Of a stretch of DNA of 64,000 nucleotides, positions 1 to 64,000 are shown one piece after another (position 1 is the first letter of the stretch; every line of letters begins with the position of its first letter). The notes beneath the pieces are model-generated. The model was given only the letters and a program-made list of their open reading frames with translations. It was not told the origin of the DNA and made no database searches. The stretch comes from Alkalispirochaeta sp. (GTDB lineage Bacteria > Spirochaetota > Spirochaetia > DSM-27196 > Alkalispirochaetaceae). The position numbers and the translations under genes are program-made. The stretch covers positions 4,608,001-4,672,000 of the forward strand of contig OZ271854.1 of the NCBI GenBank assembly GCA_965601925.1. The letters are read 5' to 3'.

Positions 1-1675
1 CCACGCCCTCCTCCTCGACGTCGAGGACTTCGGCACGATGGCGCGGCAGTGGACGGATTCATTCGACTCCTTTCGCGCCGCCCTGGCGCCGGTGATCGCC
101 TCTCCGATGCTCCGAAGGACGAGCCCCGACCTCGCGCGGCAACTCGACGGGCTCGAGCGCCTATGGGAGCGCGTGGAGGGCCGAGCGGAAGCAACCGAGG
201 CGGCACTCTCGGACGGGACGGCGCACGCCCGCTTGCGACTCGAGGAGGCGATGACGGACCAACACGTCGGGGGTCTCGTCCATACCCTCGGCGTCCACGC
301 CGGGCGCGGTGATCCGGACTACCAGCTGGCGGAGCTCGAGGGCGCCGTCGCCGCATTACTCCTCGCCGACGACTCCTTTGCCGAGATTCTCAACGATACG
401 TCGCTGATGGTGTTCGAGATCGTCGAAGAGGCGCGTATCGTTCAGCTGCGGGTAGCGGCGGCGGTTACGGTCGTCGTGACGATCATAACCCTCGCCGTCA
501 GTCTCGTCTTTGCGCACCGCATATCGGGCAGAGTCCGCCGTATCTCCTCCGGCGTAGAGGCGGTCGCTCAAAAGGACTTTCGAGTGGAGCTGAGGCAGGC
601 GGGGACGGACGAGATCGGGTCTCTTACGCGGGACATCAACACACTCATCGTGACGCTCCGCACCGTTCTCGGTGATGTTACCGCGTCGATCTCCGACGTC
701 CTGGACCGCAGCACGCGCATATCCTCGTCTACCGTACAGTCGTCCCGCGACCTGAGCGATGTCGGCGAGACGATCGAGGCGTTGACGGTACAATTCACCA
801 CCCTCGACGAGAGCATCCACCGCGTCGAGGAGGCGACCCGACGGATCGATGTTGAGGCGTCGGGCCTGATGCGACAGGTCGAGGAGCAGACCGGGGCCAT
901 CACGGAGTCGACCGCAGCGATCGAGGAGATGACCTCGTCGATACGAAGCGTCGAACGCATTGCGTCGGAGAGCCACGACCGCGCCGGGCGCCTGGGTAGG
1001 GACATCCTGCGGAGCGGGCAACAGATAGAGACGACCAACGAGTCGATAAAAACCGTCGTCTCGGGCTTTGAGGGCGTGTTGGAAGTTACGCGAATCATCG
1101 ACGAGATATCGAGCAGGACCAACCTCCTCTCGATGAACGCGGCGATCGAAAGCGCGCGGGCCGGCGAAGCGGGACGCGGATTCGGCGTCGTCGCCCAGGA
1201 GATCCGAGAGCTGGCCGAGTCCACGGCGAAGAATGCGCACCTCATCAAAGAGACTCTCTCCACGATGCAGACCCAAACCGAGCAGGCGCGGAGCGACGGG
1301 GAGACGAGTCTGGAGGCGTTTTCGACGATTCACGCCGAGGTCGTCGCCTTCATGGAGTCGATGGAGACGATTCGGAGTGCGACATCGGAGCTCTCGAACG
1401 GGAGCACCGAGCTCCTTCGCGCCGCGGCGGATCTCTCGGGAGCGCGGAGCACGATCGACGGGTCGGCGCGATCGATCGCCGGCGGTCAGACGGACATCCG
1501 GCGGTCGATGACCGAAATATCGGCGATCTCGACGCAGCTGCGCGACGCCGTCTCACACATGGCCGACGCCGCGCGGGAGGTTATCGAGCGGATGCGGAGC
1601 CTGGCGTGTCTCGATCGCGAGAGCGCAGCGGCGATGAAGAGCCTCGCGAGCAAGGTGTCGGAGTTTCACATTTAG
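1..1675 (+). CDS. Methyl-accepting chemotaxis protein (5' partial)
   Basis: Frame is open from the window start. TM helix followed by HAMP (DEIG) and MA signalling motif [34 protein letters not shown]. Confidence 0.95.
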
Positions 1676-1689
1676 TCAGGGTGTCAAAG

Positions 1690-2766
1690 GTGGGTAGAAG
1701 CGTGACGTTGACCATCGTCGGAGAGACCAACGTACAGGAGAGGGAGCGCCCGGAGGAGGCGTTTTCCCTCGTCGGCGATCTCTTGAGTACATCTGACGTC
1801 CTCTTCGGCCATTTGGAAGGACTCTTCCACCCGCCGTCGTCCGATCCGGAGCGCCCCGACATCCCCTACAAGAGCGCCTGGCGCCACGCCGACCCGTCCC
1901 AAGTCGTCGCCTACAACGCGGCGGGCTTCGACGCGATGTGTGCGGCGAGCAACGTCGCCTACGGAGAGGCGGCGATTCGGACCACCCTCGCCGTACTCTC
2001 CGAGGCCGGTATCCCGGTGTGCGGCATCGGCCTCGACCGCGACGCGGCGCGGCGCGGCGTCGTCGTTGAGAAGGGCGGTATCCGGTTCGGCTATCTGAGC
2101 TACACGTCGGTCTTCTGGCCGTCGGATCACGCGGCGCGGGAGGGTGTGCCGGGAGTGGCGACGATCAAGGCGCACACCGCCTACCAACCGGGTCGTCGCG
2201 CCTTGGAGATGCCCGGCGCGCCGCCGGAGGTCGTGACCTTTCCCGATCGGGACGAGCTTGCGGAGATGGGCAGGGACGTCGAGACCCTTCGGAGTGCCGT
2301 GGACGTCCTGGTCGTCTCGTGCCACTGGGGAGTATCGAGCAGTCCCGTCGTCGTTTCGTACCAACAAGCGATCGGCCGCGCGGCGATCGACGCCGGTGCC
2401 GATATCGTCTTCGGCCACCACCCTCACGTTATCCAGCCGATCGAAGTGTGGAAGGGGCGCCCCATACTCTACAGCATGGGCAACTTCGCCTTTGACTGGC
2501 GGAAGATGCGCGGTCGCAACCTATTCGGCCTCGCCGCGCACATTCGCATCGTAGAGGGACGGGTCGAGGCGGTCTCGCTGACCGTGGCGCGGCGCAACGG
2601 AGACAATATGATCGAACCGATCGCGGCGACCGACACGGACGCGAGACCGGTACTGGAGCCTGTTATAGAGGAGGCGCGTACGCGCTTCGACACTGCGATA
2701 GAGGTAGCCGGCGACGGACTCGTCGTCGATCTTTCCACGAGTCGTCGGATCGACAAGGAGGTGTAA
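1690..2766 (+). CDS. CapA/PGA_cap family metallophosphoesterase, cytoplasmic, with divergent motifs
   Basis: HWG, GHHPH and YSMGNF motifs. GTG start at 1690 (1702 is an alternative). No signal peptide or TM. Confidence 0.8.
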   Translation: MGRSVTLTIVGETNVQERERPEEAFSLVGDLLSTSDVLFGHLEGLFHPPSSDPERPDIPYKSAWRHADPSQVVAYNAAGFDAMCAASNVAYGEAAIRTTLAVLSEAGIPVCGIGLDRDAARRGVVVEKGGIRFGYLSYTSVFWPSDHAAREGVPGVATIKAHTAYQPGRRALEMPGAPPEVVTFPDRDELAEMGRDVETLRSAVDVLVVSCHWGVSSSPVVVSYQQAIGRAAIDAGADIVFGHHPHVIQPIEVWKGRPILYSMGNFAFDWRKMRGRNLFGLAAHIRIVEGRVEAVSLTVARRNGDNMIEPIAATDTDARPVLEPVIEEARTRFDTAIEVAGDGLVVDLSTSRRIDKEV

Positions 2767-3920
2767 TGTCCGATCTATTGACCCACTGGGCCGTTATGGA
2801 CGACGCGCGTCGGTTGATGACCTACGTCACCGGCGTGGACGCCGCCTTTGCGCGCACATTGAACACCCACCATCGCGTCGCGCGCCTGGGAGCAATCGCC
2901 CGCACCGAGGGGCACTGGGTCCCACGGGCGCTCAAGTGGGTACGAGCGCACTGGGGAACCGGTCCGTCGGAAATGACGGAGCGAAAGTTGGCGTGCTGCG
3001 TCGCCGCCTTGACCCACACGGCGTGCGACGCTCTGATGAAGGAGCTGCGCTTTCAGACGGTGACCGCCGAGGAGGGACGGGAGCATTCCGACGAGGACGT
3101 CGCGCGGCAGGTGTACGCTTATCATGACGCCCACGTCTTTCGGGAGGTGTACCGCGGCGGAAAAGAGGAGCCGTTTAGCCCCTTTATGTTCGCCGACAAC
3201 GATACGGCGTCGGGCCGCCGTTTGGAGAAGCTCGCAAAGGTACTGTTTCAGGCGGCGATCCTCGGGACTCGCACCTTCGACATCGCCTCTGAGTCACTCG
3301 ACCGCCCCTTCTTAGAACAGTTCATCGGCCGCACCATCGTCAAGGTACGTCGCACGCCCGATGCCGTACGCCGCGTCGTCGGCTCTCACGGCCTCTGTCG
3401 ACGCGAGTTGTACGATTGGTTGCGCAGCCTCCGTAGCGAGCGCGACGATGCCGATCCGAAGACGTGGGAGGAGATCGCCCCGCGCCTCGTCGTCGATCTC
3501 ACCGACCCGCAGAGCCGTCTGGAGAACATCCTCATCAACGAGTTGCCCCTCTATGTCGATCACCGGCGCCTGGTGGAGGCGTACAACCGGCCCGATCCCG
3601 ATCGCGTGCGCCGCTACCGCATCGAGCCCGACTTTTACGACCCCGCCGATCCGGCGATCGCCGCCGCGCGGCGGATACAGGCGGGTGAGGAGGTCCGCGG
3701 CGCCGACGTCGACGCGGCGACCTCACGCGGCGCCAACCGGAGCTTCTACGGTCGAGCGTTGGAGCTGGCCATGGAGTACGAGCGGCGCGGCTCCGCCTTT
3801 TGGCGGGGCGAGACGGAGACCTTGGAGACTCCCAACTGGTCGTCCGACTCGGACAAGGCGCTGAACTTTCGACTTCGTCACGCATCGGAGGCGGAGTTGG
3901 CCGCCAATCGCACATTTTGA
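2766..3920 (+). CDS. Hypothetical protein, helical, possible Zn-dependent PLC/P1-like fold
   Basis: RBS AAGGAGG, TAATG overlap with the upstream stop, N-terminal THW and HTACD motifs, coding-like GC3. Confidence 0.75.
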   Translation: MSDLLTHWAVMDDARRLMTYVTGVDAAFARTLNTHHRVARLGAIARTEGHWVPRALKWVRAHWGTGPSEMTERKLACCVAALTHTACDALMKELRFQTVTAEEGREHSDEDVARQVYAYHDAHVFREVYRGGKEEPFSPFMFADNDTASGRRLEKLAKVLFQAAILGTRTFDIASESLDRPFLEQFIGRTIVKVRRTPDAVRRVVGSHGLCRRELYDWLRSLRSERDDADPKTWEEIAPRLVVDLTDPQSRLENILINELPLYVDHRRLVEAYNRPDPDRVRRYRIEPDFYDPADPAIAAARRIQAGEEVRGADVDAATSRGANRSFYGRALELAMEYERRGSAFWRGETETLETPNWSSDSDKALNFRLRHASEAELAANRTF

Positions 3921-3930
3921 ACGGAGAGCA

Positions 3931-4788
3931 GTGGTGAAACCATTCGTAACACTCATGACCGTCGCCGAGCACGCAAGCCTTCTTTCCCGCGCCGCGGGGT
4001 GTCTTCCACCGGATCTCGACGCTGCGTTATCGGAGCACGAGTTGCCCTATCTCCTCGGCGCCGTCGCGGCCGTCGACGCCGATATGGTGAAGTCGGGTCT
4101 CACGGACCTCAAAGAACACTGGAACAGCGACGGCGTCTATCCGCCCCGCCACCGTCAACATCCCGGTATTCTGGAGCGTGATCGGCGCCTCGCTTTCTGC
4201 GCCGGAGGGGTCGTGCAACTCAACGCGATGCGGCTCTTCCCCGATGTGAGCGACCGAGAGCGGCGTGACGTGGAGGCGCGAGTGTTGGACCGACTCGTCA
4301 TCGGAGCGGACCGATCGGCCTTGGAGGATTATCTCAGCCGGACCGGGGGGACCGACGCCCCGATAGTCGATGTAGCGTCGGATTACTTCTCGGCGCTCTT
4401 CATGCGCTCCCTTGCCGAGTCGCACACGATGATCCCCGATATGGTGGCGATCCAACCGTGGTTGGAAAAGACCGTCGCCGGCCCGGCGCTCTTGGAGCGT
4501 GAGATCAACGAGACGACGAGGCGGCTCTTCGGCTCCTCCGCCGACGCCGTCGCTTCGTCGCCGGCGGCCGACTTCGTCGCCCCGTCGGAGCCCGCGGTGC
4601 GTGTTGCCCTCGAGCTCCAGGACGGTCGCCGAGTCGACGCTGCGACGATCGAAGAGACACTCAAGACGACGGAGGCGGCCGATCTCTACGGACGCGCCCT
4701 CATCCGGTGCGCGCGGGCGTTGGACAAGATCGGCCGGTGGTGGACGGCACCGGACGAGCGCACAATCGAGATAGTGGAGGAGGATTAG
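3931..4788 (+). CDS. Hypothetical protein, paralogue of 2766..3920
   Basis: RBS GGAG. C-terminus aligns with the upstream ORF (F..P.(D/E)PA...A...Q.G..V..A.......YGRAL...........W). Confidence 0.75.
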   Translation: MVKPFVTLMTVAEHASLLSRAAGCLPPDLDAALSEHELPYLLGAVAAVDADMVKSGLTDLKEHWNSDGVYPPRHRQHPGILERDRRLAFCAGGVVQLNAMRLFPDVSDRERRDVEARVLDRLVIGADRSALEDYLSRTGGTDAPIVDVASDYFSALFMRSLAESHTMIPDMVAIQPWLEKTVAGPALLEREINETTRRLFGSSADAVASSPAADFVAPSEPAVRVALELQDGRRVDAATIEETLKTTEAADLYGRALIRCARALDKIGRWWTAPDERTIEIVEED

Positions 4789-4791
4789 ACG

Positions 4792-6231
4792 ATGCAAACC
4801 GTGCACTTCGAGTATGGTCAAGGAGTTATGCCCGCCGAGCTTCCCGACGACGCCCGGATCTTCGTTCCCGGCGAGACGGTACCCGACCCGCCCCCTCTCG
4901 CCGACCCGATTGCCGCGACGAAGGCGGCGATCCGCCGTCCGATCGGCATGCCGCCGATCTCCGAGCTCGTAAAGCGCGGCTCGACGGTGACGATCGCCTT
5001 TCCCGACCGGGTTAAGGGGGGCTTTCACGAGACGGCGCACCGCAAGGTCGCCATCCCGATCCTCATCGAGGAGTGCCTCCGGGCGGGGGTGCGCAAAGAC
5101 GACATCCGTCTCATCTGTGCGACGGGCCTCCACCGTAAGAACACCAAAGAGGAGTTGCGATCCCTCGTCGGCGACGCGGTGTTTGCCGAGTTTTGGCCGA
5201 CGAATCAGATTCTCAACCAAGACTCCGAGGACGCCGACGATCTCGTCGATCTGGGATACGACTCCGACGGCGATCGGGTCATTCTCAATAAGACGCTCTT
5301 CGAGTCGGACCTCCCGATTCTCCTCGGCCACGTCATGGGCAATCCCTACGGAGGCTACAGCGGGGGCTACAAGATGGCGTGCACCGGCATGGCCAACTGG
5401 CGCCTCATCCGCGACGTTCACAAGGCCGACGTGGTGCTCCACCACGACTTCGTACCGGTATCTGGACACAGTACCCAGCGGAAGAAGTTCAATACCGTGG
5501 GACACTTCATGGAAGAGAAAATGGGGAAACGGTTCTTCATGGTCGACGCGGTGCTGGATACCAAAAACCGTCAGATCGCCGTCTACGCCGGCTACGGTGA
5601 GGAGATGCAGCCCACATCGTGGGTCGAGGCGGACAAGCGGACCTACGTCCCGTGGGCACAGGAGAAGTTCGACATCGTGATGTTCGGCATGCCGCAGAAC
5701 TTTCACTACGGAAACGGCCACGGCACAAATCCGGTGCTCATGATCCAGGCGATCGGCGCCAACATCGTCCGTCACAAGCGCGTACTCAAGGACAACTGCG
5801 TCGTGATCTGCTCATCGATCTGCAACGGATACTTTCACGACGAGGAGTTTCCCTCGTTTCGCGAGGTCTACGATCTGCTGCAGCGCGACTACAACTATAC
5901 GATTCCCGACATCGATCGCTACGGAGAGTACATCGCGACGCGCCGCGAGTACGTCGACCGGTATCGCTTCAAGTACGCGTACCATCCGTACCACGCCTTC
6001 GTAAATCTGAACATGGGACACATCGCCCACGTGCATACGGCGGCGACCTACATCGTCGGTGCGTACGAGCCGGGATACGTGCGGGGTATCGGGATGAAGC
6101 CGGTGGCGACCTTTGCCGATGCGCTGCGCGATGCGGAGCGCTACACCGGTCCACGTCCGCGCATACTGGCGCTCCCACGCGCCTTCAAGGTGCCGTCGGT
6201 GCACCTCATGATGGCCGACGAGACGCCGTAG
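4792..6231 (+). CDS. LarA-like (DUF2088) lactate racemase domain protein, atypical subfamily
   Basis: PDRVKGG, ATGLHRK and GGYSGGYK motifs. RBS GGAGG. Confidence 0.85.
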   Translation: MQTVHFEYGQGVMPAELPDDARIFVPGETVPDPPPLADPIAATKAAIRRPIGMPPISELVKRGSTVTIAFPDRVKGGFHETAHRKVAIPILIEECLRAGVRKDDIRLICATGLHRKNTKEELRSLVGDAVFAEFWPTNQILNQDSEDADDLVDLGYDSDGDRVILNKTLFESDLPILLGHVMGNPYGGYSGGYKMACTGMANWRLIRDVHKADVVLHHDFVPVSGHSTQRKKFNTVGHFMEEKMGKRFFMVDAVLDTKNRQIAVYAGYGEEMQPTSWVEADKRTYVPWAQEKFDIVMFGMPQNFHYGNGHGTNPVLMIQAIGANIVRHKRVLKDNCVVICSSICNGYFHDEEFPSFREVYDLLQRDYNYTIPDIDRYGEYIATRREYVDRYRFKYAYHPYHAFVNLNMGHIAHVHTAATYIVGAYEPGYVRGIGMKPVATFADALRDAERYTGPRPRILALPRAFKVPSVHLMMADETP

Positions 6232-6361
6232 GGTCGCCCACCGCCGAATCGTCGCCCGCCGCCCGGCTCGGCGGATAGCTCACCGCAGGACGAGGAGTCG
6301 CGACGCGACGTACCGTAAGATGTTGAAGAGGAGTGTTCCGAGTTGGTAGAGGAGGAGACCA

Positions 6362-7627
6362 ATGCACGCGGTACAAAAAATACTGGCCCGAGGCGCCGGA
6401 GTATCGACGGTTCACGAAGGAGACATCGTAAACTGTGAGGTCGACTTTCTCGAGCTGAACGATCTCTACCTCCAAGTGGTGCGCTCCTTTCACGAGATGG
6501 GCGGCCGGTCGGTGTGGGACCCACGTAAAGTCTCGTTCGTCTTCGACCATTACTCGCCGGCGCCGACGGTCAGGGCGGCGCAAATTCACCACGAGATGCG
6601 CCGGTTCGCCGAGGAGCACGGTTTCGTGCACCACTTCGACATTCAATGCGGTGTTTGTCATCAGGTGATGCCCGAAGCGGGAATCGTGCGGCCAGGAATG
6701 ATACTCGTTGCAACCGACTCCCATACGACGACGCACGGGGCGTTCGGCGCCTTTGGAACCGGTATCGGAGCCACCGACGCGGCGACGGTGCTCATCTCAG
6801 GCGAGCTGTGGCTGCGCGTCCCCGAGGTGATCAAGATCGAACTCAGAGGCAGACCGCCCGCGGGCGTCTTTGCGAAAGACGTCATCCTACACGTGATCGG
6901 CGACCTCAAGGCGGACGCGGCGGTCTATCAGGCGATCGAGTTTGCCGGTGACTACGTCGACCGACTCGACGTCTCGGACCGGATGACGATCTGCAACATG
7001 GCGGTTGAAATGGGAGCGCAGACGTCGTACATGAGGCCGAACGAGGCGGTGCTCGAATACTTGGAAGAGCGTACCGGCGAGACGTTTACCCTCGACGAGA
7101 CCGACGACGACTTCGTCTACGCCGCGCAGCACATCTACGACGTGTCGCGACTCTCTCCCCAGCTCGCCTGTCCACATAACGTCGACAACGTGATGGAGGT
7201 AGAGCGTGTGGCGGACGTATCGGTTCAACAAGCCTTTATCGGGTCGTGTACCGGGGGACGCCTGGACGATATCGCGGAGGCGGCACATATCATGAACGGC
7301 GCGTCGGTGGCGCCGGGGACGCGCCTCGTCGTCGTTCCGGCGTCGCGGGAGGTTTACACGCGGGCGATCGAGGCGGGCTACGTTCAGACGCTCATGACCG
7401 CCGGTGCGACATTCAACGCTCCGGGGTGCGGCCCGTGCTTGGGGACGCATGCGGGCCTTCTCGCGTCGGGTGAGGTCTGCGTATCGTCGACCAATCGCAA
7501 CTTCCCCGGACGCATGGGGGCGAACGATGCGTCGATCTATTTGGCTTCACCGGCCCTCGTCGCCGCCTCGGCGGTACACGGTCGTCTTACGGACCCCCGC
7601 TCGTATTACGGAGGTAGCGAGCAATGA
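6362..7627 (+). CDS. leuC: 3-isopropylmalate dehydratase/homoaconitase-family large subunit
   Basis: DH, GVCHQ, DSHT, GSCTGG, GCGPC and STNRNFPGRMG motifs. The symbol is family-level only, because no other leu genes are present. Confidence 0.9.
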   Translation: MHAVQKILARGAGVSTVHEGDIVNCEVDFLELNDLYLQVVRSFHEMGGRSVWDPRKVSFVFDHYSPAPTVRAAQIHHEMRRFAEEHGFVHHFDIQCGVCHQVMPEAGIVRPGMILVATDSHTTTHGAFGAFGTGIGATDAATVLISGELWLRVPEVIKIELRGRPPAGVFAKDVILHVIGDLKADAAVYQAIEFAGDYVDRLDVSDRMTICNMAVEMGAQTSYMRPNEAVLEYLEERTGETFTLDETDDDFVYAAQHIYDVSRLSPQLACPHNVDNVMEVERVADVSVQQAFIGSCTGGRLDDIAEAAHIMNGASVAPGTRLVVVPASREVYTRAIEAGYVQTLMTAGATFNAPGCGPCLGTHAGLLASGEVCVSSTNRNFPGRMGANDASIYLASPALVAASAVHGRLTDPRSYYGGSEQ

Positions 7628-8133
7628 ATCGCACCATTACGGGAAAAGCGCACCTATTCGGGAAAAATATCAGCACAGACCAGATTTATCCCGGGCAGTA
7701 CCTCGATCTGGTTGAGCCCTGCGAGATCGCCGAGCATTGCATGGAAGGCGCCGATCCGGCGTTCGTAAAAAACGTCGACGCCGGAGACATCGTAGTGGCA
7801 GGTACTAACTTCGGCTGCGGGTCGAGCCGGGAGCACGCCGCTATCGCCTTAGTTGAGGCGGGCGTGGCGTGCGTCGTCGCCGAGTCCTTTGCACGCATCT
7901 TCTACCGCAACGCGATCAACTTGGCGCTTCCGGTGATCGTCTGCAAAGAGATCGGTGCCTTTGCCGCCGCAGGAGATATCCTTTCGGTCGACCCGTCGAC
8001 CGGTGCGATAGAGAACATAACCGCCGGTACCTCGACCCGAGGAGAACGTATCTCCGGCTACGCGTTAGAAATCATCCGCAAGGGCGGCATCAAGGCGATC
8101 TTCCGTGAGAAGACGCGCGCGATGTACGGGTAA
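7624..8133 (+). CDS. leuD: 3-isopropylmalate dehydratase/homoaconitase-family small subunit
   Basis: STDQIYP, NFGCGSSREHA and SFARIFYRNAINL motifs. ATGA overlap with the large subunit. Confidence 0.9.
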   Translation: MNRTITGKAHLFGKNISTDQIYPGQYLDLVEPCEIAEHCMEGADPAFVKNVDAGDIVVAGTNFGCGSSREHAAIALVEAGVACVVAESFARIFYRNAINLALPVIVCKEIGAFAAAGDILSVDPSTGAIENITAGTSTRGERISGYALEIIRKGGIKAIFREKTRAMYG

Positions 8134-8200
8134 CACGTATCGAAGTAGGGCGCGCAGATGCACGCCGTCTACGATGAACGGACGGCCCCCAAAGCGAACC

Positions 8201-9283
8201 CTAAAACGTTCTACCCTCCTCGGCGAGAAGCTTCTCGTTCCACTCCATACCGAGCCCCGGCCGATCGCTCATCATCACGTATCCGTCCTTGAACTCCGGC
8301 GGCTCAACCAGCTCGGTACGAAAGTTTCTGAGGTAGTTCTCGACGACCAGTCCGTGCTCTACCGCGGCGACGACGACGCACCCGAGAGAGCCCTGGCCGT
8401 GAGGCGCCATCTTGAGGTGGTGGGCGCCGGCGATCGCGGCGATACGCATCCACTCGCTGATGCCGCCGCAATTGTTGGGATCCGCCTGCACGACGGCGAC
8501 GCCGCCTCGGGCGATCAGATCGCGAAAGCCCCACCGCGTGTGTTCGTTCTCGCCGCTCGCGACCGGCATCGCCAGCGCGTCGGCGACCCTTGCCGACCCC
8601 TCGTAGTCGTCGGCGCGCACCGGCTCCTCAAACCAATACGGATCATACGCCTCGATCAGTCTCCCGAAGCGGATCGCCGTGGTCGCGTCCCACGCGTTGT
8701 TGGCGTCGACCATGAGCGCAATGTCGTCGCCGACGGCGCCTCTGACCGCCTTGACGCGCTCGGCATCCTCTTTGAGTGAAATGCCGGGCCAACCGACCTT
8801 CATCTTCACGGCGCGAAAGCCCTGGGAGACGTAGGTCGTCATCTCGTCACAGAGTTCGCGTATACCCTTGCCCTCCTCGTAGTAACCCCCGGCGGCGTAC
8901 GCCCACAAGCGCTCCTGCGCACCCCCGAGGAGTTTCCACGTCGGCTGGTTGCACACTTTGCCCTGGAGGTCCCACAGGGCGTTGTCGGCGGCGCTGATCG
9001 TCCCGATGAACTCACCTTTGGCGACCGGTTTGCGCGTGCCGCCCATGTAGAGCTTGTCCCACAGGTAGCTAATGCGGAGCGGATCCTCGCCGATTAGCTT
9101 CTTTCGGAGCGTCTCCAAATTGGTCTTGACCGAGGCGGCGCAGAGGGTCATTCCGGTGATACCCTCGTCGGTATGGATCTCAAGGCGGGCACGCTTCTTC
9201 TTCCTGGTCGTCTTGATCGCGTTCCAGAAGGGTTTTCTCAGCTCCATCTCAACGATGGTGAGTTTAACGGCGGTAATTTTCAC
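8201..9283 (-). CDS. Mandelate racemase/muconate lactonizing (enolase superfamily) enzyme
   Basis: KMK, DANNAW, FEEP, GENE and APH motifs. GTG start at 9283 after AGAAGGAG. Confidence 0.9.
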   Translation of the reverse strand: MKITAVKLTIVEMELRKPFWNAIKTTRKKKRARLEIHTDEGITGMTLCAASVKTNLETLRKKLIGEDPLRISYLWDKLYMGGTRKPVAKGEFIGTISAADNALWDLQGKVCNQPTWKLLGGAQERLWAYAAGGYYEEGKGIRELCDEMTTYVSQGFRAVKMKVGWPGISLKEDAERVKAVRGAVGDDIALMVDANNAWDATTAIRFGRLIEAYDPYWFEEPVRADDYEGSARVADALAMPVASGENEHTRWGFRDLIARGGVAVVQADPNNCGGISEWMRIAAIAGAHHLKMAPHGQGSLGCVVVAAVEHGLVVENYLRNFRTELVEPPEFKDGYVMMSDRPGLGMEWNEKLLAEEGRTF

Positions 9284-9321
9284 GTAGGTACTCCTTCTCG
9301 TAGTAGTCGATTCGTCGGTCG

Positions 9322-10767
9322 CTATCGGTGCGGAAAGACCATGAGCGAGGCGAGCTCGGTGACGTCGGCGACATCCTCCAACGTCCAGACGCACTCGATG
9401 ATCCGATCGATCCGCGCGGTATCCATATATTCCTCGGCCATCGTACGAAACTTTTCCTCGAGCTCTCCGTCGGTGACCGGGTCGTCACCGATACCGTGGG
9501 GAACTTCGATCCGTTTGACCAAGCGGCGACCGTCGCGCGTCAGAATTACCGAGACTGCGGCGCGGCCGAGGGGCCCGGCGTCATCGATGATTTTGAGGTG
9601 AACCCTGCCGGCGAGGTCGATGATAACGGGATCGTCGAAGTGTTCCTCGCGATACGCCTCGGCACCGAGGGTGCGCCTGGCGATGATCGACGCCGTCGTG
9701 AAATAGGCGCTGTGGTCCGCCGTCTCGCCGTTGCGTGGGTAGCGCCATGAGCCGAGATAGCTGTTGTTGCGCCAGAGCCCTACCGGCACGTGGAGGGTAA
9801 CCGACTCGATGTCCGCTGGGCCGAGGTCGTGCTCGACGACCAAGGCGTGCGTCGCCGCGAGGTGCGTCCGATTTCCCCCCGAGGCGGCAAAGGTCTTGTA
9901 CTTCGTATCCAAAATGCGCCATACGTTAAAGTTGAGAAGCGCTTCGAGATCCATCTCATCGTCCAAAAGCCCCTGTTTGACGCCGCCGTGTCCCTCCACC
10001 ACGCGGATCGGCCCGGTAAAGCCCTCCTTCGCCAAAAGGCACGAGAGGATTGCGTGGTAGGAGCCGAACCCGAAGCGCAGGTTCTTGGCCATCGTCAGCT
10101 CCTCCTGGCAGGAGTCGAGAATGTAAAGTGGGAAACTGTGGCTCGCCGAAATCCCCACGGCGTTGGCGATCTCTTCTTCCGAGAGTCCTAACAGTCGCCC
10201 CAGGACCGGCGGCATGCTCAGTGCCGCTCGAGCGTCGAAATTGAGTCCCTTCTTTTTCCACGCCGTTCCCGATCCGCCGCCGGCGGTCAGCGCAGGGCCG
10301 GTAAGAGAGTCGGTGATGCGGGCGCCCAACTCGTAGGAGGCGACGACGGCGGTCAAAAAGCTCCGCCCGCCGGCGTGTTGGCGCTCGGCGACGGCGAGAA
10401 TCGCCGGAATGGCGTCGCTGTTGTGCCCCCCTCCCCCACCGTCGTTGAAGTCGAGATAGCGCGTCAAAAAGGAGTTGACGACGGTCGCGTTGAGCGCGCT
10501 GGTCCGAATACCGGTCCCGAAGGTGGTCGCCTCCTCGACACCGCCGACGGCGCGAATCGCCCGCTCGCACGCCGCGCGTCCCGGCGCGTAGTAGGCGCCG
10601 ATCGCACACCCCAGGGCGTCCAGAACGGACCGTTTTGCCTGCCCGACGACCGCCGGGGGCAGCTCGTCGTAGTCGAGTCGGAGGGCGTACCGCGCGAGTT
10701 GCCAGGCGACGCTCGAGCGATATTGAAGGTCCCTCCGTTCCCAGTACAAATCTTTCAGTCGATGCAC
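9322..10767 (-). CDS. MmgE/PrpD family protein
   Basis: LDALGCAIG, RYLDFND, GHNSD, EGFTGP and ADHS motifs. GTG start at 10767 after AAAGGAG. Confidence 0.9.
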   Translation of the reverse strand: MHRLKDLYWERRDLQYRSSVAWQLARYALRLDYDELPPAVVGQAKRSVLDALGCAIGAYYAPGRAACERAIRAVGGVEEATTFGTGIRTSALNATVVNSFLTRYLDFNDGGGGGHNSDAIPAILAVAERQHAGGRSFLTAVVASYELGARITDSLTGPALTAGGGSGTAWKKKGLNFDARAALSMPPVLGRLLGLSEEEIANAVGISASHSFPLYILDSCQEELTMAKNLRFGFGSYHAILSCLLAKEGFTGPIRVVEGHGGVKQGLLDDEMDLEALLNFNVWRILDTKYKTFAASGGNRTHLAATHALVVEHDLGPADIESVTLHVPVGLWRNNSYLGSWRYPRNGETADHSAYFTTASIIARRTLGAEAYREEHFDDPVIIDLAGRVHLKIIDDAGPLGRAAVSVILTRDGRRLVKRIEVPHGIGDDPVTDGELEEKFRTMAEEYMDTARIDRIIECVWTLEDVADVTELASLMVFPHR

Positions 10768-10893
10768 GCACTCTCCTTTGTCAGTTTCATACACTCTGCC
10801 CCAGGGAGCGGAATTCTACCACTGCGAGTTTCGGCCCTTGCCGTCGACGACGCTTCAAAAAATCGACAACTCTTCACTATTCGGCGGACCGCA

Positions 10894-10922
10894 TTGACGC
10901 CCTACCGGAGCCGTGCCACGAT
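10894..10922 (+). promoter_or_regulatory. Sigma70-type promoter TTGACG-N17-CACGAT with extended -10 TG
   Basis: Sequence match with 17-nt spacing, 10 nt upstream of ATG 10933. Confidence 0.5.
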
Positions 10923-10932
10923 TTTCGAGCAT

Positions 10933-12030
10933 ATGAACATAACCGGATTGACGAGTTACTATACCCGCGGCGCTTACTACGTCGCCGTAGATACCGCGGA
11001 GGGGGTACGGGGAGTCGGCGAGTGCAGCCGCATGCACAACGACGCAGTCGCCCAAATTATGGACAAGACGATCGCGCCGGCGGTGATCGGCACGTCGATC
11101 TTCGATACCGAGCTTCTCGAAGAGCGGGTGATGACACGCCACTACAAGATCTCAGGCCAGCTCTTGGCCATGGCGTTCAGCGGTGTGGAGATCGCCGTCC
11201 AGGACGCCCGCGCCCGGGCGGTCGGGCAACCGCTGTACAACCTCATCGGCGGCCGATATCGATCCTCGATTCCCCTGTACGCCTCCTTGACCCTCCGCAA
11301 CATGAGCCTGGAAGAGGAGTGCGCCTTTATCGCCCAACGGGTGGCCGAGGGCGGATTTGAGGGCGTCAAGATCAAGATCGGTCCCCGTATGGGCCGCTCA
11401 CGAGAGATCGTAGATATCGAGGAGGACGTGAAGAAGGTTCGCGCCGTACGCGCCGCTCTCGGTCCCGGTCCCAAGCTCATGATCGACGCCAACAGCTCCT
11501 ACAACTACATCCAAGCGGTGCGCCTCTGGGAGCGCGTCAAAGAGTACGATATCTACCACTTCGAGGAGCCGTGCCCCTACTGGGACGTCGAGACGTACGT
11601 CAAACTCGCCTCGACGTTGCCCGTTGCGATCCATGTAGGAGAGCAGGATTGGAACTTGTACACCTTTCGCGACTTTGTCGCTCGCGGGGCGTGCCACCTC
11701 TACGCCGTAGACCCCGTCAAGTGCGGCGGCATTTCCAACGCAAAACGCGCCGCAACGCTCTGCCGCGCCCACGGCGTCACCTATGTGCCGCACAACACGT
11801 CCCGCGGCGTCGGTTTGGCGTCGATGCTCCACATTGCCGCATCCACGCCAGAGTTCAACTATTACGGTGAATACAAGATCAATCCCTTTGAAAAGGCCGA
11901 GGAGTATCTCGTCGAACGCCTTCCCATCGCCGACGGGCGCATCGCGGTGCCCGAGGGGCCTGGACTCGGCATCGAGATCGATTGGGACGAGCTCACCAAG
12001 ACGACGACGGTCGTTAAGCACGCGCGTTAG
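10933..12030 (+). CDS. Mandelate racemase/muconate lactonizing (enolase superfamily) enzyme
   Basis: KIKIG, DANSSY, FEEP, GEQD, PH and PGLG motifs. ATG start at 10933. Confidence 0.9.
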   Translation: MNITGLTSYYTRGAYYVAVDTAEGVRGVGECSRMHNDAVAQIMDKTIAPAVIGTSIFDTELLEERVMTRHYKISGQLLAMAFSGVEIAVQDARARAVGQPLYNLIGGRYRSSIPLYASLTLRNMSLEEECAFIAQRVAEGGFEGVKIKIGPRMGRSREIVDIEEDVKKVRAVRAALGPGPKLMIDANSSYNYIQAVRLWERVKEYDIYHFEEPCPYWDVETYVKLASTLPVAIHVGEQDWNLYTFRDFVARGACHLYAVDPVKCGGISNAKRAATLCRAHGVTYVPHNTSRGVGLASMLHIAASTPEFNYYGEYKINPFEKAEEYLVERLPIADGRIAVPEGPGLGIEIDWDELTKTTTVVKHAR

Positions 12031-12142
12031 CGCCGAGAAGGAGTATGGCGTTCATATCGACAGCCGTCGACGGCCATCCGGGGTCGTTTGTGAGTTTTCC
12101 GTTAGTATGCGATACTGACGGGCCGAATATGGGGAGATCCCT

Positions 12143-13603
12143 GTGACACTACTGAGGCGCGTATGTGTCGTCGTCGCCGCGATGGTGTTGACGGCGGCGT
12201 GCGGCGCTCCTCCGCAAACGGGTAACGGCACCGCGTCGGCGCCCCATACGATCTCAATCGTCACAGTCTATGAAGGGTCACGGCGTCCGACCGACGACTC
12301 ACACACCATCCGGCGCATGGAGGAGTACGCCGGCGTCGACCTCGATATCGAATGGGTACCGGCACGTATCTACGAGGATCGGATGAGCGTCATCTTGACC
12401 TCCGGAGAGGCGCCGATGGTCATAACCGCCCTGGACACGACCTCGCCGACGGTCGTCGACGCCGTTCAGAGCGATCGGTTTTGGGAGATCGGCCCCGCCC
12501 TGAGACAATTCTCTCGATTACGCATTATGGATCGGACGCTCTATCGCCATACGTCGATCGACGGCGAGATCTACGGCGTCGTCCGGGCGCGCAACCGAGC
12601 CCCGTGGGGCGTCGTCTATCGTAAGGACTGGCTTGAGCGCCTGGGACTCGACGAGCCGCGGTCGATCGAGGAGCTCTACGAGACATTGGCCGCCTTTGCC
12701 GCGATCGACACGGACGGCGACGGCGGGAACGACTCCTACGGAATCACCGAGAGCGTCGATCCCAACGGGGAGATACTCGGCTTTCCGATCGTGACCTCGT
12801 ATTTCGGCGGTTTCCCGAGCTGGGGGTTCTACTTCGGCGAGATCGTGCCGGCGCACCTCACGCCGGCGTACCGCCGCGCCATGGAGTTCTATCGCCGACT
12901 CTACTCGGAAGGGATTCTCGCCCCCGATTTTGTATACGCCGATCGCGCAATTCGTCGGCGGAACTTTGACGAAGGACGTGCCGGATTGTACTTCGGTGCC
13001 CTGGAGGACGCGTTACACCACGATCTCGACGACTCCGCAGGCGAGGTCGACGTCATCGGTCGCCTCCTCTCGCCCTTGGGTTACTACCGAGTACCCGCCG
13101 CCGCGGGGCACAGCGGTATTTTTATGTTTCCCCGCGCGACGATCGAGAACGAAGGGGAGCTCGAACGCGTTCTCGCCTTCTTCGAACGCCTGTGCGAGCC
13201 GCCGATGCAGGAGCTGTTGCGTTGGGGCATCGACGACGGAGGACCGGACGACCGCCGCGACTCATCGCTCTCCGAGGCGTTGGAGGTCAGGCGACAGTTC
13301 AGGATCTGTTATCCCGAGACCGTTCGAGGCGATACACCGCTGTCGAGTCTGGCGGAAAAAATCTATCGCATCCAAGAGGAGAACGTGCAGTATCTGACGG
13401 AGAGTCCGACGGAGTCTCTCGTCTCCCCGACCTATCGAGAGCGCGGTCCGGATTTGACGCGGATCGTCAACGACGCGCGCCTACAGTTCATCCTCGGGGA
13501 GATCGACTGGGACGGGTGGGAGGCGGCGATCGAATCGTGGCGCGAGAACGGCGGTGACGAGATGGTGCGAGAATACAATGCGCAATATCGTGCGGGGCGA
13601 TAA
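12143..13603 (+). CDS. Extracellular solute-binding lipoprotein (carbohydrate ABC family 1, LplA/YtcQ-like)
   Basis: Lipobox LTAA-C, YRKDWLERLGLDEP and C-terminal W...GG...EYN pattern. Confidence 0.9.
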   Translation: MTLLRRVCVVVAAMVLTAACGAPPQTGNGTASAPHTISIVTVYEGSRRPTDDSHTIRRMEEYAGVDLDIEWVPARIYEDRMSVILTSGEAPMVITALDTTSPTVVDAVQSDRFWEIGPALRQFSRLRIMDRTLYRHTSIDGEIYGVVRARNRAPWGVVYRKDWLERLGLDEPRSIEELYETLAAFAAIDTDGDGGNDSYGITESVDPNGEILGFPIVTSYFGGFPSWGFYFGEIVPAHLTPAYRRAMEFYRRLYSEGILAPDFVYADRAIRRRNFDEGRAGLYFGALEDALHHDLDDSAGEVDVIGRLLSPLGYYRVPAAAGHSGIFMFPRATIENEGELERVLAFFERLCEPPMQELLRWGIDDGGPDDRRDSSLSEALEVRRQFRICYPETVRGDTPLSSLAEKIYRIQEENVQYLTESPTESLVSPTYRERGPDLTRIVNDARLQFILGEIDWDGWEAAIESWRENGGDEMVREYNAQYRAGR

Positions 13604-13605
13604 CG

Positions 13606-15924
13606 GTGACTAACGTCTCTCTGTTTCTCCGCTCTCGACGCTATCTCGTCCGTATTTTCAGCTTTGTAGCCGGTGCGTTGACCCTCTTGTTGACCCTCTT
13701 CTCGGTCATTTACTACACCAACGTGCAGCGTCGCGTCATCGCCGGCGAGCACGCCGTCGCCCTGCGCGAGCTGATCCAGGTACGACATCACATCGCCCTC
13801 GTCGACGAGATGGTCAGAAATGCTTCGCGCTACGTCTATTTTCATCCGGCGACACAGGAGCTGCTGGTTAATGATGATGTCGACCACATCGCCTCGGCCA
13901 ACTACGCGCTCTATCGCTCGTTTCAGCGCCTCCTCGCCGTCTCCTCGGTATTCGATTCCCTGTATCTGTTCAACGCCAACACGGGGACGGTCTATTCGAC
14001 GGATCGCGGCATATTCCGTTCGCCCCAGGCGATCGACGAGCTCCTGACGCGCTACCCGCAGCTCTCGGCGTTTCAACCGGTGTTGCGCCGCGATACCGCG
14101 GGGCTGATCGAGGGCGGCGAGGGCGTGTGGGTGCTGTCATACTTCCTCGGCACGACGCGGCGAGACGACGAGGGGCACGGAGGCGTACTCTTCAATATCG
14201 ATCCGGGACGCCTCCTGGGGAACATACACGCCGACGGCGGCGGGACGGACGATCGTCTCTTTATCGTGACCGACGAGGGGCTGGTGATCGATCCGGTGGA
14301 AGGTCCTGAGGCGCTCCCGATCGCCGCGCGACAAGTCGTGACGGAACGCGAGCCGTCGGGACACCTGGTGATACGGACCGGTGGAGACCGCTTTCTGATC
14401 AGTTATGCCGCTGTGGAGCGCTTGGGCTGGACCGTCGTGCGGATGAGGCCGTATCGCACGGCGTTGGCGCTCTCGCAACAGCTCAGACGGCCCAACATCA
14501 TCATCACCGTTTTATTCCTCACCTTCGTCGTCCTTACGGCGGTCTTCGTCTCTCTCGTGCTCTACCGGCCGGTTCGGCGACTCGTCGAGGCCGTCGAAAT
14601 CGACTCGATGAGCGCCGCCGAGGGTGGTGATTCGGAGTTTGAGATACTGCAAGACGCCTACGCCGACCTCGCCTCGCGCCTGGACGCGATGCGTCTCCAC
14701 GAGTACGCCAATACCGACACATTGAAGCGGTACTCGCTCCGGACACTCTTCATCGATAGTTTTGCCGTCGAGACGGCCGACGTCGAACGGCGCGGCGTCG
14801 CCGCCGATATGGAGGTCGATCTATTGCGCCCATTGATCGTCGCCGTCGCGCGGATAGACGGATTACGCGATTTGGCGGCGCACCGGAGCGACGAGGAGTT
14901 GGAGCTCCTCAAACTCGGCACGATGAAGGAGGCGACGGACATACTCGCCGAACACCGTATCGCCGCCGAGGCGGCACCCATGCCTCGGGGACGCGTGGGA
15001 ATCTTGATCAACACGACCTCGCCGGGAGACGCCTACATCGATACCCTCACGCCCATCGTGCGAAGCCTCCAACGGCGGGTTGCCGGGGAGTACGGGATAA
15101 CGGTCTCCGTCGCCCTTAGCGAGCCGGTCGACGATGTGAGGGCGGTAACGCAGGCGTACAACCAGGCGCGAGAGTGGGTACGGTTTCGCAAGGTGCGGGG
15201 CCGCGCCGCGGTGATCACCGCCCGGGAGGCGCACGCCCAGAGTCACGACGCCAATACGTCGTACCCTGAGGAGATCGAGACGTGCCTCCTCGATCACCTC
15301 GCGCGCGGGGAGATCGAGGAGGCCACGGCCGACCTCGCGGAGTTCTTCGGTCGCCTTACGTCGCTGCGCTACCACGATATCGGGCTGAGCATCGCGCGCC
15401 TTCTCGTCGCCATACAGTCGAAGGCCGACGATATCGGGCGCCAGCGCATGCAATCGCTCACCCTCGATCTGTCGACGGTGTACGAGGCGATCTTTACCAG
15501 CGAGCCCCTCGATACCGTGCAGGAACAGATAGCCGAATGGTTGAAACGTTTCGCATCGAACGCGAGCCACGGCCGCAGCGACAAGAGTCAGCTACTCGTA
15601 CAGACGGTAGACGAAATCATCGCCGCAAACATCACCGACGGGGGCCTGTGTCTCAAGACGATCGCCGGCTCACTCCACCTCTCTCCGGCGCACGTCGGCA
15701 AGGTCTACAAACGGCACCAAGGATTCTCCGTGGCAAACGCCATTAACGAGATGCGCCTTACCAAGGCGAGCGAGTTGATCCTGAGCCGCGACATGACCGT
15801 CACCGACGTGATCGCCGCAGTCGGCATCCAGAACGAAACCTACTTCTACCGCCTTTTCAAACAGCGCTTCGGTACGACGCCGCGGGAGTTTGTGCTGCGC
15901 CAGGCGCAACCGTCCAAGTCGTAA
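13606..15924 (+). CDS. Membrane-anchored AraC-family transcriptional regulator (YtdP-like)
   Basis: Two TM segments flank a Cache-like extracytoplasmic region. C-terminal AraC double HTH (YFYRLFKQRFGTTPREF). Confidence 0.9.
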   Translation: MTNVSLFLRSRRYLVRIFSFVAGALTLLLTLFSVIYYTNVQRRVIAGEHAVALRELIQVRHHIALVDEMVRNASRYVYFHPATQELLVNDDVDHIASANYALYRSFQRLLAVSSVFDSLYLFNANTGTVYSTDRGIFRSPQAIDELLTRYPQLSAFQPVLRRDTAGLIEGGEGVWVLSYFLGTTRRDDEGHGGVLFNIDPGRLLGNIHADGGGTDDRLFIVTDEGLVIDPVEGPEALPIAARQVVTEREPSGHLVIRTGGDRFLISYAAVERLGWTVVRMRPYRTALALSQQLRRPNIIITVLFLTFVVLTAVFVSLVLYRPVRRLVEAVEIDSMSAAEGGDSEFEILQDAYADLASRLDAMRLHEYANTDTLKRYSLRTLFIDSFAVETADVERRGVAADMEVDLLRPLIVAVARIDGLRDLAAHRSDEELELLKLGTMKEATDILAEHRIAAEAAPMPRGRVGILINTTSPGDAYIDTLTPIVRSLQRRVAGEYGITVSVALSEPVDDVRAVTQAYNQAREWVRFRKVRGRAAVITAREAHAQSHDANTSYPEEIETCLLDHLARGEIEEATADLAEFFGRLTSLRYHDIGLSIARLLVAIQSKADDIGRQRMQSLTLDLSTVYEAIFTSEPLDTVQEQIAEWLKRFASNASHGRSDKSQLLVQTVDEIIAANITDGGLCLKTIAGSLHLSPAHVGKVYKRHQGFSVANAINEMRLTKASELILSRDMTVTDVIAAVGIQNETYFYRLFKQRFGTTPREFVLRQAQPSKS

Positions 15925-16073
15925 GACTTCCGATACGCCTGACGCGGCGTCCCGAGCCCGTGGAGAGGCGTTTATGTGTCGCCGGTATTCGGTAACTCTA
16001 TCAATCGACGTCCCGTTCAGGCCACACGGCGCCGCATAAAAAAATCCGGGCTCTCGGTTTCGGAGCCGAATAC

Positions 16074-16126
16074 GGAGGAATACCTAGTTTTTGCAGTTTA
16101 CAGTTGAAAACTGCGCCCCGGATAAT
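16074..16126 (+). promoter_or_regulatory. Promoter TTTACA-N18-GATAAT with inverted repeat GCAGTTT-N8-AAACTGC over the -35
   Basis: Seen in sequence upstream of the ABC operon. Partially matches the motif at 32926 and 36841. Confidence 0.45.
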
Positions 16127-16155
16127 CGGAGACCTGAAGGAGGGCTCATCCGGTT

Positions 16156-17142
16156 ATGCTTACCTATATCCTGCGACGGCTGCTCTACATGATACCGACA
16201 CTCTTCGCCGTCTCGTTGGTAGCGTTCATTATCATTCAACTTCCCCCGGGGGATTATCTGACGACCTACATGGCGGAGCTCGAGTCCGAGGGCGGTGTGA
16301 TGGATCAGCAGGAGCTCGAGTATCTCAGAGAGCGCTACGGCTTGGACCAGCCGATTCATGTCCAGTATTTCAAGTGGATCTCGGGGATTCTCCTTCGCGG
16401 CGACTTCGGATACTCCTTTGAATGGGAACGCCCCGTCCGCCTGATGATCTGGACCCGCGTCGGCCTCACCTTTGTGGTAACCCTGACGACGCTCCTCTTC
16501 GTGTGGGCCGTTGCATTTCCCATCGGTTTCTACTCAGCGGTGCGGCAGTACTCGGTCGGCGACTATATCGCGACCTTTTTCGGATTCATCGGCCTTGCAA
16601 CGCCCAACTTCCTGCTCGCCCTTATCCTGATGTATGTCGGGTTTCGATACTTCGGTCAGAGCGTGGGCGGGCTCTTCTCTCCGGAGTACATGGACGCCCC
16701 GTGGAGTGTTGCGCGCTTTCTCAACCTCCTTTCGCACCTCTGGATACCGGTGGTCGTCCTCGGCACGGCCGGAACGGCCTCTCTCATCCGCGTCATGCGC
16801 GCCAACTTGCTGGACGAGTTGCGCAAGCCCTACGTCGTGACGGCGCGCGCCAAGGGGCTGAGCGAGGCGCGCCTGTTGGTGAAGTACCCCGTACGGGTCG
16901 CTCTCAACCCCTTTGTCAGCACCCTCGGATGGGTGCTGCCGCGTCTGGTATCGGGATCGGTCGTAACCGCCGTCGTTCTCAACCTTCCCACGACGGGGCC
17001 GATCATGCTCAGGGCCCTCCGATCACAAGACATGTATCTGGCGGGCAGCTTCGTGCTGCTACTCAGCACGCTGACCGTCATCGGGACGCTCGTCTCGGAC
17101 ATACTGCTCGCCTGGCTCGACCCGCGCATCCGTTACCACTGA
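16156..17142 (+). CDS. Peptide/nickel-type ABC transporter permease (DppB/OppB-like)
   Basis: GLDQP, GDFGYS, TARAKGL and LDPRIR motifs. Confidence 0.95.
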   Translation: MLTYILRRLLYMIPTLFAVSLVAFIIIQLPPGDYLTTYMAELESEGGVMDQQELEYLRERYGLDQPIHVQYFKWISGILLRGDFGYSFEWERPVRLMIWTRVGLTFVVTLTTLLFVWAVAFPIGFYSAVRQYSVGDYIATFFGFIGLATPNFLLALILMYVGFRYFGQSVGGLFSPEYMDAPWSVARFLNLLSHLWIPVVVLGTAGTASLIRVMRANLLDELRKPYVVTARAKGLSEARLLVKYPVRVALNPFVSTLGWVLPRLVSGSVVTAVVLNLPTTGPIMLRALRSQDMYLAGSFVLLLSTLTVIGTLVSDILLAWLDPRIRYH

Positions 17143-17167
17143 TCCGTAGTTACGAGGAGAACAGACT

Positions 17168-18379
17168 GTGAGTACCGATATACAACACGATGAACACGCA
17201 CCCGGCGCCGCACCGGAGTCCAACGGCGTCGATACGACGCGCACTGCCGTTGCACCGGACGACCTTCCGTCGCCCCCCCTCGATGAGTCGCGCGTCGCCG
17301 TCGCCGGACAATGGCAGCTCATGTGGTGGAAGTTCCGCAAACACAAGCTTGCGATGGCCGGGGGCATCGTCGTCATACTGATTTATCTCGTCTCGATCTT
17401 TGCCGAGTTCCTCGCACCCTTTCCCCGGGAGTTGTATCGCGCCGATTTCACATACGCGCCTCCCATGAGGTTACGGTTTCGGATGCCGACGGATGATGGA
17501 GGGTATCGTTTTCACCCCTTCGTCTACGGCTACGATGTGGAAGTCGATCCCGTCGCCCTTCGTCGCATTTTTATCGAGGACCGCAGCCGCGTTATCCCGG
17601 TCGGATTCCTCGTCCGCGGATACGAGTACCGTCTACTCGGACTCTTCCCCGCTCGCCGCCACCTCATCGGTCCGGTACACGAGGGCGATCCGATGTATCT
17701 ATTGGGGGCCGATAGGCTGGGTCGCGACCTGTTCAGCAGGATAATCTACGGCACGCGGGTATCTACCTCGATCGGACTGGTGGGTGTCGCCCTGAGCTTC
17801 TTTCTCGGGATCCTTCTCGGCGGTATCTCGGGGCTGTACGGCGGTACGGTGGACATCATGATTCAGCGCGTCATCGAGTTCTTACGCGCCATCCCCACGA
17901 TCCCGCTTTGGATGGGCCTCGCCGCCGCCATTCCCCTCGACTGGCCGCCGCTACGCGTCTACTTTGCCATCACCGTCATCCTCTCACTGATCGGGTGGAC
18001 CGGCCTGGCACGGGTCGTTCGCGGACGGTTTCTCTCTCTGCGCACCGAGGACTTTGTCGTTGCCGCGCGGCTGGACGGTGCACCGCAGGTCCGGATCATC
18101 TTCCGACACATGGTGCCCTCCTTTTTGAGCCATATCATCACCCGCATTACCCTCTCGGTTCCGGGGATGATCCTCAGTGAGACCTCTCTCAGCTTTCTCG
18201 GTATCGGCCTCAGACCGCCGGTAGTCAGTTGGGGAGTGCTATTGAACGAGGCGCAGAACATCCGCGCCGTTGCGACGGCGCCGTGGCTCCTGACGCCGGG
18301 GATCGCGGTCATCGTCGCCGTCTTAGCACTCAACTTCTTGGGCGACGGCCTGCGCGACGCCGCCGATCCGTATCGATAG
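17168..18379 (+). CDS. Peptide/nickel-type ABC transporter permease (DppC/OppC-like)
   Basis: LGADRLGRD, LSFLGIG and GDGLRDAADP motifs. Confidence 0.95.
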   Translation: MSTDIQHDEHAPGAAPESNGVDTTRTAVAPDDLPSPPLDESRVAVAGQWQLMWWKFRKHKLAMAGGIVVILIYLVSIFAEFLAPFPRELYRADFTYAPPMRLRFRMPTDDGGYRFHPFVYGYDVEVDPVALRRIFIEDRSRVIPVGFLVRGYEYRLLGLFPARRHLIGPVHEGDPMYLLGADRLGRDLFSRIIYGTRVSTSIGLVGVALSFFLGILLGGISGLYGGTVDIMIQRVIEFLRAIPTIPLWMGLAAAIPLDWPPLRVYFAITVILSLIGWTGLARVVRGRFLSLRTEDFVVAARLDGAPQVRIIFRHMVPSFLSHIITRITLSVPGMILSETSLSFLGIGLRPPVVSWGVLLNEAQNIRAVATAPWLLTPGIAVIVAVLALNFLGDGLRDAADPYR

Positions 18380-18388
18380 GAGGAGACC

Positions 18389-19462
18389 GTGTCGGATACT
18401 TCACGCTTCAAAGCGCCCGTCACCGACGACCACGACCGGCCGGCGGGGGATGTGCTACTCGAGCTCAAGGAGCTTCGTACCCATTTCTTCACCGACGAGG
18501 GAGTCGTCAAGGCTGTCGACGGGGTGAACTTTCGTATCAAGCGGGGCGAGACGTTCTGCGTCGTCGGGGAGTCGGGGTGCGGAAAGTCGGTCACGGCCTT
18601 CTCGATACTGAACTTGGTGGAACCGCCGGGACGCATCGTCTCCGGCGAGATTCTCTATCGCAACCCCGACGACGATACGGTCAAGGACCTCGCCGCGATG
18701 GACCGCAAGGGAAGCGAACTGCGGCGCATTCGCGGACACGACATCGCCATGATCTTCCAGGAGCCGATGTCCTCCCTGAGCCCGGTACACACGATCGGGG
18801 ATCAGATCGGAGAGGCGATACGGCTCCACAACGACCATATGACCAAGCGCGCGATCACCGAGGAGACGATCCGTCTCCTAAGGCGAGTCGGTCTTCCTCG
18901 CGCCGAGACGCAGATCGACTCCTATCCCTTTCAATTGTCTGGCGGCATGCGCCAGCGAGCGATGATCGCGATGGCCCTCTCGTGCAAACCCAAGCTCCTG
19001 ATCGCCGATGAGCCGACTACCGCGTTGGACGTCACCATGCAGGCGGTAATCTTGGATCTCATCAAAGAGCTCCAAGAGGACTTCGGCATGTCGGTCATGT
19101 TTATCACTCACGATTTGGGCGTCGTTGCCGAGATCGCCGACAACGTGGCGGTGATGTATCTGGGCAGCGTGGTGGAACATGGGAGCGTTGAGGCGATATT
19201 CAACGATCCGAAGCACCCCTATACGCAGGCCCTGCTCCGGTCGATTCCGATGATCGGCGCGACGCGGCACCAGCGGCTCAATACGATCCGCGGCATGGTT
19301 CCCCACCCCTTTGCGCGCCCCGGCGGGTGCCCGTTCCACGACCGGTGCGACCAGTTTATGCCCGGGCGGTGCAACACGATCGTGCCGACCGATACTGCAA
19401 CCGAGGACGGGCGCACCGTGCGCTGCCTCCTCTACGAAGACGACACCGCGGGAGGTCGATGA
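18389..19462 (+). CDS. ABC transporter ATP-binding protein (DppD/OppD-like)
   Basis: [28 protein letters not shown] and C-terminal Cys cluster. Confidence 0.95.
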
Positions 19463-20517
19463 CCATGAGTTCCGACAATACGGCCCCTTCCACGACCAGT
19501 CTCCTGGAAGTGAAAAATCTGAAGATGCACTTTCCGATCCACGCGGGACTCTTTCGGCGCACCGTGGGATACGTGAAGGCCGTCGACGACGTGAGCCTCA
19601 CGGTACGCAGCGGGGAGACCCTCGGTCTCGTAGGCGAGTCGGGATGCGGAAAGACGACTCTCGGTCGCAGCATCATGCGCATCTACAAACCGACCGCCGG
19701 CGAGATTCTGTACAACGACGGGAAGCGAAACGTCGATCTCGCGACCCTCGACGAGGCGGCCCTCAAGCCGTACCGTCGCGAAATCCGTATGATCTTTCAG
19801 GATCCGTACACCAGCCTCAACCCGCGCATGCCGGTCCTCGAGATCGTCGGAGAGGCGCTCAAGGTCAACCACGTCGCATCGAAGACGGAGATCGAGGATC
19901 GCGTCGCCGATTTGCTGCGGCGCGTCGGACTCCGTCCGGAGTACATCCGTCGATATCCCCACGCCTTTTCCGGGGGGGAGCGTCAGCGGATCGGTATCGC
20001 CCGCGCCCTTGCGCTCAATCCGCGGCTCATTGTCGCCGACGAGCCGGTCTCGGCGCTCGACGTCTCGGTGCAGGCGCAGACGCTCAACCTCCTTCAGGAC
20101 CTCCAGGAGGAGTTCGGACTGACGTACGTGTTCGTCGCCCACGACCTGAGCGTTATCGAACACCTGAGTACCCGTGCCGCGGTGATGTACGTCGGGAAGA
20201 TCGTCGAGGTGGCGGATATCGAGCCCCTCTATACGACGCCGAAACACCCCTACACCGAGGCGCTGCTCTCCGCGGTACCGAAGGCGAATCCGAAGCTGCG
20301 TAACGCCGGAAAGCGCGTCCGTCTCAAGGGCGAGGTGGCGGACCCGGCCAATCCCCCGACGGGATGCTACTTTCATCCGCGGTGTCCGTACGCCCAGAAG
20401 ATATGCTCCGAGAAGGAGCCGGAGCTACGCGATATCGGCAGCGGGCGACGAGTCGCGTGTCACTTCGCCGAGGAGCTTGCGCTCAAGGGTGCACAGACGC
20501 AAGGCTCGGTCGCATAA
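19459..20517 (+). CDS. ABC transporter ATP-binding protein (DppF/OppF-like)
   Basis: [24 protein letters not shown] and GCYFHPRC motifs. ATGA overlap. Confidence 0.95.
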
Positions 20518-20541
20518 CGCTATTCGAGAAGGGACCACACA

Positions 20542-21474
20542 GTGATCTATCGAGAATTCGGAAATCTTGGTTGGAAGGTGTCGGCGGTGGGACTCGGTAC
20601 GTGGAACATCGGGAATCAGTGGGGGGACATCGACGAGGCGACCGCCGTCGCAACGATCGAGGGCGCCCTGCAAGGTGGGATGAACCTCTTCGACACCGCC
20701 GATTCGTACGGTATTCCCAACGGGCTGTCCGAGGAGCGGTTGGGACGCGCCCTTGCGGGGCGGCGTCACGGCGTCTACATCGTCGGCAAGGTCGGTAACT
20801 GGGGTAAGCGAACGGGCCAAACGGTCCCTATCACCACCGTCGATATGGTACGTCTCTGTGTACACGCCAGCCTCTACCGGCTGCACACCGATTGGCTCGA
20901 CGTCGTTCTCTGCCACAAGGGCGATATCGAGGATCCGACGCCGTTCGTCGAGGGGTTCGAGCAGCTGGAGCGGGAGGGCAAGATCCGCGCGTACGGCATA
21001 TCGACGAAGAGCTTGGACGTTCTCAAGCGGTTCAACGAGAACGGTCGCTGCCGCGTGGTGGAGACCGACTACTCCCTCCTCAACCTCAAACAGGAGAACG
21101 GTATCCTGCCGTACTGTGAGGAGCACGGTATTGCGGTGCTCGTGCGCGGGCCGTTGGCCAAAGGGCTGTTATCGGGCAAGTACGCTCCGGGAGCGAGTTT
21201 CTCCGACTCGGTGCGCTCGCGGTGGCACGACGGCGGGACAAAGCAGGCGCAACTGGACGCCGATCTGAGGCGCGTCGGGAGAATCGCCGAAGTATACGAA
21301 CCGGGCCTGTCGATGGTGACCGCCGCTCTGCGCTACACCATCTCGCACCCGTGTCGCCCCGTGACGATCCCCGGCGCCAAATCGGCGGGACAGGCGGCGA
21401 TGAACGCCGCCGCCGGCGATCGCGAGCTCACCGACCGCGAGCGTGAGCACCTGAGGTCGCTCGTCGAAGCGTAA
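20542..21474 (+). CDS. Aldo/keto reductase
   Basis: GLGTW, DTADSYG, K and H catalytic tetrad positions, IPGAK. Confidence 0.9.
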   Translation: MIYREFGNLGWKVSAVGLGTWNIGNQWGDIDEATAVATIEGALQGGMNLFDTADSYGIPNGLSEERLGRALAGRRHGVYIVGKVGNWGKRTGQTVPITTVDMVRLCVHASLYRLHTDWLDVVLCHKGDIEDPTPFVEGFEQLEREGKIRAYGISTKSLDVLKRFNENGRCRVVETDYSLLNLKQENGILPYCEEHGIAVLVRGPLAKGLLSGKYAPGASFSDSVRSRWHDGGTKQAQLDADLRRVGRIAEVYEPGLSMVTAALRYTISHPCRPVTIPGAKSAGQAAMNAAAGDRELTDREREHLRSLVEA

Positions 21475-21494
21475 AATAGGGAGATGCGCACGCG

Positions 21495-22685
21495 GTGAAA
21501 ATCGAGAAGATCGAGACGCTCTTTGTCGATCGGTACCTCTTTGTGAAGGTTTACACCGACACGGGGGTCGTCGGCCTGGGAGAGTCCGGCGCGTGGGGCT
21601 ACCTCGAGGCCTCGGCCGAGGCGGTCAAGACCTTTGCGCGCTACCTTATCGGCAAGGATCCCCTGCGACGGGCACACCATTGGGAGTACTTGTATCGCTA
21701 TAGCCACTTTCGCGGGGCGGCGATTATGGGGGCGCTGAGCGCCGTCGATATCGCGCTGTGGGACATCGCGGGCAAACACTTCGACGTCCCGTGTTATGAG
21801 CTCTTCGGCGGGAAGATGCGCGACAAAGCGCGCGTGTATGTTCACGTCCACGGCGATACGAAGGAGCGCCTCTATGAGGGGTGTCGCCAAGCAAAGAGGC
21901 GCGGGTACACCGCCGTGGGCCACCTCACGCCGTTTCTCGACTCCGATAAGGGTACGCCCTATTTTCAGACCCACGTCGACCGGATGCGCGACGGTATCGA
22001 GACGGTCGGCGCCTATCGGGATATCGTCGGACGGGATGTCGATCTCTGTATCGAGCTCCACCGGCGCCTCACCCCCGCCGAGGCGATCGCCCTCGGCCGC
22101 GGCATCGAGAAGTATCACCCCTTTTTCTTTGAGGATCCGATACGGCCCGACCGCCTGGACGAGATGGCGCTGGTCCAGCGAGAGACGCCCGTTCCCGTGG
22201 CGACGGGAGAGCGAATCCATACGATCTTTGAGTTTGCGTCGCTCCTCGAGCGGCGCGCGATGCGCTACGCTCGCATCAGCGTGTGCCTCGCCGGAGGGCT
22301 GACCCACGCCAAGAAGATAGCCGCCCTCGCCGAGGCGTATCACGTCGCGGTGGTGCCGCACAATCCGCTGAGCGCGGTGAGCACCGCGGCGTGCCTCCAG
22401 CTCGACGCCGCCGTTCCCAACTTTGCCCTGCAGGAGCTTACGACGGGGCAGGCGGTGGCGATGGCTCCGACAGACGAGGACGATGCGTGGTACGATCCGG
22501 GCCCCGGCACGCTCGCCATGGACATTCTCAAGGAGCCCCTAAAGATCGAAGACGGCTATCTCCTCCTACCCGAGAGACCGGGCATCGGCGTCGAGCTCAC
22601 GGAAAACGCCGCGGAACTCTACCCGTATCGCCCGCGTGCCGTACGTACCCAGCTCCACGTCGACGGCTCCGTAGTGGACCAATAG
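21495..22685 (+). CDS. Galactonate dehydratase (DgoD)-like enolase superfamily enzyme
   Basis: DIALWDIAGK, ELH, FEDP, ATGER, PHNP and C-terminal DGSVVD motifs. Confidence 0.85.
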   Translation: MKIEKIETLFVDRYLFVKVYTDTGVVGLGESGAWGYLEASAEAVKTFARYLIGKDPLRRAHHWEYLYRYSHFRGAAIMGALSAVDIALWDIAGKHFDVPCYELFGGKMRDKARVYVHVHGDTKERLYEGCRQAKRRGYTAVGHLTPFLDSDKGTPYFQTHVDRMRDGIETVGAYRDIVGRDVDLCIELHRRLTPAEAIALGRGIEKYHPFFFEDPIRPDRLDEMALVQRETPVPVATGERIHTIFEFASLLERRAMRYARISVCLAGGLTHAKKIAALAEAYHVAVVPHNPLSAVSTAACLQLDAAVPNFALQELTTGQAVAMAPTDEDDAWYDPGPGTLAMDILKEPLKIEDGYLLLPERPGIGVELTENAAELYPYRPRAVRTQLHVDGSVVDQ

Positions 22686-22744
22686 GGGTGGTGAGATCGT
22701 CGCATGACGGTTCGTCGAGGACGGCGAAAGAGAACGGTGTAATC

Positions 22745-23947
22745 GTGTATTCCCAGCCAGCGGGCCATGAACTACGCCGGCTCGTTATGGCGATCTACGT
22801 TCCCACTTTTCTCGTCGCTATGGGGCGCGGCATGGTACTCCCGGTTCGCCCCCTCTTTGCCCGTGACCTGGGGGCGGGACTCGGCGAGACGGGACTCATC
22901 GTCGCCCTCTTCGGAATCGGAAGTCTCATGGCGGACCTCCCCGCCGGCGCCCTCGTCTCCCGCTTCTCGCACAAACGCATCACGATCGGTGCCGTGGGCG
23001 CCGCGGCGCTGTTCTCGGCGGCTACCGGCTTTGTCACATCGGCACCGCTGTTGGGAGCGCTCACTATCCTGTCCGGTTTCTCGATCTCAATTTGGTTTCT
23101 CACGCGTCTCGACTATTTGCGCCACGCCGTAAAAAAGGGACGCCGCGGTCGAGCCCTCGCGATCCTGGGCGGCGCCGGGCGCCTCGGCTTCTTTATCGGT
23201 CCGATGGTGGGTGGGCTCCTCGGAGAACGATTTGGACTTCACTTCGCATTTTGGGGCGAGGCGACGTGCTTTGCCCTTGCAACGCTCTTTCTCACCGGCG
23301 TTCCCCGACTAAGAGGCTCGGTACGGACCAACGGAGAGACGGCGTTCGGAAGGACCCTTCGCGAGCACAAGCGCGTCTTTCTCACCGCCACCCTGTCGAT
23401 GGTCGCATTGGCCCTCGTGCGCGCAGGACGGTCGTTGCTCATCCCCCTATGGGGAGATGCGATCGGCCTGGACGTCGCCGCGGTCGGTCTCGTCGTCGGC
23501 CTTGCATGGGGTACCGATATGCTCCTCTTCTACCCGGTGGGCATGATTATGGACAAAGTGGGACGCAAGTGGACCGCACTCCCCTGCTTCGGGCTCCTCT
23601 CCGCAAGCCTCTTCCTCCTTCCGACCGCGCGCACGCTCCCGATGCTGCTCCTTGTCGTAATGCTTGCCGGTATCGGTAACGGATTCGGGAGCGGTATCAA
23701 CATGACCCTCAGCACCGACATGGCGCCCCGGGACTCGTCGGGGAGCTTCCTCGGGTTGTGGCGCCTCATGGTCGACACCGGAACGGTCGCCGGTCCGTTT
23801 CTCGTTGGTGTCGTGGCGCACGCGGCGACGCTGGGGACGGCGGCTCTGGCGGTCGGCGGCGTCGGTCTTGTCGGCGCAACGATTCTTTTGGTATCGGTGC
23901 CGGAGCCCATAGGCGGAAAAGGCCGGCGCGTCAAAGCCGCTCCATAG
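22745..23947 (+). CDS. MFS transporter
   Basis: About 12 hydrophobic segments and a DKVGRK motif. Start is uncertain (22745 GTG or 22787 ATG). Confidence 0.85.
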   Translation: MYSQPAGHELRRLVMAIYVPTFLVAMGRGMVLPVRPLFARDLGAGLGETGLIVALFGIGSLMADLPAGALVSRFSHKRITIGAVGAAALFSAATGFVTSAPLLGALTILSGFSISIWFLTRLDYLRHAVKKGRRGRALAILGGAGRLGFFIGPMVGGLLGERFGLHFAFWGEATCFALATLFLTGVPRLRGSVRTNGETAFGRTLREHKRVFLTATLSMVALALVRAGRSLLIPLWGDAIGLDVAAVGLVVGLAWGTDMLLFYPVGMIMDKVGRKWTALPCFGLLSASLFLLPTARTLPMLLLVVMLAGIGNGFGSGINMTLSTDMAPRDSSGSFLGLWRLMVDTGTVAGPFLVGVVAHAATLGTAALAVGGVGLVGATILLVSVPEPIGGKGRRVKAAP

Positions 23948-23969
23948 TCGCCCGGTCGGGGCACACGAG

Positions 23970-24572
23970 GTGAAACCGATGGATTACACGAAACGGATGG
24001 ATGAACCCTTACTCCTTCAAGCGCTCTCCCTCGATACCCCGCCGTCCGTACGGGAGATGCTACGCGAGATCGGGCCGGGTGAGAACGGTTTCCATAATTT
24101 CCCGTTCGAGTTTGCCGAGGACGAGTGGAACGTCTACCTGAGACGCAACATGGAGATGGCGGAGGGCGTCGGGCTCGCTCCGTCGATGGTGGCACAGACC
24201 ACCTATTGGCTCTTTGCAGCCGATAGACCGGTCGGCGTGAGCCGATTGCGGCACAGCCTTACGGACAAGCTCCGCGTCGAGGGCGGGCATATCGGCTATT
24301 GCATACGGCCGGCGGAGCGGGGCCGAGGATACGGGAGAGAGATACTGCGTCTCACGCTGTCGGTGGCGTTTGGAAAGGGCATCGCCGAAGTTCTCGTCAC
24401 CTGTAACGAGGATAACACCGCGTCCCGACGGGTGATCGAGGGCAACGGCGGGGTGCTTCGGGACCGCACCGGCATCGTCTGTCGCTACACGATCACCGGC
24501 GATACGTTCCGTCGAGCCACTGCGCATCGTCAAACTCCAGGGCGATCGGCTCCCCGGAGAACTCGATCTTGA
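23970..24572 (+). CDS. GNAT family N-acetyltransferase
   Basis: GGHIGYCIRPAERGRGYG and NTASRRVIEGNGG motifs. Confidence 0.85.
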   Translation: MKPMDYTKRMDEPLLLQALSLDTPPSVREMLREIGPGENGFHNFPFEFAEDEWNVYLRRNMEMAEGVGLAPSMVAQTTYWLFAADRPVGVSRLRHSLTDKLRVEGGHIGYCIRPAERGRGYGREILRLTLSVAFGKGIAEVLVTCNEDNTASRRVIEGNGGVLRDRTGIVCRYTITGDTFRRATAHRQTPGRSAPRRTRS

Positions 24573-25809
24573 CCACGGCGGCCAAGGGGTCCGGAGGCTC
24601 CTCCGGTAGACCGGCGATGCGCCACCGCGCATTGGAGAGCGCCTCCACGGTAAGGGTATCGCCGGTGGTTAGGAGCGCAGCCGAAAGCACCTCGGGTCCG
24701 ATCTGACTCAAGATGATCGCGGGACCGGGATAATAGAATAGGGTGAGATAGGCGATCCTGCCGCGGGTGGTGAACATGCCGTAGTGGAAGCACGGTCCCT
24801 GCTTGGGAGTCGTGTAGATGCCGCCCGGTGAGGTACCGTAGACCGCTTCGCCGTGGCGACGGAGCCAACGCCCGATCGCCCGCAACGCGTCGTCGTCGCG
24901 ACGGCTTAAGGTCCCGTCTCCCCGGGGACCGACGTTGAAAAGGAGATTTCCTCCGAGCCGTACGGCGTTCATCACGTGCCACAAGACCTCGCCGTGACTC
25001 TTGTCGGCTGTCGGTCGGCGGAGATGGCCCCATCCCGGCGCGAAGTTGAGGGTCATGCACGCCTCCCACGCGCGGTCGGCGTCATCCTCGGGCGTGACGT
25101 GCTGCTCCGGCGTGCCGAAGTCTTCCGGTACACCCGATCGATTATTGATGATGATATCGGGCTGGCAGGCGCGTACGCGTTCGTTGAGCTCGTCGGTGCG
25201 ATAAAACTCCGCCGGTGTCACGTCGATCGGTCGACCCGTCCACCCGAACGCCCCGGGGACGCGCCGACCGGGCACTGCGGCGATGTCGTACCAGAGGATG
25301 TCGACGGTACCGTAGCGCGTCATGAGCTCTTCGACCTGTCTGTGGAGCTCGTTCACCATCGCCGGAAGGTCGTCGGGATACCCGGCGGGATCCCAAAAGC
25401 CGCGCCATCGCCACGTGTGGACCGAGTAGTAAAAGCCGACGCGCAACCCCGCCTCCCGCGCCGCGGCGACGTACTCGGCCACGAGGTCGCGCCGCGGTCC
25501 CGTCTCGGCCGCATTGTAGTCGTGGGTGTCGGTATCCCAGAGGCAGTACCCGTCGTGGTGCCGCGTCGTCAACACGATGTATTTGGCCCCGGCGTCGGCC
25601 GCCGCCGTCGCGACTCGACGCGCCCAACCGACGGCGGGCCGGAAGTCGGCGGCGAGGCGCTCATACTCTCCAAGCGGCATCATCTCGCGCACCATGACTT
25701 GCTCGCCGCGGCCGAGGGCGGAGTAGATCCCCCAGTGTACGAACACGCCGAACTTGGCGTCGCGAAACCACCGCAGACGCGCGCGCCTGTCGACGTCGCC
25801 CTCGCTCAC
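24493..25809 (-). CDS. Alpha-L-fucosidase (GH29)
   Basis: KFGVFVHWG, TTRHHDG, LWYD nucleophile, INNR and GGNLLFNVGP motifs. Confidence 0.92.
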   Translation of the reverse strand: MSEGDVDRRARLRWFRDAKFGVFVHWGIYSALGRGEQVMVREMMPLGEYERLAADFRPAVGWARRVATAAADAGAKYIVLTTRHHDGYCLWDTDTHDYNAAETGPRRDLVAEYVAAAREAGLRVGFYYSVHTWRWRGFWDPAGYPDDLPAMVNELHRQVEELMTRYGTVDILWYDIAAVPGRRVPGAFGWTGRPIDVTPAEFYRTDELNERVRACQPDIIINNRSGVPEDFGTPEQHVTPEDDADRAWEACMTLNFAPGWGHLRRPTADKSHGEVLWHVMNAVRLGGNLLFNVGPRGDGTLSRRDDDALRAIGRWLRRHGEAVYGTSPGGIYTTPKQGPCFHYGMFTTRGRIAYLTLFYYPGPAIILSQIGPEVLSAALLTTGDTLTVEALSNARWRIAGLPEEPPDPLAAVVKIEFSGEPIALEFDDAQWLDGTYRR

Positions 25810-27476
25810 TCGTTGCTCTCGCGATATCGATCGTAGGCGACCTGGTATATCCGCATGAGCTCATCGAGGCCCATGCGGTTGAGATCGTGGATATAGCGGT
25901 CCCACTCGGTCTCCACGTCGCGGCTTCCGACGATGAACTCCGCCGTCGCTTGGAGCACGAATCGGTCGATCGTCGTCTCGATGTCGGTTACCAGCTCCGC
26001 CTCCTCCGTTGTGAATTGGATCGGGGGCAGAATCATGGCGATGTCCGGCCGATACGGCGCCAGTTTGTCCCGCGTCTCCTCAAAGAGCACCGTCTCTATA
26101 TCGTGGGGATCCTCACTGCGGACCCGTCCCAGACGAAACGGTGCGTCGCGGAAGGTCGCCGGGGTGCTGCCCCACCCGTTGCGATTCAAGCTGCCGCCGG
26201 CGTCGGGCTGCGGGATCTGCGCCCACACAGCGCTCTCGCCGTTGATTCCCACCTCGTCGGGCTCGGCCCACCGCCAGTGCAGGCCCTCGTCGCCGTAGAA
26301 GGCACGGAGCGTCGTCTCATATGTCGTGTCCCAAAAGGCGTCGGCCCATCGAAAGGCGACCTCGGGGTTACGTGCCGAACTGGTAATCATGAAGCGCCCG
26401 GGCTGGACGCCGGCGTAGGGGTTCCAACTCGCGTACCGTTGACCCGAGGGACCTTGAAGGGCGGGGACGACGACGTAGTCGCGGTAGTATCCGCTCTCGC
26501 TCAAGTAGCGCGCCGGATTCTCGAGCCCGGGCGCGGCTCCCAGAACCTGTACCTCCGACTCGGCGAGTTGCGTCAGCTGCTGGCGATCCATGATAAAGCT
26601 CTCGGGATCGAGAAGGCGGTCGACGTAGAGGCGTCGAATGAAACGGAGCCCCTCACGCCACCCCTCCTGGGAGTACGAGGCGACGATACGACCACCGTCG
26701 ACCCATACCATGCCCGACTGGTTGTTGAACCCCGACGGCACGTAGACGAACGGGTTCATCAGTACCGCTACGACGCTATTGACGCTGTTGAGATAGTCGT
26801 GGTGCGCCTGCGCCGCCGAAAACGGCACCTCGTCGGCGACGCCGTTTCCGTTGGGGTCGCGCTCCTTGAACGCCACGAGGGTCCGGTAGAGCTCTTCGGT
26901 CGTCTCGGGCATGGGAAGACCGAGGGTGCGCAACCACTCCTCGTTGATCCACAGCTTGTTTCCCATCGAACAGTGGTAGCATTGGTTGAACATCGGAATC
27001 GAATAGATGTTCCCGTCCAGCGCCGTTATCTGCGACCGGATCGTCGGATAGCGCTCCATCCACCGCGGTATGTGGTACCCCAGCCGGTCGAGGTAGTCGT
27101 TGAGGGGCAAGAGCACCCCCTGGGAGCCGAGTTCGGCTATCTGGGCGGGCTGCAACCGCCACCCCACCAAGACCTCCGGCAGGTCACCCGAGGCGACGAT
27201 GATATTGAGCTTTTGCACGGAGTCACGGCGCGGTACCGGAGCAAACTGGGCGACGACGCCGGTACGTTCCTCCAGCCAGCGCGAAAATCGGTTGTCCTCG
27301 TAATCGGTGCCGGGATCGACGATCATGACCTCGAGAGCCACCGACTCGTTGACGATCGGATACTCGCCCGGGGGCGTTACGGCGACCCCGGCGTTCGATG
27401 TCTCCTCGCCCTGGGCCCCGGCGAGCAACCGTCCCGCGACGAGGATCGCGACGGCAAATACTACGGTACGCTTCAT
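25806..27476 (-). CDS. Carbohydrate ABC transporter solute-binding protein
   Basis: Signal peptide ending AGAQGE, ASGDLP, WLRTLGLPMPETTEE and FKERDPNGNG motifs. Confidence 0.92.
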   Translation of the reverse strand: MKRTVVFAVAILVAGRLLAGAQGEETSNAGVAVTPPGEYPIVNESVALEVMIVDPGTDYEDNRFSRWLEERTGVVAQFAPVPRRDSVQKLNIIVASGDLPEVLVGWRLQPAQIAELGSQGVLLPLNDYLDRLGYHIPRWMERYPTIRSQITALDGNIYSIPMFNQCYHCSMGNKLWINEEWLRTLGLPMPETTEELYRTLVAFKERDPNGNGVADEVPFSAAQAHHDYLNSVNSVVAVLMNPFVYVPSGFNNQSGMVWVDGGRIVASYSQEGWREGLRFIRRLYVDRLLDPESFIMDRQQLTQLAESEVQVLGAAPGLENPARYLSESGYYRDYVVVPALQGPSGQRYASWNPYAGVQPGRFMITSSARNPEVAFRWADAFWDTTYETTLRAFYGDEGLHWRWAEPDEVGINGESAVWAQIPQPDAGGSLNRNGWGSTPATFRDAPFRLGRVRSEDPHDIETVLFEETRDKLAPYRPDIAMILPPIQFTTEEAELVTDIETTIDRFVLQATAEFIVGSRDVETEWDRYIHDLNRMGLDELMRIYQVAYDRYRESNE

Positions 27477-27503
27477 ATCGACCTCCTTCGATATCGTGCG
27501 GCG

Positions 27504-28421
27504 CTACCCTTTGAGGGCGCCGATCATTACACCTTTGACGAAGTACTTCTGTACGAATGGGTAGATCACGAGCACCGGAACGCTCGCCACGACACTCAAG
27601 GAGTACTTCAAAAGGTCCGCCATGCCTTGGAGCCGCTCGAGTTCGAGTATGTCCCCCCCGACCGCCTCGATGGTTATCTCATTCCTGATCAGTATGTCCC
27701 GTAGAACGAGCTGGAGCGGGTAGAGCGCCCGGTCGCTCAGGTAGACGAGGGCCCAGAAGAACTGGTTCCAGTGCCACACTGCATAGTAGAGGGTGATGAC
27801 CGCCAACATCGGCTTGGAGAGGGGGAGCAGTATGGAGGAGAGGTAACGCATATCCCCCGCTCCGTCGATAACCGCGGAGTCGTAGAGCTCCCGCGGGAGC
27901 GAGTGGCGAAAATAGGTCCTGGCGATAATGACGTTGAAGGGCGTAAGGGCCTGGGTGATGAGGAGCGCCCATCGTGTGTTGTACAGACCGAGACGTCGCA
28001 CCAACAAAAAAGTGGGAATCAGCCCGCCGTTGAACATCATCGTAAAGACTAACAGAAAGGTGAAAAACCCCTTCCCGTAGAATCCCGGCTTGGCCAAAGG
28101 GTACGCCATCAAGACGGTCATCGCGACGTTGATCGCCGTCCCGGCGGTCATGTAGAAGAACGAGTTGGCGTATCCCGTCCAGATCGCCTCGTGGCGAAAG
28201 ACCGCTCTATATCCCGCCAACGAGAAGTCTACCGGGAGGAGCCGGACACGTCCGGAGACGACCGCCGCCGGGGAGCTGAAGGAAGCACTCACCACATAGA
28301 TGAGGGGATAGAGGAAGAGGACCAACAGCACCGCGAGTCCCAAACCGTTTGCGATGAGAAACAGGCGGTCGCCGACGGTTGCGCGCCGCGTCGGCCCAAA
28401 GGGCGACCCGATCCCTACCAT
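27504..28421 (-). CDS. Carbohydrate ABC transporter permease (LplC/YtcP-like)
   Basis: GGLIP, SAVIDGA and YPFVQKYFVKGVMIGALKG motifs. ATG start at 28421. Confidence 0.92.
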   Translation of the reverse strand: MVGIGSPFGPTRRATVGDRLFLIANGLGLAVLLVLFLYPLIYVVSASFSSPAAVVSGRVRLLPVDFSLAGYRAVFRHEAIWTGYANSFFYMTAGTAINVAMTVLMAYPLAKPGFYGKGFFTFLLVFTMMFNGGLIPTFLLVRRLGLYNTRWALLITQALTPFNVIIARTYFRHSLPRELYDSAVIDGAGDMRYLSSILLPLSKPMLAVITLYYAVWHWNQFFWALVYLSDRALYPLQLVLRDILIRNEITIEAVGGDILELERLQGMADLLKYSLSVVASVPVLVIYPFVQKYFVKGVMIGALKG

Positions 28422-29332
28422 AGGCTGTAGTCCGATACGCGCTTGGCGATCCGGTTGACGGTGACGATCAGAACGAGGCCGACGACGGAGCGGAAGAGGC
28501 CGATCGCCGTGGGAAAGCCGAAGTTGGTCGTCGGCGAGGCGATTCCCGTCTTGTAGACGAAGGTCTGGATGACCTCCGACGTCGCCAAGTTGAGGGGCGT
28601 CTGCATCAACAGCGCCTTCTCGAAACCGACATCCATAATGCGCCCCGTAGCCAGAATCAGAAGGATCACGGCGGTCGGGACGACCGACGGGAGGTCGATG
28701 TGCCGAATCCGTTGGCGTATGCCGGCACCGTCGATGATCGCCGCCTCGTGGAGCTCCTGCGGTACCCCGGAGAGGACCGCCAGATAGACGATCGACTGAA
28801 AACCGAGATTCTGCCACACGCCGCTCCACACGAACAGCGAGGGAAAGGCGGCGGCGCTTCCGAAAAAGATGATCGGCTCGATCCCGAGAACCAACAGGAG
28901 TTGATTGACCGGGCCGCGCAGGGAGAGAAGCTGAAAGAGCATTCCGACGATAATGACCGTCGAGATGAAGTAGGGGGCGTAGGTGACCATTTGCACGACC
29001 TTCTTGAAGCGCTTCCGTCGCACGACATTGAGACTCAACGCCAACAGGATCGGAAAGGGAAATCCCGCGACGAGTTGATAGACGCTGAGTCGCAACGTAT
29101 TGACCAGGAGATTCTCGAAGTAAAATGAACGGAAGAAGCGGGCAAAGTTCGCAAAACCGACCCACGGGCTCCCCCATACTCCGAGGGTCGGGTTGAACCG
29201 CCTGAAGGCGATCTGTGCACCGTATATCGGTATATAACGAAAAACTATCAAACAAAGCACCGGCGGTAGAATAAGGAGGTAGCATTCACGACTCCGTCGT
29301 ATGCGTCGCCGGACTGACCCTAAGTCGACCAT
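28415..29332 (-). CDS. Carbohydrate ABC transporter permease (LplB-like)
   Basis: SPWVG, EAAIIDGA and GFEK motifs. Confidence 0.92.
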   Translation of the reverse strand: MVDLGSVRRRIRRSRECYLLILPPVLCLIVFRYIPIYGAQIAFRRFNPTLGVWGSPWVGFANFARFFRSFYFENLLVNTLRLSVYQLVAGFPFPILLALSLNVVRRKRFKKVVQMVTYAPYFISTVIIVGMLFQLLSLRGPVNQLLLVLGIEPIIFFGSAAAFPSLFVWSGVWQNLGFQSIVYLAVLSGVPQELHEAAIIDGAGIRQRIRHIDLPSVVPTAVILLILATGRIMDVGFEKALLMQTPLNLATSEVIQTFVYKTGIASPTTNFGFPTAIGLFRSVVGLVLIVTVNRIAKRVSDYSLW

Positions 29333-29521
29333 ACGATCAGGCTACGGCCCACCTCTCACATCTCGCAATGGACCATTTCCTTGCCACGGTGCACGTGTTG
29401 TGACGGGAATGTACATCTCGTGTCCGACTATGCATCGGTTGTGAAAGCGTCCCGGCAACGCCTCCTCGACGCACATCGTGGTATCATGACCGAGGCGCCG
29501 AAGGGGATAGCCGTACTGCAG

Positions 29522-31833
29522 ATGACGAGAGAGCATGGGCAACGAGTGACCGTATCTCGCCTCCTCACCGGGCCGAGTTCGCGTCTCTTTCTCCGCTTCT
29601 TCGCACCCTTTGCTCTCATCTCTGCATTGAGTCTTCTCTTCGGACTCATCACCTATCGACGCTCCTTGCAACTCATCGAAGCCGAGGTATCGCGCAACGC
29701 CTTGCACGTTCTCGACGAGGGCGTCCGCGTCGTAGACGCCTTGGTATCGCACGTCGGTACGATCGTCGATCACATCGCGACGAATCGGCACGTTGCCGAC
29801 CTACGCTTTCTTCCCGACCAATCGGCGGAGGAGGTGATCCCGTCGATCGTGGAGGCGCGCCATACGCTCTACAACTACCCCGTTACCAATGACTTCATCG
29901 AGGCGTACTTCGTCCTCTTGGAGAATGTCGCATACGTATTGAGCCCCGGACGCGTCTACACCTACGATTTTTTCTTCGATCACGTACTTCGCCTCGCCGA
30001 GCCGCCGCGGCCGGCGGTAGAAGCCCCCTTGAGGGCCGACGGCTTTTTGCCCTCGGCGCGCTACGCCGTCGCCGGTGGGACCAGAGATTTAATCCTGTTG
30101 ATACATAACGTCGGCGTGCCCGATCGTAGTCGCGCTACGATTCTCGTGACCCTCGACACCACCGCCATTTTGGAACTCTTTTCACCGATCGATACGGAGG
30201 TCGGCGAAGGTGTATTGATCTTTGACCGCGCCGGGGTACTTGTCGCCGGCAGTTCTGCGATCACTGAGATCCTCACCGCGGCGGAGCGACGAGATCTTTC
30301 CGGCGTCAACGGCGAGGGTGCGGTGCACATCGGCGAGCGCTCCTATCGTATCTTCTCGACCCGGTCGGTCGAGACCGGTTGGACCTTCCTCTCCCTTCAA
30401 CCCTTCGATGTAATCCCCGACAAGGTCGCCTACATCCGTACGATCGCGCTCCTATCCCTGACGGCCAATCTCGTCCTCGGGATGGTCATCGCCCTCCATT
30501 CGGCGTATTCCAACAGCCGCCCCCTCGCCGGCCTCTTGAGAGAGATGGAGGACGCCCTCGACGGGATACCGGGGGTACGTCATCGTCGCGTCCTCCGCGA
30601 TCCGATGCGCCGCATTGTGGAGGACTCCTCGGCGCTTCGACGCCGGCTGGAGATGCAGTCGCCGATCGTTCGTACCGCCTTTGTGCGTCGAGTGCTCTCG
30701 GGCGGCTTTGCTCCCGGAGAGGCGACGGAACCGTTCGTGTCGGATCTCTCGATCGACGCCGACGAGGCGTTCTTCGGCGTGCTGTGCGTACAGCCGGGCA
30801 CGGACGAGACGTCGAAATCGACGGCGCGTCGGGAGTGGCCCCTCTACCGTGCCGCGATCGAGGAGGTCGTCGGTGTTGCGTCGGCGGATACGTTCCGTCT
30901 CATCGACGTCCGCGAGTATGCGGTCAACGTCGTTGTGGGGTGTCGCGGCGGTCGGGACGAGACTCGCCGCACTCTGGAGAACGTCGCGCAAGATATACGC
31001 CTCGGCGTAAGCGGACCGGCACCGCCCTTCTCCATCGGTATCGGAGGCGTCTACCGCGGGCTGTGGGATGTCCACCGATCCTTTAGCGAGGCGCACGGGG
31101 CGGCGCGTCACGCCGCCTTTCACGGCGTCGCCGTGCAGCGCGCCGGGGGGCTGCCCACCTCGAGGCGTATCGAGTACTCGGTCCAACTCGAAGAGCAACT
31201 CATCACGTGCGCCTGCGCCGGAAAGATCGATCGCGTGCGTGAGCTTCTCCGTACGGTACGGGAACGAAACGTGATCTCTCGGGATCTCGGTCCGGAGCTG
31301 ACCTCACTCCTGATGCACGACCTCATGCGACGGCGCTCAAGGCGGAAGAGGCGGCAAAGCTCGACCCGCAGGACGGCTCCTCGGTCACCTGTGCCGACGG
31401 TCTCCTCTCCGGCGCCGGAGACGCCCAACACATCCATCGCTTCTTCGAACGGTTGGAGCACATCTTCGGCGATATCTGCGCACGAGTAGAGCTCCAGAAG
31501 CGAAGCCATAACCACCGCCTCGCCGAATCGATTCGTACGTACGTCGAGGAACACTTCACCGATCCGATGCTCTGTTTGGATGAGGTCGCCGACCGCTTTC
31601 ACGTATCGCGCTTTCATCTTTCTCAGTTTTATCGCGAGCAGACCGGAGAGCACTTCTCGAGTTGTGTCGAACGGCTCCGTACCGGACGGGCGAAGGAGCT
31701 CCTATCTCGTACCGAGCTCCCGGTCGGCGAGATCGTACGACGTACCGGGTACGGATCTCCCAACTCCTTCGCGCGCGCCTTCAAGCGCAATACGGGAACG
31801 ACGGCGACGGAATATCGCCGCATCAACCGATAA
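29522..31833 (+). pseudogene. Membrane-anchored AraC regulator, frameshifted at about 31327 (true pseudogene or sequencing error)
   Basis: The N-terminal ORF (2 TM segments) becomes nonsense after LLMHDLM. Restoring one G (ATG-GCG) joins it to ATALKAEEAAKLD...HTH (SFARAFKRNTG). Confidence 0.8.
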
Positions 31834-31870
31834 CGGCGTACGAAGTGAACCTCTTTAGCGACGGAGCGCC

Positions 31871-32806
31871 TTACGGACCGCCGGGCGGAGGCCCGTACCC
31901 CCCGGGGGCGATGTCGATACGGGCGAGACGTCGTTGCGTTTCCTCGTACACGTCCGGAGGTAGCGGCCCTCTCCGAGTCGCCCGGAGGTTGCTGAGAAGG
32001 TGCTCTTCTTTAGAGGTGCCGAGAATTCCCACAGCGACGGCAGGGTGCGTCAGGGCGTAACGGATGAGAAATGAGCGTCGGTCCTCTCCGTCCTCCGTAC
32101 ACTCAGACAGACCGACTCGGGAGAACAACTCGTCAAAATCGGGACGATAGTCGCGCACCATACCGCGGATGACGACGGCGAGCCCCTTCTCGGCGGCGCC
32201 GCGTATCGCCTCTTCGCTCGTCCTCGCCATCCCTCCGTAGACGATCTGTACCATATCAAAGACGCCCCACGTCTCGTACTCCCGAATACAGCGAAAGCCG
32301 TGAGCCGTCGGATAGCCCTCCTCGGTTTTGGGACCGTGCCGGAGACTGGCGCCGATGTAGCGGACCTTTCCCTCGCGTTTCATCTCAAACATCGTCTGTA
32401 CGACCTCACCCGCGACGCCCCCCTCCAGCTGGTCGGGCAGCGCGCCGTGGAGCTGCCACACATCGAGGTAATCGGTCTTGAGGAGTGAGAGACTCGATTC
32501 GATATTCCGCCGTAGGGTGGCGGCGTCCCACGTGTGGACGTGCCTGCTCCCGGGCCGATCGAGGTGGGGATTGCACCCGCACTTGCTGGCGAGATAGAAC
32601 TCGCCCCGCCGGCGGCGGAGCGCCTTGCCGATCTTCTCCTCGCTCGTCTTGTAGTCCGGAGAGGTGTCGATATAGTTGATACCCTCGTCAAGGACGCGGT
32701 GCAATAAGCGCTCCGACTCTCTTTCGTCGATGCGCTTGAGCTCCATGGCGCCGAACCCCAACGGAGATACCCGCATATCGGTGCGGCCGAACTGTCTCTG
32801 GGTCAT
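31871..32806 (-). CDS. Aldo/keto reductase
   Basis: LGFGAM, DTSPDY, ASKCG, QLH and ILGT motifs. Confidence 0.9.
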   Translation of the reverse strand: MTQRQFGRTDMRVSPLGFGAMELKRIDERESERLLHRVLDEGINYIDTSPDYKTSEEKIGKALRRRRGEFYLASKCGCNPHLDRPGSRHVHTWDAATLRRNIESSLSLLKTDYLDVWQLHGALPDQLEGGVAGEVVQTMFEMKREGKVRYIGASLRHGPKTEEGYPTAHGFRCIREYETWGVFDMVQIVYGGMARTSEEAIRGAAEKGLAVVIRGMVRDYRPDFDELFSRVGLSECTEDGEDRRSFLIRYALTHPAVAVGILGTSKEEHLLSNLRATRRGPLPPDVYEETQRRLARIDIAPGGYGPPPGGP

Positions 32807-32845
32807 GAGTATATCCTTTGCTCTGGGTCATGAGTATATCCTTTG
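32796..32845. repeat. Perfect 25-bp tandem duplication CTCTGGGTCATGAGTATATCCTTTG x2
   Basis: 32796-32820 is identical to 32821-32845. It covers the AKR RBS and start codon. Confidence 0.97.
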
Positions 32846-32886
32846 ATTCGATGATGGGACGGTCGGCGGGGAATGTAAACTTCGAA

Positions 32887-32907
32887 TTTCGCGTGTATCA
32901 CGCGAAA
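32887..32907. promoter_or_regulatory. Perfect 9-bp inverted repeat TTTCGCGTG-TAT-CACGCGAAA between divergent promoters
   Basis: Seen in sequence. An operator role is inferred. Confidence 0.5.
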
Positions 32908-32925
32908 ATGCGCTGCCGTTAAAGG

Positions 32926-32980
32926 GTAGAAATATCCAATGATTGAAGTTTACGCACGCCATCGAGGCGATGCAAAATAG
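32926..32980 (+). promoter_or_regulatory. Promoter/operator GTAGAAA-N14-AGTTTACGC-N17-CAAAATAG
   Basis: A near-identical architecture recurs at 36841-36894. Confidence 0.6.
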
Positions 32981-33003
32981 GGTACCCTCACGGGGCCGCG
33001 ACC

Positions 33004-34800
33004 ATGCATCGACGCGACGGTACCTTTCGCACCATCGTCCACTTTCTGCGCCGCCTCGCACCGTACCGCCTGCGCATTGCGGGCACGTACGGGATGATGG
33101 TCGCGGTGGCGGTCATTTCCCTGGCGATACCGCAGTTCATCCGCTGGATCGTCGACCGCGGCATACGGGGCGCGGACACGCGCGTCCTGGCCTCTTCGGT
33201 GGTCGCGCTCCTGGCGCTGGCGGCGGCGCGCGCCGTGGGTGTCTACCTACAGGGGCGATGGTCGGAGATCGCCTCCCAAGGGGTGGCCTACGATCTCCGG
33301 GAGGCGCTCCACCGCAAACTCTCGTCACTCTCTTTTGCGTACCACGACGGCGCCGACACCGGCCAGCTTCTGTCGCGCTCGATTCAAGACGTCGAACGTA
33401 TCCGTTTTCTCACCGGACGAGCGTTTCTCCGCGTGGTCGAGGGTACCGTGCTCGTCGTCGCGACGGCGATCGTACTCATCGTCATGGACGCGCGCCTCGC
33501 GACGGTCTCCTTGGCGATCCTTCCGATTCTCGGATATCAGTCCTACCGCTACGGGAGTCGCATCCGTCCACTCTCGATTACGATTCAGGAGCAACTCGGA
33601 GCGCTAACGAGTCGCGTGCAGCAAAATCTCGCCGGGATGAGGATCGTCAAGGCGTACGCCCTCGAGGAGTCGGAGATCAAACGGTTCGAGGCGGAAAACG
33701 AATCGTGGCTCGCCGTCTCGTACAAGGCGGCCAGTCTCGAGGCGGTGCAACACCCCCTTTTGCAGCTCCTCGCCAACCTCGGCACCGTCGCAGTGGTCCT
33801 CTTCGGAGGCTGGGCGGTCATACGAGGACGCTTGAGTATGGGTGAGTTCGTCGCCTTCAACACATATCTCGCACAGCTCGTTATGCCGGTGCGGAGGATC
33901 GGAAACGTGATTCCCGCCCTCAGCATCGCCGGCGTCGCCGGTGAACGCATCCTTGAGATTCTGGAGGCCGAGTCGGAGGTGAGCGAGCGTCCCGATGCAA
34001 TCGAGCTGACGACCGTCGACGGAGTCGTGAGCTTCCAGGAGGTATCCTTCTCCTACTTTGCCCGCCACGCCGTACTGCGGGATGTCACATTCACCGCGCG
34101 TCCCGGACAAGTCGTCGCGCTGGTCGGCGGCCCCGGGTCGGGTAAGTCGACGATCATCAATTTGATACCGCGCTTCTACGACCCCGATGCCGGATCGATC
34201 CTCATAGACGATTGCGATATTCGCGCATTCACCCTCACCTCTCTGAGACGTCATATCGGTATCGTTCTCCAGGAGACCTTCCTCTTCGCCGGCACGGTAC
34301 GGGAAAACATCGCCTTCGGGAGGCCCGAGGCGACCGCTGCGGATATCGAGGCGGCCGCTGCGGCGGCTCAGGCGGCGGAGTTCATCGAGCTCCTCCCCCG
34401 ACGGTACGATACGCCGGTCGGGGAGCGCGGAATTACCCTCTCGGGCGGACAAAAACAGCGTATCGCCATCGCTCGGGCGCTTCTCCTCGATCCCAAAGTC
34501 CTCATCCTCGACGACGCCACCTCCAGCGTCGACGCCGGCACGGAGCGACTCATCCGTCGAGCGTTGGAGACCCTCATGCGGGGACGGACCAGCTTCGTCA
34601 TCGCCCACCGTCTGGCGACGGTGGTGGGAGCCGATACAATCCTCGTGATGGAACGCGGTCGCGTCGTCGCCACGGGGAGACACGAGGAGCTCCTTCGCAC
34701 CTCCGGCGCGTATGTGGAGATCTTCCGGACGCAGTATCGCGACGACGGACCGGAACGCTCCGATCCGGTACACTCGGGCGGGGAGCGAATCGGTGAGTAG
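33004..34800 (+). CDS. ABC exporter TMD-NBD half transporter (degenerate Walker B)
   Basis: 6 TM segments, GPGSGKST, LSGGQ, ILDDAT and IAHRL motifs. Confidence 0.93.
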   Translation: MHRRDGTFRTIVHFLRRLAPYRLRIAGTYGMMVAVAVISLAIPQFIRWIVDRGIRGADTRVLASSVVALLALAAARAVGVYLQGRWSEIASQGVAYDLREALHRKLSSLSFAYHDGADTGQLLSRSIQDVERIRFLTGRAFLRVVEGTVLVVATAIVLIVMDARLATVSLAILPILGYQSYRYGSRIRPLSITIQEQLGALTSRVQQNLAGMRIVKAYALEESEIKRFEAENESWLAVSYKAASLEAVQHPLLQLLANLGTVAVVLFGGWAVIRGRLSMGEFVAFNTYLAQLVMPVRRIGNVIPALSIAGVAGERILEILEAESEVSERPDAIELTTVDGVVSFQEVSFSYFARHAVLRDVTFTARPGQVVALVGGPGSGKSTIINLIPRFYDPDAGSILIDDCDIRAFTLTSLRRHIGIVLQETFLFAGTVRENIAFGRPEATAADIEAAAAAAQAAEFIELLPRRYDTPVGERGITLSGGQKQRIAIARALLLDPKVLILDDATSSVDAGTERLIRRALETLMRGRTSFVIAHRLATVVGADTILVMERGRVVATGRHEELLRTSGAYVEIFRTQYRDDGPERSDPVHSGGERIGE

Positions 34801-36610
34801 TGCGTTCGGTTTCGGCGGTGTGGGCGGCGGCCCCAAAGCGCTCATTAGACAGTTCGGCAAGGGAGACGATGACGGCTCGGTCGGTGTGAAGACGTTTGTG
34901 CGACTCCTTGCGTTCCTCGCACCGTACCGGCGCACCATGGCTTTGTCCGTGCTCTCGATGGCGGTCTCCACCGTCCTCACCATCGCGGTGCCGTGGTATC
35001 TCAAAATCGCCATCGACCGGCACATCGCCGGCGGCGACTTCTACGGTCTTCTCACCATTTCACTAATCATCGTGCTCCTTTTCGTGCTCATATTCGCCTT
35101 CGGCGCGCTTCAAGGGTACCTGCTCTCCCGCGTCGGCCACCGCCTCCTCTCCGATCTGCGCCGTATGCTCTTTACCCACCTCCAGGAGTTATCCTTGGGC
35201 TACCACACCACGCACATCGCCGGAGTGACCATTTCGCGCATTATCGGCGACGTGGCGGTGATTAAGGACCTTCTCTCTCAAGGGGTAGTGACGCTAATCG
35301 GCGATGTCTTTATCCTCAGCGGCGTCGTTACCATCATGTTGACCATGGACGTACGCCTCGCCCTTGCAAGCTTCACCGTGGTGCCGATCATGGTCGTGGT
35401 TACCCTCCTCTTCTCCCGGAGGGCCAAGCGGGCATTTCGGGAGACGCGACGCGGCGTGGCTGCGGTAGTCGGCGGCCTCGCGGAGAACATATCGGGGATG
35501 CGTATCATCCAGGCCTTCGGGCAAGAGGAGTCGATCCTCGACCGTTTCGGCTCGGCAAATCAACGCAACCGAGACGCCCATGTGGCGGCGATGTCGCTCT
35601 CCTTCACCTTTATCCCTTCGGTCGAGTTTCTGGGCGTGTGCGCGACGGCGATCGTCCTCGCGTACGGCGGCGTGGGCGTCATCGCCGGAAACCTCACACT
35701 CGGCGTTCTGGTGGCCTTCCTCTCCTATATTTCGCGCCTCTTTCAACCGCTCCAGGAGCTGGGCCAGCTCTTTGCCACATTGCAGGCCGCATTGGCCGGA
35801 GGACAACGGATCCTCGATTTTCTCGACATCGAGCCCGCGGTCGTCGACGCTCCGAACGCCGCGGAAGTCGGCCGGATACGGGGGACTATCGCGTTTCGAG
35901 GCGTCACCTTCTCCTACAACCCGGGAGAGCCGGTGCTCCACGATCTCACCTTCCGCCTCAACGCCGGAGAGACCGTCGCAATCGTCGGCAAGACCGGTTC
36001 CGGTAAGACGACGATCATCAACTTGGTTGCCCGCTTTTACGACGTCGACAGCGGGGCCGTGACGGTGGACGGCACGGACGTACGCGCCGTGACGCAACGA
36101 TCACTCCGCCGCAATCTGGGCCTCGTGAGTCAGGACCCCTTTCTCTTCCCCGGGACTATCGAAGAGAACATTCGCCTCTCCGACGTACACGGAGAGCGCG
36201 GACACGTCGAGGAGGCGGCGCGCGCCGCCGCGGCCCACGACTTCATCTCGACGCTCCCCGAGGGTTACCGGACCGTCGTGTTGGAAAACGGGAGCAATCT
36301 CTCCACGGGACAGAAACAACTCATTTCCATCGCCCGCGCGATCTACGCCGATCCGCGCGTCATCGTGCTCGACGAGGCGACCGCCAACGTCGATACGGTC
36401 ACGGAGCAGAAGATCCAACGCGGACTCGACCGCCTCTTCGCCGGACGCACGGCGGTGGTAGTGGCGCATCGCTTGAGCACCGTGCTGAGCGCCGACCGCA
36501 TCATCGTCCTCGCCGCGGGGCGTATGCTCGACTACGGTCCGCACCGGGAACTCCTCGACCGCTGCGACACGTACCGCATTATGTACGAGTCGCAGTTCGT
36601 GGAGCGCTGA
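34793..36610 (+). CDS. ABC exporter TMD-NBD half transporter (heterodimer partner)
   Basis: GKTGSGKT, LSTGQ, LDEAT and AHRL motifs. GTG start at 34793. Confidence 0.93.
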   Translation: MSSAFGFGGVGGGPKALIRQFGKGDDDGSVGVKTFVRLLAFLAPYRRTMALSVLSMAVSTVLTIAVPWYLKIAIDRHIAGGDFYGLLTISLIIVLLFVLIFAFGALQGYLLSRVGHRLLSDLRRMLFTHLQELSLGYHTTHIAGVTISRIIGDVAVIKDLLSQGVVTLIGDVFILSGVVTIMLTMDVRLALASFTVVPIMVVVTLLFSRRAKRAFRETRRGVAAVVGGLAENISGMRIIQAFGQEESILDRFGSANQRNRDAHVAAMSLSFTFIPSVEFLGVCATAIVLAYGGVGVIAGNLTLGVLVAFLSYISRLFQPLQELGQLFATLQAALAGGQRILDFLDIEPAVVDAPNAAEVGRIRGTIAFRGVTFSYNPGEPVLHDLTFRLNAGETVAIVGKTGSGKTTIINLVARFYDVDSGAVTVDGTDVRAVTQRSLRRNLGLVSQDPFLFPGTIEENIRLSDVHGERGHVEEAARAAAAHDFISTLPEGYRTVVLENGSNLSTGQKQLISIARAIYADPRVIVLDEATANVDTVTEQKIQRGLDRLFAGRTAVVVAHRLSTVLSADRIIVLAAGRMLDYGPHRELLDRCDTYRIMYESQFVER

Positions 36611-36840
36611 TAGATACCGCCTACCGAGTGGATCGCCGCTCCGTCCCTTTCGTTACGTGATTCTCAAGAACTGCGGCGTCAACGTCGTTTGGCATAAACC
36701 CGTAAGAGCATCCGCTATTGCCGAGGTGGAGAGTAACTGCGTGCCCGGGCGCAAATGCCGCTACCGTGCCGGCGTATCGGTCGGTATGGGACGATGCGCC
36801 GATCTCGCGATTCCGTCCCCGGCCCGTCGACATCAGTTTT

Positions 36841-36894
36841 GTAGAAAATCACACATTGTCGAGTTTACGCGACGCTGCGACGCCGCCAAAATAG
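36841..36894 (+). promoter_or_regulatory. Promoter/operator GTAGAAA-N14-AGTTTACGC-N16-CAAAATAG
   Basis: Second copy of the 32926 motif, with TTTACG-N17-CAAAAT spacing. Confidence 0.6.
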
Positions 36895-36908
36895 ACGAGA
36901 ACATCGAA

Positions 36909-37330
36909 ATGAGAAAAGGGCTACGTGGAAAAGAGTCCAGAATCGGCGGACGGTTGCGAATCGTACAGGTAAGTCTTCTCATGGCGGACACCGAAACGTG
37001 TCGATCCGCCGCGTATTGTGCGCCGACTCAAACGGGGACGGTAGGCCAATGCCGTCGTCTTCAACGCCCGCGGTGCATACGCGCAGCGTCCCACAGCAAT
37101 CCCGTTGCAACCCGCCGATCCATGTCTCGAGGCGGGCCGGGACCTGCTGGGTGAGACGATCGATGCGGCACGCGGCGAGGGCTTGCACTCCATCGCGCGT
37201 GTGGACCTCAGCAGTGCCGACGGCTCGCAGTAGTCGGTGGGTCTATGCGAGTCGGCCCGACGAGGAAGGGCGGACGTGGCTCGCGCGCCAGGAGAGCGTC
37301 GGGCGCTACGGCTCCCGGCCGACCGCGACG
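36909..37330 (+). pseudogene. Decayed N-terminal fragment of a GHL6-like glycoside hydrolase
   Basis: Stitched frames read RLRIVQVSL / VDPPRIVRRLK..*ANAVVFNARGAYAQRPT..DPCLEAGRDLLGETIDAARGEGLHSIARVDLS / VYASRPD. Stops at 37042 and 37231. Confidence 0.65.
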
Positions 37331-37380
37331 TCCGGACGTCGGCAATGCAAACCTCCCCGGTGAAAGGCGGAAGAAACTGC

Positions 37381-38412
37381 ATGGATGAGCTATTGCGCCT
37401 CATTGGTGATGTGAGTTTCGTTCTATTGTGCGCCGTCCTCGTCGTCTCCCTCGTCGCGGTTCTCAAGGGCGCCGATTTTCTCGTCGACGGGGGTGTCGCT
37501 CTCTCGATCAATTGGGGCGTGCCCACGATGCTCATCGGGGCCACGATCGTCAGCCTGGGGACGACCCTCCCGGAGACGGTGGTAAGCGTCCTGGCCGCGT
37601 TGCGCGGAGCGCCGGGCCTCGCCTTGGGTAACGCCGTGGGATCGATCATCGCCAACGGCGGTCTCATTTTAGGTATCGCCACGATGATCCGTCCGATCCA
37701 CGTCGAGGCGAGTATGGTCGGCCGTCAGAACGCCGTCTCCTTCGGGAGCGCAATCCTGCTCGTTTTGCTGAGCGTCCCGTATCTCTCCCTCGAACAGATG
37801 TTTTCCGCCGGCGGGAGGCTTCCCCAAGGGGTGGGAATCGCCTTCGTCGTTTTGTTGGGTCTGTACATATGGCAAACGCTACGCCGGTCACGCTCCGCTC
37901 CCGGCGGTGAACCCGATGGAGATGCCCCTACGGTGGCCGGCGAGACGCGAAGTACCGTTGTCTCAATCGCCTACATTGCGGTGGGGCTCACGTTCGTCGT
38001 GGCCGGCTCATGGATACTGATACCGACCGTCGGCCAGATCGCCACACGCCTGGGTATTCCCGACGCGATCATCGCCGCCACCTTAGTCGCCTTCGGGACC
38101 TCCTTGCCGGAGCTCGCTACGGCGGTTACCGCGGCGCGTAAGGGACACGGCGAGCTCGCCTTAGGCAATGTGATCGGCGCAAACATTTTGAATGTGCTGT
38201 TCGTCAGTGGGGCGAGCGCAGCGGTAACGTCGGGCGGTCTCCACGTTCCACCGCCCTTCTTCTATCTTTTTTTTCCATCGATGATTTTTATCGTCTCGCT
38301 CCTGGGCCTCGGAGTGGTTCGTCACAAAGGAGCGCTGGGCCACAAATTCGGCGCGGTGCTACTCGGCGCCTACGTCTTGACCGTGGTGGCGGGTTACGTC
38401 GTGCCGAACTAA
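37381..38412 (+). CDS. Calcium/sodium antiporter (YrbG/CaCA family)
   Basis: Two alpha repeats: GTTLPE...GNAVGS and GTSLPE...GNVIGAN. Confidence 0.92.
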   Translation: MDELLRLIGDVSFVLLCAVLVVSLVAVLKGADFLVDGGVALSINWGVPTMLIGATIVSLGTTLPETVVSVLAALRGAPGLALGNAVGSIIANGGLILGIATMIRPIHVEASMVGRQNAVSFGSAILLVLLSVPYLSLEQMFSAGGRLPQGVGIAFVVLLGLYIWQTLRRSRSAPGGEPDGDAPTVAGETRSTVVSIAYIAVGLTFVVAGSWILIPTVGQIATRLGIPDAIIAATLVAFGTSLPELATAVTAARKGHGELALGNVIGANILNVLFVSGASAAVTSGGLHVPPPFFYLFFPSMIFIVSLLGLGVVRHKGALGHKFGAVLLGAYVLTVVAGYVVPN

Positions 38413-38451
38413 ATCGTATCGACGGCGGATGAGACGCCGCCGTAGGAGGTA

Positions 38452-39726
38452 TTGAATATGGACTTGATTGCCGGTGCCGAGGCGTTGTTGGAGGAGTTCA
38501 AAGATGGTCGCTATGTGTACGGCGCGGGAGTCCTCTCAAAAGCGGGAAGGGTCGCGAGACGCGCCGGGAAGCGCGCGGCGATCGTGAGAGGGACCTTTCC
38601 CGGAAGCGACGGGTACGTGGCGACGGTTCGTGAATCGATGGCCGAGGCGGGTGTCGAGATCATCGCGGAGATCAAAGGTGCGCGTCCCAACGCCCCCGTG
38701 GAGGACTTGACGCGCATTACCGATGAGCTCACGCTCGCCGATCCCGACGTTCTGGTAAGTTTCGGAGGCGGCAGCACCATAGACGCCGTAAAGGCGGCGG
38801 AGGTACTGAGAACCGCAGGCGGCACTATCGAAGACTATTTCGGCACCGCCCTGGTGACCGGAGCGATCGAGAAAGGATGCCCATCACTTACCCCCCACGT
38901 CGCCATTCAGACGGCGGCGAGTTCCGGCGCCCACTTGAGCAAGTATTCCAATATCACCGACGTCGCCACGGGGCAGAAAAAACTCATCGTCGACGAGGCG
39001 ATCGTACCGGAACATCCTATGTTCGACTTTTCGGTGACCTACGACGCCCCCCGAAGCTTGACGATGGACGGCGCATTAGACGGGATCTCCCATTGCCTGG
39101 AGGTGCTCTACGGTGCCGTCGGCACGGCGTCGTACGGCAAAATTCGAGAGGTTGCCTCCATCGGCATCAACCTGGTAGTCGAATACTTACCTCGGGCGAT
39201 CGCCGGGACGACCGACACCGCCGCCCGAGACGCCCTCTGCCTCGCCACCGATCTCGGCGGATACGCCATTATGCTCGGCGGAACCAACGGGGGGCACCTG
39301 ACCAGCTTCTCCCTCGTAGACGTGCTGAGCCACGGCCGGGCGTGCGCTATGATGAACCCGTACTACACGGTGTTCTTTGCGCCGGCGATCGAGGAGCCGT
39401 TACGCATGGTGGGTGACATCTATCGTACTGCGGGCTTCACCGACGCCGACATATCTACGCTATCCGGTAGGGATCTTGGTGTGGCGGTGGCGGAAGGGAT
39501 GTTCGAGTTCGCCCGACGAATCGGTTTTCCGACCCGTTTGGGAGAGGTGCCGGGATTCTCCGACGCCCACATCGAGCGAGCACTGTCGGCGGCAAAAAAC
39601 CCGCAGCTGGAGATGAAGCTTAAGAATATGCCGGTATCGCTGAACGCGGGAATGATCGATGAGTACATGTCACCCATTTTGACCGGGGCGCGTGACGGTA
39701 CCATAGAGATCATCAAAAACGTGTAA
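38452..39726 (+). CDS. Iron-containing alcohol dehydrogenase family protein
   Basis: GGGSTID, DGISHCLE, GHLTS and SHGRAC motifs. RBS AGGAGG. Start at 38452 (TTG) or 38458 (ATG). Confidence 0.88.
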   Translation: MNMDLIAGAEALLEEFKDGRYVYGAGVLSKAGRVARRAGKRAAIVRGTFPGSDGYVATVRESMAEAGVEIIAEIKGARPNAPVEDLTRITDELTLADPDVLVSFGGGSTIDAVKAAEVLRTAGGTIEDYFGTALVTGAIEKGCPSLTPHVAIQTAASSGAHLSKYSNITDVATGQKKLIVDEAIVPEHPMFDFSVTYDAPRSLTMDGALDGISHCLEVLYGAVGTASYGKIREVASIGINLVVEYLPRAIAGTTDTAARDALCLATDLGGYAIMLGGTNGGHLTSFSLVDVLSHGRACAMMNPYYTVFFAPAIEEPLRMVGDIYRTAGFTDADISTLSGRDLGVAVAEGMFEFARRIGFPTRLGEVPGFSDAHIERALSAAKNPQLEMKLKNMPVSLNAGMIDEYMSPILTGARDGTIEIIKNV

Positions 39727-39772
39727 ATCGGCGCCGGCCGGCGACGCGTGCCGGACGAGAGGAGAGACGAGC

Positions 39773-41065
39773 ATGACTACCAGGATAGCGTATGGGAAGA
39801 CGGGACTGGAGATCGCGCTACCCGACGACGCGGCCACAACGGTGGTCGAGCCGCGTTACATCCCGGGAGCCGAGGACCAACTCGGCGTGGTCCGAGACGC
39901 ACTCCGTTCGCCGATCCGATCGCGTCCCCTCGCGGATCTCGTTCGCCCAACGGACCGCGTCGGAATCATCTTCAGCGATATCACGCGCCCCACGCCGTAC
40001 CGCGTCATTATTCCGGCGCTCCTCGCGGAGCTATCCCACGTCCCGGACGAGCGTATCGTCCTGTTCAACGCGACCGGCACCCACCGCCTCAACACCGAGG
40101 AAGAGCTGGTGACGATTCTGGGTCGTGACGTCGTCGACCGCCTTCGCATCGTGCAAAACGACTGTCGAGACGCGGCGGCGCACCGAACCGCCGGCACCAC
40201 CGAGAGCGGAAACGAGGTATCGATTCTGCGGGAGTTCCTTGACTGCGACGTGAAGATTCCAACCGGTTTCATTGAGCCCCACTTCTTCGCCGGTATGTCC
40301 GGAGGCGGTAAGGCGATCATGCCGGGATTGGCGTCCCTCGAAACGGTCATGCGCAACCACAGCGCCGCGCACATGGACCATCCTGAGGTACGGTGGGGCG
40401 TTACCGAGGGCAATCCGCTGTGGGAAGAGGTAACGGAGGCGGCGCTCTTCGCGGAGCCGTCCTTTCTCCTCAATGTAGCGCTCAATCGGGACAAGGAGAT
40501 CACTGCGGTTTTCGCCGGAGACTTTTTAGCCGCCCATAGAGCGGGATGCGACTATGTGCGTCGTCATGCGATGGCGCGCGTCGACGGGCTGTTCGATATC
40601 GTCATAACGAGCAACTCCGGACACCCCTTGGATCTCAACATGTACCAGGCCGTCAAGGGGATGAGCGCCGCCGGCCAGATCGTCCGCGACGGGGGTCACC
40701 TCATCGTTGCCGCCGACTGTTGGGACGGCATTCCCGAACACGGGAAATACGGCAAGCTGTTGACGAGCGCGACAACGCCGGAGGATTTATTGAGAACGGT
40801 CCGTCGACCCGGATTCGCCTGCCAGGACATGTGGCAAGCCCAGACTCACGCGTTGATCTGTCAAAGGGCGACGGTACACTTCCACAGCGCGCACCTCACG
40901 GACGAGCAGATTAGGGACGCCTTCATGGAGCCGACGTCGGATATCGGCGAGACGGTACGCCACCTCGTCGCCGGTGGGGTCGGAAAACGGGTGTGCGTGG
41001 TTCCTCAGGGTCCCATGACCATACCGTATGTAGCCGCAACGACGTCCGCCGCCCCGGAGAGATGA
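39773..41065 (+). CDS. larA: Nickel-pincer-dependent lactate racemase family protein
   Basis: SDITRP, ATGTHR, EPHFFAGMSGGGK, NH and YQAVKG motifs; all canonical LarA residues are present. Confidence 0.9.
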   Translation: MTTRIAYGKTGLEIALPDDAATTVVEPRYIPGAEDQLGVVRDALRSPIRSRPLADLVRPTDRVGIIFSDITRPTPYRVIIPALLAELSHVPDERIVLFNATGTHRLNTEEELVTILGRDVVDRLRIVQNDCRDAAAHRTAGTTESGNEVSILREFLDCDVKIPTGFIEPHFFAGMSGGGKAIMPGLASLETVMRNHSAAHMDHPEVRWGVTEGNPLWEEVTEAALFAEPSFLLNVALNRDKEITAVFAGDFLAAHRAGCDYVRRHAMARVDGLFDIVITSNSGHPLDLNMYQAVKGMSAAGQIVRDGGHLIVAADCWDGIPEHGKYGKLLTSATTPEDLLRTVRRPGFACQDMWQAQTHALICQRATVHFHSAHLTDEQIRDAFMEPTSDIGETVRHLVAGGVGKRVCVVPQGPMTIPYVAATTSAAPER

Positions 41066-41229
41066 GCGTCCGGTGAGACGGTCACCTCCACGAACAGGTG
41101 TCACAGCCTTCTCACGCCGGCGATACGGCGAGGAGCGTCGTTCGACGACTCGATGCCGAGAGATATGTGTCGATATCAGTTCGGACTTACCGAACTCGAA
41201 GTGAGAAAGGCCCTTTATACCACGGCCCT

Positions 41230-42291
41230 TCAGTCCTTGACGCGTCCCATACCCATCGCTTTGATCATCCACCGCGGCAGCGGCTTCTCTTGGCCGCGTT
41301 TGCGTAGATCCAGATACCAGTTGAGCTTTTTGGCAACCGGTAGCCGGTGGGTCTCGACGAACTCTATGAGGGCGCCGTCGGGGTCCTCGATATAGGCAAA
41401 GCGTCCGCCGGCCTCGCCCATGTCGAAACTCGAGCCGGAGTCGACGGTAAAGGGGTGCCCGGCCTCCTCGCACCGCGCCTTAAGTCGATCCATGCCGACG
41501 ACGTCGAAGCAGAGGTGAATGAAACCGAGGTCGCCCCAGTAGCGCCCTTCGAATACCTTCGTTCCCTGGTGGCCGCCCACTTCCACCAGCTCGATCCGCG
41601 TATCTCCCAATAACTGGCTGAACGCACCGCGCGGCGAGGCCGAGCGGCGCAGCAACACGCGCCGGAGCGATTTGTCGCCGCCGGGCAGTGGAGCAAGATC
41701 GTCGAATACGCCGGTTTCGTCGTAGAGTTTCGTATCGTATCCCAGGGCCGTTGCATAAAAATCGAGGGCGACCGCCATATCGGAGACGCCGATCAAGACC
41801 CCCTCGACTCCGCCGGTATAGGCCCGGGGTTTGGAAAACCACTGGCTGCTCTCGACGACGTGGTACAGATTGCCCCAGGGGTCGCGAAGGGCGAAGCGCG
41901 CAGCACCCGAGGGGTCTTCGACGACGCCGCCGAGCACCTCGACGCCCGCGGCCTGAAGGCGCTGGTACGCCTGATGAACGCCCTGCGCCTTGATGCGTCC
42001 CACAAGCAATCCGTAGTCGCCGATAGTGACGGGACGCGGTGGCGGCTGGGGCGTTCGACTCGTGTACTGCCAGATCTCGAACCCACCGCCGCCTGCGAGA
42101 TTCAGTGCAAGCATCGCGTCGCGGGAGTGTACGTCCCCACCCGTATAGGGCGTCATGAAGGGCGCCTCGGCCGCTTCTCGAAATACCGGCAAGTCGGTAC
42201 CGAAGGACCGCCTAAACCATGAAAACGCCTCGTCGGTATTCGGAATACCAACACCGAGCTGTTGAATCCCACTGAACAGAATATCGGTCAT
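41230..42291 (-). CDS. VOC (glyoxalase-like) family protein, tandem domains
   Basis: QQLGVG, DPWGN, HLCFDV and EDPDGALIEFVE motifs. RBS AAGGAG. Confidence 0.85.
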   Translation of the reverse strand: MTDILFSGIQQLGVGIPNTDEAFSWFRRSFGTDLPVFREAAEAPFMTPYTGGDVHSRDAMLALNLAGGGGFEIWQYTSRTPQPPPRPVTIGDYGLLVGRIKAQGVHQAYQRLQAAGVEVLGGVVEDPSGAARFALRDPWGNLYHVVESSQWFSKPRAYTGGVEGVLIGVSDMAVALDFYATALGYDTKLYDETGVFDDLAPLPGGDKSLRRVLLRRSASPRGAFSQLLGDTRIELVEVGGHQGTKVFEGRYWGDLGFIHLCFDVVGMDRLKARCEEAGHPFTVDSGSSFDMGEAGGRFAYIEDPDGALIEFVETHRLPVAKKLNWYLDLRKRGQEKPLPRWMIKAMGMGRVKD

Positions 42292-42340
42292 GGTAGAAAC
42301 ACTCCTTTTGTGCCGCCGCAGTATAGCCGATCGCGGGGAG

Positions 42341-42967
42341 CTACGGAAGCAAGGCGATCCATTGCATCGCCGTGAGCAATACCACGATGCCCCATCCGGT
42401 AGCGGTAGAACGCGCGGCCGTGGCCTTTCTCATACGCGTGTCGGCCGCCCTCTCGTCCATCGTCGCAAGATCGGCGTAGAGCGCTAACAACAACCCGTCC
42501 GCTCCGACAAAGGGGCGCCGCACCTCGAGCGTATCTCGACGCTCCATGATCTGCTCGAAGGCCCAGAATATCTTTCCTACCAGTGAACCGACTCGTCCCG
42601 GTAGTCGCAGATCGGCTCGAACTGCAACGAGGGAGAGAAAGACCATGCCGATGATGCTCAGCGCCTTAAACGATCCCGTTCTGAGAGCGCCGAGGGTCAG
42701 ACGAAAGGTACCGATTTCGGCGATTACTTCGCCGGAGGGCACGATAACGTGAAAGAGTGTTATGGTCGCGGCGATCGAGAGAAAGTACAACCACTGCAGG
42801 CGTTTGCCCGCTACACGCGCCAGAAAACCGAACAGTACCACTTGGGCCAGACGAATACGTATATCGTCCTGGAGCAGATACGCCGGCAATGCGATCAATC
42901 CCGCCCAAAAGAGCAGCGACGCCGACACGTGTTTGAGCATCCACGGGTGTTGGCGACGCAGACTCAC
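42341..42967 (-). CDS. Hypothetical membrane protein (possibly ECF T-component-like)
   Basis: Several TM segments. GTGA overlap with the Gx transporter stop. Confidence 0.65.
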   Translation of the reverse strand: MSLRRQHPWMLKHVSASLLFWAGLIALPAYLLQDDIRIRLAQVVLFGFLARVAGKRLQWLYFLSIAATITLFHVIVPSGEVIAEIGTFRLTLGALRTGSFKALSIIGMVFLSLVAVRADLRLPGRVGSLVGKIFWAFEQIMERRDTLEVRRPFVGADGLLLALYADLATMDERAADTRMRKATAARSTATGWGIVVLLTAMQWIALLP

Positions 42968-43524
42968 AGCACCCTCTCGTAGTCGATCCGCATCGCAACC
43001 AACCACCGCGAGACACGGGCAAAGCGCTCGGCCAACGCTCCGACGAGCGCTCCCGCGAGGGTTCCCAGAATCAGAAACGGCGGGGCGATGATCCACGACT
43101 CGGGACCGAAGATGAAAAGCACCGAAAGCGTCACTTGAATGACGTTACTGGCAACCGCTCCGGCGACGCTCACGCCGATTAAGCTGATGCGCCGCGCTCC
43201 CAAAACGGAGACCGCCAACATCACCGCGACGCTGGCAAACGATCCGAACAGGGAGAAAAGAAAGACGTAGCTTGCGAGCGTGCCGTTGATGAGCCCTTGT
43301 CCCACTACCTTCAGAAGGGTCAGCGCGAGGACGTGACGGGGTCGAAAGAAGCGCATGACCAGCAGAATGGGAAGATTCGCAAGGCCGATCCTGAAAAAGG
43401 GCACGGGCTTCGGAATTAGGTACTCCAACGTCGAGCAGAACATCGCCACCGCCGCGAGGGTGGCGAGAATATTGGCGAGAGAAGGCTCGCGCGTCGTCGC
43501 AGCGACGGGATCGACATCGCTCAT
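42964..43524 (-). CDS. Gx transporter family (heptaprenyl diphosphate synthase component I-like) membrane protein
   Basis: EYLIPKPVPFFRIGLAN and SLIGVSVAGAVASNVIQ motifs. Confidence 0.88.
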   Translation of the reverse strand: MSDVDPVAATTREPSLANILATLAAVAMFCSTLEYLIPKPVPFFRIGLANLPILLVMRFFRPRHVLALTLLKVVGQGLINGTLASYVFLFSLFGSFASVAVMLAVSVLGARRISLIGVSVAGAVASNVIQVTLSVLFIFGPESWIIAPPFLILGTLAGALVGALAERFARVSRWLVAMRIDYERVL

Positions 43525-43691
43525 GATCGCCGCAGCATACCACACAGAACCGGTCCTGAATATGAGCAACGATCGTGTCCACCGCGAGAGCGGGAAGCGC
43601 CCGTCGACGCTCGTCGCGAGCACGCGTTCAGACGCCATGTCCCCACCACCGCCCTTGCGTGCACCGACGCCGATTCGCTATTCTGAGAGCC

Positions 43692-43925
43692 ATGCCGCAC
43701 GTTAGTGTAAAGATGTATCCGGGTAGTACGGATGCCGAGAAACAAGAACTCACGGACCGCATTGTTCGCTCCGTTATCGAGGTAACGGGGGCCAAGGAGC
43801 GTTCGGTCTCGGTAACGATCGAGGATGTATCCCCGCAAGAGTGGCCCGAAACGGTCTACCGGCCGGACATTCTGGGAAAAGAGGCGTTTCTTACCAAGAG
43901 ACCGGGGTACGATCCATTTGCATAA
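43692..43925 (+). CDS. 4-oxalocrotonate tautomerase family protein
   Basis: N-terminal M-P-H, SVSVTIEDV and W..TVY motifs; 77 aa. Confidence 0.88.
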   Translation: MPHVSVKMYPGSTDAEKQELTDRIVRSVIEVTGAKERSVSVTIEDVSPQEWPETVYRPDILGKEAFLTKRPGYDPFA

Positions 43926-44030
43926 CGTGTGTCGGGTCCGCGACTCGATGCGATGCTCGTAGGGCCTCCCACAACCCGTGGAAACACATCGCACACGTAC
44001 CGTACCGTTTTTCGCGTGCGCCCCACCGGA

Positions 44031-44098
44031 TGACACGAGTCGCTCATGTCAAAAGGAAATAGCTTTTGATTGGCGGCGGGCCCGGCGAGTTCTATAAT
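44031..44098 (+). promoter_or_regulatory. Operator TGACA-N11-TGTCA plus AAATA-CTTT box, and promoter TTGGCG-N17-TATAAT
   Basis: The motif aligns without gaps to the - strand element at 55816-55883. Confidence 0.7.
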
Positions 44099-44154
44099 TG
44101 CGATGCAGTCCCTATGAGCGCTGCGCCCGGATTGTATCGGAGATTCGATATCAC

Positions 44155-46242
44155 GTGAGCGTACGAACGCGGGTCAACCAAATCATACACGCTCTTCTCG
44201 ACGCCACCGATTACGTCACCGCGTCGCATATAGCGCAGACGCTTAATGTCAGCACACGCACCGTCTTCCGCGAGATTCCGCACGTTGAGCGTCTACTCGC
44301 AAAACATCGACTGCATCTCGAGCGCCGGTCGGGGTACGGGCTCAAACTAACCGACGATGAGGAAGACCGCCGACGTCTCTTTGATGCGCTGCATGACCAG
44401 CGTATCGAAAAAAACTTCACTCCCCTCGACCGAGAGATCCTCACCGCGCTTCGCCTCATCGAGGCACGTTCCACCATTAAGCTCTTGGAGCTCGGTCAAT
44501 TTTTGAGGGTGACCGACTCGTGTGTCAGCCGGGACTTGGCGCGTTTGACGGATCGATTCACCCTCAACGGGTTGGAGCTGGTGAAGCGACCCGGGTACGG
44601 AGTCGAGCTGCGGGGGAGCGAGCGACGAAAACGAACCATGCTGATGCGTCTGTTTTTCGACAGCGTCGACCGCCGGTACTTCTCGGAGCGAGCATTCCAT
44701 CGTAGTGAGGACGTCTCGCTCACGACGGACTCGATATCGCGGAATGCCGGAGAACGGGAGCTCATTCGACAACTCTACGTACCCGGTCTTCACGCAGCTA
44801 TCGTCTCGACGCTACGCGGCGTCGAGCGGGTATTGGGATACCGCTTCACGTTCGCAGGGTTTATTACCCTCTATGTCTATCTATCCATCGCCTTGAGACG
44901 GATCGGCGACGGCCGGACGATGGAAGAAGAGATCGACATCGCGAACGCCGACGAACCGACGGTGCGCGCGGCAACGGACGCCTTTGTATCGCTCGGCGGC
45001 GTGTTGGCCGTACGGGAGGTACCGTCCGGTGAGATAGCGTTCCTTGCGCTCCTCTTCTACGCCGCGGATATCGATTCGTCGTCACGGTCCGAAACGACGC
45101 GTCCGCCGAGCGAGGAGCGTTACGACGGTCTCGTGAGACGATTGATACGAACCGTGGAAACCGAAAGCGGTTATTATCTACGCGACGACGACCGGATCGT
45201 ACCGCCGCTTTCGGCCTACGTGGAGCGGCTGATGCGCCGCATACGTCACGCCGTGCCGGTCTGGTACGCCCGGGAAGAGGTCCCGCGCTACACCGAGGTG
45301 GAGGCCCTACGAAGCGGCGTGGAGACGATCCTCGTTGAGGAGGCGCGCTCGCCGGTACCGGAGGCGGAAGTGCACGCCGTGCTTGCCTATTTCGCCGCCG
45401 CTCTGGTAGAGAAACACGAGCTGAACGTCGCAAGTATTCGTGCGATCGTCGTCTGTTCCGCCGGCATCGGAAGCTCCGTCTATCTCGCTCACAGGATACA
45501 GAGCGTCTTTCCTCAAGTCGACGTCGTGGAGAAGATATCGGCGTTCGGCGTCAATCCGGATCACATCGCGGAAGATGAGATCGACTTGGTAGTCTCGACC
45601 TATCCGATTCCCGATCTGCCCGTGGATTGCCTCGTCCTCGGCCCGAGCTTCGACCGAGGGGACGAGGAGGCGTTACGCGCGTGGATAGATACCGCTCAGT
45701 CGAGAGAGGGGCATCGAAGAACGAGCTCCGATGAACCCAAAACGGCCCACAGAGACCACGTGGACTCCATCATTCCGCCGATTCTCGCGGTGATGGAGAC
45801 CTTTTTTGTGCTCGACGCGGACGATATCGAACACGTCGGTGCGATAGGGGATACGATCGCGCAAGTAGTCGGAATCGTCGCCTCGGACCGTGGGAGGATC
45901 ACGTCGGCGTTGGAGGCGCGGGAAGCTCTCGGATCGATTATCGTACGCGAACGCTCGATTCGCCTGTTGCACTGTAAGACCGATTGCGTTACGGCGGTTC
46001 ACGCGGGCGTCTTGCGCTCCGTCGCGGTGAGTCGGGGATACGATACGTGTCTCGTGCTCATGCTGCCGGAGACTGCGACGAAACCGGAGCACGCGGTATT
46101 GGCCGAGCTAAGCAGCCAGCTGGTCCGGGATCATAACTTCGCGCAGGCACTGCGACACGGTACGCGGAGTGAGATCATCTCGGAGCTTATCCACATCTAT
46201 CACACATTTCTCTACAGCGAGCGATATCAAGGAACGAGGTAA
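44155..46242 (+). CDS. PRD-containing PTS-regulated transcriptional activator (MtlR/LicR/BglG family)
   Basis: HTH (VSTRTVFREI), Mga-like HTH, two PRD-like repeats, EIIB (VVCSAGIGSS) and EIIA (LLHCK). Confidence 0.88.
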   Translation: MSVRTRVNQIIHALLDATDYVTASHIAQTLNVSTRTVFREIPHVERLLAKHRLHLERRSGYGLKLTDDEEDRRRLFDALHDQRIEKNFTPLDREILTALRLIEARSTIKLLELGQFLRVTDSCVSRDLARLTDRFTLNGLELVKRPGYGVELRGSERRKRTMLMRLFFDSVDRRYFSERAFHRSEDVSLTTDSISRNAGERELIRQLYVPGLHAAIVSTLRGVERVLGYRFTFAGFITLYVYLSIALRRIGDGRTMEEEIDIANADEPTVRAATDAFVSLGGVLAVREVPSGEIAFLALLFYAADIDSSSRSETTRPPSEERYDGLVRRLIRTVETESGYYLRDDDRIVPPLSAYVERLMRRIRHAVPVWYAREEVPRYTEVEALRSGVETILVEEARSPVPEAEVHAVLAYFAAALVEKHELNVASIRAIVVCSAGIGSSVYLAHRIQSVFPQVDVVEKISAFGVNPDHIAEDEIDLVVSTYPIPDLPVDCLVLGPSFDRGDEEALRAWIDTAQSREGHRRTSSDEPKTAHRDHVDSIIPPILAVMETFFVLDADDIEHVGAIGDTIAQVVGIVASDRGRITSALEAREALGSIIVRERSIRLLHCKTDCVTAVHAGVLRSVAVSRGYDTCLVLMLPETATKPEHAVLAELSSQLVRDHNFAQALRHGTRSEIISELIHIYHTFLYSERYQGTR

Positions 46243-46246
46243 CGGT

Positions 46247-46705
46247 ATGGGTCTAAAAAAGTACTTACGAGAATACAAGACGGTGCGACTGAAAGTGACG
46301 GTTGCGGATTGGGAGGAAGCGATACGGGTCGGCACGGATCTATTGGTAGAGACGGGCGCGATCGAGCCGCGTTACTACGACGCCATCGTCGAGAGTTGCC
46401 GCAACCTGGGTCCCTACTTTCTCGTGGCTCCCGGTCTCGCAATGCCCCACGCACGGCCGACCGAGGGCGTCCGTGCCAACGGGTTTTCCCTCGTCACTCT
46501 GGCACAGCCGGTTTCATTCGGAGACTCGGAGAACGACCCCGTCGATATCCTGATTACTATGGCGGCAAAGGACGCAAAGACACAAAACGAACGCGCAATC
46601 GTGGAGATCGTGGAGCTCTTCGACGATGCGGATACGGTTCGTCGACTGCGCGCCGCCGAGACGATGGAAGATATCAAGGCGCTCTTGGCCGAAGAGCGAG
46701 AGTAG
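46247..46705 (+). CDS. PTS EIIA component (UlaC/fructose-mannitol type)
   Basis: GPYFLVAPGLAMPHARP and NDPVD motifs. Confidence 0.92.
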   Translation: MGLKKYLREYKTVRLKVTVADWEEAIRVGTDLLVETGAIEPRYYDAIVESCRNLGPYFLVAPGLAMPHARPTEGVRANGFSLVTLAQPVSFGDSENDPVDILITMAAKDAKTQNERAIVEIVELFDDADTVRRLRAAETMEDIKALLAEERE

Positions 46706-46733
46706 TGAGCACCATAGACCGAAGGAGTACGAT

Positions 46734-47006
46734 ATGGTTCGTCGAACCGTCACGGTTACCAATGAGGAGGGCCTTCACACCCGACCGGGCAATCAGTTCG
46801 TGAAGGAGGCCAAAAAGTACGCATGCGAGATCACCGTCCACAAAGGTGACAAAACGGCCAACGCCAAGAGCATGCTCAAGCTTTTGAAAGTGGGCATTTC
46901 CAAGGGAGACGTGATCGAAATCGCCGCCGAAGGCGACGACGAGGAGCGGGCGGTCACCGAGCTCATCGCGCTCATAAATCGGCTGGGCTCGAAACGGGAC
47001 GCGTAA
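46734..47006 (+). CDS. HPr family phosphocarrier protein
   Basis: GLHTRP (His15) and NAKS (Ser46). RBS AAGGAG. Confidence 0.93.
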   Translation: MVRRTVTVTNEEGLHTRPGNQFVKEAKKYACEITVHKGDKTANAKSMLKLLKVGISKGDVIEIAAEGDDEERAVTELIALINRLGSKRDA

Positions 47007-47155
47007 GACGACGTCGGCAGGCGGCAACGGAGTGATACGTGCGGCGTACATCCTTCGGTCCGACGACGTTGCATCGTCGGTAGTCGGCAGGCGCGTTAAT
47101 ACCGCGTTTACAAAAAGGGTTGCGATGCACCCGCCGAGTCCGACAAAGAACCGCC

Positions 47156-49351
47156 TCAGCGAACCATCAACGCCGCAACGCGGTCGCGACGAAGCACATA
47201 CTCGAAACGGACCACCTCGCCGTCGGTGGTGAAGGGAATCGTCTCGCCGGTGAGCACCTCGGTAATAGTCGTCGTTTCGGCCGTACGTCGGAGACTCACC
47301 CGAATCGGCTTCTTCCCGTTGACGAAAAACTCACTGCGGCGATCGCGCTGCACGAAGTGGGTGCATAACAACATCTCTCCATCGCCTCCCCTCACGCGAT
47401 GGACGTCCACCTCGCGTTCACAGCGGTTGGCGTACTCTACGGTGAGCGCCGCCGTAATGCGGCGCTCGGCAAGGAGGTCACGCATGAGATCGAACGCCAA
47501 ATCCCTCGCGCCCTCGACGTAGGCGGCATCGAAATGCGTCGCGACATAGAGCGCGGCACCCGTACCGACCAGGTTCCGCACCGCCGCAGGACCGTCGTCG
47601 AAAAAACGGGCGACGATCCGCGCACCACGGTCCTTGTCCCCCGACTGCCCGGACGCCACGGAGATATACTCCCTGTGCCAGTGGCCCGTATAGTTCCTGT
47701 CGCGATAGGTCACAGCCGGCGCAGCGCCCGATTCAACACCGGTGACGCGCACGCCGAAGGTTGCCGCCAACGCGCCGCACGGCAGTCCGTGGTTGTACCA
47801 CCCCCGCTCTCCCACAACTCCGCCCTGGGCGGTACCGACGAGCAATCCGCCGCTCTCGACGTACCGCGCCGCCGCGGCCGCGGTCGCACGATCGATGTGA
47901 AAGAGCGCCGGCATATGAATGACCGCGTAGTCGTCGGCATACCCCGACCGGAGGAGCTCCGGCGTAATGAAATCGACGGTGAACCCCATCTCGGTATAGA
48001 GACGATAGGCTCCCCGGATCGCCCGGAGTAGAAACTCCTCCTGGGAGACGCCGGACAAGATGATCTGATTCTCCTTGGAACACAACAAGGCCACCTCGCC
48101 CTTGCCGGTCGTAGCGTTACAGAGAAAACTGCCGTACTCCGAGAGGAATCGCCCCACTTCGGCGCACGAGTCGGTTCGTTCGGTGGGATTACCGTCCAGA
48201 TCGACGATACCGCCCCATCGCAGGGGCTGAAAGTCCCACTCCTTCCACCCCATGTAGTGAATCATCTTGGCGTCGTGACCGATCACTTCGAAGGCGTTCC
48301 TGAGGATGTCGGCGCCGCCGGTCGCACGATGAGGACCGAGCATCCAGCCGTTAATCGGACCGCTTTCGAGTTCGATAAGCCAGTACGGCTTGCCGAGGGG
48401 GCGGGAGACGCTCCGGGCGTGATCGAGAAAGAGGCTGGAGAACTCGCTCCGTCTTTCCAGTTTGTCGCCACTACCGGGATAGAGGTCGTAGCTGATGACG
48501 TCGACGACCTCGGCCATGGCAAACTGGTCAAGGCCCATCATCGATCCGAAGGGGTCTTGAGACTTCATGTAAAAGATGTTGGTCGTCGTCGGATGGTCGC
48601 GATCGAGATGCTTGATGATATCGTTTTGCCACGCTACGAAACGCACGAATCGGTCCATCCAAAAGAGTCGCCAGTCGAGCCAACGCGTAACCGAGCTCCA
48701 CCCCTCGGGTCTGATGCGCGGCGGTTCTACCTCATCGAAACTGCGGTAGACCGTGTTGGTGGCACTCCACGTCCACGCCTCGTTTAACTCCTCGATACTC
48801 CGATAGCGTCCCTCGATCCACCGCCGGAAGGCGCGAATCGAGTGGGCGTTGTAACAAAAGATCCGCATCGATCCCGACTCGGAGGACATGAAGGGAAAGC
48901 CGATTTCGTTGTGAATCTGATACGCATAAAGCGCTTTATGTCCCCGATAGCGCTCGACCACGGCCGTGATGTACCGTTCGGCCGCCCCGATATATGCCGG
49001 ATGGTCGATGCACGCCCACGAGTAAGCGGCGTTTAGGGGATAGGGGTGCCCGGTCGCATCCACGATATGTATGTCCGGATGGTCGGCATGCAACCAATAG
49101 GGGGGCGAGGCCGTTCCGCTGCCGAGAATGATACCCATCTCCGCCTCGGCGCACTCCTCGAAAAACTCGTCGAGAAACTCGAACCGATATACCCCGCTCT
49201 CCGGCTCGATCCGGTCCCACGTGTTGAAAAGCTCGGCGGTACGTACGACGTTCATGCCGCACGAACGCATGGCGGACAGATCGCGACGCCAATGTTCGCG
49301 GCGCTCCAACAGCGGATAATAGCCGGCACCGTAGGGGTACCCGTTAACCAT
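47156..49351 (-). CDS. Beta-galactosidase-like glycoside hydrolase (GH42)
   Basis: YYP, W..DL..M...GMNVVR, WDRIEPESG, HNE acid/base and IELESG nucleophile. Confidence 0.88.
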   Translation of the reverse strand: MVNGYPYGAGYYPLLERREHWRRDLSAMRSCGMNVVRTAELFNTWDRIEPESGVYRFEFLDEFFEECAEAEMGIILGSGTASPPYWLHADHPDIHIVDATGHPYPLNAAYSWACIDHPAYIGAAERYITAVVERYRGHKALYAYQIHNEIGFPFMSSESGSMRIFCYNAHSIRAFRRWIEGRYRSIEELNEAWTWSATNTVYRSFDEVEPPRIRPEGWSSVTRWLDWRLFWMDRFVRFVAWQNDIIKHLDRDHPTTTNIFYMKSQDPFGSMMGLDQFAMAEVVDVISYDLYPGSGDKLERRSEFSSLFLDHARSVSRPLGKPYWLIELESGPINGWMLGPHRATGGADILRNAFEVIGHDAKMIHYMGWKEWDFQPLRWGGIVDLDGNPTERTDSCAEVGRFLSEYGSFLCNATTGKGEVALLCSKENQIILSGVSQEEFLLRAIRGAYRLYTEMGFTVDFITPELLRSGYADDYAVIHMPALFHIDRATAAAAARYVESGGLLVGTAQGGVVGERGWYNHGLPCGALAATFGVRVTGVESGAAPAVTYRDRNYTGHWHREYISVASGQSGDKDRGARIVARFFDDGPAAVRNLVGTGAALYVATHFDAAYVEGARDLAFDLMRDLLAERRITAALTVEYANRCEREVDVHRVRGGDGEMLLCTHFVQRDRRSEFFVNGKKPIRVSLRRTAETTTITEVLTGETIPFTTDGEVVRFEYVLRRDRVAALMVR

Positions 49352-50747
49352 GTATCGCTCCTTGAAGGAGGGACAGGCTGCGCGAAGCGTCGTCGGGGCC
49401 GGCGAGCAGGATGGGCTCTATATCCGACCATTTACAGTACTCCAGGAGGGTCGCCGTGTCGTCACCGTAGGCGATGGAGTAATGGTGCTCGATACCGTGG
49501 GAAAAAATCGCCTCAAGGAGCTTCGGAGCGCCGCAGTCAAAGACGATATCGACGTGGTTTCCCGCCAGTTCACGATCGGGTCGTACCGCGGTACCGGGAG
49601 CGATAAGAAGCTTGTAGCGCCCTTCGTCCTCGCTGAGCTTCGCCATGGTTACGCGTCCGTCGGCCAGTGGGAAGTCCGCGGCCATGCCGATTCCCTCCTT
49701 GATCGTGGGATGCTCGATGTAGCGCGTCCTCGCCTCGGGATCGGCGAGACAGCGAGCCGCCGGGCCGCAATGCCACGCCTTCACGACCCCTTTCGGACTG
49801 ATGTCGACCAAATCGGCGAGGAAGGGCGGTCGATCGGAGACCGAGCGGTGGATTACCATCGTCGCGAGCGCCGGGATATCACCCTCGCAACTCACGACGA
49901 CGCCCTCGTTATTCAGCCGTGATACGACGCCGCAGACCGCCACGCGGTACAGCGTCTGAAACTCGGGCCAACACCGAATTGCAAAGGCCGCAACGTCGTT
50001 CCGGTCACCGAATGCCCGAACGGCGCGATATACGCGCGCCGACCGTTCCACCGCTTCGCGCGTCGCCTCGACGAGATCGACCTCTCCGTATATTCGCGTT
50101 ACCTCTTCGGCCACTTCGTCGTCGGTGTATCGGCGTGCAGCCTCGACGACCTCGCCGACGGAGTGATAGATAATCTCCGGCCCGATCGTCCTCGCAAAGC
50201 GCAACTCGTCTACCCCGGCGCGATAAAATCCCGGAGCACGCTCGCCGATACTGCAGAATCGAGCGCGTCGCAGCCCCTTGCGGAGTCGGATCGCCGTGAT
50301 CCATCGCCGTATCGTCGCCCGCGCCTCATCCTCGTCGACCGACGCGTAGAGCGTACTGAAACGCCGCCGGAGCTTGTAGAGAAAACTGGCACTCATATTC
50401 AGTCCGCATAGCGAGTTAAGCGGCAAGGCGGGTATCCCCGGTGTCTCCGGCTCCCGGAATCCCCAGAGAAAAAGCGGCGTCGTGGGGATCGCCTCCGCAA
50501 GGGCGACGATGGTACGCCCCATCGAGAAGGTGCCGCATTGGATGATAATCATATCCGGCGCGTCGCGACCAAACACGTCGACGGCCTGTGCCACCTCACG
50601 CTCGTCGGTAACGACCTTGGGTACCGCGCTCACTTCGACATCCTGCTGAGATCGCAGAAGGGCTTCTGCGGCATCGAGATACGATTGAGCAATATCGACG
50701 CGAAACTTCACAAAACCGAGCGAAACAAGCCCTACCTTGACATTCAT
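49344..50747 (-). CDS. L-fucose/L-arabinose isomerase family protein
   Basis: NSLCG, IRCWPEF, SCEGD, WHCG and EHHY motifs. Confidence 0.88.
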   Translation of the reverse strand: MNVKVGLVSLGFVKFRVDIAQSYLDAAEALLRSQQDVEVSAVPKVVTDEREVAQAVDVFGRDAPDMIIIQCGTFSMGRTIVALAEAIPTTPLFLWGFREPETPGIPALPLNSLCGLNMSASFLYKLRRRFSTLYASVDEDEARATIRRWITAIRLRKGLRRARFCSIGERAPGFYRAGVDELRFARTIGPEIIYHSVGEVVEAARRYTDDEVAEEVTRIYGEVDLVEATREAVERSARVYRAVRAFGDRNDVAAFAIRCWPEFQTLYRVAVCGVVSRLNNEGVVVSCEGDIPALATMVIHRSVSDRPPFLADLVDISPKGVVKAWHCGPAARCLADPEARTRYIEHPTIKEGIGMAADFPLADGRVTMAKLSEDEGRYKLLIAPGTAVRPDRELAGNHVDIVFDCGAPKLLEAIFSHGIEHHYSIAYGDDTATLLEYCKWSDIEPILLAGPDDASRSLSLLQGAIHG

Positions 50748-50764
50748 CCGACAGCCTCCTCGCC

Positions 50765-51607
50765 TCATCGCCGTGCGGCACACGCCGCTATCCGCCCCGC
50801 TACCGCCTCTCGCAGTGCCAGCCGTCCCGCCTCTGCGACGCGCATCATGGGCGGCTCGTCAGCGCCGTCCAACGCATCGCGCATGCCGCGCACAAAAGCG
50901 CGATCGATATCGGTATAATAGTTGACTTTGGCAATCCCACGTTCGATGCAGCGTCGCAGTTGGCCGTCCTCGATTCCGGACGCTCCGTGGAGGACCAAAG
51001 GAACGTGAGTTTCCTCGGCAACTCGTTCAAGAACATCAATACGAAGCGCGACGGGGCCGTGATAGGTGCCGTGACGGTTACCGATCGCGACGGCCAGAGC
51101 GTCGATGCCGCTTGAAGTGACGAAATCGCGCGCCTGTGCGGGGTCGGTGTATACCGGCTCCACCGCGCGGTCGGCCTCATCGTGCCCACCCTCTTCTCCG
51201 CCGAGCGATCCCAGTTCAGCCTCCAGCGTCACGCCGCGACGATCACACACGACGCGGGAGCGCCGTGTAGCGTCTAGGTTCGCCGCGTAGGGAAGTGCGC
51301 TCCCATCGTACATCACCGAGTCGAATCCCGCCTCGACCGCACTCTCGACCTCCTCGACCGCGGTCGCGTGGTCCAGGTGGAGCGCGTACGGCGCCGTGTA
51401 AAACCGTCCGATGGCGCGCGCAACGGCGACAAACTCGGCAAATCGCATACTCTGTTCCCGGAGCTGAATCGGCGCGATCTGGAGGATCACCGGCCGGCGC
51501 GCATATGACGCGGCCTCCAAGACACCCTTGATACTCTCCATGTTGCTGACGTTTACCGCAACTACGGCCGAGCCCTCGCTACGGGCCCGTTGGAGCATCT
51601 CTTTCAC
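50765..51607 (-). CDS. Class II fructose/tagatose-bisphosphate aldolase
   Basis: HLDH, SVMYDGS, EAELG, IGNRHG and LHGASG motifs. GTGA overlap with dhaK. Confidence 0.9.
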   Translation of the reverse strand: MKEMLQRARSEGSAVVAVNVSNMESIKGVLEAASYARRPVILQIAPIQLREQSMRFAEFVAVARAIGRFYTAPYALHLDHATAVEEVESAVEAGFDSVMYDGSALPYAANLDATRRSRVVCDRRGVTLEAELGSLGGEEGGHDEADRAVEPVYTDPAQARDFVTSSGIDALAVAIGNRHGTYHGPVALRIDVLERVAEETHVPLVLHGASGIEDGQLRRCIERGIAKVNYYTDIDRAFVRGMRDALDGADEPPMMRVAEAGRLALREAVAGRIAACAARR

Positions 51608-52617
51608 GACGCCGTTTCGTCGTACTGAGAAAAGGCGACCGCGTCGGTAGAGGCTCTCCACAACGACTTGAGCCGATCATCGAGCTTACAGAACGAGAGC
51701 GCGATACCGCCCATCTCCTGGGTCGTAACGAAGCTCCCGATCAGCGGTTTGTACGTCGCGATATGTAGTTCTTCCAAGGCCGCGGCGACGGCACCGAAGA
51801 AGATCAAGAGCTCCATCTGGGTAGTAGAGCCGCATCCGTTTACGATGACGCCGAGTTCGTCTCCGCCCTCGTAGCCGCCGTCGGCAACGAGACGCTCCAC
51901 CATCATTCGCGCGACGTCCCGGGCGCTCGCGTGGGAGATGGTGTCTCGCGCCGCCTCGCCGTGCACCCCCATACCGAGTTGCAGCTCATCGTCGCCGAGA
52001 CGAAACATCTCGGCTCCCGTGAGGGGTGAAACACCGGGAGTTGAGGCTACCGTGAGTGTACGCGTTCGATCGCGAATGTGTCGCGCCAGTTCGGCCACTT
52101 GAGAGAGGTCGCTTGACATCTCGGCGTACACGCCGGCCATCTTGTATACGAACAGCGTGCCGGTCGTCCCGCGCCGCTCCTCGATCCTATCGGCCGGTGC
52201 GCTTGCGATGTCGTCGTAGAGAATCACCTCCTCCACGGTAATCCCGTCGTCTCGCGCCATCTCAATTGCCATACGCGCATTAATGACGTCGCCCTCGTGA
52301 TTGCTGATCAAAAGGACGACTCCCGCACCGCGATCGCTGGCGGCGACGGCGGCGCAGATGGTGTCCGGTCCCGGTGCGGCGAAGATGTTCCCGTACGCGT
52401 TGGCGTCGAGCATATTCCTCCCGACAAAGCCGATGCACGCCGGCTCGTGTCCCGATCCGTTGCCGATCGTCAGGCCGACACGTCCGACCGTCTTGGGCCG
52501 GACGCGCACAATGACCGACGAGCCGGGAAGCTTTCGCACCCGCTCACCATAGGCGCGGGCAAACCCCTCGATCATGTCCTCTACAATCGTCTCCGGGTCG
52601 TTTATAAACTTCTTCAT
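51604..52617 (-). CDS. dhaK: Dihydroxyacetone kinase-family DhaK subunit
   Basis: MKKFIN, GSGHEP, ERRG and GVHGE motifs. Confidence 0.9.
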   Translation of the reverse strand: MKKFINDPETIVEDMIEGFARAYGERVRKLPGSSVIVRVRPKTVGRVGLTIGNGSGHEPACIGFVGRNMLDANAYGNIFAAPGPDTICAAVAASDRGAGVVLLISNHEGDVINARMAIEMARDDGITVEEVILYDDIASAPADRIEERRGTTGTLFVYKMAGVYAEMSSDLSQVAELARHIRDRTRTLTVASTPGVSPLTGAEMFRLGDDELQLGMGVHGEAARDTISHASARDVARMMVERLVADGGYEGGDELGVIVNGCGSTTQMELLIFFGAVAAALEELHIATYKPLIGSFVTTQEMGGIALSFCKLDDRLKSLWRASTDAVAFSQYDETAS

Positions 52618-53240
52618 CGCTCATCTCCCATCGCCCCGGCCGACTGCGCAAGGGCGCGGATAATCAACCAACACGACGTCGCCCCGGCATCCCGGTGGCC
52701 CACCGATTTGTCACCCACGTACTTGGCTCGCCCGCGTTTCGCGACCATCGCCTGCGTCGCCTCGGCCCCGTTACGGCTCGCCCGCTCGGCCTCACCGAGT
52801 GCGTCGGAGAGGGAAAGGCCCCCATCCACGGCGTGGGAAAGCGCCTCCACCGCCGGATGTAGCGCGTCGATCAACGTTTTGTCCCCGGGGCGCGCGCCAC
52901 CGAGTGCTTGGATCTTCCGCAGGGCCGCGGTGAGTCCGTCGCGCACCGTCTCGGCCGACAGCTCGCCTTCGGCGAGGCTCCGCCCCAGCTCGATGAACAG
53001 CGTTCCGAACATCGGCCCCGATGCACCACCCATCTCGGAGAGGAGCGTACGGCCGAACAGAGTGAACATCCGCCCCGGGGGAGTGTCTGTTTGCAAACGG
53101 TCCAGAGCGACGCGCACGCCCCTGGCCAGACTCTCGCCGTGGTCGCCGTCGCCGACGGCGGCGTCGAGCTCTCCCAGGAGAACGCGATGCTCTTCGATCG
53201 ACCGGGTCACCATCGCCAATGTCGTTCTATCCATCGTCAC
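52614..53240 (-). CDS. dhaL: Dihydroxyacetone kinase-family DhaL subunit
   Basis: LDAAVGDGDHG, GGASGP, GDKTLIDAL, GRA and DAGA motifs. Confidence 0.9.
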   Translation of the reverse strand: MTMDRTTLAMVTRSIEEHRVLLGELDAAVGDGDHGESLARGVRVALDRLQTDTPPGRMFTLFGRTLLSEMGGASGPMFGTLFIELGRSLAEGELSAETVRDGLTAALRKIQALGGARPGDKTLIDALHPAVEALSHAVDGGLSLSDALGEAERASRNGAEATQAMVAKRGRAKYVGDKSVGHRDAGATSCWLIIRALAQSAGAMGDER

Positions 53241-54079
53241 GGTTCCTCTTTAAACAGGTCGCGCAAAAAGGCGATCCCCTCCTGCGCAGCGTGCCGCCGG
53301 GAGGGCTCGATATTCCTCCATATCGCAACCGCGTCGCCGATCTCGCAGTTCGATGTGACGAAGGACTCAAGGGTTATCCAGCTGTCGTAGTCGATCGTTT
53401 GGAGCGCGCGCTCAAGTGCGCGCCATCGCACGGATCCGCTTCCCGGCACACCGCGATCATTCTCGCATACGTGGAGATGAACCATTCGTTCACCCGCTTG
53501 CATGACGGCCCAACCGAGATCCTTCTCCTCGATCGACAGGTGAAACGTATCGAGATGCAGTCCGACATTGTGCGCACCGATACGGCGCACGAAACGCAAT
53601 CCGTCGTTAACGGTGTTCAGGAGCGATCCCTCGTATCGATTCAAGAGTTCCACGGCCAACGTCACGCCGCGGGAGGCTGCATACTCGGCGACGCGCACAA
53701 GAACGTCTATACTCCGCGTCGCGGCGTCGGCTTGCCGGCGTCCGGTAACGCCCCACGGCGCATACAAAACACCGCAGAGAATCTCGCTCTCCAGCTCATG
53801 ACAAATCTCGATGCACGTACGCAGGTGCGCCTCCCCCGCCGCTCGCAACGCGGCGTCCTCGCTCGTGATATCCGTCGCGGCGCTCAATCCCGTACCGCAC
53901 GTGCACGCCAACGCGGTCGCCCGCAAGGCGTCTCGCGCCGCAACGCGGTCAAAAGCGCGAGGATCGACGAGGGGAAACTCAACTCCGTCGTATCCCATCT
54001 CTGCCGCTACCGGCACATAGGGCACTACGTCCTCGGTCCACTCCTCGGTAAATGTTGAGAGATGTATTCCAAACTTCAT
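53237..54079 (-). CDS. D-psicose/D-tagatose 3-epimerase family (sugar isomerase/epimerase TIM barrel)
   Basis: ELLNRYE, HLDTFH, HVCENDRG and LESF metal/catalytic residues. Confidence 0.88.
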   Translation of the reverse strand: MKFGIHLSTFTEEWTEDVVPYVPVAAEMGYDGVEFPLVDPRAFDRVAARDALRATALACTCGTGLSAATDITSEDAALRAAGEAHLRTCIEICHELESEILCGVLYAPWGVTGRRQADAATRSIDVLVRVAEYAASRGVTLAVELLNRYEGSLLNTVNDGLRFVRRIGAHNVGLHLDTFHLSIEEKDLGWAVMQAGERMVHLHVCENDRGVPGSGSVRWRALERALQTIDYDSWITLESFVTSNCEIGDAVAIWRNIEPSRRHAAQEGIAFLRDLFKEEP

Positions 54080-54157
54080 ATGGACCCGCGTGATACCAAA
54101 CGGCCCGCCCGCGAGTACCCGCGGCCGGGCCGGTACGGAACTACCGTGCGCACCGAA

Positions 54158-55441
54158 TCAGAAAATGCGCGCGACGAAGCCCGACAAGACGGCGAAGATC
54201 GAAAAGTCGTTGCCGCCGAAGGCCTGTAAAAAGTCCGCGCCGGTACTCGCCAGGAACGGAAGCGATACGGCGGCAAACACCATCAACAAGACGCCGCCGA
54301 TCGCGCTCGCCAGAATCGCACCCCGTCGCCCACCGGTCGCGTTGCCGAAGATGGCCGCCGGCGCGACATCGAAAAAACAGGCCACCGTCAGGGGCACGAG
54401 CGAGTACACGAGCCGTCCGGTAAGGGAGATAACGACCAACGTCACGATACTGGTAGCGATGGAGACGATAAACCCGATCAACAGCGCGTTGGGCGCATAC
54501 GGGAAGACCATCGGGATGTCGAGGGCCGGCGTGCTGTCGGGGATCAATTTTCCGGAGATACCGTGGAACGCCGGGATGATCTCGTTAAGCATCATACGCA
54601 CACCGGTGAGCAGCACGGTGATACCGGCTCCGAAGGTCATACCCTGCAGAATCGCGTAGCTCACCAAATCGCCGCCGCCGAATGCGTTTGCGCGACCTTC
54701 GGCACCGATAATGAGACCGACGACGAAATAGAACAGCAGCATGACGATGCCGGTGGTTACGGTGGTGTCGCGGACGAACTCCATCCATTGCGGAATGGTG
54801 AGGTTTTCCGTCGATTTTTCCTTGGGGTCTTTGTTACCGAACGCCTTGCCGATGAGCCCGCCGATAATCCCGAGACCGACTGCGGTATGGCCGATGGTGA
54901 AGCTGTCGTCACCGGTAACCTTCTTTACGAACGGCTTGATGAGCGCGGGAGTTACAACGATGTAGAGCGAGAGCATAATCGTTGCAAACACGACCAAGGC
55001 GGTACCGCTCAGTCCACCCTCGACACCGGCGGCAACGAAAATGAAAGACATCCAAAAGAAGATGTGACCGGTGAGGAAGATGTTCTTCAGTTTCGTGAAC
55101 CGCGCGACCAACAAGTTCACAAGAAATGCCAGGACCATCACCAACCCGATCGTCGATCCGTGTGTTCCCAGAAATGCGCCGAACCCGAAATCGGGATCGA
55201 TCGCCCGCATCCCTTCGGCGGCGAAGATGTCCGCAAACGCCTGTCCGATCGGATTGATGGATGCGACGATAATGTCGACGCCTCGCATGAGGACGATGAC
55301 ACCGATCACCGTCTTGAGCGTCCCCTTGACGATCGTACTGAAGTCCTTCTTCTGCAACAACATACCGACCAGAGCAATAAGGCCCAGAAAAATCGGAGGC
55401 TGGCGAAAGATGTTCTGTACGAGGTAATTGATGAATCCCAT
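54158..55441 (-). CDS. ulaA: PTS EIIC, ascorbate (UlaA/SgaT) family
   Basis: IFLTGH, FTIGH, GVRM..EIIPAFHGIS.KLIP..PALD and GG..GA motifs. The symbol is family-level. Confidence 0.9.
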   Translation of the reverse strand: MGFINYLVQNIFRQPPIFLGLIALVGMLLQKKDFSTIVKGTLKTVIGVIVLMRGVDIIVASINPIGQAFADIFAAEGMRAIDPDFGFGAFLGTHGSTIGLVMVLAFLVNLLVARFTKLKNIFLTGHIFFWMSFIFVAAGVEGGLSGTALVVFATIMLSLYIVVTPALIKPFVKKVTGDDSFTIGHTAVGLGIIGGLIGKAFGNKDPKEKSTENLTIPQWMEFVRDTTVTTGIVMLLFYFVVGLIIGAEGRANAFGGGDLVSYAILQGMTFGAGITVLLTGVRMMLNEIIPAFHGISGKLIPDSTPALDIPMVFPYAPNALLIGFIVSIATSIVTLVVISLTGRLVYSLVPLTVACFFDVAPAAIFGNATGGRRGAILASAIGGVLLMVFAAVSLPFLASTGADFLQAFGGNDFSIFAVLSGFVARIF

Positions 55442-55502
55442 ATCCTTCTCCTCTCGTCTGACGCGCCTTGTACGCGCTTTCTCGATGACACTACAGTCTC
55501 GT

Positions 55503-55784
55503 TTATCGCGGCAGCACCTGTTGCAGCTTCTCCTTGATCTCCGCAGAGTCCAGAAAGTTCCCTACCTGAACGACGGGAACACTCACCTTTCCGTCGAGTT
55601 GTGCAAAAATCTCTTTCGACGTCACGATAAGATCGACTTGCTCTGACGCCGCGGTGGTCAAGTCCGCGGTAATGACCTCGGCTTTGATGTCGAGACTCTG
55701 CAGCACCTCCGCAAGCTTGATTTTGAGAATGACACTGCTCCCGACGCCGAAGCCGCACACCGCGGCGACTCGCATTTTTTGCAT
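55503..55784 (-). CDS. PTS EIIB component (UlaB/Gat type)
   Basis: VCGFGVGSS motif. RBS AAGGAG. Confidence 0.92.
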   Translation of the reverse strand: MQKMRVAAVCGFGVGSSVILKIKLAEVLQSLDIKAEVITADLTTAASEQVDLIVTSKEIFAQLDGKVSVPVVQVGNFLDSAEIKEKLQQVLPR

Positions 55785-55815
55785 ATCGGCTCTCTCCTTG
55801 GTGGGTCTATGTTCC

Positions 55816-55883
55816 TTTGTACGTCCGCTCCGGTATCCGCACAAGGGAAAGATATTTTTATTTGGCAAGAGTTCTCCGTGACA
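55816..55883 (-). promoter_or_regulatory. Operator TGTCA-N11-TGCCA plus AAATA-CTTT box, and promoter TTGTGC-N17-TACAAA
   Basis: Same motif and same offset to the -35 as at 44031. Confidence 0.7.
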
Positions 55884-55885
55884 CC

Positions 55886-57253
55886 CTACCGATCTCGAAA
55901 GCGCTCGGTCTCCCGTAGAATCGCCTCGGCGTTGTCTCGGTTAAGATTGGAGAACTTCGCTACCTCCCGCACGGCGATACTGATTTCCCGAGCATCCCGA
56001 TTGACCCGCGTCACGGTCTCCCGTATCTCCTGCGTAGCGCCGTTGAGATCGGCGATCGCGGTAACCATCTGCGAGTTTCCCTCCCGCATCTGTTGCGACC
56101 CGGTGTGGACGGTCGCGGTGATCTCTTGCATCTGCTTGAGGGCGTCAAGCACCTGTATGCCGCCGGTGCTCTGCTCCTTCAGCGATTGGCCGATCTCGCG
56201 GAAAACGCGGTTGACCGTCCCGATGTTGTCGACGATCCCCTCGAACTCGCCGTGCGTCTCCTTCACCATACCGACGGCCCCGTTGATCGCCGTGCGGATC
56301 TCATCGAGGTCGCGCTCTACCGATGCGGCCTGCGTTCCCGCCAACTCCGCAAGCTTGCGGATCTCGCCGGCAACGACTCCGAACCCCCTACCGGCGTCGC
56401 CGGCGTGCGCTGCCTCGATGGCGGCGTTCATCGCAAGGAGATTGGTACGTTGCGCGATATCGGAGATAAGCTGATTGGCCTGGGCGAGCTTCTCGGAGTT
56501 TTCGGCGATGGTCGTCGTCTTCTGAAGGACCGCTCCCAGCTTAGTGCGCCCGCCGTCGGAGGAGCGAACCAACGTCTCGACGCTCGCCGCTCCCCGCTCG
56601 GTAGACATATCTACCGCTCGGATGCTTGCAACGAGTTGCTCGACCGCGGAAGAAGATTCGCTAATGGTCGTCGATTGACGCTCGATCAGGTGATTCAACG
56701 ACTCGATCGCTTGGGACAGCTCAGATATCGTCGCGGAGGTTTCCTCAATTCCGGCCGCCTGCCCCTCGACGCTCCCATGTATCCCTTCGACCGCCGAGCT
56801 TATCAGATCGACCGCGTCGGCGGTCTCCTCCATGCTCGAAGAGAGCGTTCCGCTGGAGCTCTCCAGCATGCCCGCTTTGTCGTCGACCTGCCGCACGAGA
56901 TCTCGCAATACGGCAACCAGCTCCTTTGACGCCTCTCCGAGTCGTGCCACTTCCGCCCGACCGCGCCACGTGATCTGTTCGTCGAGATCTCCGGCCGCGA
57001 TGCCGCGTAGCGATTCCGCGATCCCGACGAGTTGGGACGCGATCGCACGACGCACCACCAGTCCGAGTATCACCGACATTACGGCCCCGCCGACAACCAG
57101 GGCGGCCAGAGAAAACGGTGATACATGCGCGGCGAAAAACGCTTGGGATAGTGCGCTCCACGCGGCGACGATAACGGTAAAGAGGAGAAACGCTACGGCA
57201 CTGACTGAGAGTGCGACCCCCATGGATTTCAATGAATGGTCCGCCTTCTGCAT
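55886..57253 (-). CDS. Methyl-accepting chemotaxis protein (2 TM, no periplasmic sensor domain)
   Basis: [34 protein letters not shown] motif and HAMP domain. Confidence 0.92.
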   Translation of the reverse strand: MQKADHSLKSMGVALSVSAVAFLLFTVIVAAWSALSQAFFAAHVSPFSLAALVVGGAVMSVILGLVVRRAIASQLVGIAESLRGIAAGDLDEQITWRGRAEVARLGEASKELVAVLRDLVRQVDDKAGMLESSSGTLSSSMEETADAVDLISSAVEGIHGSVEGQAAGIEETSATISELSQAIESLNHLIERQSTTISESSSAVEQLVASIRAVDMSTERGAASVETLVRSSDGGRTKLGAVLQKTTTIAENSEKLAQANQLISDIAQRTNLLAMNAAIEAAHAGDAGRGFGVVAGEIRKLAELAGTQAASVERDLDEIRTAINGAVGMVKETHGEFEGIVDNIGTVNRVFREIGQSLKEQSTGGIQVLDALKQMQEITATVHTGSQQMREGNSQMVTAIADLNGATQEIRETVTRVNRDAREISIAVREVAKFSNLNRDNAEAILRETERFRDR

Positions 57254-57386
57254 AACACCCTGCAACTTCGAGTCGGTAGTACAACCGTAGTGAGTTATTG
57301 TATGCCGTTAAGCGAGGAGAACACCAATCAAAGATATTTCTCTTTGTCGCGGTCGCCCCGTGCCAGGTTGTCGTATACATCGGCCA

Positions 57387-57414
57387 TTGAACCGACCGGA
57401 ATATCCTCTATAAT
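57387..57414 (+). promoter_or_regulatory. Sigma70-type promoter TTGAAC-N16-TATAAT
   Basis: Near-consensus match, 10 nt upstream of GTG 57425. Confidence 0.6.
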
Positions 57415-57424
57415 GCTACCCATT

Positions 57425-58231
57425 GTGAAATCGATTACTACCATTCCTACAGAACTGTGCAAGCGACTCACCCATCTCTTTACCGACATCGACGACACGA
57501 TGACGAGCGACGGCTTACTTCTCCGGGAATCGTTCGGCGCGATGTGGCGTCTGTCCGACCACGGTATCCGCGTCGTGCCGGTTACCGGACGTCCTGCCGG
57601 CTGGTGCGATCATATCGCTCGCATGTGGCCGGTGGAAGCTGTAATCGGCGAGAACGGCGCCTTCTACTTCGCCTACGATCGGACCGCTCGGCGCATGAAT
57701 CGGCGGTACCTGTTGTCCGAGGAGGAGCGTGAGGCGGCCGAGGAGCGCATGGAGCGCGCCCGACGACGCGTTCTTGCGGAAGTGCCGCGATCGGCGATCT
57801 CCGCGGATCAACCGTTTCGTTTCGCCGATTTGGCGATCGATTTTTGCGAAGACGTAGAACCGCTGGAAAAAAGTGAAATTGACGCGATCTGTCGAATTTT
57901 AGATGAAGAGGGACTTACTTACAAGGTTTCCAGTATTCATATCAATACGTGGTACGGAGACCACAATAAGGTAGCATGCCTCAAGCACTATCTATCAGAC
58001 CTTGCCCCGCCGACGGAAGCACCGTCTCTGTCGGAGGTCGTGTTTCTCGGAGATTCGCCCAACGACGAGCCGATCTTTGCGGAGGTGGAACACAGCATCG
58101 GCGTCGCCAACATTCGTACCTTCGAGGACAGGCTCACCCATCCTCCGGCCTACGTAACCGAACACGAGTCGGGCCTCGGTTTTGCCGAGGCGGTGGACGC
58201 GATACTGGCAAAACGCACGGCCGCCGGCTAG
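57425..58231 (+). CDS. HAD-IIB family hydrolase
   Basis: DIDDT, VTGRPAGW, GENG and GDSPNDEP motifs. Confidence 0.9.
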   Translation: MKSITTIPTELCKRLTHLFTDIDDTMTSDGLLLRESFGAMWRLSDHGIRVVPVTGRPAGWCDHIARMWPVEAVIGENGAFYFAYDRTARRMNRRYLLSEEEREAAEERMERARRRVLAEVPRSAISADQPFRFADLAIDFCEDVEPLEKSEIDAICRILDEEGLTYKVSSIHINTWYGDHNKVACLKHYLSDLAPPTEAPSLSEVVFLGDSPNDEPIFAEVEHSIGVANIRTFEDRLTHPPAYVTEHESGLGFAEAVDAILAKRTAAG

Positions 58232-58346
58232 CGGATCGCCGACGCAACGGTATCCGGCCGCGCCCACCCCACGAGCGGTGCCGTTTCCCGGCACGCCGTG
58301 CGACGGACCCTCTCGGCAGTGAATGCCGCACCCGGACCGGCGCCTC

Positions 58347-58720
58347 TTAGAAGAAGGAGTATCGCATACCCACGACGGCAAAGGCCCCGGGGTAGAGACG
58401 GCGGGGGACGCGCTGTCGAATGTTGCGTCCCGTATCTCCGCTTCATCGCCGGGGACCTGCCAATCAGAGGTCTCAACGCTGAAGCGATATCCGCCGCCGT
58501 AGATCGGTGTGTAGGGAGCGGCGACGAAGGTGAGCGAAGCCCCTACACTCGGCACGTCGTTTCCGTCCCCCGCGCGCACATCCTGCGCCGGAAGATCCAT
58601 CACCAGGTCGAGACGAAGGTCCGCCGTACCGTCTAGGTGTTCCCTCCCTCGACGATCCACCAAGCGTCCCCGAGCGCCGTGTTTGCGCACGCGACGGTGT
58701 GGGTGAGCGAGGGACGAGTT
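58347..58720 (-). pseudogene. Frameshifted remnant of a possible outer-membrane beta-barrel gene
   Basis: Coding-like GC3 continues across three frames and ends in LYPGAFAVVGMRYSFF*. Confidence 0.4.
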
Positions 58721-58807
58721 CACGCGCTCCGGCGTGCTTAAGGTCCTCGATCGACCGCACCGCCGCAGTCCGGTTACCGCGCGCGCATTCGAGGTCGCGC
58801 CGAACGG

Positions 58808-59497
58808 TCAATCGCACCCCCGCTGAAGGGTCCGTATCGCCGCCTCGTCGAGGATTTCGATGGTGGACCCTTCGCAGCGGACAATTCCCTCCCGCGCCAT
58901 ATTCCCAAGCTCCCGCGAAAGCGAGGGACGGGCGACGCCGAACATATCGGCCAGCGTCTCGCGCGATAACGTGGGACGGATAACCGACGTGCCGCGCCGG
59001 TCCATCTCGTCGACTAAAAAGACGGCGATCTTCTGTCTGAGCGTGGCGAACTCACTCAGACGCAACCGGTTCGCCAAAAAGGCCGTACGACGCCCCATAT
59101 CGTGCAACAGACCGAGTAGGACGTCCCGGTCCTCCCGGCAGTGGAAGAGCAGGCGTTCTCGCGCCATGCCGGCGAGGGTACACCGCGATACGGAAGTCAC
59201 CGTCACCGGCAAGATGGGTTCGGGAGCAAACAAGATAGATGAGGCGATGATCTCGGGTGCGAAGAACCGCTCGACTCGGAGGTGGTGGCCGTCGGCGCTG
59301 AAGATCTCGGCCTGCGCCTGCCCGTCGACCAAGAGCATGAGATGATCGAGGGTGGCTCCGCGAATCGCGACCGTCCGACCGGGGGAATACCGTACGACGG
59401 CACCTTCCATGTCGTCGGCCATTCTGAGTAAACGGCGCTCCGCTACCCCCTTGAACGGGAGTGTTCCCGAAAGGGCGTGGGCGATGATCTCGCGCAT
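58808..59497 (-). CDS. Crp/Fnr family transcriptional regulator (HcpR-like)
   Basis: cNMP-type N-terminal domain and HTH LSRETLADMFGVARPSLSREL. Confidence 0.9.
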   Translation of the reverse strand: MREIIAHALSGTLPFKGVAERRLLRMADDMEGAVVRYSPGRTVAIRGATLDHLMLLVDGQAQAEIFSADGHHLRVERFFAPEIIASSILFAPEPILPVTVTSVSRCTLAGMARERLLFHCREDRDVLLGLLHDMGRRTAFLANRLRLSEFATLRQKIAVFLVDEMDRRGTSVIRPTLSRETLADMFGVARPSLSRELGNMAREGIVRCEGSTIEILDEAAIRTLQRGCD

Positions 59498-59528
59498 ATC
59501 CCTCTCCCGATTCGCGTTCGACGATTCG

Positions 59529-59544
59529 TGTAACGTATGTTACC
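59529..59544. promoter_or_regulatory. Crp/Fnr-type palindrome TGTAAC-GTAT-GTTACC
   Basis: GTAAC-N4-GTTAC lies in the divergent regulator/narK spacer, upstream of a TATACC -10 at 59567. Confidence 0.7.
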
Positions 59545-59592
59545 GACCGTTTCCGCCCCGTATCGGTATACCTGAAAGAGGGGGTGGAATCA

Positions 59593-60939
59593 ATGGCTAA
59601 GGCGCACAACGGCAACACGACCGACGGTGTCGGGACGGCGACGATACAGGGGAGCCCCACCGCGGGACTCGTGGGGGCGACGATCGGATTCTTCATCGGG
59701 TTCGCCGCGGTATCGCTGTTCGGCCCGACCGTAGCATATCTCCACCAACAGGTCGGGCTTTCGGCCGCCCTCGCGGGGCTACTCATATCGATTCCGAATC
59801 TAACCGGCTCACTGTTACGGATACCCTTTTCCGCGATGGTAGATCGAGACGGAGGACGTCGACCTTTTATCGCATTGCTGTCGGTCTCCCTGGTCGGTGT
59901 CGTCGGCATTGCCGTTATCATTTCACAGCCACGGGAACGCATATCGGAGTTGTACGGCTGGCTCCTTCTGTTCGGTGCCTTGGGTGGTTTCGGGAGCGCG
60001 ACGTTTTCGGTGGGTATCAGCCAGACCTCGTACTGGTTCGACCAGAAGCGTCAAGGGGCCGCGTTGGGAACCTACGCGGGGCTCGGCAACCTTGCCCCCG
60101 GCGTCTTCGCATTCCTGCTCAGTACGATAACCATTCCGCGCATCGGCCTCGCCGGGTCGTACGCGTTGTGGGCCGTTATGCTCGCCGTCGGTACCGCAAT
60201 CTATCTGAGGATCGGTAAAAACGCACCGTACTTTCAGCTGCGAGCGGCCGGGCTTGACGACGTGCAATCGCGGAAGCTCGCGGCGCATCACGGTCAAGTG
60301 TTGTTTCCCGCGTTCGGCGTCATGGAGTCGCTCAAACGTTCGGCCCGCGTCTGGCGGACGTGGATGCTCGTGGCGATCTACTTCACCAGTTTCGGCGGAT
60401 TCATGGCCCTCACCGGGTGGTTTCCCAAGTACTGGCAAGGCTACCACGGGGCGTCGATAGGGGTCGCGGGAAGTCTCGCCGCCGCCTACTCGATACTGGC
60501 CTCCCTTTCCAGAGTGGCCGGCGGCGCCGTTGCGGACCGAGCCGGGGGCGTACGTACCGCCCTCATCGCCATCGTGGCGCTCGCAGCCGCAGCGATCATG
60601 ATGACCTTCGCCGTAACCGCCGTTGTGGCGCTCCTCGCCATGCTCTTCATGGCGATCGCTATGGGGGTCACCAACGCCGCAGTGTTCAAACTCGTGCCTC
60701 AAGTGGTACCGGATGCGGTCGGCGGAGCGGCCGGTTGGGTCGGCGGCCTTGGGGCGTTCGGCGGGTTCGTCATACCCAACGTTCTGGCGGCGTTTTTGAA
60801 CGGCGGACCGCACGGCTATGCCCGCGGATTCGTCAGTTTCGTCGTCCTCGCGGTCGTCTCCGGCTTTGCAATCCTGGCGGTGGGACGACGAGATGCGGAC
60901 GAAACGACGAGGGGGCCACATCGGGAGGATTCGGCATGA
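59593..60939 (+). CDS. narK: Nitrate/nitrite MFS transporter (NarK/NNP family)
   Basis: GSLLRIP, FSVGI..TSYWF...QG.ALG..AGLGN and GWVGGLGAFGGF motifs. Confidence 0.88.
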   Translation: MAKAHNGNTTDGVGTATIQGSPTAGLVGATIGFFIGFAAVSLFGPTVAYLHQQVGLSAALAGLLISIPNLTGSLLRIPFSAMVDRDGGRRPFIALLSVSLVGVVGIAVIISQPRERISELYGWLLLFGALGGFGSATFSVGISQTSYWFDQKRQGAALGTYAGLGNLAPGVFAFLLSTITIPRIGLAGSYALWAVMLAVGTAIYLRIGKNAPYFQLRAAGLDDVQSRKLAAHHGQVLFPAFGVMESLKRSARVWRTWMLVAIYFTSFGGFMALTGWFPKYWQGYHGASIGVAGSLAAAYSILASLSRVAGGAVADRAGGVRTALIAIVALAAAAIMMTFAVTAVVALLAMLFMAIAMGVTNAAVFKLVPQVVPDAVGGAAGWVGGLGAFGGFVIPNVLAAFLNGGPHGYARGFVSFVVLAVVSGFAILAVGRRDADETTRGPHREDSA

Positions 60940-63038
60940 AAACGATTCGAACGACCTGCAGTTACTGTTCCGTGGGGTGCAACTTCGACGTTGAGCTGGA
61001 CGACGGCGGGACGGTCACGCAGTACCGACCGAGTCCGTCCTACCCGGTCAATCGGGGAAGATCGTGTCCCAAAGGATTCAACCTGTTGGTTCCCTTCGAG
61101 GCGGATGATCGCCTCACTCGCCCCTTGGGGCGCGATACCTCCGGCAACCTCATCCCGATATCGTGGGACGAGGCGGCGCGACGCTTCGTCGACCGCTTCC
61201 GCACGACGCTGGAACGCTACGGGCCGGAGTCGGCGGCCTTCATCAGCACCGGGCAGATGCCGACTGAGGAGATGGCACTCCTCGGCGCCTTCGCGAAGTT
61301 CGGTATGGGTTTGATACACGGTGACGGGAATACCCGTCAGTGCATGGCCACGGCCGCAGTGGCGTACAAGCAGGCGTTCGGGTTCGATGCACCACCGTTT
61401 ACCTACACCGACGTGGAGGAATCGGACCTCTTGATTTTTGTGGGCGCCAACCCGGCAATCGCCCACCCCGTGTTGTGGCACCGTGTCAAAAAAAACCGAG
61501 ACCGAAAAACGGTGATCGTTATCGACCCGAGGCGGACGAAAACGGCCCACGCCGCGGACATCCACCTTCCGATTCAACCCAAAGGGGACCTGCAACTGCT
61601 CTACGCCGTGGCCCATGTACTGATCGAGCGGGAGTGGATCGATGCGCCGTTCGTGCGGAATCACACTTCGGGCCTCAAGGAGTACGCCGTTCACGTGCGC
61701 CGCTTCGATCCCGAGACCGTGGCGCCCGCCGTCGGACTCTCGGTCGCCGCACTATACGATCTCGCAGAGCGCATCCATCGGGCAAAAGCGGTTTCGGTCT
61801 GGTGGACGATGGGGGTCAACCAGAGCCACCAAGGGGTCCGGACGGCGCAGGGGATCATCAACCTCTGCCTCCTGACCGGCAATATCGGAAGACCCGGCAC
61901 GGGTCCCAACTCAATCACCGGCCAGGCCAACGCGATGGGTTCGCGGCTGTTCAGCAACACCACCGGCCTCTTCGCCGGCTATGATTTTCAGAAGCCTGAG
62001 GATCGCGCTCACATCGCCGACCTTATGGGAATCGACGTCGCACGAGTGCCGAGCAAAAACGGCGCGCCGTACCACAAGATTCTTGAAAAGATCGAAGAGG
62101 GAACGGTTCGAGCCCTCTGGATCATCGCCACCAATCCGGCCCATTCGTGGATCGGCAAGACACATCAACTCCTGGAGCGTCTAAAACGTCTCGATTTTCT
62201 CGTCGTGCAGGATCTCTACCGTACCGCGGAGACGGTCGAGCTGGCGGACCTCGTCTTACCGGCCGCGGGGAGCGGCGAGAAGGAGGGCACGTTCATCAAC
62301 TCCGAGCGACGAATCGGCGTCGTCCAAAAAGTGCTTGATCCGCCGGGGGAGGCGCGGAGCGACTTCGAGATCTTCAAGCTCCTCGCCGAGGCGTGGGGAT
62401 GCGGCGATCTCTTTGCACGGTGGAGGAGGCCGGAGGATGTATTCCGGTTCCTCGTCACAACGACAAAGGGCCGCCCGTGCGACATTACCGGTATCGAGGG
62501 CTACGATGCGCTACGAGAATCCGAGGGAATCCAGTGGCCCTTCCCGGACCACGATCGCGACGAGGGCGTGCATCGCCGCCTCTTCACAGACGGTCGCTTC
62601 TTCAACCCCGACGGACGGGCGCGCATACTCTTCTCCGACATCGAGGAGGTACCGGAGCCGGTCGACGAGCGCTACCCCTTTGTACTGCTGACCGGCCGCG
62701 GTACCGCGGTGCAGTGGCACACCCAGACGCGCACCGGCAAGGTTCCGGAGCTGCGCAGACACTACCCCGAGGAGGTGTACGCGGAGGTACACGCGACCGA
62801 CGCGGCGAACCTCGCCCTACGTGACGGCGACCGCGTACGAATATCGTCCCGCCGCGGAACGGTGACGGCCCGGTGCCGCGTGACCGATACCGTCGGCCCC
62901 GGCCGGATATTTCTCCCGATGCACTACCGGGAGACGAACGTACTGACCTTTCCCGCCTTCGACCCGTACAGCGCCGAGCCGAGCTACAAATGGGCGGCGG
63001 TCGCGCTACGACGGGTCGACGGAGACGAATCGCCGTGA
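60936..63038 (+). CDS. Cytoplasmic molybdopterin nitrate reductase catalytic subunit (NarB/NasA-like)
   Basis: CSYCSVGC...CPKG 4Fe-4S motif, TRQCMA Mo-ligand Cys, GQANAMG and QWHTQTRT motifs. No Tat signal. Confidence 0.9.
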   Translation: MKTIRTTCSYCSVGCNFDVELDDGGTVTQYRPSPSYPVNRGRSCPKGFNLLVPFEADDRLTRPLGRDTSGNLIPISWDEAARRFVDRFRTTLERYGPESAAFISTGQMPTEEMALLGAFAKFGMGLIHGDGNTRQCMATAAVAYKQAFGFDAPPFTYTDVEESDLLIFVGANPAIAHPVLWHRVKKNRDRKTVIVIDPRRTKTAHAADIHLPIQPKGDLQLLYAVAHVLIEREWIDAPFVRNHTSGLKEYAVHVRRFDPETVAPAVGLSVAALYDLAERIHRAKAVSVWWTMGVNQSHQGVRTAQGIINLCLLTGNIGRPGTGPNSITGQANAMGSRLFSNTTGLFAGYDFQKPEDRAHIADLMGIDVARVPSKNGAPYHKILEKIEEGTVRALWIIATNPAHSWIGKTHQLLERLKRLDFLVVQDLYRTAETVELADLVLPAAGSGEKEGTFINSERRIGVVQKVLDPPGEARSDFEIFKLLAEAWGCGDLFARWRRPEDVFRFLVTTTKGRPCDITGIEGYDALRESEGIQWPFPDHDRDEGVHRRLFTDGRFFNPDGRARILFSDIEEVPEPVDERYPFVLLTGRGTAVQWHTQTRTGKVPELRRHYPEEVYAEVHATDAANLALRDGDRVRISSRRGTVTARCRVTDTVGPGRIFLPMHYRETNVLTFPAFDPYSAEPSYKWAAVALRRVDGDESP

Positions 63039-63700
63039 GGCGACGGAACGGTACGCCGGTCGCCGCCTCCCGGGCGATGGAGGTCGGTGGGCCGCCTCCG
63101 CTCTACGGTCTGGTGCTCGGTGGAGGAAAGAGCGTGCGTATGGGCACGGCAAAGGAGCACCTCCGGTATCCGGCGCACCCCGCCTACCGGCGCCTCCTGG
63201 ACCTCTTCGAGGCCGCGTCGGTTCCGGCGTATCTCTCCGTTGCGTCCGATTCCCGAGACGGATCGTACCCGGATCAGCAGTATCCCCTCGCCGAGGCCGA
63301 CTGCGTGCTCGTCGATGCACTCCCGAACGTCGGACCGGCCGGTGGTCTCCATACCGCCCATCTGCGATTTCCGTCGGCCGCATGGTTCGTCGTGGCGTGC
63401 GATCTACCGTTCGTCGACGAGCGCACGGTATCGCACCTCATCGCCCGTCGCAGCATGACTGCGCACGTGACCGCGTACATCGATCGAGAGGGATGGATAC
63501 AACCGGTATGTGCCATATGGGAACCGCGAGCTTTGGAGCGATTGCAGCGTCGAGTTCGCTCCGGTAGGTTCGGACTGTATCGATCGATTGTCGGGGGGCC
63601 GATCCACACCGTGCCGGCGAATCACCCCTTCGAGCTCTGCGATGTCGATACTCCGGAGGAGTTACGACGGGCCCGGTCTCTCACGAATCCCGCATTATGA
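63035..63700 (+). CDS. mobA: Molybdenum cofactor guanylyltransferase
   Basis: LGGGKSVRMG..K, GPAGGL, VACDLP and DVDTPEE motifs. Confidence 0.88.
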   Translation: MRRRNGTPVAASRAMEVGGPPPLYGLVLGGGKSVRMGTAKEHLRYPAHPAYRRLLDLFEAASVPAYLSVASDSRDGSYPDQQYPLAEADCVLVDALPNVGPAGGLHTAHLRFPSAAWFVVACDLPFVDERTVSHLIARRSMTAHVTAYIDREGWIQPVCAIWEPRALERLQRRVRSGRFGLYRSIVGGPIHTVPANHPFELCDVDTPEELRRARSLTNPAL

Positions 63701-63712
63701 GGAGGGCAAGGT

Positions 63713-64000
63713 ATGAGAAGAACCAACGACCGCCGCTATCTGTCCGCGGTGATACGTGCGGGGTCTCTGTGGGGTATCGCCGAGGCGACCCTCGGATTTG
63801 CCCTGCATACCGCGAGCAGGGTCGCTCCGGTGCCCAACATTTCCGGAGCGGTCATGTTTCCCGTAGCATTGGCATTCATGCTCTACGCCGTCGGCGCGAC
63901 CCGCCGGAGCCACGCCGCTCTCTCCGCCGCTGTGGTAGCGGCGGCAATCAAAGCGGGGAGCCTCGTCCTGCCGGGAGTGAGCTTCATCTTCGTCCGCAAT
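63713..64000 (+). CDS. Hypothetical membrane protein (3' partial; not in the ORF track)
   Basis: RBS GAGGAGG. Open frame MRRTNDRRYLSAVIRAGSLWGIAEATLGFALH...AAAIK runs to the window end. Confidence 0.75.
   Translation, partial: MRRTNDRRYLSAVIRAGSLWGIAEATLGFALHTASRVAPVPNISGAVMFPVALAFMLYAVGATRRSHAALSAAVVAAAIKAGSLVLPGVSFIFVRN

What the first reader, a model, noticed from the sequence alone, without database searches (positions are those of the whole stretch)
44031..55883. Ula-type PTS regulon encoding a possible new aldose-to-ketose-to-triose route for a glycoside
Seen: operon IIB-IIC(UlaA)-ketose 3-epimerase-DhaL-DhaK-class II aldolase-FucI-like isomerase-GH42, converging on regulator-IIA-HPr. 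The ascorbate genes ulaD/F/G, dhaM, and galK/galT/pfkB-type kinase are all absent. DhaK has NHEGD in place of NYxGD. Known: FucI/AraA-type enzymes convert aldoses to ketoses, psicose/tagatose 3-epimerases act on free ketoses, and DhaKL homologues also phosphorylate tetruloses and need a PTS donor. Inference: a non-Leloir pathway of hydrolysis, isomerisation, C3 epimerisation, PEP-dependent phosphorylation (local HPr/IIA standing in for DhaM) and aldol cleavage. The substrate is unknown.
Basis: partly seen in the sequence, partly recalled or inferred. Interest (0 to 1): 0.7.

Follow-up and report, generated by a model that had tools for sequence, protein, structure and literature searches.

The report
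Conserved, uncharacterised glycoside-to-triose operon
An eleven-gene sugar uptake and breakdown cluster, conserved gene-for-gene in 17 other anaerobic bacteria and matching no pathway I could find in print, likely splits a still unidentified sugar into three-carbon units using an unusual kinase and a rare-sugar epimerase.

Summary
All eleven genes are present, in the stated order and at the stated coordinates, and the DhaK motif NHEGD is real.

The cluster is not a chance arrangement. 17 of the 18 genome loci whose isomerase is at least 38% identical carry the same cassette. Ten literature searches found no paper describing it.

- **Extra genes in relatives:** a HAD-IIA phosphatase in 13 of 15 loci and a FucO-like Fe-alcohol dehydrogenase in 11 of 15.
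- **Isomerase:** it is closer to AraA than to FucI.
- **Epimerase:** its nearest solved relatives are free-ketose (L-ribulose/allulose) 3-epimerases.
- **Aldolase:** it keeps the DHAP site but lacks the arginine that binds a 6-phosphate.
- **GH42:** the catalytic residues are kept, but 4 of the 10 galactose-contacting residues of a reference enzyme are not.
- **DhaK:** it forms a small clade with a remodelled pocket. Members are often fused to DhaL and once to an aldolase.
- **DhaM:** 2 of 10 cassette genomes have no EIIA-Man (DhaM-type) domain at all.

Best reading (0.45): the sugar or glycoside is imported, hydrolysed, isomerised, 3-epimerised, phosphorylated at C1 by a DhaM-independent DhaKL, and cleaved to DHAP plus a free aldehyde.

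The idea that the local IIA/HPr replaces DhaM has no support. The substrate is unknown, and a C3 stereochemical mismatch remains unresolved.

The parts
44098..46242 (+). Transcription regulator of the MtlR/LicR type (HTH_11 + Mga HTH; weak PRD and IIB-like matches; C-terminal about 150 aa with no detectable EIIA)
   Evidence: HTH_11 49.6 bits, Mga 33.3 bits, PRD E 0.011, PTS_IIB E 0.0015. It is 19-24% identical to the regulators of the related cassettes, which do carry an EIIA_2 domain. The true start codon was not determined. A promoter-like site lies at 44070-44098 (consensus match only).
46247..46705 (+). PTS EIIA (Ula/mannitol type)
   Evidence: PTS_EIIA_2 109 bits. UlaC model NF007694 181 bits, just under the 187 cut-off. 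The His in the 'PHARP' motif is invariant in the 6 free-standing cassette IIA proteins.
46734..47006 (+). HPr phosphocarrier
   Evidence: PTS-HPr 101 bits; TIGR01003 88 bits, above the 47.9 cut-off. It is one of 6 HPr paralogues in this genome.
47156..49351 (-). Divergent cytoplasmic GH42 glycosidase
   Evidence: Glyco_hydro_42 234 bits and Glyco_hydro_42M 63 bits. There is no N-terminal hydrophobic signal. It scores only about 140 bits against solved GH42 enzymes. The acid/base NE, the nucleophile E, and the residues aligned with D285, Y287 and W326 are kept. Those aligned with R121, F356, E366 and H369 of BiBga42A are not.
49344..50747 (-). Aldose-ketose isomerase of the AraA/FucI superfamily, in its own clade
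   Evidence: both Pfam matches fall below the gathering scores. SftI model 236 bits against a 700 cut-off; the clade profile hits only L-arabinose isomerases in the PDB (E 2e-9), with the catalytic E and H positions aligned. AF2 model with pLDDT 90.7; TM 0.80-0.82 to AraA and 0.75-0.77 to FucI/D-arabinose isomerase.
50765..51607 (-). Class II (metal-dependent) DHAP aldolase
   Evidence: PF01116 270 bits; TIGR00167 228 bits, above the 215.6 cut-off; the best PDB match is AgaY (1gvf). The Zn-binding histidines and the 1-phosphate pocket residues are kept; the 'DPR' arginine is replaced by Y-M-M (P-M-M in the window) in 18 of 18.
51604..52617 (-). DhaK-type substrate-binding kinase subunit, divergent clade
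   Evidence: Dak1 313 bits; TIGR02363 317 bits, below the 406 cut-off; the residues aligned with His56, Asp109 and His218 are kept, and there are clade-wide substitutions around them; only 6 of the 50%-identity representatives reach 47% identity or more. Four of these are DhaL-DhaK fusions and one is a DhaK-DeoC/LacD aldolase fusion.
52614..53240 (-). DhaL nucleotide-binding kinase subunit
   Evidence: Dak2 169 bits; TIGR02365 175 bits, above the 138 cut-off. The D-x4-D-x-D motif 'DAAVGDGDHG' is present and invariant in 13 of 13 aligned.
53237..54079 (-). Ketose 3-epimerase
   Evidence: AP_endonuc_2 131 bits; D-psicose 3-epimerase model 215 bits, below the 300 cut-off; UlaE-type model only 34 bits; the best PDB matches are 7cj4 and 5zfs, ketose/allulose 3-epimerases (166-170 bits); the E...E, HxDxxH, H and E motifs are invariant in 17 of 17. 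It is fused to DhaL in L036.
54158..55441 (-). PTS EIIC of the Asc/Gat (UlaA) family
   Evidence: EIIC-GAT 353 bits; NF006919 447 bits, above the 380 cut-off. It is 49-66% identical to the cassette orthologues.
55503..55784 (-). PTS EIIB (UlaB-like)
   Evidence: PTS_IIB 44.9 bits. The Cys motif 'AAVCGFGVGSS' is present.
57236..58231 (+). HAD-IIB (Cof-type) phosphatase, a possible stand-in for the HAD-IIA phosphatase of the related cassettes (membership uncertain)
   Evidence: Hydrolase_3; TIGR01484 68.8 bits, above the 41.8 cut-off. It is transcribed divergently from the MCP gene that lies directly upstream of IIB. Its association with the cassette is inferred from position only.

Best explanation
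This is a conserved catabolic operon in which a Ula-type PTS likely imports a small glycoside or sugar. A divergent GH42, an AraA-like isomerase, a ketose 3-epimerase, a DhaM-independent DhaK-DhaL kinase and a class II aldolase would then convert it to DHAP plus a free aldehyde.

Shown by calls: the genes, their family memberships, the cassette's conservation, the gene fusions, and the active-site patterns.

Inferred steps:
1. EI/HPr/IIA/IIB/IIC take up the substrate and phosphorylate it.
2. A HAD phosphatase removes that phosphate. It sits in the operon in most relatives; in the window it may be the neighbouring HAD-IIB gene.
3. The cytoplasmic GH42 releases an aldose.
4. The isomerase makes the 2-ketose.
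5. The epimerase inverts C3.
6. DhaKL binds the open-chain ketone on its conserved histidine and phosphorylates C1, probably with ATP.
7. The aldolase gives DHAP plus an unphosphorylated aldehyde.
8. In most relatives a FucO-like Fe-ADH reduces that aldehyde.

The substrate is unknown. If the aldolase keeps the 3S specificity of its family, the aldose should have its C3 hydroxyl on the opposite side from galactose and L-arabinose. That would agree with the remodelled sugar pocket of the GH42.
For: **Conservation.** 17 of 18 loci with an isomerase at least 38% identical carry the cassette. 14 hold all eight core genes intact, L023 has its GH42 in two ORFs, and L021 and L037 are cut by contig ends. 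Identities to the window range from 37-42% (aldolase) to 50-62% (DhaK).

**Coupling of steps.**
- The genes from epi to GH42 overlap or nearly abut.
- Epi and DhaL form one ORF in L036, and DhaL and DhaK form one ORF in L031 and L032.
- A 48%-identical DhaK is fused to a DeoC/LacD class I aldolase (P0094).

**Free-sugar character of the enzymes.**
- The epimerase's best solved relatives are ketose 3-epimerases that act on free ketoses. It scores 215 bits on the psicose-epimerase model but only 34 on the UlaE (phospho-sugar) model.
- The isomerase is structurally closest to AraA.

**Ketose 1-phosphate aldolase.**
- The residues aligned with the 1-phosphate pocket are kept.
- The arginine that binds the 6-phosphate from the partner protomer is absent in 18 of 18. 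The same loss is reported for the class II sulfofructose-1-phosphate aldolases (passages of PMC10665668).
- 11 of 15 relatives add a lactaldehyde-reductase-like Fe-ADH. This fits a free aldehyde product.

**DhaKL as something other than a DHA kinase.**
- The catalytic residues are kept, but there is a clade-wide signature (G-N-GSGHEPAC, S-N-H-x-GD, GVHGEA, NGCGQTT, TTQEMGG) that the canonical dhaKLM copy of the same genome lacks.
- It is the only kinase in the cassette.
- DAK-family kinases that phosphorylate a tetrulose at C1 are known (LerK; passages of PMC10733421).

**No DhaM needed.**
- Two of 10 cassette genomes have no EIIA-Man match. One is a single-chromosome 3.7-Mb MAG whose only DhaK is the cassette copy.
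- Six of the 10 have a separate, higher-scoring DhaK next to an EIIA-Man gene.

**Non-Leloir.** GalK scores above its cut-off in only 2 of 5 cassette genomes. The window's genome has none (best 122 bits against 226.65).
Against: - **Stereochemistry (inference from recalled enzyme specificities).** The products of known GH42 enzymes (D-Gal, L-Ara, D-Fuc) isomerise to 3S ketoses, and epimerisation would make them 3R. The characterised PF01116 aldolases (FBA, TBP aldolases, YdjI, SqiA, IolJ) all cleave 3S substrates.
- **The phosphatase is not universal.** A PTS delivers a phosphorylated product, so the free-sugar route needs a phosphatase. The HAD-IIA gene is missing from the window, L031 and L032.
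- **The phosphatase may not be there for the PTS phosphate.** Aldolase-HAD-DhaL-DhaK modules also occur without any PTS, including one in this genome at C1:4688448-4692612 (earlier notes).
- **IIC pocket size (recalled).** UlaA-type IIC proteins are known only for a monosaccharide-sized substrate, so import of a glycoside is not assured.
- **Alignment risk.** The residue mappings for GH42 and the aldolase rest on pairwise alignments at about 25-40% identity.
- **No experimental data.** No expression or biochemical data exist for any member that I could find.
Confidence: 0.45

Rival explanations
1. All-phosphorylated route. The PTS phosphate is kept. GH42 cleaves a phospho-glycoside, the isomerase and epimerase act on the sugar 6-phosphate (or 5-phosphate), and DhaKL adds the 1-phosphate. 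The aldolase then cleaves a ketose bisphosphate to DHAP plus a phosphorylated aldehyde. In most relatives this aldehyde would be dephosphorylated by the HAD enzyme and reduced by the Fe-ADH. This would be a non-orthologous analogue of the Lac-PTS/tagatose-6-phosphate pathway.
For: - Every function of lacABCDFEG has a counterpart in the cassette (mapping is mine; the pathway is recalled).
- No phosphatase is needed at the start. This fits the three cassettes without a HAD-IIA gene.
- HAD and Fe-ADH are adjacent and co-occur: 11 loci have both, 2 have HAD only, none has Fe-ADH alone.
- The isomerase's best family match acts on a sugar with an anionic C6 group (SftI, sulfoquinovose isomerase; 236-273 bits).
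- Where canonical GH42 enzymes have the Glu and His that contact O4/O6, the cassette GH42 clade has His or Arg next to a Trp.
- The aldolase passes the 'ketose-bisphosphate aldolase' subfamily cut-off.
Against: - The aldolase lacks the 6-phosphate arginine in 18 of 18.
- The DhaK clade has lost a lysine (K104S) and gained no basic residue near the site.
- The epimerase and isomerase resemble free-sugar enzymes far more than phospho-sugar ones.
- No GH42 is known to act on phospho-glycosides (recalled).
Confidence: 0.15
2. DhaKL is a triose kinase acting after the aldolase. The PTS delivers a ketose 1-phosphate, the aldolase gives DHAP plus glyceraldehyde (or DHA), and DhaKL phosphorylates that triose, as in liver fructolysis.
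For: - All catalytic residues of DHA/glyceraldehyde kinases are kept.
- Kinase-aldolase fusion and adjacency are equally compatible with this order.
- DAK enzymes phosphorylate D-glyceraldehyde (abstract of PMC6429413, seen in the listing).
Against: - It leaves the conserved isomerase, the GH42 and the free-ketose epimerase without a kinase for their products.
- The aldolase keeps its 1-phosphate pocket, so free DHA is not its product.
- The DhaK pocket is remodelled relative to the genome's own canonical DHA kinase.
- The epimerase-DhaL fusion in L036 ties the kinase to the epimerase step.
Confidence: 0.1
3. One reading: DhaL is recharged from PEP through the locally encoded HPr and/or EIIA in place of DhaM.
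For: - The cassette DhaKL works without an EIIA-Man protein in at least 2 of 10 genomes.
- HPr and/or EI genes lie next to the cassette in the window and in 6 relatives: L022, L023, L024, L027, L031 and L032.
Against: - EIIA_2 is unrelated in fold to the EIIA-Man domain of DhaM (recalled).
- In 11 of 16 relatives the local EIIA is only a domain of the regulator.
- Locus-specific HPr/EI genes are common in this genome, with 6 HPr and about 10 EI paralogues. Their presence here is therefore not special.
- DhaL-DhaK single-chain forms dominate the nearest representatives (4 of 6). I recall that layout as typical of ATP-dependent DAKs.
- Other DhaKL pairs of this genome sit beside ABC transporters with no PTS gene.
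Confidence: 0.15
4. The cassette is a mosaic. A generic aldolase/DhaKL(/phosphatase) module is joined to an unrelated PTS-GH42-isomerase-epimerase set. Such a module may build or recycle ketose phosphates from small carbonyl compounds, so the genes would not form one linear route.
For: - Aldolase-HAD-DhaL-DhaK modules recur elsewhere without a PTS, GH42, isomerase or epimerase (earlier notes e1-5291024 and e1-751789).
- The dhaL-dhaK-ald-iso block keeps together while the PTS genes and epi move around it in L023, L031 and L032.
Against: - All eight core genes travel together across distant taxa. 15 of 17 loci have the full set and the other two are cut by contig ends.
- The genes overlap as for translational coupling in the window.
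- The isomerase stays inside the kinase-aldolase block.
Confidence: 0.1

Closest known systems
L-fucose / D-arabinose pathway of E. coli (FucI, FucK, FucA, FucO) and the analogous rhamnose pathway (recalled, not retrieved here)
   Same: The logic is the same: aldose to 2-ketose, ketose 1-kinase, DHAP aldolase giving DHAP plus a free aldehyde, then an Fe-ADH aldehyde reductase (present in 11 of 15 relatives). The isomerase belongs to the same superfamily.
   Different: The kinase is DhaK-DhaL instead of an FGGY kinase. The aldolase is PF01116 instead of PF00596. There is an added ketose 3-epimerase, and a PTS plus a GH42 at the front.
PTS-dependent dihydroxyacetone kinase DhaK-DhaL-DhaM (E. coli 1oi2, L. 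lactis 3ct4)
   Same: Dak1 and Dak2 subunits with all catalytic and Mg-nucleotide residues.
   Different: There is no DhaM in the cluster, and none in the whole genome of 2 of 10 carriers. The protein scores below the DhaK equivalog cut-off (317 against 406). A clade-wide pocket signature includes K104S and Y106H. It is embedded in a sugar operon.
L-erythrulose 1-kinase LerK of the Mycobacterium smegmatis tetritol pathway (passages of PMC10733421)
   Same: A DAK-family kinase that phosphorylates C1 of a ketose longer than DHA.
   Different: LerK works with LerI/DerI isomerases towards erythrose 4-phosphate. Here the partners are an aldolase, an AraA-like isomerase and a GH42. I did not compare sequences with LerK because none was at hand.
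Lac-PTS / tagatose-6-phosphate pathway (lacABCDFEG; recalled)
   Same: PTS uptake of a glycoside, an intracellular glycosidase, an aldose-ketose isomerase, a ketose 1-kinase, and a tagatose-type aldolase. The window's aldolase best matches AgaY and TBP-aldolase models.
   Different: None of the proteins is homologous apart from the aldolase in its class II (GatY/AgaY) version. There is an extra epimerase, and the 6-phosphate arginine of the aldolase is missing.
Class II sulfofructose-1-phosphate aldolase SqiA of sulfo-EMP2 (PMC10665668, passages read; PDB 7nc7 and 7ncc among the hits)
   Same: A PF01116 aldolase acting on a ketose 1-monophosphate. The arginine that reaches the 6-phosphate from the partner protomer has been lost.
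   Different: No sulfoquinovosidase, SF kinase or sulfonate exporter is present. Similarity is no higher than to FBA or TBP aldolases (149-152 bits against 156-161).
Ula (SgaTBA) L-ascorbate PTS regulon of E. coli
   Same: IIC, IIB and IIA of the same family. The IIC passes an NCBIfam 'ascorbate IIC' cut-off.
   Different: UlaG, UlaD, UlaE and UlaF are absent from the cluster. The epimerase is a free-ketose type, not a UlaE type.
Engineered pentose routes that use AraA or XylA, D-tagatose 3-epimerase, a ketose 1-kinase and a DHAP aldolase to make glycolaldehyde plus DHAP (recalled: Pereira et al., Metab Eng 2016; not retrieved)
   Same: The same sequence of five reaction types, including the otherwise unusual free-ketose 3-epimerase step and a FucO-type reduction.
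   Different: Those are man-made combinations of E. coli and Pseudomonas genes. This is a natural operon with a different kinase and a different aldolase family.

Membership tests
PTS L-Asc/Gat family (UlaABC) | EIIC of PF03611, with cognate EIIB (Cys) and EIIA_2 (His) | tested here: met
   EIIC-GAT 353 bits; NF006919 447 bits, above 380; PTS_IIB 44.9 bits; EIIA_2 109 bits. The Cys and His motifs are seen.
Ula ascorbate regulon | Adjacent UlaG lactonase, UlaD decarboxylase, and UlaE/UlaF epimerases | tested here: not met
   None of the ORFs in 44031-57265 matches these families. The UlaE-type model scores only 34 bits on the epimerase.
PTS-dependent DHA kinase DhaKLM | DhaK with His/Asp/His, and DhaL with the Asp triad | tested here: met
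PTS-dependent DHA kinase DhaKLM | DhaM (EIIA-Man domain) as phosphoryl donor, encoded with dhaKL | tested here: not met
   It is not in the cluster. The one DhaM of this genome lies 3.3 Mb away, fused to HPr-EI, next to another dhaKL. There is no EIIA-Man in 2 of 10 cassette genomes.
PTS-dependent DHA kinase DhaKLM | Score above the DhaK equivalog cut-off (TIGR02363) | tested here: not met
   317.4 bits against 406.25. DhaL does pass TIGR02365 (174.8 against 138.3).
Ketose 3-epimerase (DPEase/DTEase/L-ribulose 3-epimerase) | TIM-barrel PF01261 with the E, D, H, E metal set and the E/H/R triad (the roles of these residues are recalled) | tested here: met
   alignment to 7cj4 over residues 2-274; the motifs are invariant in 17 of 17. 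The score on the D-psicose 3-epimerase equivalog is 215, below the 300 cut-off, so it is a relative and not that exact enzyme.
Class II ketose-bisphosphate aldolase (FBA/TBP aldolase) | PF01116 fold, Zn histidines, DHAP 1-phosphate pocket | tested here: met
   TIGR00167 scores 228, above 215.6.
Class II ketose-bisphosphate aldolase (FBA/TBP aldolase) | Arginine from the partner protomer binding the 6-phosphate (H. pylori Arg280; 'DPR' motif) | tested here: not met
   It is absent in 18 of 18 cassette aldolases and present in the genome's housekeeping FBA. The residue's role is taken from PMC10665668. The equivalence of the positions is my alignment-based inference.
L-fucose isomerase / L-arabinose isomerase superfamily | Three-domain fold with Glu/Glu(Asp)/His/His metal and catalytic set | tested here: met
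   TM 0.80-0.82 to AraA and 0.75-0.77 to FucI. E288, D312, H326 and H421/H422 are invariant in the clade and aligned to AraA catalytic positions (the roles are recalled).
Sulfoquinovose isomerase SftI (NF048012) | Score above the equivalog cut-off | tested here: not met
   236 bits (window) and 273 bits (L020), against a cut-off of 700.
GH42 beta-galactosidase / alpha-L-arabinopyranosidase | Catalytic domain, trimerisation domain, acid/base Glu and nucleophile Glu | tested here: met
GH42 beta-galactosidase / alpha-L-arabinopyranosidase | The conserved subsite -1 ligands for O3/O4/O6 (Arg121, Phe356, Glu366 and His369 in BiBga42A; His replaced by Trp in the arabinopyranosidase) | tested here: not met
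   These four are not conserved in the pairwise alignments. The clade has an invariant Tyr where Arg121 aligns, and P-[LI]-[HR]-W-G where E-K-W-H aligns. The alignment is at about 25% identity, so single positions are uncertain.

The most novel reading that the evidence does not exclude
This would be a natural counterpart of the engineered route aldose, ketose, 3-epimer, ketose 1-phosphate, DHAP plus aldehyde. It would give free-ketose 3-epimerases a physiological role. It would define a new DhaM-independent clade of DhaK-DhaL enzymes that are ketose 1-kinases, and reveal a GH42 subfamily with a new sugar specificity, all feeding on a glycoside that no known pathway handles.
Probability: 0.35. 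Interest if true: 0.75.

Novelty: new variant of a known kind. Interest (0 to 1): 0.62.

Why it matters
- **Ketose 3-epimerases.** They are workhorses of rare-sugar manufacture, yet I know of no established natural role for them (recalled; one search found nothing). A conserved operon that places one between an isomerase and a kinase makes that role testable.
- **DhaKL.** The cassette points to a family of DhaK-DhaL kinases that work on sugars rather than dihydroxyacetone and need no DhaM. This bears on how the many 'extra' DhaKL pairs in genomes should be annotated; this genome alone has six.
- **GH42.** The clade keeps its catalytic machinery but not its galactose contacts, so it is a candidate for a new specificity.
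- **Testability.** Several carriers are cultured strains.

Tried and rejected
- **Complex prediction (DhaL alignment A2 with IIA alignment A3).** The queue was full or time-locked. Nothing was folded, so the IIA-DhaL idea stays untested.
- **Sequencing runs.** No RNA holder was listed, so co-expression could not be examined.
- **Literature.** Ten searches found no paper on this gene combination. The library lacks most subscription journals. Viborg et al. 2017 on GH42 arabinopyranosidases is not held; I used a review's description of it.
- **Earlier scan notes.** A look-up by sequence found nothing.
- **Relatives of the window's organism.** None of 40 has an orthologue of the isomerase; the best is 32% identical. 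The neighbourhood had to be studied in distant taxa.
- **PVC-group loci (isomerase 31-35% identical).** These hold a different cluster: PfkB, isomerase, IolB, xylulokinase-like or FAD oxidase, class II aldolase and MFS. It was not informative on the substrate.
- **L028 (isomerase 40% identical).** It sits beside a GH127 and an ABC transporter. The DhaK-like gene of that genome is on another contig and only 41% identical. I did not pursue it.
- **Rejected model.** I considered the aldolase cleaving a ketose 6-phosphate to free DHA plus GAP, with DhaKL as a true DHA kinase. I rejected it because the residues aligned with the 1-phosphate pocket are conserved.
- **Candidate substrates with no support.** I considered galactosylglycerol, agar- or carrageenan-derived anhydrogalactose, and L-ascorbate, and found no specific support for any.
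- **Promoter and terminator scan.** Counts were close to the shuffled expectation, so it is not used as evidence.

Full report
**What is there**

The window is about 61% G+C. Between 44.1 and 55.8 kb it holds eleven genes in two converging units.

On the + strand:
- An HTH_11/Mga-type regulator, 44098-46242. PRD and IIB-like matches are only weak, and no EIIA domain is detectable.
- A free-standing EIIA_2, 46247-46705.
- HPr, 46734-47006.

On the - strand, in order of transcription:
- IIB, 55784-55503.
- A UlaA-type IIC, 55441-54158.
- A ketose 3-epimerase, 54079-53237.
- DhaL, 53240-52614.
- DhaK, 52617-51604.
- A class II aldolase, 51607-50765.
- An AraA/FucI-superfamily isomerase, 50747-49344.
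- A GH42, 49351-47156.

From the epimerase to the GH42 the genes overlap by 4-8 bases or lie 17 bases apart. No UlaD/F/G, DhaM, GalK/GalT or PfkB gene is in the cluster.

**Is it a unit?**

None of 40 genomes from the same genus, family or order has an orthologue of the isomerase; the best is 32% identical. A search of 5.8 billion proteins found one 87%-identical metagenome protein. It then found a family at 38-48% identity, mostly in marine, sediment, digester and gut Clostridia.

A scan of 185,579 species genomes with the alignment of that family returned 80 loci. Of the 18 loci whose isomerase is at least 38% identical, 17 carry the same cassette:
- 14 have all eight core genes (IIB, IIC, epi, dhaL, dhaK, ald, iso, GH42) intact.
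- L023 has all eight, but its GH42 is in two ORFs.
- L021 and L037 are cut by contig ends.

The one exception, L028, has the isomerase beside a GH127 and an ABC transporter.

Identity to the window's proteins:

| Protein | Identity to window |
|---|---|
| Aldolase | 37-42% |
| DhaL | 38-44% |
| Isomerase | 38-47% |
| Epimerase | 43-51% |
| GH42 | 44-55% |
| IIC | 49-66% |
| DhaK | 50-62% |

The carriers include Maledivibacter, Vallitalea, Haloimpatiens, several Clostridium species, Oscillospiraceae, Tissierellales, Erysipelotrichaceae and Izemoplasmataceae. A cassette kept intact over that range is under selection as a unit.

**What the relatives add**

- *Phosphatase.* After GH42, 13 of the 15 loci that extend far enough encode a HAD-IIA phosphatase (NagD/phosphoglycolate-phosphatase-like).
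- *Aldehyde reductase.* 11 of the 15 then encode an Fe-alcohol dehydrogenase. Its best model is lactaldehyde reductase FucO (256-294 bits, below cut-off), not glycerol dehydrogenase.
- *The window.* It lacks both genes, as do L031 and L032. It does have a HAD-IIB (Cof-type) phosphatase gene, 57236-58231, divergent from an MCP gene that sits directly upstream of IIB.
- *EIIA.* In 11 of 16 relatives the only local EIIA is the C-terminal domain of the PRD regulator. Five have a free IIA like the window.
- *Fusions.* The epimerase and DhaL are one 494-aa ORF in L036. DhaL and DhaK are one 572-aa ORF in L031 and L032.

**The kinase**

The window's genome has six DhaK paralogues but a single EIIA-Man domain. 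That domain is part of an 843-aa DhaM-HPr-EI protein next to a canonical dhaK-dhaL, 3.3 Mb away.

The cassette's DhaK is the most divergent of the six (313 bits on Dak1 against 375-436). It falls below the DhaK equivalog cut-off.

All 18 cassette DhaKs keep the residues aligned with His56, Asp109 and His218 of E. coli DhaK. They share a signature around those residues that the five paralogues lack: G-N-GSGHEPAC, S-N-H-[A/E]-GD, GVHGEA, NGCGQTT and TTQEMGG. A conserved covalent-ketone mechanism with a remodelled pocket is what a change of substrate would look like. That reading is an inference.

Among 10 cassette genomes, 2 have no EIIA-Man match at all:
- G042.
- G046, a single-chromosome 3.7-Mb MAG whose only DhaK is the cassette copy.

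Six of the 10 have a separate, higher-scoring DhaK next to an EIIA-Man gene. The cassette kinase therefore does not need DhaM.

An exhaustive HMMER search of 1.84 billion representatives gave only six with 47% identity or more. Four of them are DhaL-DhaK fusions, and one is DhaK fused to a DeoC/LacD class I aldolase. Kinase and aldolase are thus coupled even where the aldolase is of an unrelated class.

This genome has about ten EI and six HPr paralogues, often locus-specific, so a local HPr is not remarkable here.

**The other enzymes**

*Epimerase.* Its nearest solved structures are ketose 3-epimerases that act on free ketoses (7cj4, 5zfs, 2hk0; 158-170 bits). Its motifs are invariant across 17 cassette copies. 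It scores 215 bits on the D-psicose 3-epimerase model and 34 on the UlaE-type phospho-sugar model.

*Isomerase.*
- Its Pfam matches are below threshold.
- Its best NCBIfam match is the sulfoquinovose isomerase SftI, at a third of the cut-off.
- Its clade profile finds only L-arabinose isomerases in the PDB.
- An AF2 model (pLDDT 90.7) superposes best on AraA (TM 0.80-0.82), then on D-arabinose and L-fucose isomerases (0.75-0.77).

*Aldolase.* It keeps the Zn histidines and the residues aligned with the 1-phosphate pocket. All 18 cassette copies have Y-M-M (P-M-M in the window) where AgaY, S. aureus FBA and this genome's housekeeping FBA have the 'DPR' arginine. That arginine (Arg280 in H. pylori FBA) binds the 6-phosphate from the partner protomer. 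It is also lost in the class II sulfofructose-1-phosphate aldolases (PMC10665668, passages read). This points to a ketose 1-monophosphate substrate and a free aldehyde product, which the FucO-like reductase of the relatives fits.

*GH42.* It has no signal peptide. It is only distantly related to solved GH42 enzymes (about 140 bits). Measured against the ten subsite -1 residues of BiBga42A (PMC10688820, passages read):
- The catalytic pair and the residues aligned with Asn159, Asp285, Tyr287 and Trp326 are kept.
- Those aligned with Arg121 (O3/O4), Phe356, Glu366 (O4) and His369 (O6) are not. The clade has an invariant Tyr in place of the Arg.

At about 25% identity single positions may be misaligned, but the pattern is shared by the 15 cassette GH42s aligned.

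*GalK.* A canonical GalK is found in only 2 of 5 cassette genomes, and not in the window's genome.

**Most likely mechanism (confidence 0.45)**

The PTS takes up a small glycoside or sugar. The phosphate it adds is removed by the HAD enzyme. GH42 then releases an aldose, the isomerase makes the ketose, and the epimerase inverts C3. DhaKL phosphorylates C1, probably with ATP. The aldolase yields DHAP and a free aldehyde, which most relatives reduce.

Everything after 'the PTS takes up' is inferred from family membership, active-site patterns, fusions and gene order. No step has been assayed.

**What does not fit**

1. *Stereochemistry (from recalled specificities).* D-galactose, L-arabinose and D-fucose give 3S ketoses, which the epimerase would turn into 3R ketoses. 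All characterised PF01116 aldolases cleave 3S substrates. There are two ways out:
   - The sugar has the opposite C3 configuration, as in allose/altrose-, gulose/lyxose-, or L-fucose/L-galactose/L-rhamnose-type sugars. The altered GH42 pocket would allow this.
   - This aldolase clade has a new specificity.
2. *Missing phosphatase.* The HAD gene is missing from three otherwise complete cassettes.
3. *Phosphatase without a PTS.* Aldolase-HAD-DhaL-DhaK modules exist without any PTS, including one in this genome 16.4-20.6 kb beyond the window's right end (earlier scan notes). The phosphatase may therefore serve the kinase/aldolase chemistry rather than the PTS.

These points keep the all-phosphorylated route alive (0.15). 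The other rivals are the triokinase reading (0.10), a mosaic reading (0.10), and PEP-dependent recharging through IIA/HPr (0.15 as a sub-claim on the donor).

**Comparison with what is known**

It works like the fucose, rhamnose and D-arabinose pathways (isomerase, 1-kinase, DHAP aldolase, FucO) and like the Lac-PTS/tagatose-6-phosphate system in its layout. The kinase, the aldolase family and the epimerase step differ, so it is not a member of either system.

It fails three membership tests:
- The DhaKLM system: no DhaM, and below the equivalog cut-off.
- The Ula regulon: no UlaG/D/E/F.
- Bisphosphate aldolases: the 6-phosphate arginine is absent.

The five-reaction sequence matches engineered pentose-to-glycolaldehyde routes that use a D-tagatose 3-epimerase (recalled; not retrieved).

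**Verdict**

This is a real, conserved and apparently undescribed sugar-catabolic cassette. I rate it a new variant of a known kind of pathway. Its substrate is unknown and one stereochemical puzzle is unresolved. Interest 0.62.

Noticed in passing
G000:C1:4688448-4692612 (16.4-20.6 kb beyond the right end of the window; locus L101:5449-9613): A second module: GntR regulator, class II aldolase, HAD (HAD_2 type) phosphatase, DhaL and DhaK, with no PTS, isomerase, epimerase or glycosidase. Earlier scan notes describe the same four-gene module in other phyla.
   Followed up: partly
Whole genome G000: There are six DhaK-DhaL pairs, about ten Enzyme I paralogues and six HPr paralogues in a 5.05-Mb genome. 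Only one DhaKL pair has a DhaM, and that DhaM is fused to HPr and EI. At least two pairs (at 1.43 and 3.95 Mb) sit next to ribose-type ABC transporters.
   Followed up: partly
window 55886-57265 (-): A methyl-accepting chemotaxis protein gene ends about 100 bases upstream of the IIB start, on the same strand. None of the related cassettes has it. Whether it is co-transcribed is unknown.
   Followed up: no
L038, L044, L094 and about 60 further loci (gut Opitutales, Lentisphaeria, Kiritimatiellia): A different conserved cluster lies around a 31-35% identical isomerase. It holds a PfkB kinase, the isomerase, IolB (above cut-off), a xylulokinase-like FGGY kinase or a GlcD-like FAD oxidase, a class II aldolase and an MFS transporter. 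Its substrate is also unknown.
   Followed up: partly
L028 (a record titled Bacteroides sp., 34% G+C): Two paralogous SftI-like isomerases sit with a GH127, an ABC sugar transporter, an ADP-ribosylglycohydrolase-family protein, a ROK protein, an Fe-ADH, a DUF4867 protein and RpiB.
   Followed up: partly
L023:14930-17106: The GH42 of this cassette is split into two overlapping ORFs. This is a frameshift, a sequencing error or a pseudogene. The MAG has neither an EIIA-Man match nor a GalK match.
   Followed up: no
window 24493-27476 (-): A GH29 alpha-L-fucosidase gene lies next to a solute-binding protein gene, 20 kb from the cassette. No link to the cassette was found.
   Followed up: no
window 4792-6231 (+) and 38452-41065 (+): There are two LarA-like (lactate racemase family) genes. 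The second follows a weak Fe-ADH-family gene. Two enolase-superfamily genes lie at 8201-12030.
   Followed up: no
P0094 (protein collection): A 663-aa protein joins a cassette-clade DhaK domain (48% identical) to a DeoC/LacD-family class I aldolase. Its genomic context could not be looked up.
   Followed up: partly
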